Both the position numbers and the translations under genes were made by a program. From positions 124,001 through 188,000 of the IMG/VR virus record IMGVR_UViG_3300027816_000051: 64,000 nucleotides of DNA. One strand, written 5' to 3'. This document shows positions 1 through 64,000 of the stretch, piece by piece; position 1 is the stretch's first letter, and the number at the start of each line of letters is the position of its first letter. The notes under the pieces were generated by a model. It saw nothing but the letters and a program-made list of their open reading frames with translations. It did no database searches and was not told the origin of the DNA.

Positions 1-1
1 G

Positions 2-367
2 TACCCAGCAAGTGGTACAATTGAGATATGTTCATGTAGTATTCCAAGTGTATTAGGTCCTTATGGTGGGGAGATAACGTATGATGGTGCTTGTGGTGAT
101 TGTTTGTGTACAGACTTTTTTGTTGATATTAATGATTTAACAGCCTCAGATGATAATCAAGTATACTTTGCATACCAATGTTGTGATGGTACATTCACAA
201 CACAAGGTTATAACGCCCCTGGTAATTATAGCGTTTGTCTTATGAGAGTGACAAATGTGTTTATATTGTTTAGAGGAAACTTCGTACCACCAATATATAC
301 TTCGCAATATACATACGGTACTGGTTGTGGTGATTATTGTAACACATTTTGTGGAGAAGCATGTTAA
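2..367 (+). CDS. 5'-truncated Cys-rich putative virion protein (C-terminal part)
   Basis: Frame is open from base 2 (YPASGTIEICSCSIPS...) through the listed 104..367 ORF; carries the YQCCDG module like those in downstream genes. Confidence 0.75.
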   Translation, partial: YPASGTIEICSCSIPSVLGPYGGEITYDGACGDCLCTDFFVDINDLTASDDNQVYFAYQCCDGTFTTQGYNAPGNYSVCLMRVTNVFILFRGNFVPPIYTSQYTYGTGCGDYCNTFCGEAC

Positions 368-411
368 TGATAAAATAATGATTTAAGTATTTATAGAAAG
401 AATAGTAATAA

Positions 412-2976
412 ATGCCAGCACAAATAATAACATTTCAAAATTGTTTAGACCCAGCGTCATACTATGATTTTGTCGTCGATGACAGTTTAGTATTATCGGG
501 TGACACGATTTTTGCTGATTACCAATGTTGGTCTTCAACAGGAAATGTCGGAGGTGGACCGTCAGGTACGGTTATTTTTAGTGGTTATACAACCTGTGAA
601 CAATGTAACGACGATTTTAATGGGTGGCAATTTGAACATTGCCAAATACCAGGGGCATTTGTTTACTTTGGTTTAAAAAATTCAGAAGTTAATCAGTATT
701 TCCAAAGTACAGGTGCAACAATTTCTTATGATGGTACATGTTACAACTATACAGGAGTTTATGAACAAGGCACTGGTAGCACCACTTACAATTATACTGT
801 TGCACAATTAATTTCTGAAAATGCTCTTTTTACAAATTGTATTGACTGTTTAACACCACCAAGTCCAACTCCTACCCCTACTCCAACACCCACACCAACT
901 TTATGTTACTCAGGTATAACCGATTCACCAAATTGGTATTATACGGACTGTTGTGGTGTATATCATAGTGGTTCATTTTCACCAACATATGTTTGTTACG
1001 ACCCGAGTTACCCATATGCAGGGATATCTTTCAATGGTTTCTGTACTGTAGTTTGTCCGAGTGTGACCCCAACTCCAACACCCACATTAACACAAACTCC
1101 TTCCGAAACTCCTTCCGAAACCCCAACCCCAACAAATACTGTAACTCCAACAAAAACTCCAAGTCTAACTCCGACACCTTCGGTTACACCAACAAATACA
1201 CCCACAAATACACCGTCAAGTACGTTAGGTTCGACACCTTCGGTTACACCAACAAATACACCCACAAATACCCCTTCATTAACACCTTCGGTAACTGTTA
1301 GTGTAACACCCACAGTAACCCCATCACCTTCACTAGTACCTACAGGATGTACTCAATATACATTCTCATTACACCCAATTTATTTTTTAACGCAAGCCGG
1401 ACCTTATAATATTTCGGGAACAACAACAGGAGGAACTATAGTATTAATTGCAACTGGTGTGACAACATCTCAATTATTATCTGGGTATACCGCACTTGTG
1501 TGTTATTCAATAACAACATTTACAGTTCAAAGTACTGGTACGTGTACTAATTCTGTGAATTTTACATTACCTGTACCTATTGTATCTCCAACCCCGACCC
1601 CAACAAAAACCCCAACACCAAGTCCATCCGGTAATCCAGTTGCGACCCCAAGTGTAACACCTACTAATACCGTAACCCCGACCCTGACCCCAACACCATC
1701 AGGTGGTTGTAGTGATTCAGTTAGAAATACTCTTGCCGCAACGAATTCATATTCTGCCGTTGGTAGACAAGGTATGGTTTATTCATCATCAAATAACAAA
1801 GCATACGTTCTAAACGCATCAAGTGTTGTACAATCTTTTGTCCCAAATTCAACAAGTTTAACAAATGAATTTACATGGTCAGGAAGTAGTTTATTATTAG
1901 GATATAACTCAACTAACAACAAATTATACAGTTGGGAATCATCATTTCCTGTTAAAATGTTAATAAGAAATTTAAACACAAACACAACATCGTCAATATC
2001 AATTTCGGGAATAACATCAGGTTTAGGAAAAATTGAATATAATTCTGTTTTAAATAAAATTTATGCATTTAGTCAAACAGGTGGAAATTTTTCAGTTTCA
2101 CAAATTAGTGTCATAGATGGTTCAACAGATACTTTTACAAACCAAATTACAGGTATAACTTTATCAAACCCTGAAGCGACTGTTTACAATCCTAATAATA
2201 ATAAATTATATTTCGCTCAGAGTGGTAGAATATATTCTTGTTCTGGTAATACTATTTCGTTAGATGGTACATCACTACCAATCACCTCAGCAAGTTTAAT
2301 TGCTTTGGATGTGACGAACAATATTATTTATTTAGTTAGTGCGTCTACGGTATACAAAATAGATGTTGCAACAAACACCACACTTACTTTAAATTCAATA
2401 TCGGGAGCAACTTGGATTTTTGGCTCAACAAGGTCTATGATATATAATCCTGATAACGGTAAATTATATATTAGCAGATATTCAACATTGTCAGATGGAT
2501 TCTTAGGTGTTCTAGACCCGACAACAGGTATATTTAGTGAAATTATTGGTGACGGTATTTCTAAACCTTTGTATGTACCGACAAATACAATATATGGTAT
2601 AAATGATAATGCTCTATACGAAATTTGTGGTTCATCCTTGGTAGCGGTTTCCCCAACCCCAACCCCTACTTTAACTAAAACCCCAACCCCAACTAAAACT
2701 CCATCAGTTACACCAACACCTAGTCCGACATATCAAGAATGGAATATGGTTGGATGTACAAATTACTGTAGTGGGGTTGTGTTGTGTTCAGGTTCGTATA
2801 GTGTAACATTATACACATTACCAAATGTGGTCAATATTTATGATTCAGGTGTTACCATCTACACGAATAATAACTTAACAACAACATTTGATGGGTTTTT
2901 TCAAATTGGAAGTGTAATTTATGAAGTAGTTTCTGGTTCGGTAACTACTCAGTATACAATTGGTGATGGATGTTAA
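412..2976 (+). CDS. Modular Cys-rich, Pro/Thr-repeat protein with YVTN/YncE-like beta-propeller; putative tail fibre/receptor-binding or decoration protein
   Basis: (TP)n tracts; repeated YN(S/P)xNNK(L/I)Y propeller blades; YYTDCCG module; TATTTAT at 388-394. Confidence 0.7.
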   Translation: MPAQIITFQNCLDPASYYDFVVDDSLVLSGDTIFADYQCWSSTGNVGGGPSGTVIFSGYTTCEQCNDDFNGWQFEHCQIPGAFVYFGLKNSEVNQYFQSTGATISYDGTCYNYTGVYEQGTGSTTYNYTVAQLISENALFTNCIDCLTPPSPTPTPTPTPTPTLCYSGITDSPNWYYTDCCGVYHSGSFSPTYVCYDPSYPYAGISFNGFCTVVCPSVTPTPTPTLTQTPSETPSETPTPTNTVTPTKTPSLTPTPSVTPTNTPTNTPSSTLGSTPSVTPTNTPTNTPSLTPSVTVSVTPTVTPSPSLVPTGCTQYTFSLHPIYFLTQAGPYNISGTTTGGTIVLIATGVTTSQLLSGYTALVCYSITTFTVQSTGTCTNSVNFTLPVPIVSPTPTPTKTPTPSPSGNPVATPSVTPTNTVTPTLTPTPSGGCSDSVRNTLAATNSYSAVGRQGMVYSSSNNKAYVLNASSVVQSFVPNSTSLTNEFTWSGSSLLLGYNSTNNKLYSWESSFPVKMLIRNLNTNTTSSISISGITSGLGKIEYNSVLNKIYAFSQTGGNFSVSQISVIDGSTDTFTNQITGITLSNPEATVYNPNNNKLYFAQSGRIYSCSGNTISLDGTSLPITSASLIALDVTNNIIYLVSASTVYKIDVATNTTLTLNSISGATWIFGSTRSMIYNPDNGKLYISRYSTLSDGFLGVLDPTTGIFSEIIGDGISKPLYVPTNTIYGINDNALYEICGSSLVAVSPTPTPTLTKTPTPTKTPSVTPTPSPTYQEWNMVGCTNYCSGVVLCSGSYSVTLYTLPNVVNIYDSGVTIYTNNNLTTTFDGFFQIGSVIYEVVSGSVTTQYTIGDGC
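1172..1271 (+). repeat. 40-bp exact direct repeat at 60-bp period in a PT tract
   Basis: 1172-1211 equals 1232-1271. Confidence 0.8.
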
Positions 2977-3039
2977 AATAACTTTACTATAAAATAGGAT
3001 TTTTTATATTTATCAAATATAGAAATCAATAATTAAAAA

Positions 3040-3888
3040 ATGGGATTAAATGTTCGTTTATACAATATAATCAATGATGGTACGTACTCAATTAGATACA
3101 AGTCCGGTGATAGCCCGTATCCTGAAACGAACAATTCAACATTTACACTTTACGCAACAGGTTTAACTCTTACAGCTGTTACAATTACAAACTTAAGTTT
3201 TAATACTCAATATTGGGTTAAAATGACAGACGACACTACAGGTCGTTATATAATTAAAAATATTTACACTCACGATAGTAAAGCGTTTCCTTGTTATGAT
3301 ACACTATGTTTTAGTGTTGAGGTACAGTGTGACCCACCAATAAGTCCAACTCCAACACCTACAGTTACAAGAACCCCAACCCCAACACCTACAGTTACAA
3401 AAACACCAACAGTTACCGCTACACCATCTAAGACACCGAACGCTTCAATTACACCAACCCCTACTCCAACAAAAACTCCTGGTTTATCACCAACCCCAAC
3501 AGTTACCAAGACTCCAACTCCTACTCCAACACAAAACACCCCTTCATCATATTGTTTATGGTACAGTATTGAAACGATAGATGAAAATATACAATATGAA
3601 GTTACTTGGACACTAAAAGATAATTTAGGTAGTGTAACAACCGCCACTTCAAATATCCCAATTACTTTTTATAAGGTTAATAGTTCAGGGGTGGTAATTG
3701 CGGTATACACATCACCACAATGGCAAATATTCATTGGTTCATCACAGGATAGTGGAAATATTACACTCAATCCAAGTGCTGGTGAATACTTAGTTGCACA
3801 AACCGGTTTAAGTGGAACCATAACAGACCCTAACTATTGTGGTATTGCATTTATAGATTGTGATTTAAATCCCGATTATTGTAATTAA
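3040..3888 (+). CDS. FN3-like N-domain, Pro/Thr linker and Cys-containing C-domain; putative virion protein
   Basis: [14 protein letters not shown] resembles the FN3 LxPxTxY strand; TPTP tract. Confidence 0.6.
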
Positions 3889-3913
3889 ACATTGAATTTA
3901 TATTTATGAAATA

Positions 3914-4264
3914 ATGCCGTCATTAGTAACATACTCAGTAACAATATCAAATTTTTCAGGACAAACACCTTGTAACGGGTACTATATCTACACAGGGTTA
4001 ACACATAATATTGATGATGCAAATTATATCAATGGGGTTGAAGTTTTAATTCCAATATCAACGGGATATACGTTTAATATAAGTTTATTGGATAACATAC
4101 CACAAATTTTTGTATTTGTGGAACACTGTGACGGACACATAAACCCTGTACCATCATCGGTACCAAAATTGCAAGGTGGTTATCAATTAGCATTAGTTGA
4201 TTTAAGATGTAGTGATTGTTACTACCCATGTGCATTTAATGTTAATGTTGTTCAAATAACGTAA
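3914..4264 (+). CDS. Small Cys-containing beta-rich putative virion protein
   Basis: YYIYTGLT...IFVFVEHCDG resembles the central module of 4268..7189 (CTVYTGLT...IYVRIDCEG). Confidence 0.6.
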   Translation: MPSLVTYSVTISNFSGQTPCNGYYIYTGLTHNIDDANYINGVEVLIPISTGYTFNISLLDNIPQIFVFVEHCDGHINPVPSSVPKLQGGYQLALVDLRCSDCYYPCAFNVNVVQIT

Positions 4265-4267
4265 TAA

Positions 4268-7189
4268 ATGGCTTGTCAATTATATAACGTCACAATAAGT
4301 TCATTGGATACCGGTAATGCCACCGGTAACACTAACCCTGTTAATAATGGTAAGGTGTATGTTGCTTATTACAACTGTAATGGTGTACTTACAACAACAA
4401 GTTTTTCAAATGGTAGTTATACTATTTGTACCGACATACAAAATGGATTACCTAGTTTATATTATTTTAAAAACGATTCTCCATTAACCGCATCGAATAG
4501 TACTGCAAATGATAGTGGTTCACAATGTCAAGAAACCACTTTTTTTGAAAAATGTTGTGAACAAGGAGGCACTATTTATGAAGTACAAAGTGGATTAAAT
4601 TATATAGTAGGTAGTGTATACACTGACAATACGGATTGTTATATTGCGGTTGCGTCGGGCCCTTCAACCGCAACAGTTGACGACACTGGGACGTGGGTTT
4701 CACAACCAAGTTGTACAGCTGGTGAGTGTCCATCATGTCCTTCACCAACCCCGACACCAACTCCAACAGAAACACCCACAGAAACCCCAACTCCAACAGA
4801 AACACCCACAGAAACCCCAACCCCAACACCTTCAGAAACACCCACAGAAACCCCAACCCCAACTCCAACACTTACTAAAACAGTTACACCCACACCAACT
4901 AACACTGTAACACCAACACTATCCCCCACCCCAACACCAACACCATCAATATGTACGGATTGTGTGTGTAAACAAATCATAAGTGAAGATGGAAATACAA
5001 TTACATATTCATATACTGATTGTTATGGTTTGCTTCAAACTTCCGGAACCATCGCACCTTTTGCTACGGTTTATCAATGTGTATGTTTTGACAATCAAAC
5101 AATTACATTCAGTGACCCAACTAATATAGTTGTGAATCCTAATGGTGGTTGTGAGGACTACCAAAATTGTGACTCACTACCGGTCCCAACACCTACATTA
5201 ACTAGTACTCCGACAGTCACACCTACAGTCACTCCTGAACCAACAAGTTCACCAGCTTCAACTGTATCTGTCACACCAACAGTAACACCAACAGTAACAC
5301 CAACAAGTTCGCCGGTTTCAACTGTATCTGTCACACCAACAGTAACTCCTACAAATACAGTTACACCTACAGTCACAACTTCACCTGGCGGTTCACCTAC
5401 ACCAACCAATACATCAACTCCCACAAATACAGTTACACCTACAGTTACTTCATCACCAGGCGATTCACCTACACCCACACCAACTACCTCACCATCAGTA
5501 ACTCCAACCAATACATCAACCCCTACAAATACAGTTACACCTACAGTTACTTCATCACCAGGAGGTTCGCCCACACCAACTACTTCACCATCGGCAACAC
5601 CCTCTAATACACCAAGTGAAACACCTTCAACAACTCCGTCTTTAACACCGACAGTTACACTTACAGTAACATCAACACCGACTCTAACACCTAGCGTTAC
5701 ACCATCAGTTACATCAACACCTGGTGGTTCGCCAACCCCAACACCCACCAACACCCCAACAAAAACCCCTACACCTACTGTTACACCTTCAGGTTGTGTA
5801 AACGATTTGGTCACCCCAAAAGGCGTTAAGATTTCATTTAATTCCGGTTCTAATTATACAAATTGTACGGTCTATACCGGATTAACTTCAACTAACATAA
5901 CAGGTATAACTTCATGTACAAGTATGTCCACAGGAGATATTTGTGATATTACAGGTATAGACCCAACATTAATGGAGATATATGTTAGAATTGATTGTGA
6001 AGGTTGTTGTGAACAAGTTTTTAGAGTTAATTTGGATGATTGTTGTGATAGTTCGTCGACACCGATATCATCACCCACCCCAACAGTAACACCGACTCAG
6101 AGTGCGACTCCTACGAATACACCAACACTTACCCCAACACCAACTGTTAGTAGTACACCATCAACAGGGTATACTTGTAACGATAGCGTTTATGTCCCCT
6201 CGACAGTGAACGGTGTTTCTATAACATCAACATATAGTGGTAGTGTTACCGAAAATACATCTGGATACACGTCATCCTGTGTTGGTGACACTATTGTAAT
6301 GACCGACTATCATAACTTTTTAGGAAATTCAGGACCTTTCTCATATAGATACAATTTTAGTTCACCAGTAAATGATTTAGTTGTTTTTATAACCGGTATG
6401 GGTGGTACTAGTGATGAAGATTTCACATTTACAACAAATACAGGTACCCCCACAATATCTTCACCGTTAAGTTGTTATGTAACAATAACAGGTAACACAA
6501 TTATTGGTGGCTCAACCGCACCACTTTTTGTCAATGGTGGTGGAAAATTCATAATAACAAATTCAACACCATTTATCTCGATGACCATATCAGGTAATGG
6601 TGGTGCCTCAGGTTCTAGGGTGGGTATTTGCTCCGATTCAATCATACCACTTGTAACACCCACACCCACCAATACTTTAACACCAACACCGACCGTAACC
6701 CCAACGAATACTGTAACACCTACTAATACAGTAACTCCAACAATTACAACATCACCCGGTGGTTCGCCCACATCAACACCAACAATAACACCTACTAATA
6801 CAGTTACACCAACTGAAACTGTAACACCAACACCGACCGTAACCCCAACGAATACTGTAACACCTACTAATACAGTTACACCAACTGAAACTGTAACACC
6901 AACACCGACCGTGACTTCTACCAATACAGTAACACCAACAAATACCCCAACACCAACACTCACCCCAACCAGTTCGGCTACTCCATGTGACATACTATGG
7001 GAATTCGATGGAGGAACGACAGGAACAGGAGGTCATACCACATTTAGTTATACTGACTGTACCGGTACCCTTCAATTTATTACTGTTGGGAATGGTACAA
7101 CTGAGACATACTGTGGTTATTTAACACCAACACCTCAAGTTACGAATGATGGTGACGGTACTTTTACAAGCACTGGAACATGTAATTAA
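4268..7189 (+). CDS. 973-aa mucin-like Pro/Thr/Ser-rich protein with several Cys-rich modules; putative virion fibre
   Basis: Four long PT/TVTP tracts separate YYNCNG, YTDCYG, CEGCC and YTDCTG modules. Confidence 0.7.
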   Translation: MACQLYNVTISSLDTGNATGNTNPVNNGKVYVAYYNCNGVLTTTSFSNGSYTICTDIQNGLPSLYYFKNDSPLTASNSTANDSGSQCQETTFFEKCCEQGGTIYEVQSGLNYIVGSVYTDNTDCYIAVASGPSTATVDDTGTWVSQPSCTAGECPSCPSPTPTPTPTETPTETPTPTETPTETPTPTPSETPTETPTPTPTLTKTVTPTPTNTVTPTLSPTPTPTPSICTDCVCKQIISEDGNTITYSYTDCYGLLQTSGTIAPFATVYQCVCFDNQTITFSDPTNIVVNPNGGCEDYQNCDSLPVPTPTLTSTPTVTPTVTPEPTSSPASTVSVTPTVTPTVTPTSSPVSTVSVTPTVTPTNTVTPTVTTSPGGSPTPTNTSTPTNTVTPTVTSSPGDSPTPTPTTSPSVTPTNTSTPTNTVTPTVTSSPGGSPTPTTSPSATPSNTPSETPSTTPSLTPTVTLTVTSTPTLTPSVTPSVTSTPGGSPTPTPTNTPTKTPTPTVTPSGCVNDLVTPKGVKISFNSGSNYTNCTVYTGLTSTNITGITSCTSMSTGDICDITGIDPTLMEIYVRIDCEGCCEQVFRVNLDDCCDSSSTPISSPTPTVTPTQSATPTNTPTLTPTPTVSSTPSTGYTCNDSVYVPSTVNGVSITSTYSGSVTENTSGYTSSCVGDTIVMTDYHNFLGNSGPFSYRYNFSSPVNDLVVFITGMGGTSDEDFTFTTNTGTPTISSPLSCYVTITGNTIIGGSTAPLFVNGGGKFIITNSTPFISMTISGNGGASGSRVGICSDSIIPLVTPTPTNTLTPTPTVTPTNTVTPTNTVTPTITTSPGGSPTSTPTITPTNTVTPTETVTPTPTVTPTNTVTPTNTVTPTETVTPTPTVTSTNTVTPTNTPTPTLTPTSSATPCDILWEFDGGTTGTGGHTTFSYTDCTGTLQFITVGNGTTETYCGYLTPTPQVTNDGDGTFTSTGTCN
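4761..4820 (+). repeat. Exact 30-bp tandem duplication in a PT tract
   Basis: CTCCAACAGAAACACCCACAGAAACCCCAA x2. Confidence 0.85.
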
Positions 7190-7226
7190 AATTGATTATC
7201 TCAACTAAAGTATTTATATTATAACC

Positions 7227-9377
7227 ATGAGTTTTTTAAGTAATAATAATTCAGAATTTTTATCAGTTAGAATCACCCAAAAGGGTAGAAATTCTATTGC
7301 AAAAGGTAGTTTTAACATCGCATATTTTCAAATTGGGGATTCTGAATTTGATTACACATCACCGTTTGATAATTTTACAGGATTAAACTCACAACCATTT
7401 CAAATGGTCTTTGCACCCTTTGATAAAGAAGGGGGTGTAAAATATCCCTATAAATTAGATAGTAGTAACACGGGTTCTACGGTTTATGGTATTCCCGTAC
7501 AATCTTCAACCACCGATACTTTAAGAAACGTTATGGGTCCTGCCGGTTTTGTAACCGAGTATATTGATTATGATAGTAGTAATTGTACAGGAACGAGTGT
7601 TGAGTGTGAAACTCAACAAATATCATTATCCGCGATGACAGGTGATAATAGTGTGACCGTATTAACAGGTGCTAGTTTTAATGACTGTGAGTATATTACA
7701 ATAGTTTATGGTGGATTTTGTGGTAATGACCCAAATCATCCTGTAATCACTGGTGAAACAAACAGTTTAACATATAAAATTACAGGTGTAACAGGAAATA
7801 CACTTTATCTTGATAGAGCGACACCTAATTTTTCAGGATGTACAGGTCCCGCTCAAGTGGTATGTAATTCTTGTGAAAATGAATATCCTGTAAGTGTAAC
7901 ATATAATCCAAACTGTAAACCCGCGGAAATTGACCCAACACAACAATTAAATTCATGGACCATGAATGTCGTTTGGGGTATGAAACCAATCGGTTTTGAC
8001 GTTAATGGTGTGGACGAAAACATAACAGGTTTTACATCAAACAAACACGTATCAACTAAACAATTTTTAGGTTATACAACATCAAGTGGTCAAACATTTA
8101 CAACAAGTTCAGGTACCACGGTAACTAACCCCACTTCTTATAAAAATTCATATAATGAAGTGATTGAAGTTACTCCTGAGGAACAAAGATGTATTGCTGT
8201 AATCCATTATTCAGAACTCGGAGATTTAAAAAATGACCCTGAAAGATTCTATAAGTACGACGATTATATAAGCACAAATAATACGGAATCTCAAGCATTG
8301 TTAGAAGACTCAATTGGTAACACGATAACAGATTTAGAATATTTTGAAGTATATATCCCATTTATTCAATACCATAGAAATACTGGTACAACAATAGGTG
8401 CTTTACTTACTATGGACACAACAGATTACTTTGTTAGTTCGAAGAAAAACGCATACCAAAAAATCAAGTACAGATATCTATTAGATGAGATTGGAAATAG
8501 AGTTGGTAAAATTTTCGTAAACAATAAAGTAGTTGTCATTGACGACCAAGAGTTGGTTGCTGTTATGGATTATAAATCTAACAGAAAGTACACACTACCT
8601 TCACCAAAAATAAACTTATTACCAAGTGATTTACCAGCCGCACAATCTTTTTATTCTGGTTCAACTGAACAGACTATATGGTTAACATACATGTTAAACT
8701 ACACGGGTGATACCCAAATGAATGGATTACCTTGTAACTACTATACTAAATTCGAAACAACAACAGGTAGTACCTATTATACAACTCCCTGTCAGTTATA
8801 TGTCAAGTTCGCAAATGGTTATTTCACAGATATGGTAACAGGTAGTACTTGTAATTTTAAAAATGGGTTTATAGCTAATCAGTTCCAATTATTAATTCAA
8901 GTTACCAATTATGGTGATTTACCTGAACCAAATCTTTGGAAATTATTGGATATGACTCAATATATACCAAATCATACTGTTGGTAACACAATTAACCCTG
9001 CGAACTTAGTTGATTATTCATTTCAAGTTACTTTTGACATGTACGATAATGATACTACAATATTTGATTTAGAATCTTATATTGGTGAGATACCAAATCA
9101 ACCATCAACAGCACCACAGTTTGGTGATGAACAACCTTTTCCTGGTAGTATTAAATTGGTAAGAGCAACGGATATTGAGAAAATGAATTTCTTGGTGAAC
9201 TTACCGGCTAGTCAATTTAATGTTACACAAAATCCAACGTATACTACAGGTCAAGATAAGAGAATTACAGAAGTTGCTTTATTGAACGAAAATAAAGAAG
9301 TGTTGGCAATAGGTAAGACCGCCAATCCTGTAAAAAGAAGCGGAACACAAGTATTCGCAATAAAAATAGATTTCTAA
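7227..9377 (+). CDS. Tail-collar/baseplate-associated structural protein (DUF3751-like termini)
   Basis: N-term ITQKGRNSIAKG...FQIGDSE and C-term ITEVALLNENKEVLAIGKTANPVKR...IKIDF are typical of phage tail-collar fibre-like domains. Confidence 0.55.
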   Translation: MSFLSNNNSEFLSVRITQKGRNSIAKGSFNIAYFQIGDSEFDYTSPFDNFTGLNSQPFQMVFAPFDKEGGVKYPYKLDSSNTGSTVYGIPVQSSTTDTLRNVMGPAGFVTEYIDYDSSNCTGTSVECETQQISLSAMTGDNSVTVLTGASFNDCEYITIVYGGFCGNDPNHPVITGETNSLTYKITGVTGNTLYLDRATPNFSGCTGPAQVVCNSCENEYPVSVTYNPNCKPAEIDPTQQLNSWTMNVVWGMKPIGFDVNGVDENITGFTSNKHVSTKQFLGYTTSSGQTFTTSSGTTVTNPTSYKNSYNEVIEVTPEEQRCIAVIHYSELGDLKNDPERFYKYDDYISTNNTESQALLEDSIGNTITDLEYFEVYIPFIQYHRNTGTTIGALLTMDTTDYFVSSKKNAYQKIKYRYLLDEIGNRVGKIFVNNKVVVIDDQELVAVMDYKSNRKYTLPSPKINLLPSDLPAAQSFYSGSTEQTIWLTYMLNYTGDTQMNGLPCNYYTKFETTTGSTYYTTPCQLYVKFANGYFTDMVTGSTCNFKNGFIANQFQLLIQVTNYGDLPEPNLWKLLDMTQYIPNHTVGNTINPANLVDYSFQVTFDMYDNDTTIFDLESYIGEIPNQPSTAPQFGDEQPFPGSIKLVRATDIEKMNFLVNLPASQFNVTQNPTYTTGQDKRITEVALLNENKEVLAIGKTANPVKRSGTQVFAIKIDF

Positions 9378-9380
9378 CTC

Positions 9381-9409
9381 TTTACAATTTAAATGATATC
9401 TCATATAAT
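9381..9409 (+). promoter_or_regulatory. Host-sigma early promoter TTTACA-N17-TATAAT
   Basis: Near-consensus hexamers with a 17-nt spacer, ending 6 nt before the RuvC-like start. Confidence 0.6.
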
Positions 9410-9415
9410 TTTTAT

Positions 9416-10024
9416 ATGAGTATAAAATTTAAGAATGCACCCAAAATTTTGGGATTAGACATTTCAACCAAGACCATCGGATGGGCGCTATTTGATGTTA
9501 ATTCTTCGCGACTTTTAGAATTGACACACTTTTCTCCTAAAATAAAACCTCAACCTGAAGATAAGATTGAGGAACTTCTAAAGAAGGCACAGGCGTTTAA
9601 AAAACATTTAGAAGATTATAAAGATGTGGGGATAACACGAGTTGTTATTGAGGAACCACTATTAAATTCAAATAACATTTACACTGTTGGAACATTATTG
9701 AGATACAACACAATGATTCTCAAATCGTGTTATGAGATTTTAGGTATTGTACCTACTTTCATTACCACCTACAATGCAAGAAAATATGCATTTCCAAGCT
9801 TAGTTGGTAAAAACGATAAGGGTAAGAATGTTTTATTTGGTGGTTTACCTAAAGATATAGACAAGAAACACATTATATGGGAAAACGTAAATACCGTTTG
9901 TCCTGAGGTAGAGTGGTTGTATGGTAAAAACGGTCAATTGAAAAAAGAAAACTACGATATGAGTGATGCGGCAACAGCGGTGATTGGATTTGTGAACATG
10001 CAAAAATTAGGTATTTCCAATTAA
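9416..10024 (+). CDS. ruvC: RuvC-like Holliday junction resolvase
   Basis: ILGLDISTKTIGW, VVIEEP and DMSDA acidic triad of the RNase H-like fold. Confidence 0.75.
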   Translation: MSIKFKNAPKILGLDISTKTIGWALFDVNSSRLLELTHFSPKIKPQPEDKIEELLKKAQAFKKHLEDYKDVGITRVVIEEPLLNSNNIYTVGTLLRYNTMILKSCYEILGIVPTFITTYNARKYAFPSLVGKNDKGKNVLFGGLPKDIDKKHIIWENVNTVCPEVEWLYGKNGQLKKENYDMSDAATAVIGFVNMQKLGISN

Positions 10025-10114
10025 AATTTGTTTTTATGAAAATGATTGTGTATACTTTGAAAAGAATTTGATTCAATAACTAATAATGTCAAGATAGCAT
10101 TAGTATTTTGACAT

Positions 10115-10153
10115 AAGGTGGGAGGTTTTGGTGTATAACCCCCACCTTTTTTT
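10115..10153 (+). terminator. Rho-independent terminator-like hairpin
   Basis: AAGGTGGG(A)GGTT-loop-AACC CCCACCTT followed by a T run. Confidence 0.6.
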
Positions 10154-10195
10154 ATGCGGTTTGGTTTTACAATTTTTATTTTGTATATTTTATCT

Positions 10196-11134
10196 ATGCC
10201 ATCAGTTGCCATTGAATACAAACCTGTTATTGACATCCTTGAAGATATTCTTGGTGACTGTAGAATGCACAACGAATACAAAGGACAGTTGGCGTTTGAT
10301 TGTCCAGTATGTTCCCACGAAATCAAAGGATTAGACCACGGTGATGGTAAAGGTAACTTGGAAATCAATTACAAAATGTTGGTTTATAAGTGTTGGTCAT
10401 GTTCTGAATTATACAATACCCATGGCTCGGTTTACAAACTCATAAAAAAATATGGAAACGAAAAACATCTAAAAAGATATGAGTTATTAAAACCTGATGA
10501 GGTAGAACTTGTGGTAAAACAATTCAAACAAGTTGAATTACCCAAAGAATTTATTGCACTTAACAATCCAAGTGACGGTGTTAAATTGACTCACCACTAT
10601 AGACAAGCCATGGCGTATCTAAAAAAGAGAAACGTTACTGACAAAATAATAAGAAAACACAATATAGGGTTTGCATTCTCAGGACCATATGAGAATAGAA
10701 TAATAATTCCATCTTATAATGAATGGAGACAAATCAATTACTTTGTTGCACGTTCATTTTTGTCAAAAACTAAATTAAAATATAAAAATCCTGACGTACA
10801 AAAAGAGACAATTATTTTTAATGAAAGTTTGATAGATTGGTCAAAAAAAATTTATTTAGTCGAGGGTGCGTTTGACTCTATTTTTTTAGATAATGCCGTC
10901 CCAATGTTAGGTAAGTACATAAGTGATTTACTCTTTAATAAAATATATGACCTTAGATGTGAAGTGACAATATTGTTAGATGGTGATGCGTGGGACGACG
11001 CAGAAAAATTATATCACAAATTAAATTGTGGTAAACTATTGGGTAAGATAAACATCGTGAAACTACCTAAAGACAAAGACATTGCAGATTTACAAGGAAA
11101 CTTAACCGAATACAAAGAATTTAAATTAGATTAA
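10196..11134 (+). CDS. DnaG-like DNA primase (Zn finger plus TOPRIM)
   Basis: CPVC...CWSC Zn finger; VEGAFD and LDGDA TOPRIM motifs; start moved to MPSVAIEY, downstream of a TTTG-N20-TATATTTT promoter. Confidence 0.85.
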   Translation: MPSVAIEYKPVIDILEDILGDCRMHNEYKGQLAFDCPVCSHEIKGLDHGDGKGNLEINYKMLVYKCWSCSELYNTHGSVYKLIKKYGNEKHLKRYELLKPDEVELVVKQFKQVELPKEFIALNNPSDGVKLTHHYRQAMAYLKKRNVTDKIIRKHNIGFAFSGPYENRIIIPSYNEWRQINYFVARSFLSKTKLKYKNPDVQKETIIFNESLIDWSKKIYLVEGAFDSIFLDNAVPMLGKYISDLLFNKIYDLRCEVTILLDGDAWDDAEKLYHKLNCGKLLGKINIVKLPKDKDIADLQGNLTEYKEFKLD

Positions 11135-11135
11135 A

Positions 11136-11990
11136 ATGAATTTAACAGAAATAGCACAGGAAATCAGAGAGTGTGTTGAAATTAGAAAAAAGGAGTTAGA
11201 ACTTACTTTTTATGAAGATGAACACATTTATTTTATGAGAGATTTAGATGGAAAACATAGAAATAATTTTCCATCCGTATCAAAAGTCATTAAAAAATTT
11301 TACATCCCATTTGATGCAGAATCTAAAGCTTACCAAATGACAGATGGTGACGAGGAAGAAACTCGTTTATTGTTAGAAAAATGGAAGAAAGCGGGTGATT
11401 ACTCTACAAATTTAGGTAGTAGGGTTCATTACATGTTAGAAACTGATTTAGTTGGTAGATATGGTAATTATAAAGATGTGAGACAACCAATTTTTGAATG
11501 TGACAATCAACAAATCATGAAGAGTGACAGTATGATATCAGCGGGTAAAGATTTTTTAACCTTGATGGAAGAAAGAGGTGCGGTACTCTTAGATACTGAA
11601 ATGGTGTTGGGTGACCCTGAACTAGGATATGTTGGTCAACCTGATAAATGCTGGCTGATGATGAACAAACAAAAAGACGGATTTGGAATTGTTGTTACGG
11701 ATTGGAAAACAAACCAAGAAAAGAATTTTCAAATACAACCCTATACTTCAAAAATGTTACACCCTTTTGAAAACTATTATGATACCGCTCTAAGTCACTA
11801 TTATGTTCAACTACCATTGTATGGTAAACTATTATTAAAAATGTTGGAAGGTAGTAAGTTTTCAGATATCAAATTATTAGGTTGTGTCATTACACATCTT
11901 AAAGATAATGGGACGTTTACGGAATACAAAGTCCCATCGGACATGACCAATTCGATTTTACAAATGGATATAAAAAAATACTTAAAATGA
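11136..11990 (+). CDS. PD-(D/E)XK superfamily exonuclease
   Basis: GSRVH, GQPD, DWKT and YYVQLPLY motifs. Confidence 0.75.
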   Translation: MNLTEIAQEIRECVEIRKKELELTFYEDEHIYFMRDLDGKHRNNFPSVSKVIKKFYIPFDAESKAYQMTDGDEEETRLLLEKWKKAGDYSTNLGSRVHYMLETDLVGRYGNYKDVRQPIFECDNQQIMKSDSMISAGKDFLTLMEERGAVLLDTEMVLGDPELGYVGQPDKCWLMMNKQKDGFGIVVTDWKTNQEKNFQIQPYTSKMLHPFENYYDTALSHYYVQLPLYGKLLLKMLEGSKFSDIKLLGCVITHLKDNGTFTEYKVPSDMTNSILQMDIKKYLK

Positions 11991-12793
11991 TAAGAAAAAT
12001 TATACACATATCTGATTTACACATCAGGACCTTTCAATTACATGACATGTATAAGAAACAATTCAAGATGGTAATTGACGATGCGATGAGAAGAGTGGAA
12101 GATTGTAATTACGATGAGATAAGAGTGGTCATTACTGGTGACATTGCTCATCAAAAAATTAATATCTCAAACGAACAAATGATGCTCACATCTTGGTTCC
12201 TAACACAGTTACACGAAAACATCGGACCTGTTATAATAATACCAGGAAACCATGATTTTTTAGAAAATAATGTGAGTAGATTGGATAGTATTACCCCAAT
12301 TGTTGAAATGTTGAATAATGAAAATGTCAAATATTTCAAAAACAGTGGGGTATATGAGGATGAGAACATTAATTGGGTGGTTTACTCTTTATATCAACAC
12401 AATCAAAAACCCGATTTTGAAAAAGAGGATAATAAATTTTATGTTGGTTTATTTCATGGACCAATACAAGGTTTGTCCACTGATTTAGGGTTCGAGTTTG
12501 AAAATGCCTACTCACCATTAAACTTTGTTGGTTTGGATTTATTACTTTGTGGTGATATCCATAAAAGACAAATGTTTGACTTACCCAACGGAGGTAAAGC
12601 TATCATGATTGGTTCTCTGATTCAACAAAATTTTGGTGAGACAGTTAATTATCACGGATACGGTGTTTATGACGTGGTAAACGATGAATACCATACTTAT
12701 GATATAGAGAATGAACAACCTTTTCTACATTTCTCCATATCTGACATATTAGATATTGACAATGAATCAGAAAAACTACTTAATATTAGATAA
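11987..12793 (+). CDS. Mre11/SbcD (T4 gp47-like) nuclease subunit
   Basis: ISDLH, TGD, PGNHD, FHG and GDIH metallophosphoesterase motifs; near the Rad50-like gene. Confidence 0.85.
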   Translation: MIRKIIHISDLHIRTFQLHDMYKKQFKMVIDDAMRRVEDCNYDEIRVVITGDIAHQKINISNEQMMLTSWFLTQLHENIGPVIIIPGNHDFLENNVSRLDSITPIVEMLNNENVKYFKNSGVYEDENINWVVYSLYQHNQKPDFEKEDNKFYVGLFHGPIQGLSTDLGFEFENAYSPLNFVGLDLLLCGDIHKRQMFDLPNGGKAIMIGSLIQQNFGETVNYHGYGVYDVVNDEYHTYDIENEQPFLHFSISDILDIDNESEKLLNIR

Positions 12794-13277
12794 TGAATTC
12801 ATAAAGTATTGTGAATTAAACAAAATTGAGAATCCTCAAGAATTTGCGGAACAAGTTTTTAAAAAAGGTTTCAATATTGTAAAGTACGGTGAAGTACCAT
12901 TTGGATTTTCATCTGGTGAAAAGATAGTAGAGAAGGAAGTAATCAAAGAAATTATTAAAGAGATTCCCGTAGATAGGATAATTGAAAAACCAATTGAAAT
13001 TATTCGAGAAGTTATTAAAGAGGTACCTGTTGAAGTTATTAAAGAGGTACCGGTGGAGATAAAAGGGGATACTCAGATTGTAGTAAGAGAGGTTATAAAA
13101 GAAGTCCCAATTGAAAAGATTATTGAGGTAAAAAATGACGAAGAATTAAACACTTTAAAAGTTGAAAATGAGAAATTAAAGTCTGAATTGGAAAGTCTAA
13201 CAAAATCATTAGAGGGTCTCGGCAGAAAGGGTAAATTTATGAAGGACAGTAACCTCTCATCTTTATATGGTGAATAA
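12756..13277 (+). CDS. Hypothetical protein with EVIKEVP repeats and coiled coil
   Basis: Repeated (V/I)IKE(V/I)P units. Confidence 0.6.
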   Translation: MTMNQKNYLILDNEFIKYCELNKIENPQEFAEQVFKKGFNIVKYGEVPFGFSSGEKIVEKEVIKEIIKEIPVDRIIEKPIEIIREVIKEVPVEVIKEVPVEIKGDTQIVVREVIKEVPIEKIIEVKNDEELNTLKVENEKLKSELESLTKSLEGLGRKGKFMKDSNLSSLYGE

Positions 13278-13325
13278 TTTTTTTATTGATTTTTTTTTCA
13301 TATATTTTATAAAATACATTCAAAC

Positions 13326-13670
13326 ATGACAAACATTTTTATTTGGATTATGGCAGCATATGGAATGAGCACTATAATCGTTTACGGTTCTATTTTTGAC
13401 TCTGTAAGAGATTCCATACATAATTGGGCCAAAAATGAATACGCTCCTTTACAAGGAGTTGGAAATTTTATTTCAGGATTGATTAGTTGTATGTTATGTA
13501 CATCAACATGGGTTGGATTCTTCTTTTCAATCTGTCTCGGGGGAATGACAACTCATTTTGGTATTCATTGGTTACCATCTATTTTCTTTGACGGTATGTT
13601 TACCGCGGGAAGTGTATGGGCTATAAATGGAATAGTTGAATTCTTTGAAGAAAGTAGATTCAATAAATAA
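13326..13670 (+). CDS. Membrane protein, DUF1360-like
   Basis: Three hydrophobic segments; LISCMLCTSTWVG C-x2-C-x3-W motif. Confidence 0.45.
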   Translation: MTNIFIWIMAAYGMSTIIVYGSIFDSVRDSIHNWAKNEYAPLQGVGNFISGLISCMLCTSTWVGFFFSICLGGMTTHFGIHWLPSIFFDGMFTAGSVWAINGIVEFFEESRFNK

Positions 13671-13698
13671 ACCCTGACGGGATGTTCAAAAATTTTAA

Positions 13699-14205
13699 AT
13701 GGGTTACATAAAAAGAAGTTTTGATGACACTGAAGTAAGAAATTTTGCTAAAATTTTCATTAAAGAAGTTTTTAACATTTTGTTCGAGTCACATCCTAAT
13801 TCAAAAGCAATTGATTTAATTTGTGTTGACGATAATTCATTTGGTGTGGAGTTGGAAAGAGGGGGTTGGATTGGTGATTTTTGGGAGAATGAATATTCCT
13901 TGATTAGTGGTTATGATTTTAGGACTGTTAATATTCCAATACGGAAGGTAAAGTATTGGTACGATAAAGTAGGTGATACTATAACCCCAAACAAAAATAA
14001 GCATTGGTTTATTAGAACAAACAGAGATTTTACTCAAGTTATATTAATAAAACCAACCACAATTAAGAATAAAGACAAAATACTTTTCACAGAATTCAAA
14101 CCAAACAATAGTGAAGAGATAGAAAAATGGATGTCATTTAAAAAAGAACACGTTCAAACCTATAACTTAAAGAAGAACAAATGGACACTACAAAGAAAGA
14201 AGTAA
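13699..14205 (+). CDS. Hypothetical protein, possible PD-(D/E)XK-fold nuclease
   Basis: AIDL...GVELE pattern; weak. Confidence 0.4.
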   Translation: MGYIKRSFDDTEVRNFAKIFIKEVFNILFESHPNSKAIDLICVDDNSFGVELERGGWIGDFWENEYSLISGYDFRTVNIPIRKVKYWYDKVGDTITPNKNKHWFIRTNRDFTQVILIKPTTIKNKDKILFTEFKPNNSEEIEKWMSFKKEHVQTYNLKKNKWTLQRKK

Positions 14206-16547
14206 CCAATCTTAAAAATCCCTACATTAAAGTTACATGGCAGGATACACATGAGAACTTCACCTCTGAAAAACTCAATAGAGTTAAATCATATTTTCAA
14301 AAGAAATACAACACAAAGTACGTTCAAATTATAACTAAAGTTATATCCAATGATGACCAAACAAAATTAGCGTCATTAGACATAACAGAAAATATTTCTG
14401 ATTTTCAGTACCAAAAAACTTTGATGAAAGATTTCGTTGAGGAGAATGAAATCAATATATCATTAGAAAGACTTAATAATCTTGACAATAAAGTAAATGA
14501 AGAATTCATCCGTAAAAACGGTGATAGAATCAAATACACTAAATGGTATATCAAAAAGGTTGAATTTTCAAATTTCCTGTCCTATGGGGGAAACAATGAG
14601 ATTGATTTTACCATATTACCCGGCATCACAGTTGTAGAATCTACACCCAAAAATTTTGGTGGTAAGTCAACTGCAACAGTTGATTTAATGATGTTTTTAT
14701 TTTTTAATAAAACCACAAAAACTAAAACCAATTCAGAAATTTTCAATAGGTTCAGTAACAATGACGAAGTAAAAGTTAAGGGATACATAACCATAGACAA
14801 TGAGGACTACATTATTGAGAGAATAAGCTCACGTAAGAAAACAAAAAGTGGTGATTATACCGTCACAAATAAATTGGATTTTTATAAAAAAAATCAAGAT
14901 GGTACGATTGAAAATTTAACAGGTGAACAACGTAGAGAAACTGAAGATTTTATAACAAAGGCAATCGGCACAGAGGAAGATTTTCTATCAACAATATTAA
15001 CAACTGGAAATAATTTAGAAGAACTCATTGAATCAAAACCTACTGCAAGAGGTTTAATACTTACAAAGTTTTTAGGTTTAGAAATTCTTAAAGAAAAAGA
15101 AGAAATCTGTAAAACAATTCAAAGTGAATGGAGTAAAAAATTGATTTCCAATAATCATAATATGAATGATTTGGAAACAGAGATTACTTCTTTTCAAGAA
15201 GGTATCGATGAAAACAAATCAGAAATATCTAGATTAGAAATTGAAACAACAAAAACTCAGTCAACCTTAAAAAATGCGGAAAATAAAAGAGATGATTTGT
15301 TGTCAAAAAGAAACACAGATATTGACCAAGATTTAATTCGTACCAATACAAGTCAAATAAAGGTTGATATTAGTAATTTGGAAAAACAAAAACAAGTTTC
15401 AATTACTAACGCCGATTCTGTTAATGTAAAAGAACCTTCACAGTTTTATCTTGAGGAAAATCATTTGTTACTAAAAGATGAAATGAATGGAATAGTTGTG
15501 GAAGGTAGAGTAAATGCTGACTCCATTAAACGAAACGAAGAACTAATAAAACAATTAGAGGAAGGACAAATATGTCCGACCTGTAAAAGAGCATTAGCTG
15601 AGGTTGACCACACTGATGAAATAAATAAATTAAAAGAATTGGTCGAATCAATTAGGAAAATTCAAACAGATAATCGTAAGAAGTATGATGAATTAACTGA
15701 AAAGGAAAAGGTCTTTATTGATTTGAAAAAAGAGTACGATGGGTACGAAAAAAACAAAATTAAAAAGACAAGGTATGAGTTGGAGGTCGAGCAGAAAAAA
15801 ATAGAAATTGAAAAGTTACAAACAAAACTTGATAACTATGACCGCAACAAACAAAAGTTAGAAGAGAATCAAAGAATAGATGCTGAAATTGTGGGTTTAA
15901 AGTCTCAAATTGAAACCCTCAATGCAAATCTAAGAAGTTATGGCACTACTATTGAAAGATTAAAAAATCAGAATCAAACTTTAACTGAAAAAATTGAAAC
16001 TAATAAGGATTTAATTAGAAAGATAAAAGTTGAAAATGAAACTCAATCTATCTTCAAGGTTTACCTAACCGTTTTCGGTAAGAATGGAATCTCAAAGGTT
16101 ATTTTAAAAAATATGGTCCCACTAATTAACCAAGAGTTGTACAGACTTTTAGTTGATAGTTGTCACTTTATTTTAGAATTGAACATCAACGAGAGAAACG
16201 AGGTTGAATTTATAATGATTGATACTGAAACTAGAGTAGTAAAACCACTCGTTAGTGGTTCGGGTTATGAAAGAACTATTTCATCACTTGCCCTTCGAAG
16301 CGTATTAACCAAGATATCGTCATTACCCAAACCAAATATTGTTGTAATGGATGAAGTATTTGGTAAAATTGCGGATGAGAATTTGGAAATGGTGGGAGAG
16401 TTCTTCAAAAAAATTAAAGATTATTTTGAACACATATTTGTTATTTCCCATAACCCATTAATTAGAAACTGGTCGGACAATTTGGTTATGGTCAAAAAAG
16501 ATAACAACATTAGTTCAATTGATTTTATCACACCAAAAATTTCTTAA
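14181..16547 (+). CDS. Rad50/SbcC (T4 gp46-like) ATPase with N-terminal extension
   Basis: FSNFLSYG, Walker A variant NFGGKST, CPTC Zn hook, coiled coils, Walker B VVMDE, ISH H-loop. Confidence 0.9.
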   Translation: MDTTKKEVTNLKNPYIKVTWQDTHENFTSEKLNRVKSYFQKKYNTKYVQIITKVISNDDQTKLASLDITENISDFQYQKTLMKDFVEENEINISLERLNNLDNKVNEEFIRKNGDRIKYTKWYIKKVEFSNFLSYGGNNEIDFTILPGITVVESTPKNFGGKSTATVDLMMFLFFNKTTKTKTNSEIFNRFSNNDEVKVKGYITIDNEDYIIERISSRKKTKSGDYTVTNKLDFYKKNQDGTIENLTGEQRRETEDFITKAIGTEEDFLSTILTTGNNLEELIESKPTARGLILTKFLGLEILKEKEEICKTIQSEWSKKLISNNHNMNDLETEITSFQEGIDENKSEISRLEIETTKTQSTLKNAENKRDDLLSKRNTDIDQDLIRTNTSQIKVDISNLEKQKQVSITNADSVNVKEPSQFYLEENHLLLKDEMNGIVVEGRVNADSIKRNEELIKQLEEGQICPTCKRALAEVDHTDEINKLKELVESIRKIQTDNRKKYDELTEKEKVFIDLKKEYDGYEKNKIKKTRYELEVEQKKIEIEKLQTKLDNYDRNKQKLEENQRIDAEIVGLKSQIETLNANLRSYGTTIERLKNQNQTLTEKIETNKDLIRKIKVENETQSIFKVYLTVFGKNGISKVILKNMVPLINQELYRLLVDSCHFILELNINERNEVEFIMIDTETRVVKPLVSGSGYERTISSLALRSVLTKISSLPKPNIVVMDEVFGKIADENLEMVGEFFKKIKDYFEHIFVISHNPLIRNWSDNLVMVKKDNNISSIDFITPKIS

Positions 16548-16586
16548 TATCACTTTTTTTTCTTAGATTTAAAAAAAATAATTCAC

Positions 16587-17261
16587 ATGAACAGTAAACT
16601 ATATAAAGACTTCGGACTATTCGCTAAGGACAAAGGGATTAGCGGTTTAAATTTACATCACTACAACAAACAAGTTGAAGACAGTTTAACTCCATACATA
16701 TTGGAAGAGAGACAAATGAACGTAACCGTGATGGATGTATTCTCACGATTGATGATGGAAAGAATCATATGGGTTGCGGGTGTTGTAAACGATAACATGT
16801 CGACAGTGGTTCAAGCTCAACTTATGTTTTTAGACAGTATCGATAATACTGATATCACAATGCACATTGATAGTCCTGGTGGTTCTGTAAAAAGTGGATT
16901 ATCAATGGTGGATGTAATGGATTATATCAACTCGGATATTCGTACAATCAACACTGGAATGGCAGCATCTATGGGTTCGGTTTTACTTGGTGCGGGTACA
17001 AAAGGTAAGAGATGTTCACTAAGATTCAGTAGAACAATGTTACATCAGTCTTCAGGAGGTTTTGAAGGTAATATTCAGGATGCTAAGATTAATATGAAAG
17101 AATGGGAAAAATTAAATAAAATTCTATTTGACCTATTGGGTGAATATTGTAACAAACCATCCGAAGTTGTCATGGAGGATGCGTCGAGAGATTTGTGGTT
17201 ATCATCAGAAGATGCGTTGAGTTATGGCATTATCGATGAGATAATTAGAAAGAAAAAATAA
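16587..17261 (+). CDS. clpP: ATP-dependent Clp protease proteolytic subunit
   Basis: FSRLMMERII, IDSPGG, AASMG (Ser), MLHQ (His), RDLW (Asp). Confidence 0.92.
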   Translation: MNSKLYKDFGLFAKDKGISGLNLHHYNKQVEDSLTPYILEERQMNVTVMDVFSRLMMERIIWVAGVVNDNMSTVVQAQLMFLDSIDNTDITMHIDSPGGSVKSGLSMVDVMDYINSDIRTINTGMAASMGSVLLGAGTKGKRCSLRFSRTMLHQSSGGFEGNIQDAKINMKEWEKLNKILFDLLGEYCNKPSEVVMEDASRDLWLSSEDALSYGIIDEIIRKKK

Positions 17262-17283
17262 TTATTATTAATATTTATATCAT

Positions 17284-17676
17284 ATGGACGAAAGACTTTT
17301 AAACGCAAAAGAAAATACAAATAAAATTGCAGGTTTTCTTGCAAAGAACTATAAAACCGTTTTAATGGTTGTGTTCGGGTTGTTCGTTCTGTATTGGATG
17401 ATTTTCATTTTAACACCTCGAGTGGGTATGTCACCTGAAGATAAGGCGAAGATTGATTCTTTGAATGTTGTAATTAATAACATGTATAAAGAACAAGAAA
17501 TGTTAGACGATAAAATCGACAACATCAATAAAGAAATTGGAGAAGTTGATAATAGTATCGATAAAATTAAAAATCAAAAAACAATAGTAAAGGAAGTATA
17601 TCATGAAAAAATTAATCGTGTTTCTAATTTTACTGAGCCAGAGCTTGATAGCTTTTTCTCAGACAGATACAAATAA
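17284..17676 (+). CDS. Membrane-anchored coiled-coil protein (i-spanin-like topology)
   Basis: One N-terminal TM helix then heptad repeats; TATTTAT at 17272-17278. Confidence 0.5.
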   Translation: MDERLLNAKENTNKIAGFLAKNYKTVLMVVFGLFVLYWMIFILTPRVGMSPEDKAKIDSLNVVINNMYKEQEMLDDKIDNINKEIGEVDNSIDKIKNQKTIVKEVYHEKINRVSNFTEPELDSFFSDRYK

Positions 17677-18031
17677 TAAAAATCGAACCCCCGAACCAGT
17701 AAAATGTTTACCGGTTTCTACATTTAAGTCAATTGCTAAAGACTTATTAAGAGGTGATTCTGCGATTGCTGAATTGAAATTATCAAATGAACAAATCACA
17801 AAATTAGAGGAAAAGGTTTCACTGAAAGATAGTGTAATTGTTACCATGCAGAAGAAAGAGGAAAATTATTTAACAATAATTAAATCTCAAGACGAAAAAT
17901 ATCAAATTTTAGAAAATCACACAAAAAATTTAGAATTACAGTTGAAGAAAGAAAAGGTGAAAAATAAGTTCAAAACCATCGTTGGGGGTGGACTTATTGC
18001 AATTTTATCCGTATTTTTAATCGTACAGTAA
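17603..18031 (+). CDS. Secreted coiled-coil protein with C-terminal TM anchor
   Basis: Signal peptide MKKLIVFLILLSQSLIAFS/Q; overlaps the previous gene by 74 nt. Confidence 0.55.
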   Translation: MKKLIVFLILLSQSLIAFSQTDTNNKNRTPEPVKCLPVSTFKSIAKDLLRGDSAIAELKLSNEQITKLEEKVSLKDSVIVTMQKKEENYLTIIKSQDEKYQILENHTKNLELQLKKEKVKNKFKTIVGGGLIAILSVFLIVQ

Positions 18032-18040
18032 TTTATTTGA

Positions 18041-18502
18041 ATGAAGACATATCTTTTATTTTTATTCGCGAATTTCGAAGACCACGAAGACATTGAATTT
18101 TTTTGTTTGGAAGTTCTTGGAGTTAGTCCAAAAATTGCCAAGGTTAGGTTTGTTATTGAAGATACGTCTAAAAGTATAATAGTTATATTTGAATCCGAAT
18201 CAAATAGAAAAGAGCTCTCTGAAGAACTTCACAATATTATTTCTATGGAGGATGTGAAATTTTACTTCCTCTTCGAAAGAGAAAGTATATATAGTGCCAA
18301 TTTACCTATACAGATGAAGGACTTTATGTTTAAGCCAAGTGAAGAATATAGTTCATTAAGGTTAGAATATAATAAAAAAGAAAACACCGAGAACCCTAAC
18401 GAAACAATGGACCTTGATAATATTTTAGAGAAAATTGAACAGGAGGGGATAGACAGTTTGACTCCTGACGAAAAAAAATTCTTGGATGGCTTCCAAAATT
18501 GA
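18041..18502 (+). CDS. Hypothetical protein with DUF6576-like C-terminal motif
   Basis: LDNILEKIEQEGIDSLTPDEKKFLD. Confidence 0.5.
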   Translation: MKTYLLFLFANFEDHEDIEFFCLEVLGVSPKIAKVRFVIEDTSKSIIVIFESESNRKELSEELHNIISMEDVKFYFLFERESIYSANLPIQMKDFMFKPSEEYSSLRLEYNKKENTENPNETMDLDNILEKIEQEGIDSLTPDEKKFLDGFQN

Positions 18503-18546
18503 TTTTTTTTACATATTTTTACCCATGAACCACAAACCGAACATTC

Positions 18547-19359
18547 ATGGCCAAAACATTACTAATCAACACTGAAGAAATTCAGAACTACATCAAAGAC
18601 ATCCGAAAGATTAAGGTAATTACTCACCAAAGACAGGATGAAGTCTTCGAACTCTTAAAAAATAAAGACCTACCTAAGAAGGAAAGAGTCGATTTGTTAA
18701 ACGAACTCGTAGTGGGTAATCTACGTTTTGTAATCACCGTCGCTAAATCATATCAAAACAATGGTATGGATTTAATTGATTTAATATCCGAAGGTAATAT
18801 CGGTCTCATACGAGCCGCCGAAAGATTTGACCCTAACAGTGGTTACAAATTTATTTCATATGCTGTTTGGTGGATTAAACAATCTATTATGGCTTCTCTA
18901 AACGAGAATTCAAGGATGATAAGACTGCCGTCAAACATTATTCAGGAAAATCAAAAAAGAAAGAAAAATGAACAGTTAAATGTTGATGACCCTTTCTTTA
19001 TCAATTATGAAGATAATGGGGCAGAAATAGTACTACCTCATTGTGTAAACTTGAATGATGAAATAAATGAAGAGGGAGACCAATTAATCGATACCATCAT
19101 TAATGTCAACGCTGATAACCCTGAAGACATTTTAAATACGTCTGAAGAAATTAAAAAAAGAGTTTCTCAAATGCTTTCAATCCTTGACGATAGAGAAAAG
19201 GTCATTATTGAAAAGTCTTATGGGTTGAACGGTATTGAAATGAATTTAGAAGACTTGGGTGATGAATTCGGATGCACTAAAGAACGTATTAGACAACTAC
19301 GTGATAAAGCACTAAAGAAACTTCGTAACGACAGTTATGGATTATTAAACTATTTATAA
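18547..19359 (+). CDS. RpoD/RpoS-family RNA polymerase sigma factor
   Basis: NLRFVITVAKSY, DLISEGNIGLIRAAERFD, FISYAVWWIKQ (region 2); LEDLG...KERIRQL (region 4). Confidence 0.92.
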   Translation: MAKTLLINTEEIQNYIKDIRKIKVITHQRQDEVFELLKNKDLPKKERVDLLNELVVGNLRFVITVAKSYQNNGMDLIDLISEGNIGLIRAAERFDPNSGYKFISYAVWWIKQSIMASLNENSRMIRLPSNIIQENQKRKKNEQLNVDDPFFINYEDNGAEIVLPHCVNLNDEINEEGDQLIDTIINVNADNPEDILNTSEEIKKRVSQMLSILDDREKVIIEKSYGLNGIEMNLEDLGDEFGCTKERIRQLRDKALKKLRNDSYGLLNYL

Positions 19360-19368
19360 ATAAAAAAC

Positions 19369-19656
19369 ATGAAAAATTTTATTCAAAAAAATTTCACAAT
19401 AATCGTTTTGGTTGTTGCACTTTTAGGATTTTTTAAAAGTTGTGGCGACGGAAGAGAACTCTCTAAAATGAGAAAGGAAATTGAGTCAATTAAAGATTCT
19501 ACCTACACCAAAGAAGAATTGGATGTTAGGTTAAGAATTGAAGGATTGAAATCAGAAAAAAGAATGATTCAAGCAACTGATAGAAAAATTTTAGATGTAA
19601 ACCGTCAAACTGAAATTGATAATGAAATAAGCAAGTTGGAAAATAGTGTTAAATGA
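19369..19656 (+). CDS. Small envelope protein, possible lipoprotein, with coiled coil
   Basis: Hydrophobic N-terminus ending FKSCG; TATTTAT at 19351-19357. Confidence 0.5.
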   Translation: MKNFIQKNFTIIVLVVALLGFFKSCGDGRELSKMRKEIESIKDSTYTKEELDVRLRIEGLKSEKRMIQATDRKILDVNRQTEIDNEISKLENSVK

Positions 19657-20762
19657 AAAATTGGATTAATAAAAATTATAAAACATTAATAGTATCTGCG
19701 TTTTTAATACCAATTATAACTGTTGCGTTGGTTTCAATATCACACGTAACTAAATGGTACGGAATTTCAAACCCAATTAGTTGGGCTATCTATTTATCAA
19801 TAGGTATCGAAATTGCCGCATTATCTGCGTTGGCTGCAATATCAGCTGATATGGGTAGAAAAGTATATTTCCCATTTGGTATTGTAACCCTCATTCAATT
19901 TATTGGTAATATTTATTTCGCCTATTCATATATTGATATTACGAGTCAAGCATTTATTTCTTGGGTTGAGTTAGTTTCACCACTTTTAGAATATATTGGT
20001 GTTGACCCTACAGACATGATTGGTCACAAAAGATTTTTAGCGTTTTTCGCTGGAGGTATGTTACCAATCATTTCACTTTCTTTTCTACATATGTTAGTTA
20101 AGTTTACTCAGAGTGAGAAAAATACTGTAGAGGTTGAACAACCAGTGGTAAAAGACGCTCCTGAACCCGTTGGTGAAGAAACACCGGTGGTAGATGCTAA
20201 AGACATTGTTGGTGAAGTCTCTCGAGTTAGAATCTCTCAAGAAGATTTAGATATTTTAGAAAAATTACTTAACAAAACCCCCCAACCAAAAGATGTTGAA
20301 ACTCCTGAGGAAGAAGAGGATAATGACTCATCAGATGTTTTTTTAATTGAGGACCATTTAATTAAAGAAGAACCGGTGGTTGTTAAAGAAACAACTATTA
20401 CTCCTGAACCAATTGTTGAAGAACAACCTGTAATAGTTGAAGAACCAATTGTCACACCTGAACCAACTATTGCACCTGAACCAATTGTTGAAGAACAACC
20501 GATAGTAATTGAAGAAACAACTATTACTCCTGAACCAATTGTTGAAGAACAACCTGTAATAGTTGAAGAACAACCGATAGTAATTGAAGAACCAATTGTT
20601 GAAGAACAACCTGTAATAGTTGAAGAACAACCGATAGTAATTGAAGAACCAATTGTTACACCTGAACCGATTGTTGAGGAAATAATTGAAACACCTGAAC
20701 CGATTGTTGAGGAACCAATACAAGATGAACAACTTCCCATTGAGGAAGAAAAAAAAAATTAG
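19653..20762 (+). CDS. Multi-TM membrane protein with acidic PIVEEQ repeat tail
   Basis: About 4 TM helices in the first ~150 aa; EEQP(V/I)(I/V) repeats; ends EEEKKN at an A10 run. Confidence 0.75.
   Translation: MKNWINKNYKTLIVSAFLIPIITVALVSISHVTKWYGISNPISWAIYLSIGIEIAALSALAAISADMGRKVYFPFGIVTLIQFIGNIYFAYSYIDITSQAFISWVELVSPLLEYIGVDPTDMIGHKRFLAFFAGGMLPIISLSFLHMLVKFTQSEKNTVEVEQPVVKDAPEPVGEETPVVDAKDIVGEVSRVRISQEDLDILEKLLNKTPQPKDVETPEEEEDNDSSDVFLIEDHLIKEEPVVVKETTITPEPIVEEQPVIVEEPIVTPEPTIAPEPIVEEQPIVIEETTITPEPIVEEQPVIVEEQPIVIEEPIVEEQPVIVEEQPIVIEEPIVTPEPIVEEIIETPEPIVEEPIQDEQLPIEEEKKN
20532..20657 (+). repeat. Exact 57-bp in-frame tandem duplication plus partial third copy
   Basis: 20532-20588 is identical to 20589-20645. 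Confidence 0.85.
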
Positions 20763-20911
20763 AAGAGTCCCCACAACAGGAGGAATCGTTGGAAAACTTT
20801 GGTTTGGACAATGGGGAAATAAATAATACAGAAGACAACGACATTTCTTCTGTTATCAGTAAAAGGTTAACTAGAAATGTTGGAAATACACAACGTAGAA
20901 GGTTTAGATGA
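20759..20911 (+). other. -1 frame continuation (50 aa) of 19653..20762
   Basis: Open -1 frame after GAA AAA AAA AAT TAG reads LEESPQQEESLENFGLDNGEINNTEDNDISSVISKRLTRNVGNTQRRRFR*. Confidence 0.55.
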
Positions 20912-21482
20912 TAAAACTTTAAATGTTGTTCGTCGCAGAACGAAAAAAACCCAAATATTACTGTACGACACTAATAGACGTGCGGACGATTTCATTAATA
21001 AATTAAAGTACAGGAAGTGTGGTAAATACGACGAAATACCACACTTTATTGTCACTAAATTAGGTACAATCTACCAACTTTTCGATACCAACTATTATTC
21101 AAATACATTTGACGAACCTTATATTGACAAACAATTTATTAAAATTGCGGTTGAAAATTTAGGATGGTTAAGTAAAAATACCGTAACAGGTTTCATGCAT
21201 AATTGGATTGGAGACCCTTACAGATGTGAACCTTTCGTTAGAAATTGGAGAAACCATTATTTTTGGGATAGGTATAATGATGACCAAGTATTATCAATTT
21301 CATCATTGTGTGAACATATATGTGAATCCCACGGTATACCAAAAAATATAGTACCTTCTCAGGGATATCTTGAAAGCGCTATTAAATTTAATGGTGTAGT
21401 GTGTAAATCTAATTTCTCAAATATTTATACAGATATAAACCCATCATTTAATTTTAGACTAATTTTTAAAAATGAACAATAG
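20877..21482 (+). CDS. Amidase_2 (T7 lysozyme-like) fold protein, apparently lacking Zn ligands
   Basis: PHFIVTKLGTIYQL, IAVENLGW and TDINPSF pattern; the usual HHT and GH His positions read YDT and PSQ. Confidence 0.6.
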   Translation: MLEIHNVEGLDDKTLNVVRRRTKKTQILLYDTNRRADDFINKLKYRKCGKYDEIPHFIVTKLGTIYQLFDTNYYSNTFDEPYIDKQFIKIAVENLGWLSKNTVTGFMHNWIGDPYRCEPFVRNWRNHYFWDRYNDDQVLSISSLCEHICESHGIPKNIVPSQGYLESAIKFNGVVCKSNFSNIYTDINPSFNFRLIFKNEQ

Positions 21483-22017
21483 AAAAACATCGGGGTACGA
21501 CGAGATAAAAGGTATGTTAAAGACGTTAAGGTCTCTTAATGAAACCGTGTACACCAACAAGAATTTGATTAAGGAAGAGGATGAAACTCAACAACCTAAT
21601 ACCAATACACAAAATACCGATAACGAGTTAAACAAAAAACAGTACGATAACGTGGAGGTTGTTAATGATGTGGATGTTAAATTATTGTCTTCTGACCAAG
21701 AGGATATAAAACTTAAACCTGAAGAAAAAACCGCCTTATCACAAATAATTGATTCATTTAGACAACAAGTTTCACAAATTGCAAGTTTAGAACCTGGAAT
21801 TACCATAACCGAGACTGAAATCAGACTTGATGGTGAAATTACAGACTTAGAAATTAATTTTGTTATGATTTCGGGTGAAGGTAGTGGGTTATACATAAAT
21901 GGCGACATGTTATTATTAGACGACGAAACAATGGACATGTTAGAAAAATTGAGAAAATTTGAACCAACTTTCACATCGGCTATGGAGCCATTAATTAGAG
22001 ATAGAATGAACGCATAA
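21472..22017 (+). CDS. Hypothetical late protein
   Basis: ORF track; YDEIKGMLKTLRSLNE N-terminal helix; TATTTAT at 21422-21428. Confidence 0.6.
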   Translation: MNNRKTSGYDEIKGMLKTLRSLNETVYTNKNLIKEEDETQQPNTNTQNTDNELNKKQYDNVEVVNDVDVKLLSSDQEDIKLKPEEKTALSQIIDSFRQQVSQIASLEPGITITETEIRLDGEITDLEINFVMISGEGSGLYINGDMLLLDDETMDMLEKLRKFEPTFTSAMEPLIRDRMNA

Positions 22018-22256
22018 TGGCACTTACAAACACCGATGTTAAAGAAATTGAAAAGATTGCAAGAAAAGAAATGAAAGATTTTCTTGAGACCACTCAAGCA
22101 CATACCATTGTAATGAAAATAATACAAAAAGAGATAGGTGCTAGGTCAGTTGATGAAAGAATCGTTGACCTATCATCTAAAGTTGTTGTGGAACTTTTCA
22201 AAACACTATGGCAACGTAAGTCTTTTTGGGAACAACCCTTAAAAAGTGTTAGATAA
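22017..22256 (+). CDS. Hypothetical protein
   Basis: Coupled TAATG junctions on both sides. Confidence 0.6.
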   Translation: MALTNTDVKEIEKIARKEMKDFLETTQAHTIVMKIIQKEIGARSVDERIVDLSSKVVVELFKTLWQRKSFWEQPLKSVR

Positions 22257-22759
22257 TGTCATATAATTTCGAGAAAATATTGAGAGGGAAAAAATCTTCC
22301 CCAAAAGATACAAATGAAACTTCTGCAGATTCCTCAGGTTCATTTGAGGGAGCTCTGAGCGGTCCATTAGTTAAAAGGAAAATAAAAAAGATTCATAATT
22401 TTGAAGAAGAATTAAGTGAAGTTACAGACTCTTCTTCTTCAGGACAATATGACACTTCTTATAGTGCTGGTAGGTCGAACCCATTAAAAATCAATGGTCC
22501 CAATAGTATCATGAACAGTCGAGCGGTAAAAGATAAAAATTTCCCAAAATGGGGAGGTCCTGGTGGTGTTTATGTAAAGGTAAAAGAAAGATGTAAAAAA
22601 TATCCTTACTGTAATCAGGGTGATATCAAAAGTTTAGATTTTTTTGAAGACCAAGAATTGAAAGAATCCGTTTATAATGTATCAAAAAAATTAGGATTAC
22701 CGTATTCTCAGGTCGAGAAAATTGTAATAAATGAAATAAATAAGATATTTATTAAGTAA
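22256..22759 (+). CDS. Hypothetical protein with CKKYPYC motif
   Basis: ORF track; coupled to its neighbours. Confidence 0.6.
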   Translation: MSYNFEKILRGKKSSPKDTNETSADSSGSFEGALSGPLVKRKIKKIHNFEEELSEVTDSSSSGQYDTSYSAGRSNPLKINGPNSIMNSRAVKDKNFPKWGGPGGVYVKVKERCKKYPYCNQGDIKSLDFFEDQELKESVYNVSKKLGLPYSQVEKIVINEINKIFIK

Positions 22760-24085
22760 ATGAAAAAGAATATATCAAATATCATTTCGGAGTCATTATT
22801 TGACGAAGTAAAAAGAACCATATTAAAAGAAAATAAAAAATCTCAAGATATGTTTCAAATTACTTGCGAGGGAGAACCCGTTGAAACATTTGAATCCGAA
22901 GAAATTGCAATGCAACATTTGGATATTTATAAAAAGAAACATCCTAAAAAGGAGTTCATAATCGAAAAAGTAAAATATAATTCACCAACTGAAATGATTG
23001 ATAAATTAGACCAGATGGGAGAAGAATTAGAAGAAAATAAAGAAACCACAAAAATGAAAAAAATTAAAGTATCGAGCATGGCAGAAGCCATTTTATCCGC
23101 TAAAGAAAAAGGTCTAAAAGAAATTAAATTTAACGGAAAAGTACATAATGTTGAAGAATCATGGAAACAACTTGAAGAAGAGGAAGGTGTTTGTGATGAG
23201 TGTGGACAAGGTTATATGGAAGAAGAAACAAATGTGGAGGAATCAAGCGCGTTTGTTTTGGCTGCTGATAAAGCGAGAGATGCTGGTAAAAAAGAATTCG
23301 AATTCCCTAAAGGAAGTGGTAAAATGCATAAAGTAACAATCACTAAAGATATTGATACAAATGAAGGTGAAATGGGTACGTGTAGTGAGTGTGGTTCACC
23401 CATGAATGAGGAAGGAATGTGTTCAGAGTGTGGTACTGGTATGTATGAATCTAAGAAATCGGTTCTTAGACTTACTGAAAGTGAAATGGTTTCTTTGATT
23501 AAAAAAATGGTAATTGATTCAAAAAAAAATCTAAGTGAGGCGGTACCCGGTATTGCGGTAACTAAGAAAGCTCAGAGTGGTTCTAAAAAAGAAAATGACG
23601 ACGCAATTAAAGATGTTCAGAAAAAACTGAAAAAAGCATCAACATTTGATGGTAATGATAATCCTGAGTTTCCAAAACAAGTTGGTAAAGGTGAAAAAAT
23701 GGCGGTAAACCCAACTGAGAAACAAGAAGAGTATATTGATGATAATATGAAGGGTGGTACCCTTTTAGATTTAAATTATGATTTTGAACCATCAGAATCA
23801 TTCAAAAAAAGATTAAAAATGGCATTAGAAGGTGACTCAAAAATGGGTAACTCACAAAATGCTGCTAACGTTATAAAAACAAAAACAGGAGAGAGATTAA
23901 GTAAATCGGCTGAAAGAAAAAAAGAAAAAGAGAAAGACGCACCTGAAGCATTCCATGGAGCAAGAGGAGTTCAACCTTTAAAAGTAAAGAGTGTGAATGA
24001 ATCTAAAACTACAATGACTTCAATTGTGAATGAGGAAATCTCGAGAATGAAAAAAATCATCGGATACAACGAAAGTACTCAGTAA
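22760..24085 (+). CDS. Charged, Zn-ribbon-containing putative head-internal or scaffold-like protein
   Basis: CDECG, CSECG x2; LTESEMVSLIKK and VNEEISRMKKII helices; TATTTAT at 22746-22752. Confidence 0.55.
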   Translation: MKKNISNIISESLFDEVKRTILKENKKSQDMFQITCEGEPVETFESEEIAMQHLDIYKKKHPKKEFIIEKVKYNSPTEMIDKLDQMGEELEENKETTKMKKIKVSSMAEAILSAKEKGLKEIKFNGKVHNVEESWKQLEEEEGVCDECGQGYMEEETNVEESSAFVLAADKARDAGKKEFEFPKGSGKMHKVTITKDIDTNEGEMGTCSECGSPMNEEGMCSECGTGMYESKKSVLRLTESEMVSLIKKMVIDSKKNLSEAVPGIAVTKKAQSGSKKENDDAIKDVQKKLKKASTFDGNDNPEFPKQVGKGEKMAVNPTEKQEEYIDDNMKGGTLLDLNYDFEPSESFKKRLKMALEGDSKMGNSQNAANVIKTKTGERLSKSAERKKEKEKDAPEAFHGARGVQPLKVKSVNESKTTMTSIVNEEISRMKKIIGYNESTQ

Positions 24086-24126
24086 TCTTCTTTTTTTTGT
24101 TTTCTTTTATCCTTATATTTTAACAG

Positions 24127-24591
24127 ATGAGGATTATGGAAAATAGAGAAGAGTATATTGAGTCAGATATTTCTGAAAAATACAAACATCAAATAGACAT
24201 TTGGTATAGAACCTACAACATTAATAGGGATAAAATAATATTATTTTATGATTTCCTATCTTCTTTATATGATTTAGTAGACGAAACCTTTTTAGGTTCT
24301 GATGTACTTTATGACGAAATAGACCAACGAAACCATTTTAATTGGTGTTGGAATAAAATAATCACCAATTTTGATAAAGAAAAAATATTCTTCAAGGAGA
24401 AAGGAACCCACTATGAATATATGTGGAATTTTTTCTATGAGGCGTACTATTTTGTTAAATTGGAAGAAAAAGAAAATAGAATATCTGAATACTTTTACAA
24501 GTTATTTGATTTTAGATATCAAAAGTCAAGGTCCGAGTTGGACATTCTCACAGAAATTTATAAATTATTCGAACAAAACTTGAAAAAGTAG
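24127..24591 (+). CDS. Hypothetical protein
   Basis: ORF track; aromatic-rich helical sequence. Confidence 0.6.
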   Translation: MRIMENREEYIESDISEKYKHQIDIWYRTYNINRDKIILFYDFLSSLYDLVDETFLGSDVLYDEIDQRNHFNWCWNKIITNFDKEKIFFKEKGTHYEYMWNFFYEAYYFVKLEEKENRISEYFYKLFDFRYQKSRSELDILTEIYKLFEQNLKK

Positions 24592-24608
24592 TTTATTTTC
24601 CGTATACT
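24580..24608 (+). promoter_or_regulatory. Early promoter TTGAAA-N17-TATACT
   Basis: Correct spacing, ending 18 nt before the Hc1-like gene. Confidence 0.5.
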
Positions 24609-24626
24609 ATATATAAAAACGGAAAA

Positions 24627-24809
24627 ATGGACACACTTAAACAAATCAAAGACTTGGTGGAAAAAATGTCTGTTGATACCACCAAGGTATTCGAAAAGGG
24701 TAATAGAAGTGCATCTATTCGAGCTAGAAAATATGCTCAAGAAATAAAAGAGTTAATTCCTCTTTATAGAAAAGAACTATTACAAGAAATAAAAAAACAT
24801 GATGATTAA
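24627..24809 (+). CDS. Histone H1-like (Hc1 family) nucleoid protein
   Basis: FEKGNRSASIRARK matches the Hc1-type GNKAAxxRARK core. Confidence 0.7.
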   Translation: MDTLKQIKDLVEKMSVDTTKVFEKGNRSASIRARKYAQEIKELIPLYRKELLQEIKKHDD

Positions 24810-24981
24810 TTATATCTTTATTTTTTTGATGGTATTGAGTACCATTTACGTACTAAGGTTCTGTGTTGAATTTTTGATAAAATTCTTCTCAGAACAACCC
24901 TCAATATTAAAGTTGACCAAAATAGAATCTGTTTTGTTTTATCTTGCGGTTTCTTACATAATAACATTTTTAATAATATAA
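24799..24981 (+). CDS. Small two-TM membrane protein
   Basis: Two hydrophobic helices. Confidence 0.55.
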   Translation: MMINYIFIFLMVLSTIYVLRFCVEFLIKFFSEQPSILKLTKIESVLFYLAVSYIITFLII

Positions 24982-24985
24982 TTTA

Positions 24986-25441
24986 GTGTTTGACAATATA
25001 AGACATTTAAGACCATATTTTTTCTCTTTGAGAGAAATAGACAATAACGTAAGTTTAGACATTAAACTTCCTGTTACTTGGAAAATCGAATCAATAATTT
25101 CTCAATACAAATCTATCAAATATAAGATACAAGATAAAAATGAGAAATTTACTTTGGTTTCATTAATCAGTAATGCAACCGCTGATGGTTATGATGTTGT
25201 TTTTTCTTGTGCAAAAGAAATAATAACCATGAATAAAGAAATGGAAGAGAAACAAAGACTCTTACAACAAAAGATTAAAGAGTTAGAAGTTTTGTTTCAA
25301 CACCAGACACTTGATAAGTTAAAAGAAATATCATTTATTGAGGATGCAAGACAAGAGAATACAACAGGGATTAAATTGGTTGAATCGGGAAGTGGAGAGG
25401 GACTCCAAGGAGATACAATCCCACAAGAATCAAATGATTGA
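24986..25441 (+). CDS. Hypothetical protein
   Basis: ORF track (GTG start). Confidence 0.6.
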   Translation: MFDNIRHLRPYFFSLREIDNNVSLDIKLPVTWKIESIISQYKSIKYKIQDKNEKFTLVSLISNATADGYDVVFSCAKEIITMNKEMEEKQRLLQQKIKELEVLFQHQTLDKLKEISFIEDARQENTTGIKLVESGSGEGLQGDTIPQESND

Positions 25442-25550
25442 GGAAATCAAAAAATTGGATAAAACCAAAATGTTTGAGACCCCTAAAAAAGAAAAACTTT
25501 CTTTTTTTAAAAGACTTTCTATAATTTTTGGATATGGAAAAAAAAGGTGA
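25338..25550 (+). CDS. Hypothetical protein
   Basis: ORF track; coiled-coil-like; overlaps its neighbours. Confidence 0.5.
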   Translation: MRMQDKRIQQGLNWLNREVERDSKEIQSHKNQMIEEIKKLDKTKMFETPKKEKLSFFKRLSIIFGYGKKR

Positions 25551-25767
25551 CTTGATAAATCAATTGGCAATAATATCAGATTTAATTGAAAAAATTAATT
25601 TGGATACTAAATCGTGCACATTGGTTATTGAGTTAGAAAACGAAAAGTTTCTACAAACTTTTGATTATATCTCAAAAAAACAAAATAGTCGAATGGTTAA
25701 ACCCGACAAAACTTTTACAATTAAAATTGGTCAGGTGGATATCATCTTTAATAAGAGTAGTGTCTAA
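25534..25767 (+). CDS. Hypothetical protein
   Basis: ATG at 25534 (MEKKGDL). Confidence 0.55.
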   Translation: MEKKGDLINQLAIISDLIEKINLDTKSCTLVIELENEKFLQTFDYISKKQNSRMVKPDKTFTIKIGQVDIIFNKSSV

Positions 25768-26386
25768 ATAATTCTGATTTTTTAAATCCTTTGGATTCAA
25801 GTAGTTGATATAACAATTTTCTTTGTGCGGTTGACACGTCTTTTATGAATATGAAATTACCTTTCTTCTTTTTTAGAACGTCCTCTCTTATCAATTCAAA
25901 CAACCTTTTAGCGTCACGGATGTTCTTATTTCCAAACAACAGTATATTATCATCGTTTTGAACAAATAGTTTATTATTCAATGTGAATATTTGACCTATT
26001 TCATTTATAGATGTTATTTGTTCTAACAATTCATGATATCTAATTCTTTCCTTCTTTTGAAAATCGTATATTAGTTCTTCTTTCCAATAAGGAATTATCT
26101 CTTTGATTCTGAATTTATCATCTTCGTACTTAGCCTCAATCAATCTCCCCAAACTATCCTTGACAAATGTTTTAGTCGCCCACCTATTGTTAGGAAAAAT
26201 TAACGCAAGTTCATAAACTACTTCGTTGTTTCTTTTTCTGTTTTGTGTTTTTACAAATCTTGGTTTTTTCTCTGTCTTATATTCATGCCAATACTCGTAC
26301 ACAGTTGTCCTTTTTTGACACCTGTATAGAATTTTAACTCTTTTCTTGTTACAAAAGAGAACTACAAAGTATTTTCCATTTTTCAT
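25748..26386 (-). CDS. Hypothetical basic protein
   Basis: 212-aa ORF, no recognised motif. Confidence 0.65.
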   Translation of the reverse strand: MKNGKYFVVLFCNKKRVKILYRCQKRTTVYEYWHEYKTEKKPRFVKTQNRKRNNEVVYELALIFPNNRWATKTFVKDSLGRLIEAKYEDDKFRIKEIIPYWKEELIYDFQKKERIRYHELLEQITSINEIGQIFTLNNKLFVQNDDNILLFGNKNIRDAKRLFELIREDVLKKKKGNFIFIKDVSTAQRKLLYQLLESKGFKKSELFRHYSY

Positions 26387-26547
26387 AGAAAGTTTTTAAC
26401 AAAGGAGTAGATTCCGTAAACCGCGAAAACACTCCAAATAATAAAAGCACCATACATCACCTTTTCTGTCTTTTGTGCTAATCTTTCCAATGACTCCTTT
26501 GTTGGAGGAGCCATTTCTTTCTTCTGTTTACAATTAGAACATCCCAT
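26383..26547 (-). CDS. Small MGCSNCK membrane protein
   Basis: Start moved to MGCSNCKQKK; C-terminal TM; reverse-strand TATTTAT at 26565-26571. Confidence 0.6.
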   Translation of the reverse strand: MGCSNCKQKKEMAPPTKESLERLAQKTEKVMYGAFIIWSVFAVYGIYSFVKNFL

Positions 26548-26564
26548 AATACAAAAAATAAGTA

Positions 26565-26580
26565 ATAAATAAGTATTTAT
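26565..26580. promoter_or_regulatory. Back-to-back TATTTAT motifs (ATAAATA-AG-TATTTAT) between divergent small genes
   Basis: 7-bp inverted repeat with a 2-nt spacer between starts at 26547(-) and 26585(+). Confidence 0.55.
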
Positions 26581-26584
26581 CAAT

Positions 26585-26752
26585 ATGAAATTGATTGAAT
26601 TGTTGGAAGACATGGTGGTTGAAAAATGGTCAATGAAATATAAAAAGACCATAGATTGTAGCAATCCAAAAGGTTTTTCTCAAAAAGCCCACTGCGCCGC
26701 GAGAAGAAAAAGACAGAAAGGTGGAAAGACCAAATCTCAGCCGGTAAAATAA
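26585..26752 (+). CDS. Small basic protein (KWSMKYKKTIDCSNPKGFSQKAHC), not in the ORF track
   Basis: 55-aa ORF read by hand; motif I recall from uncultured large phages. Confidence 0.7.
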   Translation: MKLIELLEDMVVEKWSMKYKKTIDCSNPKGFSQKAHCAARRKRQKGGKTKSQPVK

Positions 26753-26837
26753 AAGTGCGCACTGATTTCCATTTTTGAAAAAAGTTTCTTATATTTTTAT
26801 AGTTAGAGGACTAATAACGCAAAATATAAAATTATAA

Positions 26838-27728
26838 ATGATATCTTACATTGGAGGAAAAGCTAGAATAGGTAAGTGGATTGTTCCGTTCATACCTAAT
26901 GATATTGAAACCTACGTGGAGGGGTTTTCGGGTATGTTTTGGGTCTTTTTTAATATGGACCTAAAGAAATACCCCAATCTCAAAACAGTCGTTTACAATG
27001 ACTTTAATCGATTGAACGCAAACCTTTTTAAATGTGCTAAACATTACGATAGGTTATGGGATGAACTCGCGAAATACCCATGTCAACAATTAGGTGTGGA
27101 AAACACCCCACCTGAATATGAACAAATGTTCCGTACATACCAAAAAGAAGTATTCAACGAAGAATTAGTCATTGGGGATGAGCCCAATTTTGATGTTGCC
27201 GCAAAATACGTTTACGTATTAACTCAAGTTTTCTCAGGTTCCAAACCCGAAACTTCTAGTTATACTGATTACAAGGGTAAGTACAGATGTAAGGTGTTAA
27301 TCTTTATGGACAAACTCAAACATCCTGAATATAGAGCACATTTAGATAGAATCACGTTTGTCGAAAACATGGATTTCCAAAAAGTTGTTGAAAAGTATGA
27401 TTCGCCAAAAACATATTTTTACATGGACCCCCCTTATTGGAAAACAGAAAATTATTATTCAAATCATGATTTTGATAGTAATGACCATGAAAGGTTGGCA
27501 AACACATTAAAGGGTATACAAGGTAAATTTAGTTTATCTTATTATGAGTTTAAACAACTTCATGATTGGTTCCCCGAAAATGGTGTTGGTATTGGTAAAA
27601 ATGGACAACTTTTGATGTTTCAACCAACTGGTTACAAATGGGCTAAAGAAACTTTCAAAAAGGCGGCTGCCGCTAAAAAAGACGGAACACAAAACGAAGG
27701 TATTGAATTACTGATTATGAATTATTAA
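26838..27728 (+). CDS. Dam-like (D12 class) N6-adenine DNA methyltransferase
   Basis: YIGGK, YVEGFSG (motif I), YNDFN, YMDPPY (motif IV). Confidence 0.85.
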   Translation: MISYIGGKARIGKWIVPFIPNDIETYVEGFSGMFWVFFNMDLKKYPNLKTVVYNDFNRLNANLFKCAKHYDRLWDELAKYPCQQLGVENTPPEYEQMFRTYQKEVFNEELVIGDEPNFDVAAKYVYVLTQVFSGSKPETSSYTDYKGKYRCKVLIFMDKLKHPEYRAHLDRITFVENMDFQKVVEKYDSPKTYFYMDPPYWKTENYYSNHDFDSNDHERLANTLKGIQGKFSLSYYEFKQLHDWFPENGVGIGKNGQLLMFQPTGYKWAKETFKKAAAAKKDGTQNEGIELLIMNY

Positions 27729-27730
27729 AA

Positions 27731-28021
27731 ATGGATTTTTCTCCTGAAAGTTTGATATATTTGCAAACAATTAAAAATTACTTTGAAAGTAATGAGGAAG
27801 CGAGAAAATATTTTTTATCAAACTTGAACGAAGATGAGTTTTATAATAGTATTTTAAAAGTCGCTGAAAATAATTTTAGAAAAACAGGTGAACCTCAATT
27901 AACACAGGAACAACTTGAATTTCTAAGAGTATCTTTGATGATTTTTAAAAAAGTAGAAGATAGTGAATTTAATGGAATTTACTTTTATGAATCAACGGAT
28001 TTAAAATTTTATTACAAATAG
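27731..28021 (+). CDS. Hypothetical protein
   Basis: ORF track. Confidence 0.6.
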   Translation: MDFSPESLIYLQTIKNYFESNEEARKYFLSNLNEDEFYNSILKVAENNFRKTGEPQLTQEQLEFLRVSLMIFKKVEDSEFNGIYFYESTDLKFYYK

Positions 28022-28022
28022 A

Positions 28023-29090
28023 ATGAGAAAAACACCAGACCAATATTTTATTTATGAAACATCGTATGGTACCGACGTACCAACGAATCAATTGTATCTT
28101 CACACCTTTGATGAAATACCATCTGTTTATAAGACGGAGAAGGTGTATACATCAGATGTAATGGATTATTTCATATCAGATGGATATAGACCTATATGTG
28201 AATTAAATTCAACCTCTAAAAGAAGAGTACATAAACCAAATACAGAAATTTTTCTTCTTAATGATAATAATAAAACTGCAATATTATTAAAATCAAAATA
28301 TGAAAAAGAAGAATTATTATTTGAGTTAGAATTTTATTACACATTATCTCATGGTATATTTGATACAAATTTTGATTTGAAAAAAATATCAGGATTTGAG
28401 TTTGAATTAAAAAAGAGTGGTATTAGTTTAGTAAAATCTGAACATGGTCATATGGACACCGAGGAATATGAATTAAATGTACCTGATGTTGACATAAAAT
28501 TAAATTACGGTGATAAGTTTGTAAAACTACACGATACTATTGTCACTCGACTGAACAAGAAAAATGATAAAGGTATTGTGTTATTTCATGGAGACCCCGG
28601 CACGGGCAAAACTTCGTATATAAAGTACCTTACAAGATTGATTGTCGATAAAGAGATACTATTTATTCCACCATCTATGGCCGAATCTCTTTCAGAACCC
28701 TCAATTATTCCATTCTTGATGGAACATAAAAACTCTATTCTGATTATTGAAGATGCCGAGAAAGTAATTTCAGATAGAGAATTAAACGGTTCTTCTGTTG
28801 GTGTTTCTAATATATTAAACATAACAGATGGTATTCTTGGGGATTGTTTGAATATTCAAATCGTTGCTACCTTCAATATGAAAAAAGAAAAAATTGACCA
28901 AGCCCTACTGAGAAAGGGTAGATTAATTTGTGAACATAAATTTGAACCTCTAAGTGTTGAAGAATCTAACAAATTATTAAAACACTTAGGTAAGAAAAAA
29001 ACAGTTGATAAACCAACTACACTTGCGGATATTTATAATATCGATGAAGACGTGGTTCGAGTTGAAAATAAAAAACAAATAGGATTTTAA
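28023..29090 (+). CDS. AAA+ ATPase (BCS1-like)
   Basis: GDPGTGKT Walker A, IIEDAE Walker B, DQALLRKGR second region of homology. Confidence 0.88.
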   Translation: MRKTPDQYFIYETSYGTDVPTNQLYLHTFDEIPSVYKTEKVYTSDVMDYFISDGYRPICELNSTSKRRVHKPNTEIFLLNDNNKTAILLKSKYEKEELLFELEFYYTLSHGIFDTNFDLKKISGFEFELKKSGISLVKSEHGHMDTEEYELNVPDVDIKLNYGDKFVKLHDTIVTRLNKKNDKGIVLFHGDPGTGKTSYIKYLTRLIVDKEILFIPPSMAESLSEPSIIPFLMEHKNSILIIEDAEKVISDRELNGSSVGVSNILNITDGILGDCLNIQIVATFNMKKEKIDQALLRKGRLICEHKFEPLSVEESNKLLKHLGKKKTVDKPTTLADIYNIDEDVVRVENKKQIGF

Positions 29091-29102
29091 AATTAAAGAA
29101 AA

Positions 29103-29408
29103 ATGGAATTAGTAACAGTTGAAAAACTAAATGAAATGAAACAAAACGGTGAGAAAGTTCTTGCCGACTTTTACGCTGAATGGTGTGGACCATGTAAAAT
29201 GTTATTACCAAAATTAGATTTACTACAACACGAATACCCTGATGTTAAATTCGTCAAGGTTAATGTTGATTCTGAAATGTCAGGTTCTCAAGAATATGGG
29301 GTACGTTCAGTACCAACGGTAATGATATTTAATGGTAATAACGAAGTATCAAGAACATCAGGTGTTAGACCCGATTCTTTTTACAAAGAAATATTAAACA
29401 CTTTATAA
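29103..29408 (+). CDS. trxA: Thioredoxin
   Basis: DFYAEWCGPCK, VRSVPT. Confidence 0.92.
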   Translation: MELVTVEKLNEMKQNGEKVLADFYAEWCGPCKMLLPKLDLLQHEYPDVKFVKVNVDSEMSGSQEYGVRSVPTVMIFNGNNEVSRTSGVRPDSFYKEILNTL

Positions 29409-29409
29409 T

Positions 29410-29703
29410 ATGGCGAATGAATTACTTCTATTTACACTTGAGGGTTGTGGAGGTTGTAAAAGATTAAAAGAGAGACTCCAAAAAGAATCATTACCTTACC
29501 GAGAAGTTGAAGTTGGTAAGAATAAAGAGATTTGGAATAAAGTAATTGAACAAACGGGTAATGAATATTTACCCGCCTTTTACATTAAAAAAGACGACAC
29601 TGGTAAAGGACCCTTTTTTTGTCCCGAAAAAGATTTTAATGGGGACGACGAGGCGTTAGCAATTATATTAAAATACATTGAAAAAAAAGAAGGGGGTCAA
29701 TAA
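29410..29703 (+). CDS. Glutaredoxin-like protein
   Basis: FTLEGCGGCK CxxC; YLP cis-Pro region. Confidence 0.7.
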   Translation: MANELLLFTLEGCGGCKRLKERLQKESLPYREVEVGKNKEIWNKVIEQTGNEYLPAFYIKKDDTGKGPFFCPEKDFNGDDEALAIILKYIEKKEGGQ

Positions 29704-29714
29704 CCCCCTTTTTT
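29690..29714. terminator. Bidirectional intrinsic terminator between convergent operons
   Basis: AAGGGGGT-CAATA-ACCCCCTT with an A run before and a T run after. Confidence 0.8.
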
Positions 29715-30774
29715 ATTTAACTAAACTATTAATCCATTTATAGGTTTTTTCCATTCCATAGAACAGAGGTTCACTAACAACCCAACCTATTTTTTCGTGG
29801 TATAATTTATTGTCTGAATTTCTTCCCCTCACACCAACAGGACATTTATATCCATACTTCTGTTTAAATTCTTCCCCACCAATATTTCTGATATAAATTT
29901 CTTTACCTGAAATATCTATAGCCATTTGAGCCAAATCATTAATTGTTACTTTCTCTTCAGAACCAATGTTTACAGGACCCAAAAAAGAGTCTTGTCTCAT
30001 TAGTCTTAAAACCGCTTCAACACATTCATCCACATATAAGAATGAACGAGTCTGTTGACCATCACCCCAAACTTCAATTTCTCCACCGTCTAACATTTCG
30101 GCAACTTTTCTACACATAGCTGCTGGTGCTTTTTCTTTACCACCTTTCCACGTACCATATGGACCAAATATGTTATGAAATCTAGCAATTCGAACATCCA
30201 AACCGTGATTTCTGTGAAAAGCCAAGTACAACCTTTCCGAAAAAAGTTTTTCCCAACCATATTCTGAATCAGGATTCGCGGGATATGCTGATGATTCTTC
30301 ACAATTTGGGTTGTTAGGGTCTAATTGATTGTGTTCAGGATACATACATGCCGATGATGAATAAAAAATCTTCTTAACTTTTGTCTTCACTGATTCATTT
30401 ACAACATTTAAATTTATCATTGCAGAATTGTGCATAACATTCGCGTCATTTTCACCAGTGAAGATGTAACCAGCACCACCCATATCGGCAGCTAATTGAT
30501 AAACCTCATCAAATGGGACCTCAGTTGAATATGGTTGTTTGTAATAATTAAACGGTAATATCGTACCATTTAATTCTTCTAATCTCATTACTGATGATAC
30601 GTTTTTTGGGTCCGTAAGGTCATATATTAAGAATTCGTCACAAAAGTCTTTCTCATCAAAATATTCGTGTCTTTTTATATCAACTACTCTTACGTAGTTT
30701 CCTTCATTTTTTAATCTTTTTGCTAGGTGACCACCAATAAATCCGCCACCACCCAATACTAATACTCGTTTCAT
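29713..30774 (-). CDS. NAD-dependent epimerase, GDP-mannose 3,5-epimerase-like
   Basis: GGGGFIG, QLAADMGGAGYI, SSACMYPE, YGWEK, KAPAAMCRK, VRGRNSDN. Confidence 0.85.
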   Translation of the reverse strand: MKRVLVLGGGGFIGGHLAKRLKNEGNYVRVVDIKRHEYFDEKDFCDEFLIYDLTDPKNVSSVMRLEELNGTILPFNYYKQPYSTEVPFDEVYQLAADMGGAGYIFTGENDANVMHNSAMINLNVVNESVKTKVKKIFYSSSACMYPEHNQLDPNNPNCEESSAYPANPDSEYGWEKLFSERLYLAFHRNHGLDVRIARFHNIFGPYGTWKGGKEKAPAAMCRKVAEMLDGGEIEVWGDGQQTRSFLYVDECVEAVLRLMRQDSFLGPVNIGSEEKVTINDLAQMAIDISGKEIYIRNIGGEEFKQKYGYKCPVGVRGRNSDNKLYHEKIGWVVSEPLFYGMEKTYKWINSLVK

Positions 30775-31388
30775 TTTATTTTTTTAAAAAATCCCTCACC
30801 AAAATTATTACCCCACCAAAATTGTTCAACACAGGTAAACCCATGATGTGTCATCCAATTGTTTATTTCATCAAAGTGTGGACAACCTTTATATAATTCG
30901 GCTCTGTTTATTTCTACAATAACGTAGTCAATGTTGATTAATGTATTCACGGAACCTTTGAGAACCTCTAATTCAAAACCTTGAACATCGATATTCATCA
31001 TGTTGTATTTTGAAAAATCGTAATTTAAATCATCCAATCTATCCATTTCAACTTCTTCTACAGAATCAAAAACGATATGAGGAAATTGAACAGAATGTAA
31101 TTTCGGTTCTAATATTGAGGATGACATACCTTTATTAAAGGATTCTACAAACATAGAAACTTTTCTCTTTTCATTACCTAACGCCAGTTTAACTAAAATT
31201 GCGTCATCATCTATTTTTTCTTTTAAGGTCTCAAAATTAGACGATAGAGGTTCAAAGTATATTCTGTTTGAAATACCCAATTCCTTATAAACTTCATCTT
31301 CTTGACCAAAATGTGCACCAACGTGAATCACACCATGGATATTAACATTATGATTAATCATAAATGTCTTTAGCTCTATATTATTCAT
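30771..31388 (-). CDS. FkbM-family methyltransferase
   Basis: IHVGAHFG, YFEP, IDVQGFELEVLKG. Confidence 0.85.
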   Translation of the reverse strand: MNNIELKTFMINHNVNIHGVIHVGAHFGQEDEVYKELGISNRIYFEPLSSNFETLKEKIDDDAILVKLALGNEKRKVSMFVESFNKGMSSSILEPKLHSVQFPHIVFDSVEEVEMDRLDDLNYDFSKYNMMNIDVQGFELEVLKGSVNTLINIDYVIVEINRAELYKGCPHFDEINNWMTHHGFTCVEQFWWGNNFGEGFFKKIK

Positions 31389-32182
31389 TCTCTATCCTCT
31401 TTATATTTGTCTTTATTATACAATAAATCCCTGTGTTTTTCAAGTATTTTTGCTGCGTTTACGTAAACTAAATTATTATGTAATGATTGATTTTTTTGTC
31501 TAGTGGTCCCCCATCCAGGTTCGGAAATATAATCTATCGTATATAAACCTGACACTTTTCCGAGTTCTTTGAATGCTCTCATGGACATATCCATATCATC
31601 ATAATTTTGGGGTGAAAAATATTCGTCTAAAAAATTTAATTTGACCACGTCATTATAGTTGTACATTAGTGGACCTCTGTTACCATATTCTCTAGCATAA
31701 AAAATATCTCTTGATGAGTTATCTTTATGTGCAATATCGATGTAATTTATTTGTTTTGTTTGTTCATTATAGATGTTATTGTGAGCAACAAAAGATGTTA
31801 CAGCGAACACATCACTATATTTTATGAACGGTTCCAACATCCTCTTATCAAAATCTTTTTCTGTGACAACCATATCATCTTGGATTAAGACCACATAATC
31901 ATTTATAACAGACTTTAGACCAATATTATTTGCTTTGGTTTCAAAAACATTGTCGGCATACAGGTAATCAATTTTTTTATTACTAACTCTCTTTAAATTG
32001 TCACGAACAATACCTTCACTATTATCTGTACAACCATCAAAAACTATTACAATCTGGTCATTCAGTTCTGATAAATTATTTACCAAGTTACTCACCACTT
32101 GGTTCATTAAGAATTCCTTGTTGTGAATTGTCAATACTACTGATGTTTTCATTTTAAAAGATATTTTGATAATTCTATACAA
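31385..32182 (-). CDS. GT2 (GT-A) glycosyltransferase
   Basis: SVVLTIHN, FDGCTD, LIQDD, YDDMDMSMR. Confidence 0.8.
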   Translation of the reverse strand: MYRIIKISFKMKTSVVLTIHNKEFLMNQVVSNLVNNLSELNDQIVIVFDGCTDNSEGIVRDNLKRVSNKKIDYLYADNVFETKANNIGLKSVINDYVVLIQDDMVVTEKDFDKRMLEPFIKYSDVFAVTSFVAHNNIYNEQTKQINYIDIAHKDNSSRDIFYAREYGNRGPLMYNYNDVVKLNFLDEYFSPQNYDDMDMSMRAFKELGKVSGLYTIDYISEPGWGTTRQKNQSLHNNLVYVNAAKILEKHRDLLYNKDKYKEDRE

Positions 32183-32910
32183 TCACCTTTTCTATCAAAC
32201 AGGTGGTCAACATAATTATACGTTTCAATCACGTTATAATTTTCTTTGTGAAAAATCCAATTATTTGCCGTTTGCTCACAACAATGATAAATCTTCGAGT
32301 CTGTATCAGTCACATCTGAAATGTCTACCGATATCATATCTTCCATAATTTTTTTTGCTTGGTGAATATTGTAATCCGCGGGCAACCCAAAAATACCTAA
32401 ATTATAAATTTTAAAATCTAAATCATTTGTAACCTGTTTACATATTTTTATTTCACCCCATCTCGGGTCACCATTCCTAACGATTCTTTCATACTTCCAA
32501 ACCATAATAGAATTATCATCAATTTGTGGTAATTCCGAATGAAAAAATAAATCATTATCGATTTTTACAGTGTACTCAGTTTCTGATTTTGCATAATTAA
32601 TAAAATCATTTAAAACTGTAAAACTATAATTAAGACTTTCATTGTATTTGGTAAGTTGTTCCGTGTAATCAATATAAATAATTCTGTCTTGGTCAATGTT
32701 ATACTTGTTCATTTTTTCTTTCATACCCTCAACATCATCAGTATAAAGATGTAAAATACTTTTTCTATTCTTATCAATAAATGAAGCATAAGATGCTGAT
32801 GAATAATCAGATATAAACTCTTTATTTTTGTAGACATCAAACGCCCATTTCCGACCGATTTGGGACATTTTATTTAAGTCATAATTATAATTTAATGCAA
32901 TAAATTTCAT
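32149..32910 (-). CDS. Putative GT-A-like transferase
   Basis: LHLYTD, VKIDND (DxD), NLGIF, CEQ; operon context. Confidence 0.5.
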   Translation of the reverse strand: MKFIALNYNYDLNKMSQIGRKWAFDVYKNKEFISDYSSASYASFIDKNRKSILHLYTDDVEGMKEKMNKYNIDQDRIIYIDYTEQLTKYNESLNYSFTVLNDFINYAKSETEYTVKIDNDLFFHSELPQIDDNSIMVWKYERIVRNGDPRWGEIKICKQVTNDLDFKIYNLGIFGLPADYNIHQAKKIMEDMISVDISDVTDTDSKIYHCCEQTANNWIFHKENYNVIETYNYVDHLFDRKGDCIELSKYLLK

Positions 32911-33581
32911 GGTATATATACGTTGTATTTTATTCTATAATCGAGACAATAATCAAATTTTAAATTATGTTTCACAACCAAGTTAGTTAATATACTTTGG
33001 TCATTTCTATGGAATTGCCAATTTGGAAAATTCTCACCAATTTGATTTGGTTCATTGTCAACTATCTGTTTAATACTACAATACTTAAAATAATCGTGAA
33101 CAAATTCCATCATTTGTTTGGTTTTTTTAATGATGATAAATCCTGCTTCCATCTGTGGTGTTTCATGAAACTTTTCTTCATCACAATCCATCAAGATAAA
33201 ACAGTCTCTTTTTGTACATATTTTTTGAGGCCAACGATTTCCATTCCAATTTGTAAAATAATAATCATTATCTTTCAAATAATTTGCAATCGTATTATAA
33301 TCAACATCAACTAAATCACCGGCATCGGTATAAATTAATGCATCCCCATCTTCTAATTCATTCAAAATATCTAAAATAATTTTTGGTTTCCACAACCAAA
33401 ATCCATCACCCGTTTCACAATCTAATATTTCTTTATGGTTTTCATAAAAAATACCTTTCTTAACATCTTCAGATTTAAATCCTCGGATATCATTGAAACC
33501 ACGTGAATTATAATATCCGATTAATTTTTGAACGGTGTTACTAAATTTATTGTTGGTGTAAAAAGATAGAACAATTTTCAT
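32907..33581 (-). CDS. Putative glycosyltransferase (GT-A-like)
   Basis: FWLWKP, IYTDAG, HRNDQSIL. Confidence 0.55.
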   Translation of the reverse strand: MKIVLSFYTNNKFSNTVQKLIGYYNSRGFNDIRGFKSEDVKKGIFYENHKEILDCETGDGFWLWKPKIILDILNELEDGDALIYTDAGDLVDVDYNTIANYLKDNDYYFTNWNGNRWPQKICTKRDCFILMDCDEEKFHETPQMEAGFIIIKKTKQMMEFVHDYFKYCSIKQIVDNEPNQIGENFPNWQFHRNDQSILTNLVVKHNLKFDYCLDYRIKYNVYIP

Positions 33582-33583
33582 TA

Positions 33584-34285
33584 TTAATGTATCCCCCGAA
33601 CATTTACGTTTATTTCATATTCATTTATTAATGGAGAGAGTTCATTAGGGTATTCAGATAAATTCCATTTACCTCTAACTAAAGCCGTTGCTATATATGG
33701 ATAAACAGAACTATCAAAATGATTCAACCCCCTTTTGTTTTCACCATCGTAATGATATAAACCTTTGATGTTGTTTTCTATCATAAAATTTCTATATGTT
33801 TCATTCTCTAACCACATATTATTTTTGGTACCTTTCATGATTTTAATGTAATCATCTTTTTTCCAAATAGTTGGTTGCATAGAAAATATATCTTTATTGT
33901 CGGATTCTATTTCATATAAGGTCTCATAAATTTTTTTATCTTTAACAGACCCCGATTTTAACAATCTAATGAACGAATATTCTTGGTTATCATGTAAAAA
34001 ATCGAGGTAATTAAAAATTTTATCATGACTGACATTGTTATAAAGAATAAAGTCTTCTTGTAAGTATATAAAATAGTCATATGGTATTGAAGATAAACAC
34101 TTTAACCATGATTCATAATAAGGTTCTTGATTTTCATATAAAAAACAAATTTGCTCGGGTATCATTACATCTGTAATAAAATACATCGGTAAGTTTGTGT
34201 ACTTTTTTTGTTCTAACAAGAACATATCCAAAATATCTGAACATTTTGAATTTGTATAAGTAACGTAACAAATTTTATTATCCAT
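33584..34285 (-). CDS. Putative glycosyltransferase (GT-A-like)
   Basis: YLQEDF, FSMQPTIW; operon context. Confidence 0.5.
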   Translation of the reverse strand: MDNKICYVTYTNSKCSDILDMFLLEQKKYTNLPMYFITDVMIPEQICFLYENQEPYYESWLKCLSSIPYDYFIYLQEDFILYNNVSHDKIFNYLDFLHDNQEYSFIRLLKSGSVKDKKIYETLYEIESDNKDIFSMQPTIWKKDDYIKIMKGTKNNMWLENETYRNFMIENNIKGLYHYDGENKRGLNHFDSSVYPYIATALVRGKWNLSEYPNELSPLINEYEINVNVRGIH

Positions 34286-35012
34286 AAGGTGTTAAATTTT
34301 TGTTGATATAAACCACATCCATTTCTGTGTTTGAAGATTCTGGCGACTCGTCTATTGGTATAAACCTATTTAGTTTTTCATCTAGTTCAGATTTACTTGT
34401 AGAACCACGATATAATTCCTGTAACCCTACTTCGGTGGTTATTATTTTTACATCATTTAAATATTCTTTTAGAGAGTCTAATACGATATTTTCTGCACCT
34501 TGAACATCCATCCAAATCAAATCAACACTTTTAATATCATTTTCTTTTAACCAATCACTAAGAACAATACAGTCAACCTCAGTTTCCTTTTGGGCCCACT
34601 GAGATGAACGCCAGTGGTTTGTTGTCTGTAATAAAGAACTGGCACCCACATTTCCATTATAAACTTCGTAAAATTTAGTTTTACCGTTGTAATTGTTTAT
34701 TGCGTATTGGTAAACTTTTATGTTATTAATTTTCTCAACGTTCTTAACTGTAAATTCGTAGTTTTCTTTTACTGGTTCAAACGCATATATTTTAGCATGT
34801 GGAAACCATCTATTTAACTCTAAACTTTGGCAACCATCTCTTGACCCAATATCTAATATTGTGTTGACATCATTAAAGTCAATTTTATCTTTTATAACAT
34901 TAATCATTTTTGTTGTCCATAATGGACATCTACCATTCAAATCGGTAAAGGCACCCCTATTTAATTCATCTTGAGTAAATGCGTCGTCAATAAATTTTGA
35001 ATTATCTATCAT
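34278..35012 (-). CDS. FkbM-family methyltransferase
   Basis: LDIGSRDG, YAFEP, WMDVQGAE. Confidence 0.85.
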   Translation of the reverse strand: MIDNSKFIDDAFTQDELNRGAFTDLNGRCPLWTTKMINVIKDKIDFNDVNTILDIGSRDGCQSLELNRWFPHAKIYAFEPVKENYEFTVKNVEKINNIKVYQYAINNYNGKTKFYEVYNGNVGASSLLQTTNHWRSSQWAQKETEVDCIVLSDWLKENDIKSVDLIWMDVQGAENIVLDSLKEYLNDVKIITTEVGLQELYRGSTSKSELDEKLNRFIPIDESPESSNTEMDVVYINKNLTPYG

Positions 35013-35023
35013 TTTTATAATTT

Positions 35024-35614
35024 TTAAATCACCACCATACTATAACATGGTGCGTCTTTATATGTGGACAAATTAATATTTCGTTTTAACCAAAAAATTT
35101 CATTATCATTACTTAATTCGCCACCCATAAAGTTTATATTTTTATAGTTAAGTGATATTATATTTTCCGTGATTATTTTTTCCGAATACTCATCGTGTAT
35201 GGTAGATACATTCCAAATATCAAACACCGTATCTATTTCACCCTCCACAAAATAATCAACAAAATATTTTCCTTCATTATGCCAAGTCAAAAAATTTACA
35301 CACTCTTTTTTAAATGTGGAAACTAATCTATTTGCATTAGATGGTAGTAAATCACTTCTCCATTTAAGGACTCTGTTGTAACCTATTTCTTTGGCTTTCA
35401 TTATTCCATTCAAAGTTGATATTTTTTGTAGTGCTATATTTTGTACACCCCTATCGTGTGGAATACTGTTGAATAAGACAACATCATTAGTATCGTATTT
35501 TGATTCTTCACCTTGCCATGTTGACCAAATCAAATCATAACCAGTCCAAGCGTTTTTTAATTCTTTAACGTAGTCTGAAGGTCCTTGTACTATGACACAA
35601 AAATCATTATTCAT
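35024..35614 (-). CDS. WavE-like glycan biosynthesis protein
   Basis: VIVQGP, QKISTLNG, LKWRSD pattern. Confidence 0.45.
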   Translation of the reverse strand: MNNDFCVIVQGPSDYVKELKNAWTGYDLIWSTWQGEESKYDTNDVVLFNSIPHDRGVQNIALQKISTLNGIMKAKEIGYNRVLKWRSDLLPSNANRLVSTFKKECVNFLTWHNEGKYFVDYFVEGEIDTVFDIWNVSTIHDEYSEKIITENIISLNYKNINFMGGELSNDNEIFWLKRNINLSTYKDAPCYSMVVI

Positions 35615-35620
35615 ACTGAA

Positions 35621-36340
35621 TTAAAATTTTGATATGTGATTATGATATTGTGACCCTTCATACATGTATGGTCTAGTTATTTTATTATGTATGAATACAT
35701 CTAATGCGGAACCAAAATCAATATAAGTGTTATTACTATTATTTGTAAACATATGTTTTATGATAACAGCAGATGTTGGTCCACAACATACGATAAATAA
35801 AGTATCTTTATATTTTGAAGAAACATTGTATATTTTTTCTAAAAACGAATCTCTATGTTCTTCCCAATAGTTTACACAATCATTAGGGAACGGTACAAAT
35901 TCTGATACACTAAATGGTATGTTTTTTAAATCACAATTTTCATTACAAATTAAAACAACATCTCGATTTATATTTCTTATTCTTGATATATTTTCTTTGT
36001 AATTTGCGTTAATCCATAGGTTAGCAAATGTAATGTTTGATTTATTTTGTATTCTATCATATAAAAAATTATAGTCTCTAATACTATCAGTTTTGGAGGA
36101 TATTGCAAAATAAAAATTTGGGTCGTTCAACCCTATACATTCATTTAAATCCACACCTAATTTGGTTTGTCCCCCACTCGAAAACCATTTATCGTTTTGA
36201 TACGCTTGTGTATTCTTTTCTATCGGTGAATTATTCATTAACATCACTTCACCATCGGCATATCTAACAAAAGAAAAGTTAGTTCGACTATCTATCTTTT
36301 CCCAAAACGAATTAAAATCTTCAATATACTTTTCAATCAT
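35621..36340 (-). CDS. GT-D fold (DUF1792-like) glycosyltransferase
   Basis: FSFVRYADGE, CCGPTSAVI, YIDFGSALD correspond to the DUF1792 RFGDGE, GPTA and DIG motifs. Confidence 0.6.
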   Translation of the reverse strand: MIEKYIEDFNSFWEKIDSRTNFSFVRYADGEVMLMNNSPIEKNTQAYQNDKWFSSGGQTKLGVDLNECIGLNDPNFYFAISSKTDSIRDYNFLYDRIQNKSNITFANLWINANYKENISRIRNINRDVVLICNENCDLKNIPFSVSEFVPFPNDCVNYWEEHRDSFLEKIYNVSSKYKDTLFIVCCGPTSAVIIKHMFTNNSNNTYIDFGSALDVFIHNKITRPYMYEGSQYHNHISKF

Positions 36341-37061
36341 TTAATATTGTCTTAAATCCTTTATTTACATACCCACGGTAAACTTCACCCATTAAATTCA
36401 TATTTGAATGATTTACGGAAATTGCGTTGGAATCAGTTCCATGTTCCCATGCATATTCTGGTATACTACCCCACATTTCTCTATTTTCTTTAGGATGGGG
36501 AGGAACGTAAGTTCCGATATTTGCGTATTTCTGTAATGTATATGAAAAGTGCATATCCTCACCAACTAATTTACTCTGATTGATTTCAGGTAATTCTCTC
36601 CAAAATATCGATAACCATTCTCTTTTAAAGAACCACGAGTGACCAACAATGTCGACCTTTTCAATTTCTTCGTTAGGTTGGTCCCAACCGACTCTTGTTG
36701 CTGGCCAATAAGAGTTTTTTGTGTGAAATTTTACACCGATAGTTCCTAATAAACCTTCTTGAATTTTCATGGTGTTTAGACAGTTTTCTAACCATAGTTT
36801 ACCCGGTATTGTGTCATCATCAAAAACACAAATATATTCTGTGTTGGCATTTAAAGCAAATGCAAATCTTGCCCACACACCTAAATTACTATTACAAGAT
36901 GCGTGAATTAAATCTTTGGTTAGTCCCTCATCAAATTGAGAACCAGAATTTTGCCAAAATAAAATTGATTCGGGTTGGACACTTTGATTTCTAATTGATT
37001 CCAATTGTTTTTGGAGAACATGTGGTCTTTTATACCCATTTAATATTACCGTTATACTCAT
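36333..37061 (-). CDS. GT2 glycosyltransferase
   Basis: VILNGYKR, CVFDDD, GEDMHFS. Confidence 0.75.
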   Translation of the reverse strand: MSITVILNGYKRPHVLQKQLESIRNQSVQPESILFWQNSGSQFDEGLTKDLIHASCNSNLGVWARFAFALNANTEYICVFDDDTIPGKLWLENCLNTMKIQEGLLGTIGVKFHTKNSYWPATRVGWDQPNEEIEKVDIVGHSWFFKREWLSIFWRELPEINQSKLVGEDMHFSYTLQKYANIGTYVPPHPKENREMWGSIPEYAWEHGTDSNAISVNHSNMNLMGEVYRGYVNKGFKTILND

Positions 37062-38050
37062 ACAATTTTTCTAAATATTTCAATGATTCTTTCACAAGAA
37101 TTACCATCACCAAAAGGACAATCATATTCTGTTTGGAAATCGTTAATAATATCGTAAAAAATACCTTCTAAGTCAATGGGTTTTTTACATATAAAAGACG
37201 TTTTACCCAAGGACTCAGGTCTCTCAGTTTTTTCTCTACATACAATAACTTTCTTATTTAGGAACGACGCCTCTTCTTGAACACCCCCACTATCTGAAAT
37301 TAGTAATTTACAGGATTTGAATTCCTCAATAAATTTATCATGGGTTAATGGTTCAATAACATCAACATGTGTCAATATATGTTTGTGTTTTATGACGTTT
37401 GGGTTTGGGTGTATTGGAAGAATGAATTTTAATTCAGGATTATTCTTTGCTAATCGATTGATAACATCAAACCACTCCGACATCATCTCATGATTCTCTC
37501 TTCTATGTAAAGTGATTAAGACTTTATTTTCGTATGTAATATTTTCTTTATTAAGATTATCTAATACGGTATTGCCAACTACAAAATTTTTACCCTGAAC
37601 TTTTTCATTTTCTAAGTTCATCTTGTTACTTTCTGTTGGGCAAAGATTATAGTTTGAAATTCTACTAATTAACTGCCGATACATTTCTTCGGGGTAAGGG
37701 TGATTGTAGTCATATGTCCGTAATCCCGCTTCTAAATGAATCACTTCTTTTTTATGGTGTAATCCTATTAGGGATAATGAAAGAGCGGTTGCGGTGTCCC
37801 CTTGGATAAGTATATGTGTAACCCCTTCCAAAAATTCTTTTTTAAAATTTAAAAATACGGATGACATAATACTATCCAATCTATTTTCACACGTATCATC
37901 AATGGATAATTTATAATCAAAATCACCCAATACAATATCTTTGTGTTGGGTAACATATAAAATTTTATGGGGAATACTTTCCCCACACATTTCTATTAAT
38001 TTTTTTATTTTAATATACTCAGGTCTTGTGCCGTAACAAAATAATATCAT
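37058..38050 (-). CDS. wecB: UDP-N-acetylglucosamine 2-epimerase (non-hydrolysing)
   Basis: GTRPE, QGDTATA, HLEAGLR, PEE, GNTVLD, TLHRREN, DSGGVQEEA, ERPE, FGDG. Confidence 0.92.
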   Translation of the reverse strand: MILFCYGTRPEYIKIKKLIEMCGESIPHKILYVTQHKDIVLGDFDYKLSIDDTCENRLDSIMSSVFLNFKKEFLEGVTHILIQGDTATALSLSLIGLHHKKEVIHLEAGLRTYDYNHPYPEEMYRQLISRISNYNLCPTESNKMNLENEKVQGKNFVVGNTVLDNLNKENITYENKVLITLHRRENHEMMSEWFDVINRLAKNNPELKFILPIHPNPNVIKHKHILTHVDVIEPLTHDKFIEEFKSCKLLISDSGGVQEEASFLNKKVIVCREKTERPESLGKTSFICKKPIDLEGIFYDIINDFQTEYDCPFGDGNSCERIIEIFRKIV

Positions 38051-38868
38051 ATATAAGTTGAAATGATTTCTAAATTTTTTAAAGTGTTAGTTTCTAAGAA
38101 ATCAATTAATTCATCACCTGATAACCTATTAAACCATTCTTCTAAACTTGCACCATAATTTTGTGTCGTTATTACTTCCAAACCTAAACATTTTGCCTCA
38201 ACAACCAGTCTACAAAAAGTTTCTCTTGCTATCGGGAAAAACACAATACCTTTACATTTGGCCATATTACTTAAAAATTCAACTCTGTCTTTAGATTCTT
38301 TAAGAATATGGACCGGTAATTTATTTTCAGAACAATACTTCAGACTACCTTGGGTGTTCTTTATCCAATTATTTGTATAGTAAACAGAATATTTGTCGTT
38401 TTTAACATTGTTGGATTTATTTAAATTCCTCAATAATTCTAAGTCCTCATTTGACCATATCGAACTATTCAGATTTATAAAATTAGCAACAACATCGTTT
38501 TTAAGATAAACGTTCATGTGGTCGGTTGTTTGAACAAATACCGCTTTTGCATTCCGGTAAAGAGAATAGTTGGTTCTTTCCTCAATCGGAATTATGTTGT
38601 CGGTATATCTCCATGGGTGTCTACTTGCACATATTTTATAATCGTTTTCAATAATGACGTAGTTCAAATTTTGTATTTGATTAACCAAGTTTGGGTTCAT
38701 CAAAGAAATATTTGATATAATATACAGGGCGTTGTAATCAAATGACTTGACTTGGTTTGAATATTCAAACTCAAGATTAAATCTATCAATTAAAACTTGA
38801 TTCACCCATTCAGAACCACCGTGAGGTACTTCTTTAATGGTAAAATCCGATATAAGTATTTTCCTCAT
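38047..38868 (-). CDS. GT-B (GT4-like) glycosyltransferase
   Basis: GGSE; PIARETFCRLVVEAKCLG matches the E-x7-E motif. Confidence 0.65.
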   Translation of the reverse strand: MRKILISDFTIKEVPHGGSEWVNQVLIDRFNLEFEYSNQVKSFDYNALYIISNISLMNPNLVNQIQNLNYVIIENDYKICASRHPWRYTDNIIPIEERTNYSLYRNAKAVFVQTTDHMNVYLKNDVVANFINLNSSIWSNEDLELLRNLNKSNNVKNDKYSVYYTNNWIKNTQGSLKYCSENKLPVHILKESKDRVEFLSNMAKCKGIVFFPIARETFCRLVVEAKCLGLEVITTQNYGASLEEWFNRLSGDELIDFLETNTLKNLEIISTYI

Positions 38869-39587
38869 ATAACTTGATAATTTTCTTTTAACATGCTGTC
38901 CATGTAATTGAATGGTAAATTAAAATAATGTTCACCGAATTTATGTTGTTTATTGAACGATGACAATCTCTTTGCTCTTGAAATGTAAATGTTCTTCACG
39001 TAGTCTTTACCCAAGAATTTATAGTGAAGAAGTTTTATTTCCCGCTCATCCGAAAATTTACCATCAACAGAATTAAAACTGTGACCACCAATGCCGTATT
39101 TTATATCTAAATCAGGATGAAAAATTATATTTTTACACATTGGTTCATACGTTTGTGAACCTGTTTTAATTTTTGTTGTAATGAATTCACCGTCGTATAT
39201 TGGAAATTCAGTACTAACCATGTCGTGACCGTCTATTCTTGGGACGGTTATACCCATTTCTTTGTACTCTTGAAGTTTATCCATAAGATTTTCATGGTAT
39301 ATAAACTCATCACAGTCACAAACTATAACCCAATCAACACCCTGACCTCTACTTCTTTTTTTATACTCTTCGGATTTAATGTTTACGTAATTAATTTCAT
39401 TTATTTCATTACCACTATCCCATTTAATAACCTCAACTTTTGGGTACCTCTTATAAATCTCATCAGAGGAGTCCGTTGACATATTATCGTATATGAATAT
39501 TTTTTCACAGATTGTACTATAGTAATCCAATGTGAATGGTAATATTTTTTCTTCATTCCATGACAGTATATGTGCGTGTATCTTCAT
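38865..39587 (-). CDS. GT2-like glycosyltransferase
   Basis: WNEE, DNMSTDSS, IVCDCDE, LLHY. Confidence 0.75.
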   Translation of the reverse strand: MKIHAHILSWNEEKILPFTLDYYSTICEKIFIYDNMSTDSSDEIYKRYPKVEVIKWDSGNEINEINYVNIKSEEYKKRSRGQGVDWVIVCDCDEFIYHENLMDKLQEYKEMGITVPRIDGHDMVSTEFPIYDGEFITTKIKTGSQTYEPMCKNIIFHPDLDIKYGIGGHSFNSVDGKFSDEREIKLLHYKFLGKDYVKNIYISRAKRLSSFNKQHKFGEHYFNLPFNYMDSMLKENYQVI

Positions 39588-39588
39588 T

Positions 39589-40368
39589 TTAAAATATGTT
39601 TTTCCAAAGTGTTAATATCTCTTCGTTACTTAATTTAGAAACTTCATTCATAGTCTCTTCATTACCATAAAACTCTGTACCGGTTAAATAACATTCATCT
39701 TTAACCAAACAAGCAACCTCACCCTTTGATGAGTGATATACCTTACCAATCATATCGTACATTTCTTGTTTATTGGTGGTGTGACCGTAATGAATTACTC
39801 TTGGATTCATTAAAGGTTTTACCAATTTGTCAAAATAGTTTTGGTCACCGATGTGACCGAACAAATAGATTTTTTCACACCTGTCTTTTAATGCTCTTTG
39901 TATTGACACATGGGTCTGTTTTCTGTCTTCAATTGTACCAATAATTCCTGCAATATTTCTTACCAGCTCTTTATTTGAAATAATTAAATTTTCTTTGATG
40001 TTTGGTATTATTACATAATCACCCCTGTAATCCGAGTGATATTTTCGATGCTCTTCATGTAAAAACACGCACAGGTCCCAATACTGTTTAATTTTACCAA
40101 CAGGGAACCACCATTTTTCATGACAAGACAAAATAACTTTTTTAACAGGTGGTCTTTCCTGTAGTTGTAAAAAATGGGTAATTACAATATCATCAGATTC
40201 ATACTTTAAATCTTTTTCAATGTTCCCTGATTTACATTTGTCTAAATGGTAATTCTGATTACCGTAAAATGTGCAATCAATACCATTTTCATTTAAGAAA
40301 TTTGTTAAGTTTATAAAAAAAGTGGTAGAACCACCTTTTTCTGTAAATCCCGATACAATTTTTATCAT
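39589..40368 (-). CDS. GT-B-like glycosyltransferase
   Basis: GGSTTFFINL, SCHE, KGEVACLVKDEC (E-x7-E variant). Confidence 0.55.
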   Translation of the reverse strand: MIKIVSGFTEKGGSTTFFINLTNFLNENGIDCTFYGNQNYHLDKCKSGNIEKDLKYESDDIVITHFLQLQERPPVKKVILSCHEKWWFPVGKIKQYWDLCVFLHEEHRKYHSDYRGDYVIIPNIKENLIISNKELVRNIAGIIGTIEDRKQTHVSIQRALKDRCEKIYLFGHIGDQNYFDKLVKPLMNPRVIHYGHTTNKQEMYDMIGKVYHSSKGEVACLVKDECYLTGTEFYGNEETMNEVSKLSNEEILTLWKNIF

Positions 40369-41822
40369 CTTAATTGTTTGATATTTTTTCTAATTTCAGG
40401 TGAGTTTATGTACTGACCTAAGACTTGTTTTAATTCAACATCAACCTTTTCAAATTTTGATGCCATATCAATCATTACCACACTGTTTGTGTCAATGAAT
40501 GTTTTACGTTTTTTAAGTAAAGTTTTCAACGCAAAATCTAAGTTATAAATTGATGTTTCTAAATTAATATCAAACCAATCAATCATTTTTAAATTTGTAG
40601 ATGTAGTGGCAAAAAAGTCACTAATACTACCAAAATTGTTTGGAAAGTGTCCGTGTAAAATATTGAAAAAAGATGATTTGTTTTTAAAAATTAAATTGAA
40701 CTGTTCGTTGTTTTGAACTATATCCAATCCATTTGAAAAAATTGTTCGGTCGTTTTCTAATACTGTAGGAAAGACGCACCCAAAAGTATTTTTTTCACTC
40801 TTAAATATTGAATACATACTTGAGAAAACGTCGTTCAATACGGTAACAGTATCATTACTGAAAAATAACAAATCTGTTTTTGATTCCATAAACGATTCAT
40901 CCCATTTCAGTACTGATAAGTTTTTATTTAATGTATCAAAAAAACCCTCGTAAATTTTAATATTTTCAGATTCAAATTCTCTAATATTGTCTATATTGGT
41001 ATCCGTCGAGATGAGTGAAATCTGTAAACTATCAAACACTGGTAATTTTTTTATGTTTTCAAAAAACTGAATTAAATTTTCATTATCGTTTGATGTTTGA
41101 ACTATTAAATTAAATTTATCTTTAAACTGTTTTGGTTTGGTTATGTCATAATCAATTTTTGGTGTTATATTAATTGGTAGGTTCTCTTTAAATTTTTCAA
41201 TGTAAAATTCCCTATTCTTTTCCCAAGAATCATTGGTCATTCCGATTGATTTGTGAGTGATTCTTATGTTGTATATAACACCGATGTTTACCTCACTTAA
41301 GTGATTGCTAGTACAGAATACCATATCATAAAAATGAAAACCCGGTACTGACTCATCAAAAGTGTGTTTTATTCTGTTTTTGTGGATTCCAATGAATAAA
41401 CCATCCACTAAACAAACTTCGTGAATTGAATTTGGGATTCCATTTGCATATCTCGATTCCCATTTTTTACCCTCATTTTCATGATTAACAATACCAACCA
41501 TTTTGGTATTATCTGTCCACCACCTACCACTCTCATGAATATTGGTTGTACCGGCAACACCGAGAATCCCGTAGTCAGATTCTTCAAAATGTTTGACTAA
41601 TTTTCTACCCCACGAAGTCGTATTAAAGTAAATGTCATCATGACAAAGTACGACAATATCATGAATCGACTCTTGAATAATTTCATTGTAAGTTTGTGAA
41701 AGACTTTTTTCACCATTGTTTACTTTTTCAATAACTTGAACTTTGGGGTGTCCACAAGTTTTTTTTAAATATTCTTGAAATTTTGGGTTGGACTCTCTTG
41801 TACTGTAACCTATTGTAATCAT
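40365..41822 (-). CDS. Two-domain GT2-like glycosyltransferase
   Basis: YN...LCHDD, GVAG, VDGLF, GFHFYD; second, degenerate GT-A-like domain. Confidence 0.7.
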   Translation of the reverse strand: MITIGYSTRESNPKFQEYLKKTCGHPKVQVIEKVNNGEKSLSQTYNEIIQESIHDIVVLCHDDIYFNTTSWGRKLVKHFEESDYGILGVAGTTNIHESGRWWTDNTKMVGIVNHENEGKKWESRYANGIPNSIHEVCLVDGLFIGIHKNRIKHTFDESVPGFHFYDMVFCTSNHLSEVNIGVIYNIRITHKSIGMTNDSWEKNREFYIEKFKENLPINITPKIDYDITKPKQFKDKFNLIVQTSNDNENLIQFFENIKKLPVFDSLQISLISTDTNIDNIREFESENIKIYEGFFDTLNKNLSVLKWDESFMESKTDLLFFSNDTVTVLNDVFSSMYSIFKSEKNTFGCVFPTVLENDRTIFSNGLDIVQNNEQFNLIFKNKSSFFNILHGHFPNNFGSISDFFATTSTNLKMIDWFDINLETSIYNLDFALKTLLKKRKTFIDTNSVVMIDMASKFEKVDVELKQVLGQYINSPEIRKNIKQLR

Positions 41823-41871
41823 TTTTTTGTTTTAAAATATTGATGATAATATAAGAAATAAAATTCACAAC

Positions 41872-42072
41872 TTAAAATTTGGAACCGTTTGGTGCAAGAC
41901 CGTTGTGATTATCAATTTGTTTTCTAAAATCTTCTCTAGTGTTATATAGGTCAAGAGCTCGGTTTACTAATTTTTGTAGATTGATTGAACCATCTACACT
42001 TTTTATCTTAAATCTTTTATAAACATCATCTATGATGTTAACGCTGGTTAGTTTTGTTTGTTGTTTAGGCAT
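41872..42072 (-). CDS. Ribbon-helix-helix DNA-binding protein
   Basis: LTSVNI strand, DDVYKRFK helix, LQKLVNRALDLY helix; start moved to MPKQQ. Confidence 0.6.
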   Translation of the reverse strand: MPKQQTKLTSVNIIDDVYKRFKIKSVDGSINLQKLVNRALDLYNTREDFRKQIDNHNGLAPNGSKF

Positions 42073-42148
42073 AATATAAGTATATAAATTTATATATATT
42101 ATAAAAGACAAAAAATATCGGACAATTTATTAGACTGTCCGATACAAT

Positions 42149-42334
42149 TTATTGTCCTTCTGTGTTTTCTTCGTTAGTTTGATTGTTAATCTCCTCAACC
42201 TTTTTTATGATTTGGTCAAGTTGTTGTTCCATAATTGTAATCTCCTGTGGAGGTGTTGAACCACCTTCGGTTAGTTGAATGTTTACCGTTTGATTACTAA
42301 CAGGTTGGTTTCTTTTTTTACATCCGCATCCCAT
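42149..42334 (-). CDS. Small MGCGCKK protein
   Basis: ORF track; reverse-strand TATTTAT at 42351-42357. Confidence 0.65.
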   Translation of the reverse strand: MGCGCKKRNQPVSNQTVNIQLTEGGSTPPQEITIMEQQLDQIIKKVEEINNQTNEENTEGQ

Positions 42335-42421
42335 GATTTTAAGTTTTTTTATAAATATTTTGGTTTATTGTTTTTTATTCGTTATCTTTTGTAATAATAA
42401 TAAATAGAAAACAATTTGTCA

Positions 42422-43270
42422 ATGGAAATGAATAAAATTTATCAGGGTGACTGCTTAGAACTGTTTAAGGAGTTAAATGACGGTACTGTAGACCTCTTTG
42501 TTACGAGTCCACCGTACAATGTCGGTATTAGTTATGATGTGCACAAAGACGATGCTCCGATGGATGAGTATTTTGAGTGGTGTAAGAAATGGTTATCCGA
42601 AGTTTACCGTACATTAAAAGATGATGGTAGAATTGCCTTGAATATACCATATGAAATAAACGTTAGAGAAAGAGGTGGGAGAATTTTCTTAGTATCTGAA
42701 TATTGGCAGATGATGAAAGAGATTGGTTTTGGATTCTTTGGTGTTGTGGACTTAGAGGAGGATTCTCCACACCGTTCTAAAACAACCGCTTGGGGTTCTT
42801 GGATGTCACCATCATCACCATACATATACAATCCAAAAGAATGTGTAATTCTTGCATATAAGAAAGATTACAAAAAGAAAGAAAAAGGTATATCTCAATG
42901 GTCTTATAATCAGATTGAGGTCGAAAACGAGGAAGGTAATTTTAAAAACAAAAGGGTTTATTCAGATAAAGACAAAAACGAATTCATGGAATTAGTCTTT
43001 GGTCAATGGAAATACTTCAACGACACAAAATCTTTAACTAAAGCCACATTCTCCATGGACATCCCAATGAAAGCAATAAAAATACTTTCCTATCAAAATG
43101 ACCTGATTGTTGATTGTTTTTCAGGAAGTGGAACCACCGCTTTGTCAGCTAAGAAGCTGAATAGAAATTATATTGGTTTTGAGTTATCAGAATCTTACAC
43201 AAAGATATCTCAACAGAGATTGATTGATTATGATAACCAAAAGAAACAACTGGTAATGTTTGAAGAATAA
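42422..43270 (+). CDS. Beta-class N4-C/N6-A DNA methyltransferase
   Basis: GDCLE, TSPPYN (motif IV) before DCFSGSGTT (motif I). Confidence 0.88.
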   Translation: MEMNKIYQGDCLELFKELNDGTVDLFVTSPPYNVGISYDVHKDDAPMDEYFEWCKKWLSEVYRTLKDDGRIALNIPYEINVRERGGRIFLVSEYWQMMKEIGFGFFGVVDLEEDSPHRSKTTAWGSWMSPSSPYIYNPKECVILAYKKDYKKKEKGISQWSYNQIEVENEEGNFKNKRVYSDKDKNEFMELVFGQWKYFNDTKSLTKATFSMDIPMKAIKILSYQNDLIVDCFSGSGTTALSAKKLNRNYIGFELSESYTKISQQRLIDYDNQKKQLVMFEE

Positions 43271-43272
43271 AA

Positions 43273-43641
43273 TTAACGGACAGGATTCATAGGTGTTCCC
43301 AAATACATATTAACTCGGTCACCTTCTTTAAATTTATCAGTAACACCGGCGGGAAACTCAATAACATGGTCACCTATGCCGGTGTATCTTTTTGGGTTCA
43401 ATTCATTTTGACCAGCGGGTTCACAATTTCTATGTATTTTACTGATTCTATTTTTCAATACAAAAACAATATCCAAAGGTATTAAACAGTTTTTCATCCA
43501 AAAAGAATGGTGACCAACACCACCCATATTAAAAACCATACAACCATTTAAATTATCTCTACCCATCATACCTTGACTAATTTCTTCAGGTTCGGATAGG
43601 TATTCCGCAGGGAACTTTGTATTATTAATAATCACTGACAT
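43273..43641 (-). CDS. DUF192 family protein
   Basis: GMMGR, GCMVF, SFWMKNCLIPLDIVF, VIEFPAG; start moved to MSVIIN. Confidence 0.8.
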   Translation of the reverse strand: MSVIINNTKFPAEYLSEPEEISQGMMGRDNLNGCMVFNMGGVGHHSFWMKNCLIPLDIVFVLKNRISKIHRNCEPAGQNELNPKRYTGIGDHVIEFPAGVTDKFKEGDRVNMYLGTPMNPVR

Positions 43642-43654
43642 ATTTTTATAAATA

Positions 43655-43686
43655 TTTGACTTTATCATATTTGTTTACTATATTTT
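43655..43686 (+). promoter_or_regulatory. Early promoter TTTG-N20-TATATTTT (TTGACT-N17-TATATT)
   Basis: Overlaps the divergent reverse TATTTAT motif at 43648-43654. Confidence 0.6.
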
Positions 43687-43692
43687 AATATC

Positions 43693-43938
43693 ATGAAAGG
43701 ACTATTCAACGACCAATTAAATTTTGACAATAATGATGAATTGGAAATGGTTTTAGATAATTTAAACCCACAGATGGCAATTCAAATTATTGAAATGGGT
43801 TTACAACATGGTCATTATTCCGGTGTTTTTAACATGAGGGAAACACACACGTTATATAAAACAATTCAATACTTAAAAACATATGAATATAAGGACAATA
43901 ATTTACGTACTGATGATTCTGACGGGAATCATAATTGA
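43693..43938 (+). CDS. Hypothetical protein
   Basis: ORF track. Confidence 0.55.
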   Translation: MKGLFNDQLNFDNNDELEMVLDNLNPQMAIQIIEMGLQHGHYSGVFNMRETHTLYKTIQYLKTYEYKDNNLRTDDSDGNHN

Positions 43939-44059
43939 AAAATACGGAATGAACACCAGTAATCCCGAGATTGAAAAATATTTTGGATTTGGTATAATTT
44001 CTCTTGGTTCATTCAATATAGTTTTAGATTATTTAAAAAAGAAAAAAAATGTCAAATAA
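43883..44059 (+). CDS. Small membrane protein, not in the ORF track
   Basis: 58-aa MNIRTIIYVLM...; two hydrophobic stretches; fills the gap. Confidence 0.55.
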   Translation: MNIRTIIYVLMILTGIIIEKYGMNTSNPEIEKYFGFGIISLGSFNIVLDYLKKKKNVK

Positions 44060-44258
44060 AGAAAAGAAATACATCACGGATTTTTTTGTAATAAGAAAGA
44101 AATACCATTGGTTTCTTTTACCAACTCCCATATTTTACTACCGTAAAGACACGTTTTTTGAAACCGGTGCAACCTCACCAAGCTGGGGTTTGGCTTTGAG
44201 ATTCTTAATTTTTATGGTCGGTATTCAGATACAGAAAAACATATATTATAAAAAATGA
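44049..44258 (+). CDS. Hypothetical protein
   Basis: ORF track; ATGA junction to GS. Confidence 0.55.
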   Translation: MSNKEKKYITDFFVIRKKYHWFLLPTPIFYYRKDTFFETGATSPSWGLALRFLIFMVGIQIQKNIYYKK

Positions 44259-45379
44259 AAACAAAAGTAGAATACGTATGGCTTGATGGGTATTCCCCTG
44301 AGCCAAATCTCAGAAGTAAAATAAAAATTGTGGACCTACCGGCACCATTTGAATTGAAACACATCCCCAATTGGGGGTTTGACGGAAGCTCAACTAAACA
44401 AGCGGAAGGTAACTTTTCAGATTGTTATCTTAAGCCAGTAAAATTATATCATACAAATAGTTCACTTGATACAGTATATGTATTATGTGAGGTTTTAGAT
44501 GGTAATAATGAAATTCATCCATCAAATCATAGAGCAAAAGTAGGTGAGGAAGATGTAAATTTTTGGGTTGGATTTGAACAGGAATATTTTATTCGTTCTT
44601 CACATAATAATCCAATTCTTGGATTTGAAAGAAATGGTATCATTGACGGTCAAGGAATTTATTATTGTGGTGTAGGTGGACATATTGTTGGTCGAAATAT
44701 TTCTGATGAACATTTGAACATGTGTTTAAAATATGACATCAATGTGGAGGGAACCAATTCAGAGGTTGCATTAGGTCAATGGGAATACCAAATTTTTGCA
44801 ACAGGTAAAATTGCCGCTTCTGATGATTTATGGATGAGTAGATATTTTTTACATAAAATTGCTGAGAAATATGGTCGTTCTATTGAGTTACATCCCAAAC
44901 CGATGACCCACGGAGAATGGAACGGTTCAGGTTTACATACAAATTTCTCAAATCAAAAAATGAGAGAAGAGGGTGGTGAACAATACTTCAATGCAATTTT
45001 TAGGTCTTTTGAATCAAGAACACAAGAACATATTGACTCTTATGGTTCTGATAACCATTTGAGATTAACAGGTCATTTTGAGACACAATCTATTGATAAA
45101 TTTAGTTGGGGTGTCTCAGACAGAGGTGCATCTATCCGTGTACCAAAATCCGTTGGTGAGACATGGAAGGGTTATCTTGAAGACAGGAGACCAGCATCAC
45201 ACGCGGACCCATATAAAATCGTTAAAGTGATTAGTGATAGTTTATCATTAGCCGAAGAATTAAATAATGTTCATCACATGATGAATGTTGAAATAGACAC
45301 CGAAAAAATTGTAAATAAATACGGTACACTTTCAGGGGAGGAACTCTTGGAAAGTTATCGAAAAGATGAAGAAGAATAA
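44255..45379 (+). CDS. glnII: Glutamine synthetase type II
   Basis: EYVWLDG, WGFDGSST, GFEQEY, EVALGQWEYQ, WNGSGLHTNFS, RLTG, RGASIRVP, YLEDRRP. Confidence 0.92.
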   Translation: MKTKVEYVWLDGYSPEPNLRSKIKIVDLPAPFELKHIPNWGFDGSSTKQAEGNFSDCYLKPVKLYHTNSSLDTVYVLCEVLDGNNEIHPSNHRAKVGEEDVNFWVGFEQEYFIRSSHNNPILGFERNGIIDGQGIYYCGVGGHIVGRNISDEHLNMCLKYDINVEGTNSEVALGQWEYQIFATGKIAASDDLWMSRYFLHKIAEKYGRSIELHPKPMTHGEWNGSGLHTNFSNQKMREEGGEQYFNAIFRSFESRTQEHIDSYGSDNHLRLTGHFETQSIDKFSWGVSDRGASIRVPKSVGETWKGYLEDRRPASHADPYKIVKVISDSLSLAEELNNVHHMMNVEIDTEKIVNKYGTLSGEELLESYRKDEEE

Positions 45380-45385
45380 AATACC

Positions 45386-45550
45386 ATGGGAAAAAAAGAC
45401 AAAGAACATAGAAAAAAAGTTCAAGCTCGTAATCAAAGATTAAAGAGAGAAGAGTCCACATTGATGAATTTATTTAAGAAAATGCAAGAGACTAAAAATT
45501 CTGAATCAATAAATCAAGAATCGGAATCAAATAAAAATCAAGAAATATAA
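45386..45550 (+). CDS. Small basic protein, not in the ORF track
   Basis: 54-aa MGKKDKEHRKKVQARN... Confidence 0.55.
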   Translation: MGKKDKEHRKKVQARNQRLKREESTLMNLFKKMQETKNSESINQESESNKNQEI

Positions 45551-45557
45551 ATTAATT

Positions 45558-45728
45558 ATGGTAAGTCAACAAATTTTAGATACGTTCATTTATGAAACAT
45601 TAAACGGACAATTTGGTGTGTCCGACCCAACAGAATTTGACCAAACTATTGGGGTTTTTGCAACTAAAATAGAAGCGGAAAACGCATTAAAAGAATACAT
45701 TATTAGAGAACAAATAACTTTTGAGTAA
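45558..45728 (+). CDS. Small protein, not in the ORF track
   Basis: 56-aa MVSQQILDTF...; TAATG coupling to the next gene. Confidence 0.55.
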   Translation: MVSQQILDTFIYETLNGQFGVSDPTEFDQTIGVFATKIEAENALKEYIIREQITFE

Positions 45729-46156
45729 TGGAATTTTTGAATTCACACCCCATAAAAAAGTCGGATTTAGGATTCCACGGAAATTTATTCGGTGGAAAAC
45801 TTTTAGCGTGGATTGACGCGGCGGCTGCGGGATACTCCATGCAATTGTGTGATTCACCAAGATTAGTTACCGTATCAATTGATAAATGTTTTTTTGAAAA
45901 ACCAGCCAAAGAGGGTCAGTTGATTAAAATTTACGGGTCACCAAGTAAATTAGGGAATACTTCAGTTACCTTGTATATGGAAGCAAGAGCACATAATGTT
46001 TACACAGGTAACCAAATTGTCATCTTGAAAACAAACATAAGGTTTGTTAGGATTGATGAAGAAGGTAATCCGGTACCAATTGGTGAAAAAGGTAGGAGTA
46101 GAATTCAAAAATTAATTGACATAAGAGATTCTGAACAAAACGATGTCAACCCTTAA
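45728..46156 (+). CDS. Acyl-CoA thioesterase (hotdog fold, YciA-like)
   Basis: HGNLFGGKLLAWID, VTVS, GNTS, FVRIDEEG. Confidence 0.85.
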   Translation: MEFLNSHPIKKSDLGFHGNLFGGKLLAWIDAAAAGYSMQLCDSPRLVTVSIDKCFFEKPAKEGQLIKIYGSPSKLGNTSVTLYMEARAHNVYTGNQIVILKTNIRFVRIDEEGNPVPIGEKGRSRIQKLIDIRDSEQNDVNP

Positions 46157-46316
46157 AAGACAATATAAAATTTACATTAAACAAAATCCCAACTCAAATC
46201 TTTCTTATGAGGAATGGGAAAAAAATTTTTTGGAAAATTTGAAATTGGGTATGGAATTAGGTGACGATTTTTCAGATTGGGACGTAACTTTAATGGACGG
46301 TTTGGAGGATGAATAA
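46143..46316 (+). CDS. Small acidic protein, not in the ORF track
   Basis: 57-aa ...DDFSDWDVTLMDGLEDE. Confidence 0.55.
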   Translation: MSTLKRQYKIYIKQNPNSNLSYEEWEKNFLENLKLGMELGDDFSDWDVTLMDGLEDE

Positions 46317-46713
46317 AAAGAAACCTGATATTGTTGTTTGGGATGAAACAAATGGGTACGACGCTAATAGAAAGCATTATCCTACCAGTATCGGTTCGCC
46401 AAAATTTGAATTACCTAATGTGGGTCTCGTAAAAAAAGAGTCCTCAAAAAAAATGATTGATGTCTTTAATCGTCAAAGAGAAGAAATCATTCAATCAATA
46501 GAAAAACTTCAAAGAGAGTATGTGGATTCAATAATGGTTTGGGAATCAAAAATTTCTTTTGACCCAATTGTTGGTGAAACATATTACTTATATAATTTTA
46601 ATGGTGTAAATACATTATCATTATTATCACCAAAAGATTGGAATCGGGGTGACGATTTTATTGGTGCTTTTACATTAAATTCAGATAGAAAATGGGTTAG
46701 AAATGAAAGGTAA
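46309..46713 (+). CDS. DUF2452 family protein
   Basis: YPTSIGSPKF, SFDPIVGETYYLY, LSLLSPKDW. Confidence 0.7.
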   Translation: MNKKKPDIVVWDETNGYDANRKHYPTSIGSPKFELPNVGLVKKESSKKMIDVFNRQREEIIQSIEKLQREYVDSIMVWESKISFDPIVGETYYLYNFNGVNTLSLLSPKDWNRGDDFIGAFTLNSDRKWVRNER

Positions 46714-47317
46714 ATTAATATATCAAAAAAAATCTGACGAACTTATTAACAGTGTCGAAGGATGGTTTATTGTTTCTGAAGATTCATCAAAGAATTTTGA
46801 AGCATCAAAAGAAACTTTAGAAAAAATAAAAAGCGGAAAATATGATGTAAAAGACGGTGATGAAGTCGAGTATGTTTTAAAAACAAATTGTCAAGTAATG
46901 TACGATGATATTTTTCATAGTACAATTGCTGACATCATAATAACGCAAAAAATGGTTAGTCGGGTTTTTCTGATTGATATTGATGGGACAATTTGTGACG
47001 ACATTAAAAATGAAGATTCACATCTTTATCCGACAGCTAACCATTACCCAAACGCGTTGGGTATCATCAACAAATGGTACGATGAGGGAAATGTAATTAC
47101 ATTTTTTACCGCTCGTGAAAGTAAAGACCGTGAAGTAACCGAAACATGGTTAAAAGAAAAAGGTTTTAAATATCACGGATTGGTTATGGACAAACCAAGA
47201 ATCAAAGATGACCAAGAATATGTGTGGATTGATAATAGAAAAGTCAGAGCGATTACGTATCTTGGAACGTGGTCTGAATTAAAAGAAGTAGACGCAAAAA
47301 TTCAAACATTTGAGTAA
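46703..47317 (+). CDS. Unknown N-domain fused to a HAD-superfamily phosphatase
   Basis: LIDIDGT, FTAR, MDKP, WIDN. Confidence 0.7.
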   Translation: MKGKLIYQKKSDELINSVEGWFIVSEDSSKNFEASKETLEKIKSGKYDVKDGDEVEYVLKTNCQVMYDDIFHSTIADIIITQKMVSRVFLIDIDGTICDDIKNEDSHLYPTANHYPNALGIINKWYDEGNVITFFTARESKDREVTETWLKEKGFKYHGLVMDKPRIKDDQEYVWIDNRKVRAITYLGTWSELKEVDAKIQTFE

Positions 47318-48642
47318 TGAACAAATTAGATAAACAATACACAGACTTACTCCAAACTATTATAGATTATGGGGTAGAAAAGAAAGACCGTACAGGTACA
47401 GGAACCAAATCTATTTTTGGTTATACAATCCGTCATAAAATGTCCGATGGGTTTCCATTACTTACAACCAAGAAAATGGCGTGGAAGACGATGGTAACCG
47501 AATTGTTATGGTTCCTTCGTGGTGATACAAACATCAAGTTCCTTGTTGATAACAATTGTCATATTTGGGATGGTGATGCGTATAAGAACTATCTAATTGA
47601 AGATGCCAAAATCTTACCTAATATGTCAAAAGAAAAAATGTTAGAGTTAGGATTTCGATTAACAAAAGAAGAATTCATCAACAAAATAAAAACCGATGAT
47701 GAGTTTGCTAAGAAGTGGGGTGACCTCGGACCTGTGTATGGTAAGCAATGGAGAAGATGGGGTAGAAAGAATGTGACTAATTACGACTTAAAGGATGTAA
47801 AAGGTTCTGACCAACACAGAGTACTAAAAGCAATTGAAATCGGTGAAGATGTTACCAAGTATGGTGTCAAAATAGAATACCAAAACAATTCAATAGACCA
47901 AATCACAAACCTAATCAACGACCTTAAAACAAATCCAGACTCAAGACGATTAATGGTCAATGCTTGGAATGTTGGAGAGCTGGACCAAATGGTTCTTCCA
48001 CCTTGTCATTATGGATTTCAAGTTTATACGAGAGAGTTGAGTTTAGATGAAAGGATTAATTATTATAACTCAACAAAAGACCCTTTAAATCAAAGTAGTG
48101 ATTATCACGATGTTCACATGGATAGTTTAAGAGTTCCTAAACGAGCAATCTCTTTAATGTGGAATCAACGCTCAGTAGACACATTCTTAGGTCTACCATT
48201 CAATATTGCTTCTTACGGTTTGTTACTTGAGATTATTGCTAAAGAAGTAAATATGGTACCTGATGAGTTGATTGGTAATTTAGGTGATACTCATTTGTAT
48301 AGTAACCATGTTGAACAAGCAAGAGAACAAATCGGTAGAAAGTATACACATGAAGAGAGAGAAGGTATGTTAAAAGAGGCGATGGGTCCTAATGGTTATA
48401 AAAGTGCGTTGAAAGACTTAGCACCATTTGGTGGAGGTATGTCTGAATATTATGAGATATATAAAATACCACGATACACAAGAGAACCTTATAAATTACC
48501 CAAACTAAAACATATGAAGACCGATGAATTTTATAAATCATTATCTGAAGACTCATCTTTAATAACTCATTTGGAAAATAAGGATTTTCAAATCGAAAAT
48601 TATCAATCACACCCATCGATTAAAGCACCCTTAAGTAATTAA
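47317..48642 (+). CDS. thyA: Thymidylate synthase with insertions
   Basis: DRTGTGT, ELLWFLRG, LGPVYG, DSRR, LPPCH, QRSVD, GLPFN, HLY. Confidence 0.93.
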   Translation: MNKLDKQYTDLLQTIIDYGVEKKDRTGTGTKSIFGYTIRHKMSDGFPLLTTKKMAWKTMVTELLWFLRGDTNIKFLVDNNCHIWDGDAYKNYLIEDAKILPNMSKEKMLELGFRLTKEEFINKIKTDDEFAKKWGDLGPVYGKQWRRWGRKNVTNYDLKDVKGSDQHRVLKAIEIGEDVTKYGVKIEYQNNSIDQITNLINDLKTNPDSRRLMVNAWNVGELDQMVLPPCHYGFQVYTRELSLDERINYYNSTKDPLNQSSDYHDVHMDSLRVPKRAISLMWNQRSVDTFLGLPFNIASYGLLLEIIAKEVNMVPDELIGNLGDTHLYSNHVEQAREQIGRKYTHEEREGMLKEAMGPNGYKSALKDLAPFGGGMSEYYEIYKIPRYTREPYKLPKLKHMKTDEFYKSLSEDSSLITHLENKDFQIENYQSHPSIKAPLSN

Positions 48643-48645
48643 ACT

Positions 48646-48801
48646 ATGAAAATAAGTATTGACAAAGTTGTATATCAATCTTATATTTTACCATATGTTA
48701 AAATAACATATAACAGTTGGTTAAATGGTGATTATGAATTAATAATTGGTTGGTTTAGTTATCAATTGGTTATTGGTTATACACCAAAACATAACAGATA
48801 A
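48646..48801 (+). CDS. Small protein, not in the ORF track
   Basis: 51-aa MKISIDKVVYQSYILPY... Confidence 0.5.
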   Translation: MKISIDKVVYQSYILPYVKITYNSWLNGDYELIIGWFSYQLVIGYTPKHNR

Positions 48802-48814
48802 TTGAAAAATATAG

Positions 48815-49063
48815 ATGATTAAATTTTTAAAACTGCTATTGATGAAACTTAGGCGTTTAAATTCCCCAACAATAGTTGAACCAGTAAAATGGTCAGTAGA
48901 GGATTTTAATAAAGCCAAAAAATGGGCCCAATCAAGATTACACCCTTCTTATAATGATAGAACAATATGGGACGTGGTTTATAGTGTAAGATATGATACT
49001 GCCGAAGTTCTTCACGAAATAAATAAGTTCATAGTTATAGAAAATAAAAATAAAAACAAATAA
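48815..49063 (+). CDS. Hypothetical protein
   Basis: ORF track. Confidence 0.55.
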   Translation: MIKFLKLLLMKLRRLNSPTIVEPVKWSVEDFNKAKKWAQSRLHPSYNDRTIWDVVYSVRYDTAEVLHEINKFIVIENKNKNK

Positions 49064-49067
49064 AAAA

Positions 49068-50444
49068 ATGAAAATTACAAAAACACTATTATTAATTTTA
49101 GGATTGTTTACAATCGTATACTCATGTTCTGACACGAGTAAAACAATTAAACCACAAGAGTTCCCAACGGACTTAGGTATTTCGGGATTCAATTTTCCTG
49201 AAGACTCTACGAAAATTTACGGATGGTTAGAGAATCAAGATACAACCAGTATTGTAAATCACGCGTGGGGTATTTGGGCTGGACTTACTCAACCAACAAA
49301 ACAAAAATACAATGGTCAAACATTGTTGGTTTTTGAAACTTGGATGGGTGTTCAAGAACTATCTGCAATGTCTGCACAGGGTCAAGTTTCAAGTTCAATG
49401 GAAAAATCAAACAGAACTGAACTTAACATCCCGAAACAATTTGTACATGGTAAACTTTTCGCGGGACAAAAGATTGACACAAACTTCACTGTGTTGGAAA
49501 CAGTTTCTTATGACCCATCTGCGGCACATTTTGCAACATCAAACAAATTATTTAATCAATCGTCATTGAACAAATATTTGGTAAAAGATGGAATTGGTGC
49601 GGTACCTGAATTTCCTAATACTTCAATCACCACCAAACCAACATATTATGCTGGTGTACCAAGTAAAAACGGTTTGATTAGAGTACCTGTTTGGGTATCA
49701 CCAAATCCGGCCAAAGCGTATAGATATAATGAATGGCAACAATGGGTTTACGCCGATGTTAATAATAAACAGGAACCGAATAAAAAGTTAGTACCTGTAA
49801 CAACATCAAATCCCACAGAGGAACAAATTAAAGATGCGACCTGTAACGTAAATGATTTTATTAATTATAAAATTGATAGAGTAGGTGCGGACTATCTCAA
49901 TAGTCACCAAGACGTTGGAACTACACCAAGTAGACAATTTATCGAAGGTGACTATGTGTTGTTGGTAGCCATGCACGTAACAACAAAAGAATTTAAAAAT
50001 TGGACATGGCAAACTTATTTTTGGTGCCCTGACCCGTCTAACCCTCCTTCACCAAGTTCTAAATTTGAAGCAGGTCTTAGACCTAAAGAACTTAAAGGCG
50101 CCGCTTCACACTACGCAGTTAGTACAGCATACGCAATGGTTTGGCCGAATCAACCTGTGAGTGGCGGTTCTGACAACAACGCTAGACCGATACTTGCTTT
50201 CAATCCTTATTTAGAGGGTGGATTTGGTCCAAAAGTTTTCAGTTTACAAAACAAATTCAGACCTGATTTTGTGTATGGAATGCAAACAAACTGTATGTCA
50301 TGTCACGCATTGTCGACTATGACGGGTAAGAATGGATACACCACAAATCAATACATTGATATGATGGACACATCGTTATTTAAGAATGATGTTAAATTAG
50401 ATTTCACATGGTCAATTCAAGGTAACTTGAATTCTGATAAGTAA
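49068..50444 (+). CDS. Lipoprotein with a C-terminal CxxCH haem-c motif
   Basis: Signal peptide ending VYS/C; QTNCMSCHA. Confidence 0.7.
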   Translation: MKITKTLLLILGLFTIVYSCSDTSKTIKPQEFPTDLGISGFNFPEDSTKIYGWLENQDTTSIVNHAWGIWAGLTQPTKQKYNGQTLLVFETWMGVQELSAMSAQGQVSSSMEKSNRTELNIPKQFVHGKLFAGQKIDTNFTVLETVSYDPSAAHFATSNKLFNQSSLNKYLVKDGIGAVPEFPNTSITTKPTYYAGVPSKNGLIRVPVWVSPNPAKAYRYNEWQQWVYADVNNKQEPNKKLVPVTTSNPTEEQIKDATCNVNDFINYKIDRVGADYLNSHQDVGTTPSRQFIEGDYVLLVAMHVTTKEFKNWTWQTYFWCPDPSNPPSPSSKFEAGLRPKELKGAASHYAVSTAYAMVWPNQPVSGGSDNNARPILAFNPYLEGGFGPKVFSLQNKFRPDFVYGMQTNCMSCHALSTMTGKNGYTTNQYIDMMDTSLFKNDVKLDFTWSIQGNLNSDK

Positions 50445-50463
50445 TAACATAAAATAACAACAA

Positions 50464-50775
50464 GTGAAGCTCCGTAAAATCGTAAAAGAATATAAAAATG
50501 CTACAACTTATGAGATATGGGAAGGAATTAGAGACAATTTTACTTTCGGTTTCATCGGAGCGACACTTGTTGTTTTTATTGCAACAAGAACCGACTTTGC
50601 TGTTCTTATCGGTTATATTGTCTACTATTATTACATGGGTCGGATAGTTAATCGACCAAAGTACGTTACAGATTTAGGTAAGTTGATAGTTTTCCCAATC
50701 CCTTCGGCATTGGGTGCGTTCACAGGGTATAAGTTATCTTATACTTTAATTGGGTTATTGGGGAGTATTTTTTAA
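50464..50775 (+). CDS. Small membrane protein
   Basis: GTG start; three hydrophobic segments. Confidence 0.55.
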   Translation: MKLRKIVKEYKNATTYEIWEGIRDNFTFGFIGATLVVFIATRTDFAVLIGYIVYYYYMGRIVNRPKYVTDLGKLIVFPIPSALGAFTGYKLSYTLIGLLGSIF

Positions 50776-50924
50776 TTAGTTCTCCTACCCTGTCCACGGT
50801 AGTTTTTCTCACTTTTATCGTGTTTATTAAAAGATTTTTTAGCTTTACCTAATCTTCTTTTACCAAAATTCACCTTTATAGATGCGTTTGATGATTTACC
50901 TTTTGAACTTTTTCCTGCTGCCAT
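50772..50924 (-). CDS. Small very basic protein (ends YRGQGRRTN), not in the ORF track
   Basis: 50-aa ORF; reverse TATTTAT at 50943-50949; YRGQG tail as in small basic phage proteins I recall. Confidence 0.65.
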   Translation of the reverse strand: MAAGKSSKGKSSNASIKVNFGKRRLGKAKKSFNKHDKSEKNYRGQGRRTN

Positions 50925-50993
50925 GTTAATAATTTTATAAAAATAAATATGGATATCATTAAAAAAGTGGTATATTTGTAAAAAATATCAAAA

Positions 50994-52829
50994 ATGCAAC
51001 TCATCAAACAAAGATTTTCTTATTTCAGAATAGATTTAGTTAGGGATAATTGTATGTTGTCTGAAGATAGACCAATACCAATTGTTGTATCTGATGGTAA
51101 AGAACTGGATGATGATTTTTTATTTACTGAACAGGTTAAGACACTTGAGCCCGTTGTAAATAGGGATACCAAATTTGAAACCATAAAATTGGAACCAAGA
51201 CCATCAAAGGGTGCGAGGACAAAATATTTTTATGGTGAAAAAGAAAAAGAATACGTTTCTTTCATAAAATTGACAAAAGAACCTTGTTACACAACAAGTG
51301 AAAAACATTTAAAAAGACATTATGGGAATCCTTTCTCATCAATACAAATTGTAACATTTGAAAGAACAATAGAACTTAGAGAAGGTAAACTTTACATAAG
51401 GTGTTACAAGAATACCAGATATCGTGATTTTAATTGGAAATATTTCCGTAAATCTTCCAAGGTAATGACGTTAACAATTGATTTACAGAAGGGAGATTTT
51501 ACGATTGGGGATATGAATTTTGGAAAGATAAAATCCAAAAGATTTAGAAAAAATTCATTTACTACGTTAGAAATCTTGTTGGGTTCAAACAGTCTTTTCA
51601 ATTTAAAAAAAGAGTTTAGTAACAATCTTAAAATCGCTAAGGAATTTGATGACACATTTAATGAACACGAATTTGTAAATGTTATTAAAAATCACATTCC
51701 AAACTTACCTACTAACGTTGGAAACTTATTTGATAAACATTTTTTTATAACTAGTTTTATTGAATTCTTTGCGGAAAAGAAAAAAATAAAAACACCAAAC
51801 GACTTTGTACCACTTATTAAAATACATTACCCAACTGAAAAATACCTTAAAAAGAATCAGAGAAAATTAATGCAATCTATTTTGGATAGTTACGGAATAA
51901 ATTCAAAATTTACCTTGAAACTTTTCCATGAAAATCCAAAATTAAATTTACAAGAGTTTTCATGTATGTGTGATTTACTTGGAAAGGATTATCCAAAATA
52001 CCTCGGTTCTTTGAAAAGTGAATGTTTTAATCTTTTTATGGTAGATAATGGTAATGCACATTCTATGGTACCGCTTGAATTGAGAGGTGCTAAAAATCAC
52101 CACCGACACCTGTTTATTGATAATGTTGATAGGGAAAATATCATTAAAATTTTAAATTCCCTGATTCCCAAACCGGCAGGAGACCATTCAGTATCGTCGG
52201 TTACTCGAGGTATATACACTTTGATAAAAGACCACTTCGATATGATTGAAAAGATTCGTGAATTTGACCCTAACATAAAAATGAGGGCAACAAATTACAC
52301 GGACTTTCATACAGAGCACATTGAACTATCCAAGACATGTTCATTAATCAAAAAGGGTTGGTCAATCGAATATCAATATGACAACAGAATGGTGAGATTA
52401 GTGGAGGAACAAATAAAGACTCGATTTGAGAACGACAATCATATTTTTTCTCCTGTGATATTAAAGAGAGAAGAAGAATATTCGGAAGAGGGTACATTTA
52501 TGCACCACTGTGTTGCCAGTTACGCAAACAAAGAATCATCAATGATAATTTCATTGAGGACCAACGGTGGTTCAGATAGAGTAACATGTGAGTTTAACAA
52601 AAAAACAGGTGACTGTATTCAGGAGAGACATTTTTGTAATAAGTTACCACCTGAGTATTTTGGTGAATCATTAGAAATATTAAAACAAAGAGTTAGAAAA
52701 TTTGCGTCACAAAGATTATTGAACCACATTGATATTAAAAAGGTGAAAGTTAAAATAAATGGGAAGGAAGTCAACCAAAGAGAACCTGATTTATTTGAAC
52801 AACTGATGAATGGTGACATAGAGTTTTAA
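50994..52829 (+). CDS. PcfJ-like domain protein
   Basis: ILKREEEYSEEGTFMHHCVASY, RVTCEF; TATATTTG at 50971-50978. Confidence 0.7.
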   Translation: MQLIKQRFSYFRIDLVRDNCMLSEDRPIPIVVSDGKELDDDFLFTEQVKTLEPVVNRDTKFETIKLEPRPSKGARTKYFYGEKEKEYVSFIKLTKEPCYTTSEKHLKRHYGNPFSSIQIVTFERTIELREGKLYIRCYKNTRYRDFNWKYFRKSSKVMTLTIDLQKGDFTIGDMNFGKIKSKRFRKNSFTTLEILLGSNSLFNLKKEFSNNLKIAKEFDDTFNEHEFVNVIKNHIPNLPTNVGNLFDKHFFITSFIEFFAEKKKIKTPNDFVPLIKIHYPTEKYLKKNQRKLMQSILDSYGINSKFTLKLFHENPKLNLQEFSCMCDLLGKDYPKYLGSLKSECFNLFMVDNGNAHSMVPLELRGAKNHHRHLFIDNVDRENIIKILNSLIPKPAGDHSVSSVTRGIYTLIKDHFDMIEKIREFDPNIKMRATNYTDFHTEHIELSKTCSLIKKGWSIEYQYDNRMVRLVEEQIKTRFENDNHIFSPVILKREEEYSEEGTFMHHCVASYANKESSMIISLRTNGGSDRVTCEFNKKTGDCIQERHFCNKLPPEYFGESLEILKQRVRKFASQRLLNHIDIKKVKVKINGKEVNQREPDLFEQLMNGDIEF

Positions 52830-52867
52830 TACTACATAATTAAATTTAGTCCATGTATATTTTATAC

Positions 52868-54256
52868 ATGGATTTGTTACTTAGACATTATCAAAACAAA
52901 AAATCCAAAACGAACAATTCGGTTTCGATTTGTGAATTACAGTTGTATCAATATGATAGTTTGATACACTATATCGCGGATTTTTCTTTCGATTATTTAC
53001 GATACGGAATAAAAAACATCCTTACCATCCATCACGGGTTCACGGTTAATTTAAAAAACGGGGACATAAATACTTACTACCAATTATCAAACTATTCAGT
53101 GAGTGAAGGTGATAAAGGTAGAAGTAAAAATAATAGAAAGAAGAATAATTTTGATTCAATACTTGCACTAATAGAAAACGGCATGTACAAGGGTGAAAAG
53201 AGAAAAGATTATTGGGGTAAAAGGTATAATAAATCAATTCAGGACATTATTAATATTTTAATATCCAAAATACAATCTGAGTCAAATTTTAATATTGAAA
53301 AGAATTATCAAGAGAAATGCTATATTAATCCACTATATGATTTGTTAGTTGATTTTCATTTATCAAAGAAAAATATAAAATACCATGATACTGTTTACAC
53401 CACAATTCAACAAGAGTATCCACAGAAAAAATGGTTAAAATTAAATGATAATAAATTTTTACCTTCTATTTTAGATTCGTATGGAATTAAATCAAAGTAC
53501 TTGATTGCTGAATTAAATAAACCACAAAACTTTGATGTGAATATTAAAAGTCTAAGCTTTCTATGTAAACTTTTTGGTGATGGTTACGTTGATTATTTAA
53601 GACAAACTAAGTGGCACGACATTGTAAAACGTAATTCTAATTTCAGAAAATTCCACACTTTGAAAAATGATAAAGAAAAATCCATGATGGTCAAGGTTAT
53701 TAATGATTGGGAAACCACAAACCTATATAAAGATAATTTTGTTGAGTTGGTGAACAAATTAATGAATCTTCGAGAATTCATAGAATCCAAAAATATCCCC
53801 TGTAAATTTAATGCGAGCGATTCCGACTCTGTAGAATTACTTTTAAATAAATTTGAAAACATAAAAAATCATTTTAAAAGGGGTTACAAAACAAGATATT
53901 CATTTAATGAGGAGTTCATAAATGAAATAGAATCTGACATTATAATTGACAATAAAGTTTTTCAAACCAAAATACTCAAAACCGAAGAGGATTTTTTCAC
54001 TGAAGGATTTATGATGAAAAATTGTATGTCTAAACAATTCAGCAAAGGTGTGGTCTATATCTATCTTTCCATGAAATGTAATCGAACAAAGATTAATTTA
54101 GAATATAAAAAAGGTAGTTTGATAATGTCTTTTGGTAAGGCCAATAGTCCTGTTGAGTCTTATTTCAATCCCGCAATAAATGAAATATCAAAAAAAATGA
54201 TGAAATATTCCAATATGACATGGACTAAAGAAAAATATGAATATATTTCAAAATAA
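52868..54256 (+). CDS. PcfJ-like domain protein, paralog of the preceding gene
   Basis: ILKTEEDFFTEGFMMKNCM; shares YPxxKxLK...SILDSYGIxSK. Confidence 0.65.
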   Translation: MDLLLRHYQNKKSKTNNSVSICELQLYQYDSLIHYIADFSFDYLRYGIKNILTIHHGFTVNLKNGDINTYYQLSNYSVSEGDKGRSKNNRKKNNFDSILALIENGMYKGEKRKDYWGKRYNKSIQDIINILISKIQSESNFNIEKNYQEKCYINPLYDLLVDFHLSKKNIKYHDTVYTTIQQEYPQKKWLKLNDNKFLPSILDSYGIKSKYLIAELNKPQNFDVNIKSLSFLCKLFGDGYVDYLRQTKWHDIVKRNSNFRKFHTLKNDKEKSMMVKVINDWETTNLYKDNFVELVNKLMNLREFIESKNIPCKFNASDSDSVELLLNKFENIKNHFKRGYKTRYSFNEEFINEIESDIIIDNKVFQTKILKTEEDFFTEGFMMKNCMSKQFSKGVVYIYLSMKCNRTKINLEYKKGSLIMSFGKANSPVESYFNPAINEISKKMMKYSNMTWTKEKYEYISK

Positions 54257-54268
54257 TTTTAGGATTTT

Positions 54269-54300
54269 TTTGGAAATCAAATTTTTCTTTTCTATATTTG
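54269..54300 (+). promoter_or_regulatory. Bacteroidota-type promoter TTTG-N20-TATATTTG
   Basis: Exact -33 TTTG and -7 TAnnTTTG with a 20-nt spacer. Confidence 0.7.
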
Positions 54301-54320
54301 GTTGGTAAAACCCCTTAATC

Positions 54321-54485
54321 ATGGAACCAAAAGAATCAAAATCTAATTCTCACTTCAATATAAGTTTGGCCAAGTCAGGTTTGAGAATCGTGGCTTGTTA
54401 TTTCTTATTTTTTACCAATTTAGAAACTGCGGCAATTTTATTTTTTGTGGCGGAGATACTCGGTATCGCGGAAGAAATCTTTTAA
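54321..54485 (+). CDS. Small membrane protein, not in the ORF track
   Basis: 54-aa ...HFNISLAKSGLRI...LGIAEEIF, directly after the promoter. Confidence 0.65.
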   Translation: MEPKESKSNSHFNISLAKSGLRIVACYFLFFTNLETAAILFFVAEILGIAEEIF

Positions 54486-54497
54486 ATTGTATTAACC

Positions 54498-54770
54498 ATG
54501 AAATTCATTCAAGATATCAAATTTTATTTGGTACTCACCATGTTGTTTGCCATCTCTATGGGTATTCTTCTCCAAAAATCCATACATAGAGAAAATAAAT
54601 TAAAAACGGAACTATCAAGAACCAAACAGGAAATGGATAGTTTACAAACCTATCTATTTTTATTTGAAACTGAATATAATAGGTTCGCGATGGCGTATGA
54701 TATGTTCTATGAAAGAAACCCAAAAGCTGCCGAAGAATTTGACCACATATTATCAAATGAGACAGAATAA
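54498..54770 (+). CDS. TM-anchored coiled-coil protein
   Basis: ORF track. Confidence 0.55.
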   Translation: MKFIQDIKFYLVLTMLFAISMGILLQKSIHRENKLKTELSRTKQEMDSLQTYLFLFETEYNRFAMAYDMFYERNPKAAEEFDHILSNETE

Positions 54771-55131
54771 GACAAAACAAAAAGTCGAACCACAAAAAGA
54801 AGAAGAGATGATAGTTGTTGACCCATCAAATGAAAACAATCAGGATATTGGTATTAGTGGTGAATGGATTAATATTAGAAAATCAACAATAATCACCCTA
54901 AATGATTATTTGGTAGTTCAACACGATGAGGGACCAGTTTCTTTACGAGTTGAAATAAAGGCAGACTTTAATACTATACCACCTGAATACCATGAAATAT
55001 TTTTAAATGTTTTATCTTCAAGATATCAAGGAAGAGTAAATTTTGGGGACAATCCGTTCTCAAAATGTAAACCAATCCAAAAGAGAAAATGGTATCAATT
55101 TTGGAGGTCAAAATATTTTGTCGGACCTTAA
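54757..55131 (+). CDS. Hypothetical protein
   Basis: Start moved to MRQNK (ATGA-type overlap); ends RKWYQFW... Confidence 0.55.
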   Translation: MRQNKTKQKVEPQKEEEMIVVDPSNENNQDIGISGEWINIRKSTIITLNDYLVVQHDEGPVSLRVEIKADFNTIPPEYHEIFLNVLSSRYQGRVNFGDNPFSKCKPIQKRKWYQFWRSKYFVGP

Positions 55132-55142
55132 TATTTATTTTC

Positions 55143-55289
55143 ATGAAAAGTCCAAAAGAAATTAATAATCAGGTCATTAAAGAAGATAACCCAATTGTAA
55201 ATGATGAAATAATTCAGGAGAATTATGAATCAGATAATGATTATACTTGGGACGATAATAAACAACATACCGAACAAAATTTCTACTAA
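55143..55289 (+). CDS. Small acidic late protein
   Basis: TATTTAT at 55132-55138, then MKSPKEIN. Confidence 0.5.
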   Translation: MKSPKEINNQVIKEDNPIVNDEIIQENYESDNDYTWDDNKQHTEQNFY

Positions 55290-55753
55290 AACCAAGGAGG
55301 TACATCTCTATTTTTCCATGTTGTGAATTTTGATTTTGCACCCCTGTAGTAGTTTCTGTAAGATTCAATCACACAATCTGTTTTATACTCTATTGGCATT
55401 GCTTTTGGTGGTGTAGTCAAACCTTTGTCACAAATTTTTAATTTATTTGTGACACACCACTCAATAACTTCTTGAGATTTATGACGTTTACCATAACGGT
55501 AAGTGTACTCTTTACAAAGTTCTAAACCCAATTCACAGAGTATTAGATAGTTTGTCAAGGATTCTCTTACCCATATTGAACACGGGTGATTTTTATGTGA
55601 CAACTTGTACGGTACTTGACCGGTTACTTGTTCGGTCATGTGATGAGCCCCACACAAAAGTTGTGCAGTTTCCAATATCATTTTCACAACGTGTTTGTCG
55701 CAATGATATTCGGCACATTTTTTTACATCTTTATCAAGAAAGAATATATTCAC
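55286..55753 (-). CDS. Pyrimidine-dimer DNA glycosylase / DenV-like protein
   Basis: MNIFFLD, CDKHVVKMILETAQLL, HKNHPC, YRNYY. Confidence 0.75.
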   Translation of the reverse strand: MNIFFLDKDVKKCAEYHCDKHVVKMILETAQLLCGAHHMTEQVTGQVPYKLSHKNHPCSIWVRESLTNYLILCELGLELCKEYTYRYGKRHKSQEVIEWCVTNKLKICDKGLTTPPKAMPIEYKTDCVIESYRNYYRGAKSKFTTWKNRDVPPWF

Positions 55754-55811
55754 AAGTCAAATATAGTGATAATTTGAAAAAAAATAGTTATATTTACTAA
55801 AAAATCTTAAA

Positions 55812-56498
55812 ATGATGCGTATTTCAAATTCATTAATTGAAGGTGAAGTGAGAGAAATAAAACCTTTCATATTTGCTGTTATCGTTAAAAACCAATATGA
55901 TAGGTCTAGCTTGTTTTGTAGATACCAAGAATTTTACGAATCTCCATACCCACAGATTAGAGGTAAGTTTTTCACTTTAGAACAATACATGAAGTTGTAC
56001 ATTGATACAAATAAAAAACCTCATTTTACGTATCCAAGCGATTGGACTGGTTATAATATACCCTCGAAAGTTCTTTTAGAGGCAAAAAATACGTTTGGTT
56101 TACCTCGAACCCAATATGATTATACTATGTATGAAATTATTGAATACTGTGAAAGAGAGTGTAGAATAAAGAATCGTGGTGAACAACATTCTTGGTATCT
56201 TATCGGCGCTGATAAAGTAAAAAGTGGTGTAATGAATCATGAAATAGCTCACGGATTTTATTATACAAACCCACAATACAAAGTTGAGGTCGATTATTTA
56301 ATTGGAGATATTAATCATAGAGATTATGAACATTTGAAAAAAGTTTTAATTAAAGGTGGATATTCTGACGACAAAACGATTATTGATGACGAGATTCAAG
56401 CATACATGTCAACAGGTAAACATCATGAATGGAAAGATTCTGTCTATGAAAAATATTCGTCAGACTTTATTAAAATATTTAAAAGATTCAATAAATGA
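55812..56498 (+). CDS. Hypothetical protein with HExxH motif
   Basis: NHEIAH and a downstream DEIQAY. Confidence 0.55.
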   Translation: MMRISNSLIEGEVREIKPFIFAVIVKNQYDRSSLFCRYQEFYESPYPQIRGKFFTLEQYMKLYIDTNKKPHFTYPSDWTGYNIPSKVLLEAKNTFGLPRTQYDYTMYEIIEYCERECRIKNRGEQHSWYLIGADKVKSGVMNHEIAHGFYYTNPQYKVEVDYLIGDINHRDYEHLKKVLIKGGYSDDKTIIDDEIQAYMSTGKHHEWKDSVYEKYSSDFIKIFKRFNK

Positions 56499-57067
56499 AA
56501 GTTATATTTTTAGACCACGACGGTGTAATTTGTTTGTCGTCAGAATGGGGTGGTCGATTCAAGAAACAAGAAAAATGGGGTGGTCGTAAATTATCTATGA
56601 CAACATCAGAAATGCCACTAGAATACCGATTTGATAATTTCAATCAAAAAGCGGTTAAGGTATTAAACCAAATCATCGAAAAAACAGGTGCGGAAATTGT
56701 AACGTCATCTGATTGGAAGAGGTGGGCAAATCTCGAAGAAATGGGTGAATACTACGAATCAAAAGGTATCTCTAAAAAACCAATCGCTCTCACACCTAAT
56801 TTAGGTCAGTGTAATTGGTATAATGATAAAGTATGGGTTTGGTCACCGAGATGGGATTTGGAGATGACTCGCGTTATCGAGATTAAACAATTTTTACACG
56901 ACCACCCTGAAGTTACTCATTGGGTTTCTGTTGATGATTTGGATATGGGTAAAAATGGAGAGGACTGGAAAGATTGGGGTTTAGATAATTTTGTATTAAC
57001 TCCATCATCTACTTTAGGTATCAAACAATCTGGTATAAAACAAAAGATTATCGATTACCTTACTTAA
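56495..57067 (+). CDS. HAD domain protein (Swiss Army Knife RNA repair-like)
   Basis: IFLDHDGV, TSSDWK, VSVDD. Confidence 0.75.
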   Translation: MKVIFLDHDGVICLSSEWGGRFKKQEKWGGRKLSMTTSEMPLEYRFDNFNQKAVKVLNQIIEKTGAEIVTSSDWKRWANLEEMGEYYESKGISKKPIALTPNLGQCNWYNDKVWVWSPRWDLEMTRVIEIKQFLHDHPEVTHWVSVDDLDMGKNGEDWKDWGLDNFVLTPSSTLGIKQSGIKQKIIDYLT

Positions 57068-57118
57068 TTACACCGTTTCTAAACGTAGGGATATTTATTT
57101 AAGTATAGAATTGTTTTA

Positions 57119-58447
57119 ATGAAAAAACCCACACTACAAGAAGAATTACAACGAATCCATGAAATTACCTACGGTAAATCAATGGTAAATGAAAATTTTA
57201 TCGATGATTTATTGGGTAAAATTGGGTTAGGTAAAAAAGACGAAAAAAAAATAGACGACCCCAAAAAGGCGGACTTAGTTTCACCTGACGTTGCAGAATT
57301 TTATAAGACATTAGAAGATACCGCAGCTCAGGGTGGGTTATCAGAACAACCAAGAGGTTCTATGGAATATCAAAAAGGTGTCGAAACTATGCAAATTGGT
57401 TTAATACTCTTGGGTTATGAGTTACCTAAATTTGGTGTTGATGGTTTATTTGGTCCTGAAACCGCAAGTGCTGTTAGAAAATTCAAATCAGATAATTCTG
57501 TAATCAAAGAAAGTGCCGATTCATTAAGAGATAAATTAGATGATTTAGGTTACACCGAAAAAGGTAATGAGTTAACCAGTGGTGGTTCTATTAATGACAA
57601 ACTCACAGATATTGTTAGTCAAATTCTTGACAAGTACAGTCAAAGTAATCCTGATGTTGAGGTTACCATAACCGCAGGTAACGATAAATTCCACCATAAT
57701 TTAAATTACGTAAGTCAACACACCAAAGGAAATGCAATTGATTTGGTTTTAAATCCATATAATTCAAAAAACGCTTCCGATTTTATAAAATTACTCAACT
57801 CAACAAAAAGTAGTGATGGTAATTTTTCATACATAGATGAATACACCAATCCAACCAAAGCCGCAACTGGTGGTCATTTTCATTTACAATATGGTGGTAA
57901 ATCATCTTCTAGTAGTGGTACTTCTGAAAATGCCACACCTGAAATGTTAAATAAGTTATTGGAATTATTAAAAGCTAAAGGTGTTAAATCCGAAGAGTTA
58001 AAACAATACCTTGACCAAGCGGCTAAAAATTCACAAATCAATGTTGACGGTTTAACGGACATCAATTTTTATAAAAAACTACTTGAAAATTTAGGTGCAC
58101 CCGAAAGTGAGGAAAACTTAAAATTCTTATACGCTTGGAGACAGTCAGAAGGTTCGGGTGGAAAATATAATCCATTTAATACCACATGGGATTTACCGGG
58201 TTCCACTAACGCAAATAGTGTTGGTGTTAAAAATTACAAATCTTTAGAAGACGGTATGAAAGCAACCATCAAAACATTGAGAAATGGTCTTTATACTTGT
58301 ATTGTTGATGGTTTGGTAAATGATATTGGTGCTGCGGAAATTGCTAAGTGTGAATCACTTAAGACTTGGGGTACTGGTACTTTGGTTGCCAAAGTTGTAG
58401 ATGGTTACGAAAGAGGTGCCAGTCCAAAAATCAAATCTTTAGCGTAA
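57119..58447 (+). CDS. Multi-domain peptidoglycan hydrolase: PG-binding, M15-like peptidase and lysozyme-like domains
   Basis: GVDGLFGPETASAVRKF; SQHTKGNAID...HFH; AWRQSEG...NPFNTT...YKSLEDG. Confidence 0.7.
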   Translation: MKKPTLQEELQRIHEITYGKSMVNENFIDDLLGKIGLGKKDEKKIDDPKKADLVSPDVAEFYKTLEDTAAQGGLSEQPRGSMEYQKGVETMQIGLILLGYELPKFGVDGLFGPETASAVRKFKSDNSVIKESADSLRDKLDDLGYTEKGNELTSGGSINDKLTDIVSQILDKYSQSNPDVEVTITAGNDKFHHNLNYVSQHTKGNAIDLVLNPYNSKNASDFIKLLNSTKSSDGNFSYIDEYTNPTKAATGGHFHLQYGGKSSSSSGTSENATPEMLNKLLELLKAKGVKSEELKQYLDQAAKNSQINVDGLTDINFYKKLLENLGAPESEENLKFLYAWRQSEGSGGKYNPFNTTWDLPGSTNANSVGVKNYKSLEDGMKATIKTLRNGLYTCIVDGLVNDIGAAEIAKCESLKTWGTGTLVAKVVDGYERGASPKIKSLA

Positions 58448-58502
58448 AAAATTAATTTTACTTTTTCTTTTTCTTTCATATCTTTTCATAAAACAAAAAG
58501 TT

Positions 58503-58727
58503 ATGGCAAAAGATACCTGTGTAATTTGTGGTGTTGAGACACCATATGAATTTGAAACTCATATTGATTTGAGATACGGTTACGTTGAGGGATTAGGTCA
58601 ATTGTGTGAGAAATGTAATCGTTCCGATGAGACTAAAAACTTATGTGTTCCAATTGATTTAATTAGGGATACACCAAACGATATGGAATTGGGTGAAAAA
58701 GTCAGAAGATTGTCCGATAAGTATTAA
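58503..58727 (+). CDS. Small Zn-finger-like protein
   Basis: CVICG ... QLCEKC. Confidence 0.55.
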   Translation: MAKDTCVICGVETPYEFETHIDLRYGYVEGLGQLCEKCNRSDETKNLCVPIDLIRDTPNDMELGEKVRRLSDKY

Positions 58728-58770
58728 CAATTCTGTTTTTGGTTGTATTTATATGTAAAGAATTATTTCT

Positions 58771-59964
58771 ATGGATAAATTAACCGAAAAATATTTAAGA
58801 CGTATCATTTCTGAATCTTATATCTCTGATGTGGAGGAAATGGCATACAAACAAAAGGGTGTCAGGGATGACAAAGGTAAACTAGTAAAATATAAACCTT
58901 TCTTCAAAGAAGATAATGACACAGATATCCCTGATTATTGGATTGCAAACCCCACCTTACAAGAGGGTGGTGAGATATTAGTGGTACCATTAGATTGTCA
59001 GGAACTTGAAGCGTTTAAAAATGCAAACAAAGAATTCTTAGAAAAAATCAAAGAACTCCACAATTTAGAACCACAATTAGCCGCTTGTAAGAGAGGAAAG
59101 TACCATAGACCTATTGAAAAATATGTTGAGGGTGGATATAAACCCACAGGTGACACATATAAAGAACAAGAAACAATTAAGAGAAGACTATTCACAATCA
59201 TTGCAAATACTTTTGAAGACGAATCGTTTGTTCAAGAACTTAACAAAAGAAGTATTCCTGCTGTGGTTGCTAGAGATAGAAAGAATGTCGACCAATATGG
59301 TAAATTTACAAATCAATTAATTGAATACTCAACACATAACTATAATGCTTACCCAACAGTAAGGGATTTTTTATTATCGGCAGTGGCTCGAGTTCAGGGT
59401 AAAGATACTGATGAAATGAAAACATTTTATATGGCTCGTCAGTACAATAAAAATTACAATAACTGGAGAGCAGACAAAAAAATGTTGAAACAATATGCTG
59501 GTAAAACACCAAAATATATGTTAGACGCATATGGTCTTGAGGAAAAAAACATAGACGTTACAGTTAGAATGGATTTTGAACTTAAAGGAGAATTAATTGG
59601 TGAAAATAGTTTTGCGTGGACCGCTAGAGCTCAAACCAAGTTAGGTAAAAAACTTGAAAGCGAAAGTGGATTAAAAGGTGGGTTTCTCGATGATAAATTA
59701 ATTCAATCATCTGCAACCGCACAACTTAGACCTGGAACAACATTCAATGATAATTATACGGTAATGAACGATAAACAAGTTGTGGATGCGTTAATGGAAG
59801 TTATTAATGATTTAAAAACACAGATTTTATCATTAAATCCAAAAGACAATCTTAAAAGCGCAACAGTAAAAAGATACCAAGTTGGGGGTCCAAACCAAAA
59901 TGAACTTAACGAATCAATAAAAAATAAATTGGTGAGTCGAATAGTTCAAAAAGTGGTCAAATAA
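58771..59964 (+). CDS. Hypothetical late protein
   Basis: TATTTAT at 58746-58752; LTEKYLRRIISE N-terminal helix. Confidence 0.6.
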   Translation: MDKLTEKYLRRIISESYISDVEEMAYKQKGVRDDKGKLVKYKPFFKEDNDTDIPDYWIANPTLQEGGEILVVPLDCQELEAFKNANKEFLEKIKELHNLEPQLAACKRGKYHRPIEKYVEGGYKPTGDTYKEQETIKRRLFTIIANTFEDESFVQELNKRSIPAVVARDRKNVDQYGKFTNQLIEYSTHNYNAYPTVRDFLLSAVARVQGKDTDEMKTFYMARQYNKNYNNWRADKKMLKQYAGKTPKYMLDAYGLEEKNIDVTVRMDFELKGELIGENSFAWTARAQTKLGKKLESESGLKGGFLDDKLIQSSATAQLRPGTTFNDNYTVMNDKQVVDALMEVINDLKTQILSLNPKDNLKSATVKRYQVGGPNQNELNESIKNKLVSRIVQKVVK

Positions 59965-59978
59965 ATTAAAACCAAATT

Positions 59979-60006
59979 AAATCCCGAGAAATCGGGATTT
60001 TTTTTT
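59979..60006 (+). terminator. Intrinsic terminator
   Basis: AAATCCCGA-GAAA-TCGGGATTT plus T run. Confidence 0.85.
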
Positions 60007-60013
60007 GCAATAT

Positions 60014-60045
60014 TTTGGTATATCCAAAATTATTTCATATATTTG
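60014..60045 (+). promoter_or_regulatory. Bacteroidota-type promoter TTTG-N20-TATATTTG
   Basis: Exact consensus and spacing, directly after the terminator. Confidence 0.7.
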
Positions 60046-60063
60046 GCCCATATTAATTTTAAA

Positions 60064-60570
60064 ATGGGTACAAATTATTATCGTATACCGACCGCAGAGG
60101 AAATGGAGTCACGTAAATCACGTCTCCAAAGAGATATAGAAAAGATGACAATGTCACCTAGTGATATTGAACGTGGATTTCCCTTTATTGACCCATTTAA
60201 AGAATCTTGGGAGATAGTTAGCCCTTGGGACATATTCAGAGATGGTACATCAATTCATTTAGGTAAAAGAAGTGGTGGGTGGAAGTTTTGTTGGAATTTT
60301 CATAATAATAAACATTATTCAAATAAAGAAGAACTACTTTCATTTATTCGTTCAGGAAGAATTGTGGATGAATATGGTGAAGAATGGAATGTTGAAGAGT
60401 TTATCACCATGGCTCTTGAGTGGGGTCAACCAGATGGTTGGGTTGTAAATGAAGAATACAGGAGAGACCAAAGGTCGAAAGGCCACGGAATGTTTTGGAT
60501 GGACAACGAAAAATATGATGATTTAATAATCGATGGACTTCGTGTGAGTACATCAGTTGATTTTAGTTAA
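60064..60570 (+). CDS. Hypothetical phage protein (MGTNYY; IHLGKRSGGW)
   Basis: Start moved to the ATG at 60064. Confidence 0.65.
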   Translation: MGTNYYRIPTAEEMESRKSRLQRDIEKMTMSPSDIERGFPFIDPFKESWEIVSPWDIFRDGTSIHLGKRSGGWKFCWNFHNNKHYSNKEELLSFIRSGRIVDEYGEEWNVEEFITMALEWGQPDGWVVNEEYRRDQRSKGHGMFWMDNEKYDDLIIDGLRVSTSVDFS

Positions 60571-60571
60571 T

Positions 60572-61228
60572 ATGTTAAGAATAGATAACAATAGAAAAGT
60601 TTGGATAACGTCTGACACGCATTACTCACATACTAATATATGTAGAGGAATTACTAATTGGAGAATGCCTGACGGTAGTATTCCCGTTAATCAAACGAGA
60701 GACTTCGCAACTCTTGATAAGATGAACGCCGCGATTGTAAACAACATCAATGAGGTTGTTGGACAGGATGATGTTTTGATTCACTTGGGTGATTGGTCAT
60801 TCGGTGGGTTTGATAATATAGCGGAATTCAGACATAGAATCGTTTGTCAAGAGATTCACATCCTATTGGGTAACCATGACCATCACATTGAAAGAAACCG
60901 TGAGAATTGTCAGAGTTTATTTACCAGTGTAAGTCATTACAATAGACTTGAATACCAAGGGCATTCATTCGAGATGTTACATTATCCTATCAGTTCGTGG
61001 AACAATCTGAGAAAGGGTAGAATCCATTTACACGGACACTGTCATTTACCTAACCACTTAAAAGTTAGTGGTGGGAGAAGAATGGATGTTGGTATGGATG
61101 GACACCCTGAGTTCAGACCATATGACTTTGTACATGAGGTTTTAAATCCAATGTTGAAGGTTCCGATTGGTTCTGAATTGGGGGATATAGACCATCACAA
61201 TGACGACATGAAAAATGTTGTAGGTTAA
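60572..61228 (+). CDS. Calcineurin-like metallophosphoesterase
   Basis: TSDTH, HLGD, GNHD, HYP, HGHCH. Confidence 0.85.
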   Translation: MLRIDNNRKVWITSDTHYSHTNICRGITNWRMPDGSIPVNQTRDFATLDKMNAAIVNNINEVVGQDDVLIHLGDWSFGGFDNIAEFRHRIVCQEIHILLGNHDHHIERNRENCQSLFTSVSHYNRLEYQGHSFEMLHYPISSWNNLRKGRIHLHGHCHLPNHLKVSGGRRMDVGMDGHPEFRPYDFVHEVLNPMLKVPIGSELGDIDHHNDDMKNVVG

Positions 61229-61266
61229 ATTTTTTACTTTAAAAAATATTTCATATAATTTAATTA

Positions 61267-61611
61267 ATGAACATGTTAAACAAAATCTTCACCAATATTA
61301 TAAAATCCAAAACAACGATTACCTTTTTGGTATTTTTCTTCATTGGAATTTCTTATCAATTTTTAATCTTTCCTGGATTAACCGTTGCAAATACGATAAT
61401 CAACATAATCTCAGCGATTTTTTCGGTGGGTACGGCAATGTTTGCGGTTTTTTATATTAGGTTTATGTACTTTAATGATGAACCTTTTGAACTCTTCACA
61501 CCGGACCCAAATAAAACACCTGAGACGGAATTGGATTATAATCCAAAGAAAGTTACCAAAAAAGAAAGAAAATCTAAAACAACAATTAAAATTAAAAAAC
61601 AAACTAAATAA
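61267..61611 (+). CDS. Two-TM membrane protein
   Basis: Two hydrophobic helices and a basic tail. Confidence 0.55.
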   Translation: MNMLNKIFTNIIKSKTTITFLVFFFIGISYQFLIFPGLTVANTIINIISAIFSVGTAMFAVFYIRFMYFNDEPFELFTPDPNKTPETELDYNPKKVTKKERKSKTTIKIKKQTK

Positions 61612-61614
61612 ATT

Positions 61615-62466
61615 ATGGAACCATTTTTGAAACGATTAATTTTCGGAATTTTAGGATTCATTATCCTAACCTTATTGTTTTTCTCTTGTGAGAGAATTGA
61701 CGCCGGTCACGTCGGTGTAAAAGTAAATCTATATGGTGATGGAAAGGGTGTTGATGATGTCACCGAATGTACAGGTATGGTATTCTACAACCCCTTCACA
61801 ACAAAGATTTATGAATTCCCAACCTATATTCAACACAAAGAGTATAAGAAAACTGAGGAATCTGATAATTCATTTGTTGTAAACTCAAAAGACGGTTCTG
61901 AGTTTCAAGTATCCCCAATTATGAACTATTCGGTTCAAAGAGAAAAAGTACCCACAATATTTTCAAAGTATCGTAGGTCATTACCTGAAATTGAGGAGGG
62001 ATTTTTAAAGACCGCAGTATATGACGCGTTTCGTTTAGCAACAAATAAGTACACTGCTGATGAACTAATCTCGAATAGGGCGGTGTTTGAAGTTGAGGTT
62101 CGTAAACTATTGGAAAGTCAACTTTTAAAAGAAGGGTTTGTGATAAACCAATTCACCTCAAATTTGATTTACCCTGAGACATTTAAGAAGTCCATTGAAG
62201 CCAAGAACAATGCGGTCCAAGCAGCGTTAAGGGCGGAAAATGAGGTAAAAACTGCGGAAGCTCAAGCCAAGATTAAAATTGCAACCGCCAATGGTAATGC
62301 TCAAGCAATGTTGACCGCGGCTAAAGCGGAATCCGAAGCCAATCGGATGAAACAACAAACAATTACACCTTTACTCCTACAACTTGAATGGATTAATAAA
62401 TGGAATGGGAAGTTACCCGAAACCATGTTAGGTGACAAAAATAATACGATGATAGGTATTAAATAA
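61615..62466 (+). CDS. SPFH/Band 7/prohibitin-family membrane protein
   Basis: N-terminal TM, IDAGHVGV, SKDG, A-rich coiled coil, KWNGKLP. Confidence 0.88.
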   Translation: MEPFLKRLIFGILGFIILTLLFFSCERIDAGHVGVKVNLYGDGKGVDDVTECTGMVFYNPFTTKIYEFPTYIQHKEYKKTEESDNSFVVNSKDGSEFQVSPIMNYSVQREKVPTIFSKYRRSLPEIEEGFLKTAVYDAFRLATNKYTADELISNRAVFEVEVRKLLESQLLKEGFVINQFTSNLIYPETFKKSIEAKNNAVQAALRAENEVKTAEAQAKIKIATANGNAQAMLTAAKAESEANRMKQQTITPLLLQLEWINKWNGKLPETMLGDKNNTMIGIK

Positions 62467-62470
62467 AAAG

Positions 62471-62494
62471 AACCCCTCGAAAGAGGGGTTTTTT
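62471..62494 (+). terminator. Intrinsic terminator
   Basis: AACCCCTC-GAAA-GAGGGGTT plus T run. Confidence 0.85.
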
Positions 62495-62527
62495 GTTTAC
62501 ATACGATATTTATAGATAAAAGAAAAA

Positions 62528-62761
62528 ATGAAAAAAGTAGTTAAATTATCAATCAAAGATTTAGAAAATATTGTAAAAAGAACAATCAACGAAGCTGAGT
62601 TTGATGATTTCGATACTCAAGCACAGCCCGAGGAATTACCAGGTGCTCAGGAGTACGAAGATGAACAAGAATTAAAAAGAACTGTGGCTATTGGTAAAGG
62701 TGACGATGGAAAAATATACGTAACTGATGTTGAAACCGGTGAAATAATTGCAACCAAGTAA
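62528..62761 (+). CDS. Small late protein with KLSIKDLENIVKRTINE N-terminus
   Basis: TATTTAT at 62507-62513. Confidence 0.65.
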   Translation: MKKVVKLSIKDLENIVKRTINEAEFDDFDTQAQPEELPGAQEYEDEQELKRTVAIGKGDDGKIYVTDVETGEIIATK

Positions 62762-62762
62762 A

Positions 62763-63263
62763 TTATTGGTCCTTAACTTTTTTCTTCAAGTTCCTTATCA
62801 TCCCAATTAATTTCTCATCCCTTTTATTATTAATAATAGTGGTGGTGTTAGATGATTCAGGAAGCATCGCCATCACTCTTACGGAACTATCATCATTAAT
62901 ATTATAGGTTTTACGAGACATTGAGTTTACTACTCTTGTCTCGTTTTTCATTTTATTGGTATAGTTTTCAATATCACTTATAATAGTTAATATCTCATTT
63001 TCCCTTTTAACCATTTCATTGGTACACTCTCTTTGATTTTCTATTACTTGGTTGTTTAACTCATCAATTCTATTGTTTAGTTGTACAATCTGATTGTTTT
63101 GGGATTCTATCCTTAATTTCAGTTCTTCGTCATTATATGTTAAAGACTCAGTGATTTTGGGTCCAACCGAGATAATTATAATTGAAAATAACAAAATTGA
63201 CAGAGCAACAATTCTTTGTCTCTGTGTGAATTTTGATAATATTTCAGATATATACTTAAACAT
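62763..63263 (-). CDS. TM-anchored coiled-coil protein
   Basis: One TM, heptads; reverse TATTTAT at 63270-63276. Confidence 0.6.
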   Translation of the reverse strand: MFKYISEILSKFTQRQRIVALSILLFSIIIISVGPKITESLTYNDEELKLRIESQNNQIVQLNNRIDELNNQVIENQRECTNEMVKRENEILTIISDIENYTNKMKNETRVVNSMSRKTYNINDDSSVRVMAMLPESSNTTTIINNKRDEKLIGMIRNLKKKVKDQ

Positions 63264-63289
63264 ATAATAATAAATATTTCATAATTAAA

Positions 63290-63628
63290 ATGGCAAACAA
63301 AAAAGGATTAAATACTCGAGTAATTACTGTTTTTCATCCAGACACTGACGAGGAATTTGAATTATTCGTAACCTATGAATACATAAATAAAGATGATTCA
63401 GATGAAGATGATAATTTATTTATGGATAACAATGAGGTTGATATTAAATCATATGAACCAAACAACGAAGTTGATGAATTACCAACTTGGTTAACAGAAG
63501 ATATGGTCTACGAGGCCTTGTACGCTGAATTGGAGATAGATGAATTCGAGGGGGAAGAACTCACAGAAGAAGAGGAAGACACCTACTACAATGATTTTGT
63601 TGAGGATTCTGACAATGATGATTATTAA
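63290..63628 (+). CDS. Highly acidic small protein
   Basis: 40 D/E versus 5 K/R in 112 aa (hand count). Confidence 0.65.
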   Translation: MANKKGLNTRVITVFHPDTDEEFELFVTYEYINKDDSDEDDNLFMDNNEVDIKSYEPNNEVDELPTWLTEDMVYEALYAELEIDEFEGEELTEEEEDTYYNDFVEDSDNDDY

Positions 63629-63692
63629 AATTACTCTTTAAAATTTTTTATTTTAAAAATTTATTCTTATACTTGTCATAGAAGTATTTCAA

Positions 63693-64000
63693 ATGACAAA
63701 GTATACTATTTTTTGTGATTTAGATGGGGTCTTAATAGATTTCAACCAAGGTTATAAAGACCTTACTGGTATTGATTTGAACAAAGACGAACATCGTAAC
63801 GACTCACAATTTTGGGCACCAATAGAAAAGGCGGGATATGATTTTTGGGTCAATTTGAAATGGATTGAACCTGACGGTCACATTTTGTGGGAACACATTT
63901 CCAAGTATAATCCAACCCTTTTATCTGCACCATCAAGACAAGTTGAATCCCGTATTGGGAAAATGGAATGGGTAAACAGGGAGTTACCCGGTGTTGCTTT
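63693..64000 (+). CDS. 5'(3')-deoxyribonucleotidase-like HAD protein, 3'-truncated
   Basis: Read by hand: MTKYTIFCDLDGVLIDF...LSAP...GKMEWV; not in the ORF track. Confidence 0.8.
   Translation, partial: MTKYTIFCDLDGVLIDFNQGYKDLTGIDLNKDEHRNDSQFWAPIEKAGYDFWVNLKWIEPDGHILWEHISKYNPTLLSAPSRQVESRIGKMEWVNRELPGVA

What the first reader, a model, noticed from the sequence alone, without database searches (positions are those of the whole stretch)
35621..36340. GT-D (DUF1792-like) enzyme, a family known for glycosylating Ser-rich repeat adhesins
The RYADGE, GPTS and DFGS motifs mirror DUF1792. In streptococci this family extends the O-glycan on the serine-rich repeat protein Fap1. Finding it in a phage with Thr/Ser-repeat proteins is the most specific link to protein O-glycosylation.
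Basis: partly seen in the sequence, partly recalled or inferred. Interest (0 to 1): 0.6.

Follow-up and report, generated by a model that had tools for sequence, protein, structure and literature searches.

The report
Phage GT-D-fold glycosyltransferase gene
A freshwater jumbo phage carries a real but very divergent GT-D-fold sugar-transferring enzyme that belongs to a four-gene core of a 15-gene glycan-building operon. Its nearest cellular relatives sit in bacterial LPS gene clusters, so it does not by itself show that the phage glycosylates its Thr-rich proteins.

Summary
The ORF at 35621-36340 (-) is real and encodes 239 aa. The RYADGE, GPTS and DFGS motifs are present and are the most conserved columns of a family of at least 197 proteins.

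The link to serine-rich-repeat adhesin glycosylation is not supported.
- The gene is translationally coupled to a GT2 gene.
- GT2, a WecB-type UDP-GlcNAc 2-epimerase and a cryptic GT-A gene accompany it in nearly all related phage loci.
- In bacteria the same GT-D and GT2 are fused into one protein of about 535 aa. That protein lies mostly in ABC-transporter O-antigen or LOS loci.
- Giant viruses carry similar fusions.
- The phage encodes no lipid-carrier primer, exporter or GtfA.
- One complete relative has the cluster but no Thr-repeat protein.

Best reading: a soluble, Mn-dependent enzyme that extends a glycan, probably one containing ManNAc. The acceptor is unresolved. I put phage virion proteins at about 0.45 and host lipid-linked polysaccharide at about 0.3.

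The parts
35621..36340 (-). GT-D-fold glycosyltransferase, 239 aa (the finding). Candidate Mn site is D29-G30-E31.
36333..37061 (-). GT2 (GT-A fold) partner glycosyltransferase, 242 aa, with an invariant FDDDT motif. Its stop overlaps the GT-D start by 8 nt.
   Evidence: PF00535 E 1e-6. The overlap ATGATTGA is seen in the sequence. Present in 22 of 22 non-identical related phage loci. Fused to the GT-D domain in bacteria. Invariant columns.
37058..38050 (-). Non-hydrolysing UDP-GlcNAc 2-epimerase (WecB type), the presumed supplier of UDP-ManNAc.
   Evidence: PF02350 E 4e-60. TIGR00236 wecB scores 209.9 bits against a cut-off of 210.15. Present in 20 of 22 related phage loci. Adjacent or near in 5 of 7 bacterial contexts.
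33584..34285 (-). Cryptic GT-A-fold glycosyltransferase, 233 aa, with no Pfam, NCBIfam or PHROG hit. Invariant E77-D78.
   Evidence: No family hits. AF2 pLDDT 90.5. Foldseek matches B4GALNT1, Mimivirus R699 and SpsA at E about 1e-7 to 1e-6. Present in 19 of 22 related loci and immediately downstream of GT-D in 13.
35024..35614 (-). 196-aa protein of unknown function, directly downstream of GT-D.
   Evidence: No hits. A homologue in L008 carries a faint WavE mark. Present in 14 of 22 loci.
34278..35012 (-). FkbM-family methyltransferase, probably a sugar O-methyltransferase.
   Evidence: PF05050 E 1e-19.
29713..33581 (-). Distal, variable part of the operon: an SDR sugar epimerase/dehydratase (29713-30774), a second FkbM methyltransferase (30771-31388), a GT2 (31385-32182) and two unknown proteins (32149-32910, 32907-33581).
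   Evidence: Pfam hits. Patchy presence in relatives, 2-10 of 22. Replaced in the close relative L041.
38047..41822 (-). Proximal part of the operon: a 273-aa protein with a weak GT1 hit (38047-38868), a GT2_4 (38865-39587), a 259-aa unknown (39589-40368) and a 485-aa Glyco_tranf_2_5 protein with a C-terminal extension of about 270 aa (40365-41822).
   Evidence: Pfam hits. Present in 4-7 of 22 loci.
29690..29710 (-). Terminator-like GC-rich hairpin followed by a T-run, directly after the last gene of the operon.
   Evidence: 9-bp stem with 5 GC pairs, then CTTTTTTTTC.
42350..42357 (-). TATTTATA, a perfect copy of the phage's morphogenesis-class promoter-like motif. It heads the minus-strand unit upstream of the cluster.
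   Evidence: The motif sits 11-27 nt before most of 41 gene starts (up to 50 nt in a few), including terminase, portal and Thr/Pro-rich protein genes. PWM score 18.1 here; training range 10.8-20.2. Sequence.
41872..42334 (-). Two small ORFs (61 aa at 42149-42334; 66 aa at 41872-42072) and a hairpin (42115-42145) between the promoter motif and the first GT gene.
   Evidence: Sequence read. Hairpin. Their function is unknown, and the hairpin may limit read-through into the cluster.
1..7189 (+). Candidate acceptor proteins (inferred only): the 3' end of the 5472-aa ORF (1-367) and the Thr/Pro-repeat proteins at 412-2976, 3040-3888 and 4268-7189.
   Evidence: Translations. Composition 38-67% T+S+P. 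TATTTATA lies before 412 and before 7227. No direct evidence of glycosylation.

Best explanation
The gene encodes a soluble, single-domain, GT-D-fold Leloir glycosyltransferase. It uses an Asp29-x-Glu31 site to bind a divalent metal and a nucleotide-sugar, and it adds one sugar to the non-reducing end of a growing glycan.

It does not act alone. It is translationally coupled to a GT2 enzyme. Together with a WecB-type UDP-GlcNAc 2-epimerase and a cryptic GT-A enzyme it forms the conserved core of a variable 15-gene, single-strand operon in a freshwater jumbo myophage of at least 288 kb. In bacteria the same GT-D and GT2 are one bifunctional protein, so the two phage enzymes most likely catalyse consecutive, or alternating polymerase-like, additions. 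One of those sugars is probably ManNAc made by the neighbouring epimerase. The FkbM methyltransferases would decorate or cap the chain.

All 15 proteins lack membrane segments, and the phage has no lipid-carrier primer or exporter. I therefore think the glycan is built in the cytoplasm and ends up on phage structural proteins, for which the giant Thr/Pro-repeat proteins are the obvious candidates. This would resemble what giant viruses do with their fibrils.

Shown: the fold, the motifs, the gene coupling, the conserved module, the bacterial fusion, and the absence of export genes. Inferred: catalytic activity, the ManNAc donor, polymerase-like action, and the acceptor.
For: Fold and motifs:
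- The AF2 model has pLDDT 95.7.
- Foldseek's top three hits are 4PHR, 4PFX and 5V4A, at E 1e-6 to 9e-5.
- The family profile hits only DUF1792 structures and aligns the DGE, GPT and D-x-G motifs. These columns are invariant.
- Asp-x-Glu binds Mn2+ in DUF1792 (PMC6493773).

Module:
- The GT2 stop and the GT-D start overlap by 8 nt.
- GT2 is present in 22 of 22 related loci, WecB in 20 of 22 and the 233-aa GT-A in 19 of 22. Other cluster genes are present in 2-14 of 22.
- The 233-aa protein folds as GT-A.

Fusion:
- In the Spirochaetia 533-aa protein, residues 11-231 are 36% identical to the phage GT-D (E 8e-43). Residues 246-490 are 41% identical to the phage GT2 (E 7e-64).
- At least 280 such fusions exist in many bacterial phyla.
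- Stand-alone and fused forms split cleanly on a tree, with SH-aLRT 100.

ManNAc:
- The epimerase scores at the cut-off of the wecB equivalog model.
- An epimerase lies next to or near the fusion in 5 of 7 bacterial loci.
- No GT26 (WecG/TagA) ManNAc transferase is found in three phage genomes.

Cytoplasmic and virion-directed:
- None of the 15 cluster proteins has a TM-like segment.
- PF02397, PF00953 and PF01061 are absent, and no protein has five or more TM-like segments, in the 92%-complete genome of the same phage and in two complete relatives.
- The best viral structural matches are Homavirus (giant virus) multidomain proteins at 31-35% identity and TM 0.90-0.94.
- The only recognisable promoter-like motif upstream in the right orientation is the TATTTATA type, which also precedes the terminase, portal and Thr/Pro-rich protein genes. 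No host-type TAnnTTTG motif is there.
- Four adjacent proteins with 38-67% T+S+P lie among the tail and baseplate genes.
Against: - No enzyme activity, donor or acceptor has been measured.
- The protein is below the curated cut-offs of PF08759, PF22882 and NF040628.
- The closest cellular homologues sit mostly in Wzm/Wzt O-antigen-type or LOS loci, where the acceptor is lipid-linked.
- Peripheral GTs of such pathways also lack TM segments. The absence of membrane proteins therefore does not exclude use of the host's primer and exporter.
- The complete relative G001 (345 kb, terminal repeats) has the module but no Thr/Ser-repeat protein.
- A terminator-like hairpin lies between the TATTTATA motif and the first GT gene. 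The next motif copy scores 8.1, below the training range.
- No transcript data could be obtained.
- The complex prediction for GT2 with GT-D could not be run.
Confidence: 0.45

Rival explanations
1. The enzyme and module are the same, but the acceptor is the host's lipid-linked surface polysaccharide. The soluble phage GTs work at the inner face of the membrane on undecaprenyl-PP-linked O-antigen, capsule or LOS intermediates. The host primes and exports these, so the infected cell's surface is remodelled, for example to block superinfection or to stop progeny binding to debris.
For: - The nearest cellular homologues are GT-D-GT2 fusions inside Wzm/Wzt plus FkbM plus GT4 plus FnlABC loci (Spirochaetia, Aquirufa, an ENA contig). 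One lies in a locus with two GT9 heptosyltransferases, WaaL and a lipid A acyltransferase.
- The phage cluster shares gene types with those loci: FkbM methyltransferases, WecB, an SDR enzyme and GT2s.
- The centre of the cluster is swapped between close relatives, as in O-antigen loci.
- The module exists in a complete phage that has no Thr-repeat protein.
Against: - The phage genomes have no primer (PF02397, PF00953), no Wzm and no polytopic membrane protein. The model therefore needs a compatible host pathway.
- No host-type early promoter motif lies upstream, and the motif that is there is the morphogenesis type.
- In my recollection, known phage seroconversion systems have a few genes rather than 15.
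- The same domain occurs in giant viruses of eukaryotes, which have no LPS to modify.
Confidence: 0.3
2. One reading: an SRRP/Fap1-like pathway in which this GT-D adds glucose to a GlcNAc-primed Ser/Thr glycan on the repeat proteins, as DUF1792 of dGT1 does.
For: - The fold and the DXE motif are shared with DUF1792.
- The domain pairing GT-D plus GT-A is the same as in dGT1 (PMC5063993).
- Thr/Ser-rich repeat proteins are present.
- One Campylobacter homologue lies next to a Maf-like gene, a family I recall as linked to flagellin glycosylation.
Against: - Identity to DUF1792 is only 13-17%, and PF08759 does not detect the protein.
- No GtfA-like primer is found.
- The conserved partner is a WecB epimerase, which points to ManNAc rather than UDP-Glc.
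- The repeats are Thr-Pro linkers and not Ser-rich SRR domains.
- The module does not track such repeats in relatives.
Confidence: 0.07
3. The cluster glycosylates phage DNA (hypermodified bases) as an anti-restriction measure.
For: - Phage GTs that hypermodify DNA with glycans are known (cited in PMC12619734).
- A thymidylate-synthase-family gene (47317-48642) and two DNA methyltransferases lie near the cluster.
Against: - The ThyA-like protein scores as an ordinary thymidylate synthase: Pfam 300 bits and phrog_160 355 bits. No hydroxymethylase-specific evidence was found.
- A 15-gene cluster with nucleotide-sugar epimerases and sugar methyltransferases, whose homologues lie in LPS loci, fits polysaccharide assembly better.
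- The promoter motif is the morphogenesis type.
Confidence: 0.05
4. The protein has the GT-D fold but is not a glycosyltransferase. It would be another nucleotide-dependent transferase or a non-catalytic scaffold for the GT2.
For: Scores are below the cut-offs of the curated families. Only DUF1792 enzymes have been characterised for this fold.
Against: The metal motif and other pocket motifs are invariant across at least 39 relatives at 43-88% identity and across the bacterial fusions. That argues for catalysis. The protein is always embedded among GTs and sugar-nucleotide enzymes.
Confidence: 0.05

Closest known systems
DUF1792 / GT-D domain of dGT1 (GalT1) of Streptococcus parasanguinis, and the S. 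sanguinis DUF1792 enzyme (PDB 4PFX, 4PHR, 4PHS, 5V4A; Pfam PF08759)
   Different: Only 13-17% identity, and below the PF08759 cut-off. Stand-alone at 239 aa against about 270. The partner GT2 is a separate, upstream gene. The conserved neighbour is a WecB epimerase. There is no GtfA/GtfB, Gtf3 or accessory Sec system. The setting is a phage, not an adhesin island.
Bacterial bifunctional GT-D-GT2 proteins of about 520-560 aa, annotated 'glycosyltransferase family 2 protein' (Spirochaetia MAG OY759746.1, Aquirufa, Campylobacter, Anaerolineaceae, Bacteroidales and others); uncharacterised
   Same: 36% identity in the GT-D part and 41% in the GT2 part. The RYADGE, GP-x-S, DFGS and TRPY motifs are conserved. 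A UDP-GlcNAc 2-epimerase lies next door. FkbM methyltransferases are in the same loci.
   Different: These are fused into one polypeptide in the order GT-D then GT2, whereas the phage has two genes in the order GT2 then GT-D. They lie in loci with Wzm/Wzt exporters or LOS core genes, which the phage lacks. They form a separate clade.
Giant-virus glycosylation machinery (Mimivirus and Megavirinae fibril glycan clusters; Homavirus multidomain proteins A0A3G5A6A6 and A0A3G5A480)
   Same: The Homavirus proteins contain the same GT-D subfamily domain (31-35% identity, TM 0.90-0.94) fused to methyltransferase or GT2 domains. A Nucleocytoviricota cluster of 561-aa GT2 fusions also appears. Megavirinae clusters likewise combine a 2-epimerase, GTs and modifying enzymes, all soluble, and are proposed to glycosylate the fibril layer (PMC10117803). 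The 233-aa neighbour resembles Mimivirus R699 in fold.
   Different: The host is eukaryotic. No GT-D enzyme has been described in those papers (0 mentions). The Homavirus proteins are metagenomic and untested.
TagA/TarA/WecG (GT-E fold, GT26), UDP-ManNAc transferases
   Different: Different topology, metal-independent, and no Asp-x-Glu motif (PMC6493773). PF03808 is absent from the phage genomes.

Membership tests
GT-D structural class of glycosyltransferases | Single Rossmann-like domain with the DUF1792 topology | tested here: met
GT-D structural class of glycosyltransferases | Asp-x-Glu motif that coordinates Mn2+ | tested here: met
   D29-G30-E31 aligns with the D-G-E of 4PHR and is invariant in 39 relatives. 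The motif's role is described in PMC6493773. Metal binding itself was not tested.
GT-D structural class of glycosyltransferases | Transfers a sugar from a nucleotide-sugar to an acceptor | not testable with these tools
   Needs an enzyme assay.
Pfam PF08759 (GT-D, formerly DUF1792) | HMM score at or above the gathering cut-off of 27 bits | tested here: not met
   No hit for this protein at E <= 0.1 and none in the six-frame search of its genome. Only 5 of 39 relatives hit at E <= 0.01.
Pfam PF22882 (GT-D-like) | HMM score at or above 27 bits | tested here: not met
   21.9 bits, E 1.2e-4, although the alignment spans model positions 10-209 of 210. 5 of 39 relatives hit.
NCBIfam NF040628 (GT-D_rel) | Score at or above 75 bits | tested here: not met
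   21.6 bits, N-terminal 55 residues only.
Serine-rich-repeat adhesin glycosylation system (Fap1/GspB type) | GtfA/GtfB (Gtf1/Gtf2) O-GlcNAc priming transferase encoded alongside | tested here: not met
   TIGR02918 gives no match in the 92%-complete genome of this phage or in two complete relatives.
Serine-rich-repeat adhesin glycosylation system (Fap1/GspB type) | Ser-rich repeat substrate exported by an accessory Sec system | tested here: not met
   The repeats are Thr-Pro linkers in phage structural-region proteins. Accessory Sec genes were not searched for specifically. No polytopic membrane protein is encoded.
Lipid-linked (Und-PP) polysaccharide pathway encoded by the phage itself | Own polyprenyl-phosphate sugar transferase and own exporter or flippase | tested here: not met
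   PF02397, PF00953 and PF01061 are absent. No cluster protein has a TM-like segment. No protein has five or more such segments. Use of host components is not excluded.
Split form of the bacterial GT-D-GT2 bifunctional enzyme family | Both halves are homologous, adjacent and co-oriented | tested here: met
   36% identity at E 8e-43 and 41% at E 7e-64. 8-nt overlap of the two genes. GT2 present in 22 of 22 related loci.

The most novel reading that the evidence does not exclude
A bacteriophage autonomously builds a ManNAc-containing, methyl-capped polysaccharide in the bacterial cytoplasm. It does so with a split GT-D/GT2 polymerase pair and attaches the polymer to giant mucin-like Thr/Pro-repeat virion fibres. 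This would be a phage counterpart of Mimivirus fibril glycosylation, with a swappable 'serotype' island that diversifies the virion surface.
Probability: 0.25. Interest if true: 0.75.

Novelty: new member of a known kind. Interest (0 to 1): 0.42.

Why it matters
The solved and characterised GT-D enzymes I could find are the streptococcal DUF1792 ones. This gene belongs to a large, unannotated GT-D subfamily: at least 197 stand-alone viral proteins and at least 280 bacterial fusion proteins. The curated models miss the subfamily or reach it only below their cut-offs, and it spans jumbo phages, giant viruses and many bacterial phyla.

The Rosetta-stone fusion and the constant WecB neighbour give a concrete, testable biochemical hypothesis: a two-enzyme unit that builds a ManNAc-containing chain. 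That hypothesis would cover many uncharacterised O-antigen and LOS loci as well as the phage.

If the glycan proves to sit on the phage's Thr/Pro-rich fibres, it would extend virus-encoded virion glycosylation to environmental jumbo phages. Such glycosylation has been reported for giant viruses and mycobacteriophages (the latter as cited in PMC12619734).

As it stands this is a sound annotation with an open acceptor question, not a surprise.

Tried and rejected
- tblastn of the protein against 50,697 deposited phage genomes found no match. PHROGs gave no family. The isolate databases therefore give no help.
- A single-sequence PDB search gave only a chance hit. The profile was needed.
- My first impression was that the family is virus-only: all 120 listed hits are about 239 aa (185-245) and unnamed, and the genome-contig scan gave one hit. 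This was wrong. The length filter and the strict peptide patterns hid the bacterial fusions, which appeared when the fusion protein was used as query with region 1-240.
- In 301 Spirochaetota genomes only 2 matched, so the family is sporadic in that phylum.
- The (Thr-Pro)x5 DNA pattern was too strict as a test for repeat proteins. I replaced it with composition scans of the fetched genomes.
- The C-terminal extension of the 487-aa GT-D proteins in L038 and L039 is not detectably related to the 233-aa neighbour.
- Expression: no RNA run holds the locus. The two 'RNA?' runs are probably DNA and show only short, diverged contigs. There is therefore no evidence either way.
There is no verdict.
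- GREB1 was checked as a possible GT-D-like protein O-GT and rejected. It is Fringe-like.
- The Zhang 2014 DUF1792 paper and the Freeman 2023 mycobacteriophage paper are not held.
- The big representative-library search was not run. The fold and family question was settled without it, and its output carries no names or context.
Full report
**1. The observation**

The ORF at window 35621-36340 on the minus strand exists exactly as described and encodes 239 aa from an ATG. RYADGE lies at residues 26-31, GPTS at 187-190 and DFGS at 208-211.

A word-indexed search found 197 relatives. All 120 listed are about 239 aa long (185-245), and none is named beyond 'hypothetical protein'. In an alignment of 39 of them at 43-88% identity, the motif residues R26, A28, D29, G30, E31, G187, P188, S190, D208, G210 and S211 are invariant. 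The motifs are therefore family signatures, not chance.

**2. Is it GT-D?**

Curated sequence models only brush against the protein.
- PF22882 (GT-D-like) scores 21.9 bits against a cut-off of 27, although the alignment is end to end.
- PF08759 (DUF1792) gives nothing for this protein or in a six-frame search of its genome.
- NF040628 scores 21.6 bits against 75.
- Among the 39 relatives, five touch each Pfam model at E <= 0.01.

A profile of the family searched against all PDB sequences hits only 4PHR/4PHS/4PFX, the DUF1792 domain of GalT1/dGT1, at E 5e-4. It aligns RFGDGE with RYADGE, GPT with GPV/GPT, and IDLG with IDVG.

The AlphaFold model is confident, with pLDDT 95.7 and pTM 0.92.
- Foldseek's three best PDB matches are 4PHR, 4PFX and 5V4A, at E 1e-6 to 9e-5.

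The Asp-x-Glu motif binds Mn2+ in DUF1792 (PMC6493773). DUF1792 adds Glc from UDP-Glc to Glc-GlcNAc on Fap1 (PMC5063993).

Conclusion: the protein has the GT-D fold and the metal motif, but it belongs to a distant subfamily at 13-17% identity.

**3. The genome**

The window is part of a 155.7-kb IMG/VR virus record with estimated completeness 50%. Identical copies of the gene lie on 12 viral contigs of up to 288 kb.

The record encodes a tail sheath, a baseplate wedge protein, UvsX, DnaB and ribonucleotide reductase. The 288-kb copy also has terminase and portal genes. This is a jumbo myophage.

The DNA occurs at full word identity in lake and freshwater metagenomes of 13 studies. The nearest isolate by tail sheath is Microcystis phage Mel-JY01, at only 31.6% identity.

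About 40 small genes are preceded at -26 to -33 by TAnnTTTG. From my own knowledge this is the Bacteroidota -7 promoter element, so I take it as a host clue. The phage resembles the recently described freshwater 'moraphages' in four respects: size 200-307 kb, glutamine synthetase, several core GTs, and predicted Bacteroidota hosts (PMC12619734). I could not test membership of that lineage.

**4. The surroundings**

Fifteen co-oriented genes with tiny or negative spacers run from 41822 down to 29713. A strong terminator-like hairpin at 29710-29690 closes the run.

| Window coordinates | Size | Assignment |
|---|---|---|
| 40365-41822 | 485 aa | Glyco_tranf_2_5 with a C-terminal extension |
| 39589-40368 | 259 aa | unknown |
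| 38865-39587 | 240 aa | GT2_4 |
| 38047-38868 | 273 aa | weak GT1 hit |
| 37058-38050 | 330 aa | WecB-type UDP-GlcNAc 2-epimerase (TIGR00236 209.9 bits, cut-off 210.15) |
| 36333-37061 | 242 aa | GT2 |
| 35621-36340 | 239 aa | GT-D (the finding) |
| 35024-35614 | 196 aa | unknown |
| 34278-35012 | 244 aa | FkbM methyltransferase |
| 33584-34285 | 233 aa | unknown to the family libraries; GT-A fold (below) |
| 32907-33581 | 224 aa | unknown |
| 32149-32910 | 253 aa | unknown |
| 31385-32182 | 265 aa | GT2 |
| 30771-31388 | 205 aa | FkbM methyltransferase |
| 29713-30774 | 353 aa | SDR sugar epimerase/dehydratase |

The GT2 stop and the GT-D start overlap by 8 nt. The 233-aa protein has no family hit, but it folds confidently (pLDDT 90.5) as a GT-A enzyme, with best matches B4GALNT1, Mimivirus R699 and SpsA.

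**5. What is conserved with it**

I compared 22 non-identical related phage loci, whose GT-D is 27-48% identical to this one.
- The GT2 is present in 22. It lies immediately upstream in 10. In 10 others the order is GT2, WecB, GT-D.
- WecB is present in 20.
- The 233-aa GT-A is present in 19.
- The other cluster genes are present in 2 to 14.

The functional unit is therefore GT2 + WecB + GT-D + GT-A, inside a variable shell. In one close relative (L041) the flanks are about 80% identical in DNA. Its GT-D, however, is a 42%-identical allele at another position, and the centre of the cluster is replaced. The cluster behaves like a swappable glycan island.

**6. The key comparison**

The single hit in 185,579 species genomes was a Spirochaetia MAG. 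There the GT-D domain is the N-terminal half of a 533-aa protein (36% identity, E 8e-43). The C-terminal half is the homologue of the phage's neighbouring GT2 (41% identity, E 7e-64). This is a Rosetta-stone fusion with the same domain order as dGT1.

Using that protein as query, which lifts the length filter, revealed at least 280 such fusions of about 520-560 aa. They are annotated only as 'GT family 2' and come from Anaerolineaceae, Gastranaerophilaceae, Desulfobacterales, Campylobacter, Aquirufa, Bacteroidales and others. Stand-alone and fused GT-D domains form two clean clades, with SH-aLRT 100.

I examined seven bacterial contexts.
- Three are Wzm/Wzt ABC-transporter loci with an FkbM methyltransferase, GT4s and FnlABC-like genes.
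- One is an LOS/core locus with two GT9 genes, WaaL and a lipid A acyltransferase, with PglB nearby.
- One lies beside a Maf-like gene.
- One is polysaccharide-like.
- One is an orphan.

A UDP-GlcNAc 2-epimerase is adjacent or within three genes in five of the seven.

The same domain also occurs in giant viruses. Two Homavirus proteins of 611 and 675 aa match at 31-35% identity and TM 0.90-0.94, and are fused to methyltransferase or GT2 domains. A Nucleocytoviricota cluster of 561-aa GT2 fusions also appears.

**7. Mechanism**

Shown: a GT-D fold with an invariant DXE motif; translational coupling to a GT2 with an invariant FDDDT motif; a conserved four-gene module; and fusion of the two GTs in bacteria.

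Inferred:
- The two enzymes add consecutive sugars to one chain. By analogy with multidomain enzymes of ABC-transporter O-antigen pathways (my own knowledge), they may alternate as a polymerase.
- One donor is UDP-ManNAc. The grounds are the constant WecB neighbour and the absence of any GT26 ManNAc transferase in three phage genomes. The weaker structural kinship with the ManNAc transferases TagA/TarA is only suggestive.
- The FkbM enzymes methylate or cap the glycan.

**8. The acceptor**

*For phage proteins:*
- None of the 15 proteins has a TM-like segment.
- The 92%-complete genome of this phage and two complete relatives lack PF02397, PF00953 and Wzm, and have no protein with five or more TM-like segments.
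- Giant viruses, which have no LPS, use the same domain.
- The only promoter-like motif upstream in the right orientation is a perfect TATTTATA at 42350-42357. That motif lies 11-27 nt before most of 41 gene starts (up to 50 nt in a few), including terminase, portal and the Thr/Pro-rich 854-aa and 716-aa genes. No host-type TAnnTTTG is present there.
- The phage has four adjacent proteins with 38-67% T+S+P next to its tail genes.

*Against phage proteins:*
- The closest cellular homologues work in LPS-type loci.
- Soluble peripheral GTs are normal in such pathways.
- A hairpin lies between the motif and the first GT gene.
- The complete 345-kb relative G001 has the module but no Ser/Thr-repeat protein. 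The 274-kb relative G002 has a poly-Thr protein and collagen-like (G-S/T-S)n giants instead.

I therefore put virion protein glycosylation at about 0.45 and host lipid-linked polysaccharide at about 0.3. The literal Fap1-like reading, DNA glycosylation and a non-GT role each get about 0.05-0.07.

**9. Comparison with known families, and novelty**

The protein works like DUF1792 in fold, metal motif and pairing with a GT-A. It fails the sequence-family cut-offs, and the system lacks every other part of the SRRP pathway: no GtfA, and repeats that are Thr-Pro linkers rather than Ser-rich domains (accessory Sec genes were not searched for specifically). Its true family is the uncharacterised GT-D-GT2 family of bacterial surface-glycan loci, here split into two genes.

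I found no paper that describes GT-D enzymes in phages or giant viruses. One ESM Atlas cluster of phage proteins is already auto-named 'GT-D fold domain-containing'.

I rate the finding a new member of a known kind. The annotation is solid, the biochemical hypothesis is useful, and the question of what carries the glycan remains open.

**10. Limits**

- There is no expression evidence.
- The TM test is a simple hydropathy scan.
- The promoter classes are inferred from motif enrichment and position only.
- Gene calls in the fetched genomes come from a simple longest-ORF script.
- The host is unknown.

Noticed in passing
G000:C1:43073-59491 (its last 367 bases are window 1-367): A single 5472-aa ORF with 67% Thr+Ser+Pro and 52 Thr/Ser-Pro repeat runs lies directly after the tail and baseplate genes. 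It is followed by three more Thr/Pro-repeat proteins. This is a mucin-like giant protein in a phage.
   Followed up: partly
G005 (the 288-kb copy of this phage), e.g. 212905-235562; within the window before 50994, 55681 and 60064: About 40 mostly small genes are preceded at -26 to -33 by TAnnTTTG. From my own knowledge this is the Bacteroidota -7 promoter element, so it hints at a Bacteroidota host.
   Followed up: partly
window 388-395, 7211-7218, 42350-42357(-), 58746-58753, and 37 more sites in G005: TATTTATA lies 11-27 nt before most of 41 start codons (up to 50 nt in a few), including those of terminase and portal. About two thirds of all 60 genomic copies (41 sites) lie within 60 nt upstream of a start codon. 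It is likely the phage's own morphogenesis-class promoter.
   Followed up: partly
L041 (IMGVR_UViG_3300032287_004025) against window 25187-38397: This close relative is about 80% identical in DNA in the flanks. Its GT-D allele is only 42% identical and sits at a different position, and the centre of the cluster is replaced. The pattern recalls O-antigen serotype switching.
   Followed up: partly
L008:17468-18649; ORFs of similar size in L009, L026, L029 and L030: A RuBisCO-large-subunit-family (PF00016) gene lies inside the glycosylation cluster of related phages, next to an NTP-transferase and an FkbM methyltransferase. It may be a RuBisCO-like protein used in sugar chemistry. It is not present in this window.
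   Followed up: no
window 33584-34285 (-): This 233-aa protein has no Pfam, NCBIfam or PHROG hit. It is a confident GT-A-fold glycosyltransferase whose relatives are almost all viral.
   Followed up: yes
window 47317-48642 (+): A thymidylate synthase of 441 aa, against a Pfam model of 266 positions. The match is stretched over residues 6-344, so the protein carries large insertions or an extension.
   Followed up: no
window 44255-45379 (+): A glutamine-synthetase-like gene, an auxiliary gene also reported in freshwater 'moraphages' (PMC12619734).
   Followed up: no
window 26838-27728 (+) and 42416-43270 (+): Two DNA methyltransferase genes flank the glycosylation operon.
   Followed up: no
G002 (IMGVR_UViG_3300034104_003795): 253594-255042, 135219-138470, 185836-195045, 197089-208278: This related complete phage has a protein with a run of 26 consecutive Thr. 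It also has several proteins of 1083-3729 aa with long collagen-like (Gly-Ser/Thr-Ser)n repeats in place of Thr-Pro repeats.
   Followed up: no
L038:9986-11449 and L039:9986-11446: In two related phages the GT-D is the N-terminal half of a 487-aa protein. The added C-terminal domain of about 250 aa shows no detectable similarity to the usual 233-aa neighbour.
   Followed up: partly
BFVD A0A2P1ELU1 (Moumouvirus australiensis, 325 aa): This is a weak structural match (E 4e-3). It has the same length as ma463, the 325-aa 'glycosyltransferase*' that lies three genes from the 2-epimerase ma460 in the Moumouvirus fibril glycosylation cluster (PMC10117803). The identity of the two was not verified.
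   Followed up: no
window 41872-42072 (-) and 42149-42334 (-): Two small ORFs (66 and 61 aa), separated by a hairpin, sit between the TATTTATA motif and the first GT gene. Their function is unknown.
   Followed up: no

What the first reader, a model, noticed from the sequence alone, without database searches (positions are those of the whole stretch)
49068..50444. Phage-encoded c-type cytochrome-like lipoprotein
It has a lipoprotein signal (VYS/C) and a single C-terminal NCMSCH haem-attachment motif in a 458-aa protein. A periplasmic or outer-membrane haem protein is very unusual cargo for a phage and would need host cytochrome c maturation. It could rewire respiration or redox, detoxify peroxide or NO, or act as an envelope enzyme.
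Basis: partly seen in the sequence, partly recalled or inferred. Interest (0 to 1): 0.65.

Follow-up and report, generated by a model that had tools for sequence, protein, structure and literature searches.

The report
Phage-borne giant P460-type haem lipoprotein
A large freshwater Flavobacterium phage carries a host-derived gene for an exported, lipid-anchored protein that looks like a much-enlarged cytochrome P460, so the phage probably brings its host a periplasmic haem enzyme for small nitrogen-oxide or peroxide chemistry.

Summary
Window 49068-50444 (+) is an intact 458-aa ORF with a signal peptide, a lipobox (IVYS|C20) and one CxxCH (NCMSCH, residues 408-413).

The motif is not chance. 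It is present in 134 of 147 representatives of a family of about 936 clusters, and the 13 without it are fragments or lack the C-terminal match.

The family has no Pfam model. Two AlphaFold models (the better one pLDDT 93) both put the five cytochrome P460 / c'-beta structures at the top of a whole-PDB search (Z 5.8-7.1, next hit 3.8). With the insertions cut out, the family profile aligns to PF16694 at 96% probability. That alignment places the invariant K190 on the P460 haem cross-link lysine and CxxCH on CxxCH.

The contig is a real myovirus (tail sheath, baseplate). Nine distinct phage copies form one group inside Flavobacteriaceae sequences, with dN/dS 0.04-0.11.

Only 6 of 201 sampled Flavobacterium genomes have the gene. 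In some bacteria it is fused to an L-amino-acid-oxidase-like flavoenzyme.

Verdict: a host-derived auxiliary gene for an expanded P460-superfamily haem lipoprotein. Haem binding, the lysine cross-link and the substrate are untested.

The parts
48659..48687 (+). Sigma-70-like promoter match (TTGACA-17-TATATT, 11/12), just after the thyA stop. A possible start of the transcription unit.
   Evidence: This is a consensus match only, and fewer sites were found in the region than in shuffles. Bacteroidota promoters use another consensus that the scan does not cover, so this is weak.
48815..49063 (+). 82-aa ORF of unknown function. It ends 4 nt before the gene's ATG and is probably co-transcribed.
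   Evidence: The same small ORF sits at position -1 in 13 loci, 12 of them phage loci from IMG/VR and the other the window's own genome. No PADLOC match.
49068..50444 (+). Gene for the 458-aa P460-like haem lipoprotein (P0001), stop codon included.
49068..49127 (+). Signal peptide (residues 1-19) and lipobox Cys20, the predicted acylation site and mature N-terminus.
   Evidence: Sequence. C20 is invariant in A1 and kept in 8 of 9 distinct phage copies.
49635..49637 (+). Codon of Lys190 in the strand ITTK190PTYY. Family-wide invariant that aligns with the haem cross-link lysine of cytochromes P460.
   Evidence: Invariant in 81 sequences. hhalign places FPxxAIxxK on the P460 motif fP(D/E)GsiivK. 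The McP460 motif PDGAILVK is seen. The cross-link residues Lys70/Lys78/Lys106 are listed in review PMC11928373, table 2.
49971..49976 (+). Codons of Met302-His303 in the strand LLVAMHVTTKE. His303 is invariant. Met302 aligns with the conserved Met of the P460 'fMvKD' strand.
50292..50306 (+). CMSCH (C409-x-x-C412-H413), the c-haem attachment motif with the proximal His ligand.
   Evidence: Invariant. Aligned to the CxxCH of PF16694 proteins.
50464..50775 (+). 103-aa hydrophobic ORF (GTG start) directly downstream. Probably a small membrane protein in the same unit.
   Evidence: No Pfam family. Hydrophobic window. Found directly downstream (+1, once +2) in 15 loci, 14 of them IMG/VR phage loci and the other the window's own genome.
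50785..50802 (+). Terminator-like hairpin followed by a T run, closing the putative unit.
   Evidence: One site was found against 1.2 expected in shuffles, so it is only suggestive.

Best explanation
The gene encodes a host-derived auxiliary protein of a large freshwater Flavobacteriaceae myovirus. It is a Sec-exported, lipid-anchored protein with one c-type haem, and its core is the beta-sheet fold of the cytochrome P460 / cytochrome c'-beta superfamily. About 280 residues of insertions, found throughout this family, enlarge that core. After export, the host's CcsBA-type synthase would attach haem to C409/C412, with H413 as proximal ligand. The invariant K190 lies where P460 enzymes cross-link a lysine to the porphyrin. 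The protein is therefore most likely a P460-type active-site haem, not an electron-shuttling cytochrome. It would bind or oxidise a small diffusible molecule at the outer face of the cytoplasmic membrane or further out. Hydroxylamine or NO is the first candidate and peroxide the second. The phage would thereby give infected cells a reaction that most Flavobacterium strains lack. Shown here: the ORF, the export signal and motif, conservation, the phage setting, the fold match, the profile alignment, host origin, and purifying selection. Inferred: haem attachment, the lysine cross-link, location, substrate, and the benefit to the phage.
For: Motif and signal. Conservation: K190, W209, H303, E308, W312, W319, P380, E383, C409, C412 and H413 are invariant in 81 sequences down to 25% identity, and CxxCH is in 134 of 147 representatives. 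Fold: two independent AF2 models (pLDDT 80 then 93, pTM 0.85 then 0.92). In a search of 48,161 PDB chains the top five are exactly the five P460/c'-beta representatives: 8brk, 6hiu, 7s5o, 2je3, 6amg. Z is 5.2-6.7 and 5.8-7.1, with 127-141 aligned residues, which is most of each target. The next hit is Z 3.8-4.0. A language-model search independently found a cluster carrying PF16694. Sequence: the core-only profile against 25 Bacteroidota PF16694 proteins gives hhalign probability 96%, E 4e-9, 103 columns. The native segment order ranks first of 120 permutations. The alignment puts K190 on the cross-link Lys column, which is K in 17 and F in 6 of 25 classical members. It also puts M302 on the fMvKD Met, NWTW on GGWGY, and CxxCH on CxxCH. 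P460 features are taken from PMC11928373. Phage: tail sheath, baseplate, DnaB and RNR are on the same record, and there are 22 IMG/VR loci. Origin and selection: the phage copies form one group (SH-aLRT 91) nested in a Flavobacteriaceae clade with SH-aLRT 97. dN/dS is 0.04-0.11 and the family-wide invariant residues are kept in 9 of 9 phage copies. Rarity in hosts: 6 of 201 sampled Flavobacterium genomes. Maturation is possible: CcsBA-type genes are in 5 of 5 carrier genomes. Possible transcription: 99-100% identical contigs from four metatranscriptome runs (three studies) lie inside the gene.
Against: No Pfam, NCBIfam or PDB sequence hit to P460 at any threshold, and Foldseek finds nothing significant. 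Z of 6-7 is in the range the tool itself calls 'middling'. The 96% profile match was obtained after I chose which segments to keep, guided by a weaker first alignment (28% probability), so it is partly circular. The position aligned to the P460 distal carboxylate (Glu96/Asp102), which is needed for NH2OH oxidation, is Val300 here. By the known rule this would be a P460 with a non-polar pocket and unresolved function. I could not obtain residue-level superposition or model coordinates, so the K190-haem distance is unchecked. The bacterial fusions to a flavoenzyme and the conserved neighbourhood (two-component system, tail-collar proteins) point to a physiological role that is not obviously nitrogen-oxide detoxification. 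The RNA evidence consists of contigs in RNA libraries, and DNA carry-over is not excluded.
Confidence: 0.55

Rival explanations
1. It is the haem partner of an amino-acid-oxidising flavoenzyme pathway. It would consume or use the H2O2, imine or N-containing product made by an L-amino-acid oxidase / tryptophan-2-monooxygenase-like enzyme. The phage copy would act as a stand-alone peroxidase or peroxide-activated enzyme in the envelope.
For: In seven Flavobacteriaceae genomes (L032, L036, L038, L039, L040, L042, L060) and in P0122, one ORF of about 1260 aa joins a PF01593 flavoenzyme to this domain through a hydrophobic segment with a lipobox. In L067 the two are adjacent separate genes. The flavoenzyme's closest solved relative is tryptophan 2-monooxygenase 4iv9 (E 4e-70), followed by an L-amino-acid oxidase/monooxygenase. 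According to the review read, P460 cross-link formation depends on peroxide and a c'-beta-Met variant behaves as a peroxidase mimic.
Against: Most family members, including all phage copies, are not fused. No such flavoenzyme was found in the 155 kb of phage genome held. In the fusions the flavoenzyme part has no signal peptide, so it would be cytoplasmic while the haem domain is exported. That rules out direct electron transfer between the two.
Confidence: 0.2
2. It is an ordinary electron-transfer cytochrome c that plugs into the host respiratory chain and boosts or redirects energy supply during infection.
For: It has one CxxCH, is exported and membrane-tethered, and has an invariant His303 and near-invariant Met302 and His65 that could supply a sixth ligand. 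A few homologues give weak hits to class I cytochrome c models.
Against: The fold matches only the P460/c'-beta family. As-isolated P460s and c'-betas are described in the review as high-spin, ligand-binding haems with a distal cap, not bis-ligated electron carriers. The protein is about four times larger than a shuttle needs to be. No respiratory genes lie beside it, either in phages or in bacteria.
Confidence: 0.1
3. Its value to the phage is structural. It would be an envelope lipoprotein that masks or alters a receptor (superinfection exclusion), as some phage lipoproteins do, with the haem irrelevant or secondary.
For: It is a lipoprotein, expressed from a non-structural region. In one bacterial lineage the homologue lies directly after a TonB-dependent receptor gene (L003-L005). 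One homologue has a T9SS sorting domain, so some members reach the cell surface.
Against: All haem-site and other family-invariant residues are kept in nine phage copies that have diverged to about 50% identity, with dN/dS 0.04-0.11. The receptor adjacency is seen in only one lineage of about 80 loci. No exclusion-type family matched.
Confidence: 0.1
4. The CxxCH does not carry haem. It would be a metal site or redox disulfide in a protein of unrelated function, and the P460 resemblance would be a common beta-sheet arrangement.
For: There is no sequence-level hit to any haem family. The Z scores are below 8. The fused bacterial forms start without a signal peptide.
Against: The five top structural hits are all from one small family in which CxxCH sits at the same C-terminal place. 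Four separate motifs are collinear with that family. The fused forms keep an internal hydrophobic segment and lipobox just before the domain, which is compatible with export of the domain. Carrier genomes have CcsBA-type genes.
Confidence: 0.05

Closest known systems
Cytochrome P460 (Nitrosomonas europaea 2JE3, Methylococcus capsulatus 6HIU, Nitrosomonas sp. AL212 6AMG; Pfam PF16694)
   Same: It shares the beta-sheet fold (Z 5.8-6.5, 132-141 aligned residues). It has a single C-terminal CxxCH with a proximal His, and a Lys at the aligned cross-link position inside a similar FP..(I/V)..K motif. The Met strand and the (G/N)W.W strand are collinear. Both are exported.
   Different: It is 458 aa against about 150-190. 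Roughly 280 residues of insertions lie before and between the core strands. It is lipid-anchored rather than soluble. It gets no score against PF16694. The aligned distal-carboxylate position is Val (compared with table 2 of PMC11928373). Additional invariant residues (H303, E308, E383, W209) have no P460 counterpart. Dimerisation was not tested. It occurs in heterotrophic Bacteroidota and their phages, not in nitrifiers or methanotrophs.
Cytochrome c'-beta (Thermus thermophilus 7EAD/8BRK, M. capsulatus 6HIH, N. europaea 7S5O)
   Same: It gives the best structural match (8brk Z 7.1, 127 of 135 residues). Same fold and haem motif. Like c'-beta, the aligned distal pocket looks non-polar.
   Different: c'-beta proteins have Phe or Met where P460s have the cross-link Lys (and seen). 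This family has an invariant Lys there. The differences in size, insertions and lipid anchor are as above.
PHROG 19967 (phage protein family, unknown function)
   Same: Full-length match, E 6e-27, covering residues 25-451. The protein type has therefore been seen in phage or prophage data before.
   Different: The PHROG has no annotation. Nothing links the PHROG to haem or P460.
Tryptophan 2-monooxygenase / L-amino-acid oxidase flavoenzymes (4IV9, 3WE0) as fusion partners
   Same: In seven Flavobacteriaceae genomes the domain is translationally fused to such an enzyme, which suggests a shared pathway.
   Different: The phage protein is not fused, and the phage fragment has no such enzyme.
Redox auxiliary genes of phages (for example cyanophage plastocyanin and ferredoxin; from general knowledge, not tested here)
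   Same: A host-derived metalloprotein gene kept by a lytic phage lineage, presumably to modify host physiology during infection.
   Different: Those are small electron carriers of photosynthesis. I found no report of a phage P460-type or covalent-haem lipoprotein in the paper library. Searches gave nothing relevant, and the 2025 review of the superfamily does not mention phages, Bacteroidota or lipoproteins.

Membership tests
Cytochrome P460 / c'-beta superfamily | Characteristic beta-sheet fold | tested here: met
   In two models the five PDB representatives of the superfamily are ranks 1-5 of 48,161 chains: Z 5.2-6.7 and 5.8-7.1. They cover 85-94% of each target, and the next hit is Z 3.8-4.0. 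Foldseek is not significant.
Cytochrome P460 / c'-beta superfamily | Single CxxCH near the C-terminus, with His as proximal ligand | tested here: met
   C409-M-S-C412-H413 of 458 residues. Invariant and aligned to the CxxCH of PF16694 proteins. Ligation itself is not testable here.
Cytochrome P460 / c'-beta superfamily | Scores above the Pfam PF16694 gathering threshold | tested here: not met
   No hit even at E 10 for the protein or at E 1 for 81 family members. Only a core-only profile-profile comparison links them (96%, E 4e-9).
Cytochrome P460 proper (as opposed to c'-beta) | Lysine at the haem cross-link position | tested here: met
   K190 is invariant in 81 sequences and aligns to the K/F column of classical members. 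The position is identified from PMC11928373 table 2 and the McP460 alignment. The alignment has low confidence over the full length.
Cytochrome P460 proper | Covalent Lys-porphyrin cross-link and P460 chromophore | not testable with these tools
   This needs spectroscopy and mass spectrometry of the protein.
Catalytically active P460 (NH2OH oxidase) | Distal carboxylate (Glu96 in NeP460, Asp102 in McP460) | tested here: not met
   By the hhalign register the equivalent residue is Val300 (with for the McP460 register). The invariant E308 and E383 lie elsewhere and might substitute, which is unknown.
Cytochrome P460 / c'-beta superfamily | Small (about 150-190 aa) soluble periplasmic homodimer | tested here: not met
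   458 aa with a lipobox. Classical Bacteroidota members are 162-254 aa. The oligomeric state was not tested.
Bacterial lipoprotein | N-terminal signal peptide followed by a lipobox with an invariant Cys | tested here: met
   MKITKTLLLILGLFTIVYS|C. The Cys is invariant in A1 and present in 8 of 9 phage copies. Position -2 is Tyr, which is atypical. Acylation and final location (inner membrane, outer membrane or surface) are not testable here.
c-type cytochrome | Export plus a maturation system in the host | tested here: met
   Signal peptide. CcsBA-type ORFs of about 1050 aa are in 5 of 5 Flavobacterium genomes carrying the family. None was found in the phage fragment. Covalent haem was not tested.
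Phage auxiliary (host-derived) gene | Lies inside a bona fide phage genome, has cellular homologues, and is kept under selection | tested here: met
   Tail sheath and baseplate on the same record. 22 viral loci. Nested in a Flavobacteriaceae clade. dN/dS 0.04-0.11.

The most novel reading that the evidence does not exclude
A previously unrecognised, widespread branch of the P460 superfamily (about 900 clusters at 50% identity, mostly Bacteroidota) consists of enlarged lipoproteins that really carry the lysine-cross-linked P460 haem. A lineage of large, probably jumbo, freshwater Flavobacterium phages has long carried one. Infected heterotrophs would then gain periplasmic hydroxylamine/NO oxidation, and so possibly N2O or NO release. 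This would be a virus-encoded step of the nitrogen cycle outside nitrifiers.
Probability: 0.2. Interest if true: 0.8.

Novelty: new variant of a known kind. Interest (0 to 1): 0.6.

Why it matters
Cytochromes P460 are studied because they turn hydroxylamine into N2O or NO, and they have been characterised almost only in nitrifiers and methanotrophs. This finding points to a large, unannotated, much-enlarged branch of that superfamily in common heterotrophic Bacteroidota. It shows that abundant lake phages have kept a copy for a long evolutionary time.

If the haem and the lysine cross-link are real, three things follow. It would be the first covalent-haem, P460-type enzyme known to be carried by a virus. 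It would give a tractable single-gene protein for defining what the enlarged family does. It would raise the question of whether phage infection changes nitrogen-oxide or peroxide chemistry in freshwater blooms.

The fusions to an amino-acid-oxidase-like enzyme give an independent handle on the natural substrate.

Tried and rejected
- **Family libraries.** Pfam and NCBIfam scans of the protein gave nothing useful. The only NCBIfam row, RmlC at E 0.007 and far under its cut-off, I treat as noise. A Pfam scan of 81 homologues gave only weak class I cytochrome c hits around the motif.
- **PDB by sequence.** One spurious hit, 4gxz at E 0.05.
- **Foldseek.** Nothing significant against PDB (two models) or against viral BFVD.
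- **Whole-length hhalign against PF16694 proteins.** It aligned the signal peptides first, which is an artefact. After trimming it gave only 28% probability.
- **Weak PF16694 hit in an Ignavibacteria genome (L108).** It is unrelated to this family.
- **tblastn against 50,697 deposited phage genomes.** No match. Nucleotide search found only a 150-nt thyA stretch shared with Flavobacterium phage vB_FspM_immuto.
- **Terminase_6N and Gp23 Pfam models.** They found nothing in the 155-kb fragment. The phage nature was established with PHROGs instead.
- **TonB-receptor adjacency.** It turned out to be lineage-specific.
- **PADLOC.** No defence family for the protein, its phage neighbours or the bacterial module.
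- **Literature.** Searches for phage P460, phage haem cytochromes and tail-collar modules gave nothing relevant.
Full report
**1. The observation**

Window 49068-50444 (+) is a single open frame of 458 codons. The product starts MKITKTLLLILGLFTIVYS|C: positive residues, a hydrophobic core, then a lipobox-like VYSC with Cys20.

It contains one CxxCH, at residues 409-413 (NCMSCH, nt 50292-50306, checked). Only five cysteines are present, so a chance CxxCH is very unlikely.

Conservation settles the matter.
- The word-index search found 482 homologues.
- The exhaustive profile search found 936 clusters at 50% identity with E <= 1e-3.
- C20, C409, C412 and H413 are invariant in 20 sequences down to 48% identity.
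- C409, C412 and H413 are invariant in 81 sequences down to 25% identity.
- 134 of 147 listed representatives have the motif. The other 13 are fragments or do not match the C-terminal part of the profile.

**2. Is it phage DNA?**

The window is bases 59125-123124 of a 155.7-kb IMG/VR record rated about 50% complete. Outside the window the record encodes:
- a tail sheath (phrog_23, E 7e-56);
- a baseplate wedge subunit;
- a DnaB-like helicase;
- a class I ribonucleotide reductase.

Inside the window there are SbcC-like, methylase, glycosyltransferase, thymidylate synthase and PcfJ-like genes.

Proteins identical to this one lie on IMG/VR contigs of up to 288 kb. The virus is therefore a large myovirus, probably above 200 kb (an inference).

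The only nucleotide similarity to a cultured phage is a thyA stretch shared with Flavobacterium phage vB_FspM_immuto.

The DNA occurs almost letter for letter in at least 14 runs, from nine studies, of lake and freshwater metagenomes.

**3. Local anatomy**

- The gene starts 4 nt after an 82-aa ORF.
- A 103-aa hydrophobic ORF follows it, and then a terminator-like hairpin at 50785-50802.
- A sigma-70-like promoter match lies at 48659-48687, after thyA. Both signals are weak.
- The unit sits in a block of non-structural, metabolism-like genes: glnA-like, 4HBT thioesterase, DUF2452, HAD phosphatase and ThyA.

**4. What the protein is**

No Pfam or NCBIfam family matches. PHROG 19967, of unknown function, matches over the full length.

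*Structure.* An AlphaFold model from 20 sequences has pLDDT 80. A second model from 81 sequences has pLDDT 93 and pTM 0.92. Foldseek finds nothing significant in the PDB.

An exhaustive structural alignment against 48,161 PDB representatives puts the same five chains on top for both models:
- cytochrome c'-beta of Thermus (8brk);
- cytochrome P460 of Methylococcus (6hiu);
- c'-beta of Nitrosomonas (7s5o);
- P460 of N. europaea (2je3);
- P460 of Nitrosomonas AL212 (6amg).

Z is 5.2-6.7 and 5.8-7.1. Each alignment covers 127-141 residues, most of the target, spread over model residues about 30-458. The next hit scores 3.8-4.0.

These Z values are only middling in absolute terms. However, all representatives of one small haem family occupy ranks 1-5 twice. 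A language-model search also independently returned a cluster carrying PF16694.

*Sequence.* I collected 25 classical PF16694 proteins from Bacteroidota genomes. The full-length family profile aligned to them only weakly (28% probability), but the alignment made biological sense. I then removed the insertions, keeping residues 80-97, 139-163, 176-200, 288-322 and 398-445.
- hhalign then gave 96% probability, E 4e-9, over 103 columns.
- The native segment order ranked first of 120 permutations.
- This step is partly circular, because the first alignment guided the choice of segments.

Four motifs are collinear with the classical family:

| This family | P460 family |
|---|---|
| V.Y.P.AA | v.y.N..A |
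| FP..AI..K190P | fP(D/E)GsiivK |
| GD..LLVAM302H | GD.....fMvK |
| NWTW, then NCMSCH | GGWGY, then .C..CH |

**5. The lysine**

According to the 2025 review of the superfamily (PMC11928373, table 2), P460s are defined by a lysine cross-linked to the porphyrin: Lys70 in N. europaea, Lys78 in M. capsulatus, Lys106 in AL212. In c'-beta proteins that position is Phe or Met.

The alignment of a Chitinophaga P460 to the PDB chains shows this residue is the K of PDGAILVK in McP460. It is the F of PDGAVLVF and PKGTVIVF in the c'-beta proteins. In the 25 classical Bacteroidota proteins the column is K in 17, F in 6, R in 1 and C in 1.

In the new family the aligned residue, K190, is one of only eleven residues invariant across 81 divergent sequences. 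That is the strongest hint that these proteins are of the P460 type, not the c'-beta type.

Against a hydroxylamine-oxidase role, the position aligned to the distal carboxylate (Glu96/Asp102) is Val300. The family-specific invariants H303, E308 and E383 cannot be placed without coordinates.

**6. Distribution and origin**

In species-representative genomes the family is almost confined to Bacteroidota and their relatives: Flavobacterium, Mesonia, Salegentibacter, Reichenbachiella, Chitinophagaceae, Saprospiraceae, Mucilaginibacter, Melioribacter and Ignavibacteria. Distant members (25-29% identity) occur in an Endozoicomonas MAG and a Pyrinomonadaceae MAG.

It is rare within the probable host genus, at 6 of 201 sampled Flavobacterium genomes. 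All five carriers tested have a CcsBA-type cytochrome c synthase. The phage fragment has none.

In a maximum-likelihood tree of 84 sequences, the nine distinct phage copies form one group (SH-aLRT 91). That group sits inside a well-supported Flavobacteriaceae clade (SH-aLRT 97). This fits one old capture from a host followed by descent within a phage lineage.

Among phage copies dN/dS is 0.04-0.11. The family-wide invariant residues are kept in all nine copies, although Tyr429, which is conserved only among the closer homologues, is Asn in L023. One copy (L023) has a plain signal or anchor instead of a lipobox. Gene neighbours differ between phage sub-lineages, so the gene behaves as an independent cargo gene.

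**7. Clues from bacteria**

(a) In seven Flavobacteriaceae genomes and one metagenomic protein, the domain is the C-terminal part of an ORF of about 1260 aa.
- The N-terminal 600-800 residues are a PF01593 flavoenzyme.
- Its closest solved relatives are tryptophan 2-monooxygenase (4iv9, E 4e-70) and an L-amino-acid oxidase/monooxygenase.
- The junction keeps a hydrophobic segment and lipobox, and the N-terminus has no signal peptide. The flavoenzyme would stay in the cytoplasm while the haem domain is exported.
- In L067 the two are adjacent separate genes.

(b) In 19 of 80 bacterial loci the gene is followed by one to three tandem proteins of about 180 aa with the phage-tail-collar domain. 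It is often preceded by a 7TMR-DISM-like membrane protein, a HisKA_3 kinase, a LuxR-type regulator and a 114-aa ORF. Two phage lineages (L019, L025) also have collar-domain ORFs just downstream.

(c) One homologue carries a T9SS sorting domain.

None of these neighbours belongs to a known defence family. These associations show that the bacterial protein works in a regulated envelope module whose function is unknown. They suggest a link to amino-acid-derived nitrogen or peroxide chemistry.

**8. Expression**

Short contigs that are 99-100% identical to the window lie inside the gene (49081-49450, 49688-49882). They come from four metatranscriptome runs in three studies. These are contigs in RNA libraries, without a DNA control, so the evidence for transcription is weak.

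**9. Most likely mechanism**

The precursor is exported by Sec and acylated at Cys20. Haem is attached to C409/C412 by the host CcsBA, with H413 binding the iron.

The P460-type pocket, probably with K190 cross-linked to the porphyrin, binds or oxidises a small diffusible molecule. Hydroxylamine or NO are the precedents in this fold. Peroxide is the alternative suggested by the flavoenzyme fusions.

The phage supplies this activity to hosts that mostly lack it. The identity of the protein (a haem c lipoprotein of the P460 superfamily) I put at about 0.8. The cross-link I put at about 0.5, and nitrogen-oxide chemistry at about 0.3.

Rivals are listed with their tests: peroxide or flavoenzyme partner, plain electron carrier, receptor-masking lipoprotein, and non-haem motif.

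**10. Novelty**

The fold family is known. This enlarged, lipid-anchored, Lys-invariant branch has no Pfam model and is not mentioned in the 2025 review. I found no report of a phage-borne member and no viral structure like it in BFVD.

I rate it a new variant of a known kind, of moderate to high interest. It gives a concrete and cheap experiment: a haem stain and a spectrum of one protein.

**11. Limits**

- I had no residue-level structural superposition and no haem in the model.
- The profile match depends on excising insertions.
- The host is inferred, not shown.
- The phage genome held is incomplete.

Noticed in passing
L032, L036, L038, L039, L040, L042, L060 (ORFs about 3500-7320 in each locus); L067:3627-7371: In Flavobacterium, Mesonia and Salegentibacter the P460-like domain is fused behind a tryptophan-2-monooxygenase / L-amino-acid-oxidase-like flavoenzyme. 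An internal hydrophobic segment plus lipobox sits at the junction, implying a cytoplasmic flavoenzyme and an exported haem domain made from one ORF. In L067 they are separate adjacent genes.
   Followed up: partly
L028, L032, L033, L039, L050, L056, L089, L090, L094 and others (genes flanking position 6001-7400): A recurrent bacterial module: a 7TMR-DISM-like membrane protein, a HisKA_3 kinase, a LuxR regulator and a 114-aa ORF lie upstream. One to three tandem proteins of about 180 aa with the phage-tail-collar domain (PF07484) lie downstream. Sometimes there is also a 2OG-Fe(II) oxygenase, an LRR protein or a periplasmic binding protein. No PADLOC defence family matches the collar, 114-aa or 7TMR-DISM-like proteins tested.
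   Followed up: partly
L019:7353-8752 and L025:7353-7610: Two related phage lineages carry collar-domain ORFs (85 and 271 aa) immediately after their copy of the gene. This mirrors the bacterial arrangement. The window's phage has a 103-aa membrane ORF there instead.
   Followed up: no
window 47317-48642: The thymidylate synthase ORF is 441 aa. The Pfam match spans residues 6-344 but only profile positions 1-227 of 266. The protein therefore has internal insertion(s) and a C-terminal extension of about 100 aa.
   Followed up: no
window 50994-52829 and 52853-54256: Two tandem large ORFs (611 and 467 aa) cluster together as paralogues. The first has a PcfJ-like domain. Both are conserved at the same place in the close phage relatives.
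   Followed up: no
window 44255-45379, 45728-46156, 46309-46713, 46703-47317: A run of metabolism-like cargo genes lies upstream: a short (374 aa) glutamine-synthetase-like protein, a 4HBT thioesterase, DUF2452 and a HAD phosphatase. A paper read reports that glutamine synthetase is needed for hydroxylamine-forming heterotrophic nitrification in Alcaligenes. Any link to the P460-like gene here is pure speculation.
   Followed up: no
L016:7398-7961 and L017:7371-7928: In two related phages the ORF directly after the gene gives weak hits to anti-CBASS Acb1 and the 2H phosphoesterase family (E about 1e-4, below the Pfam cut-offs).
   Followed up: no
L109:919-2094 and L116:1471-2427: Classical PF16694 P460 domains in Bacteroidota also occur fused behind a second CxxCH region (391 and 318 aa, two CxxCH each). 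This may be a built-in electron-transfer domain.
   Followed up: no
one member of alignment A2: One distant homologue carries a T9SS C-terminal sorting domain (Por_Secre_tail, E 9e-13). At least some family members are therefore sent to the cell surface or outside.
   Followed up: no
L139:6652-11487 and L139:11800-17823 (G000 bases 6652-17823): Two very long ORFs (1611 and 2007 aa) lie near the tail sheath gene in the part of the phage genome outside the window. They were not annotated.
   Followed up: no
runs X6 and X11-X14: Several runs that hold the stretch almost completely are labelled 'fungus metagenome', although all the others are lake or freshwater samples. This may be a labelling oddity of the study.
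   Followed up: no
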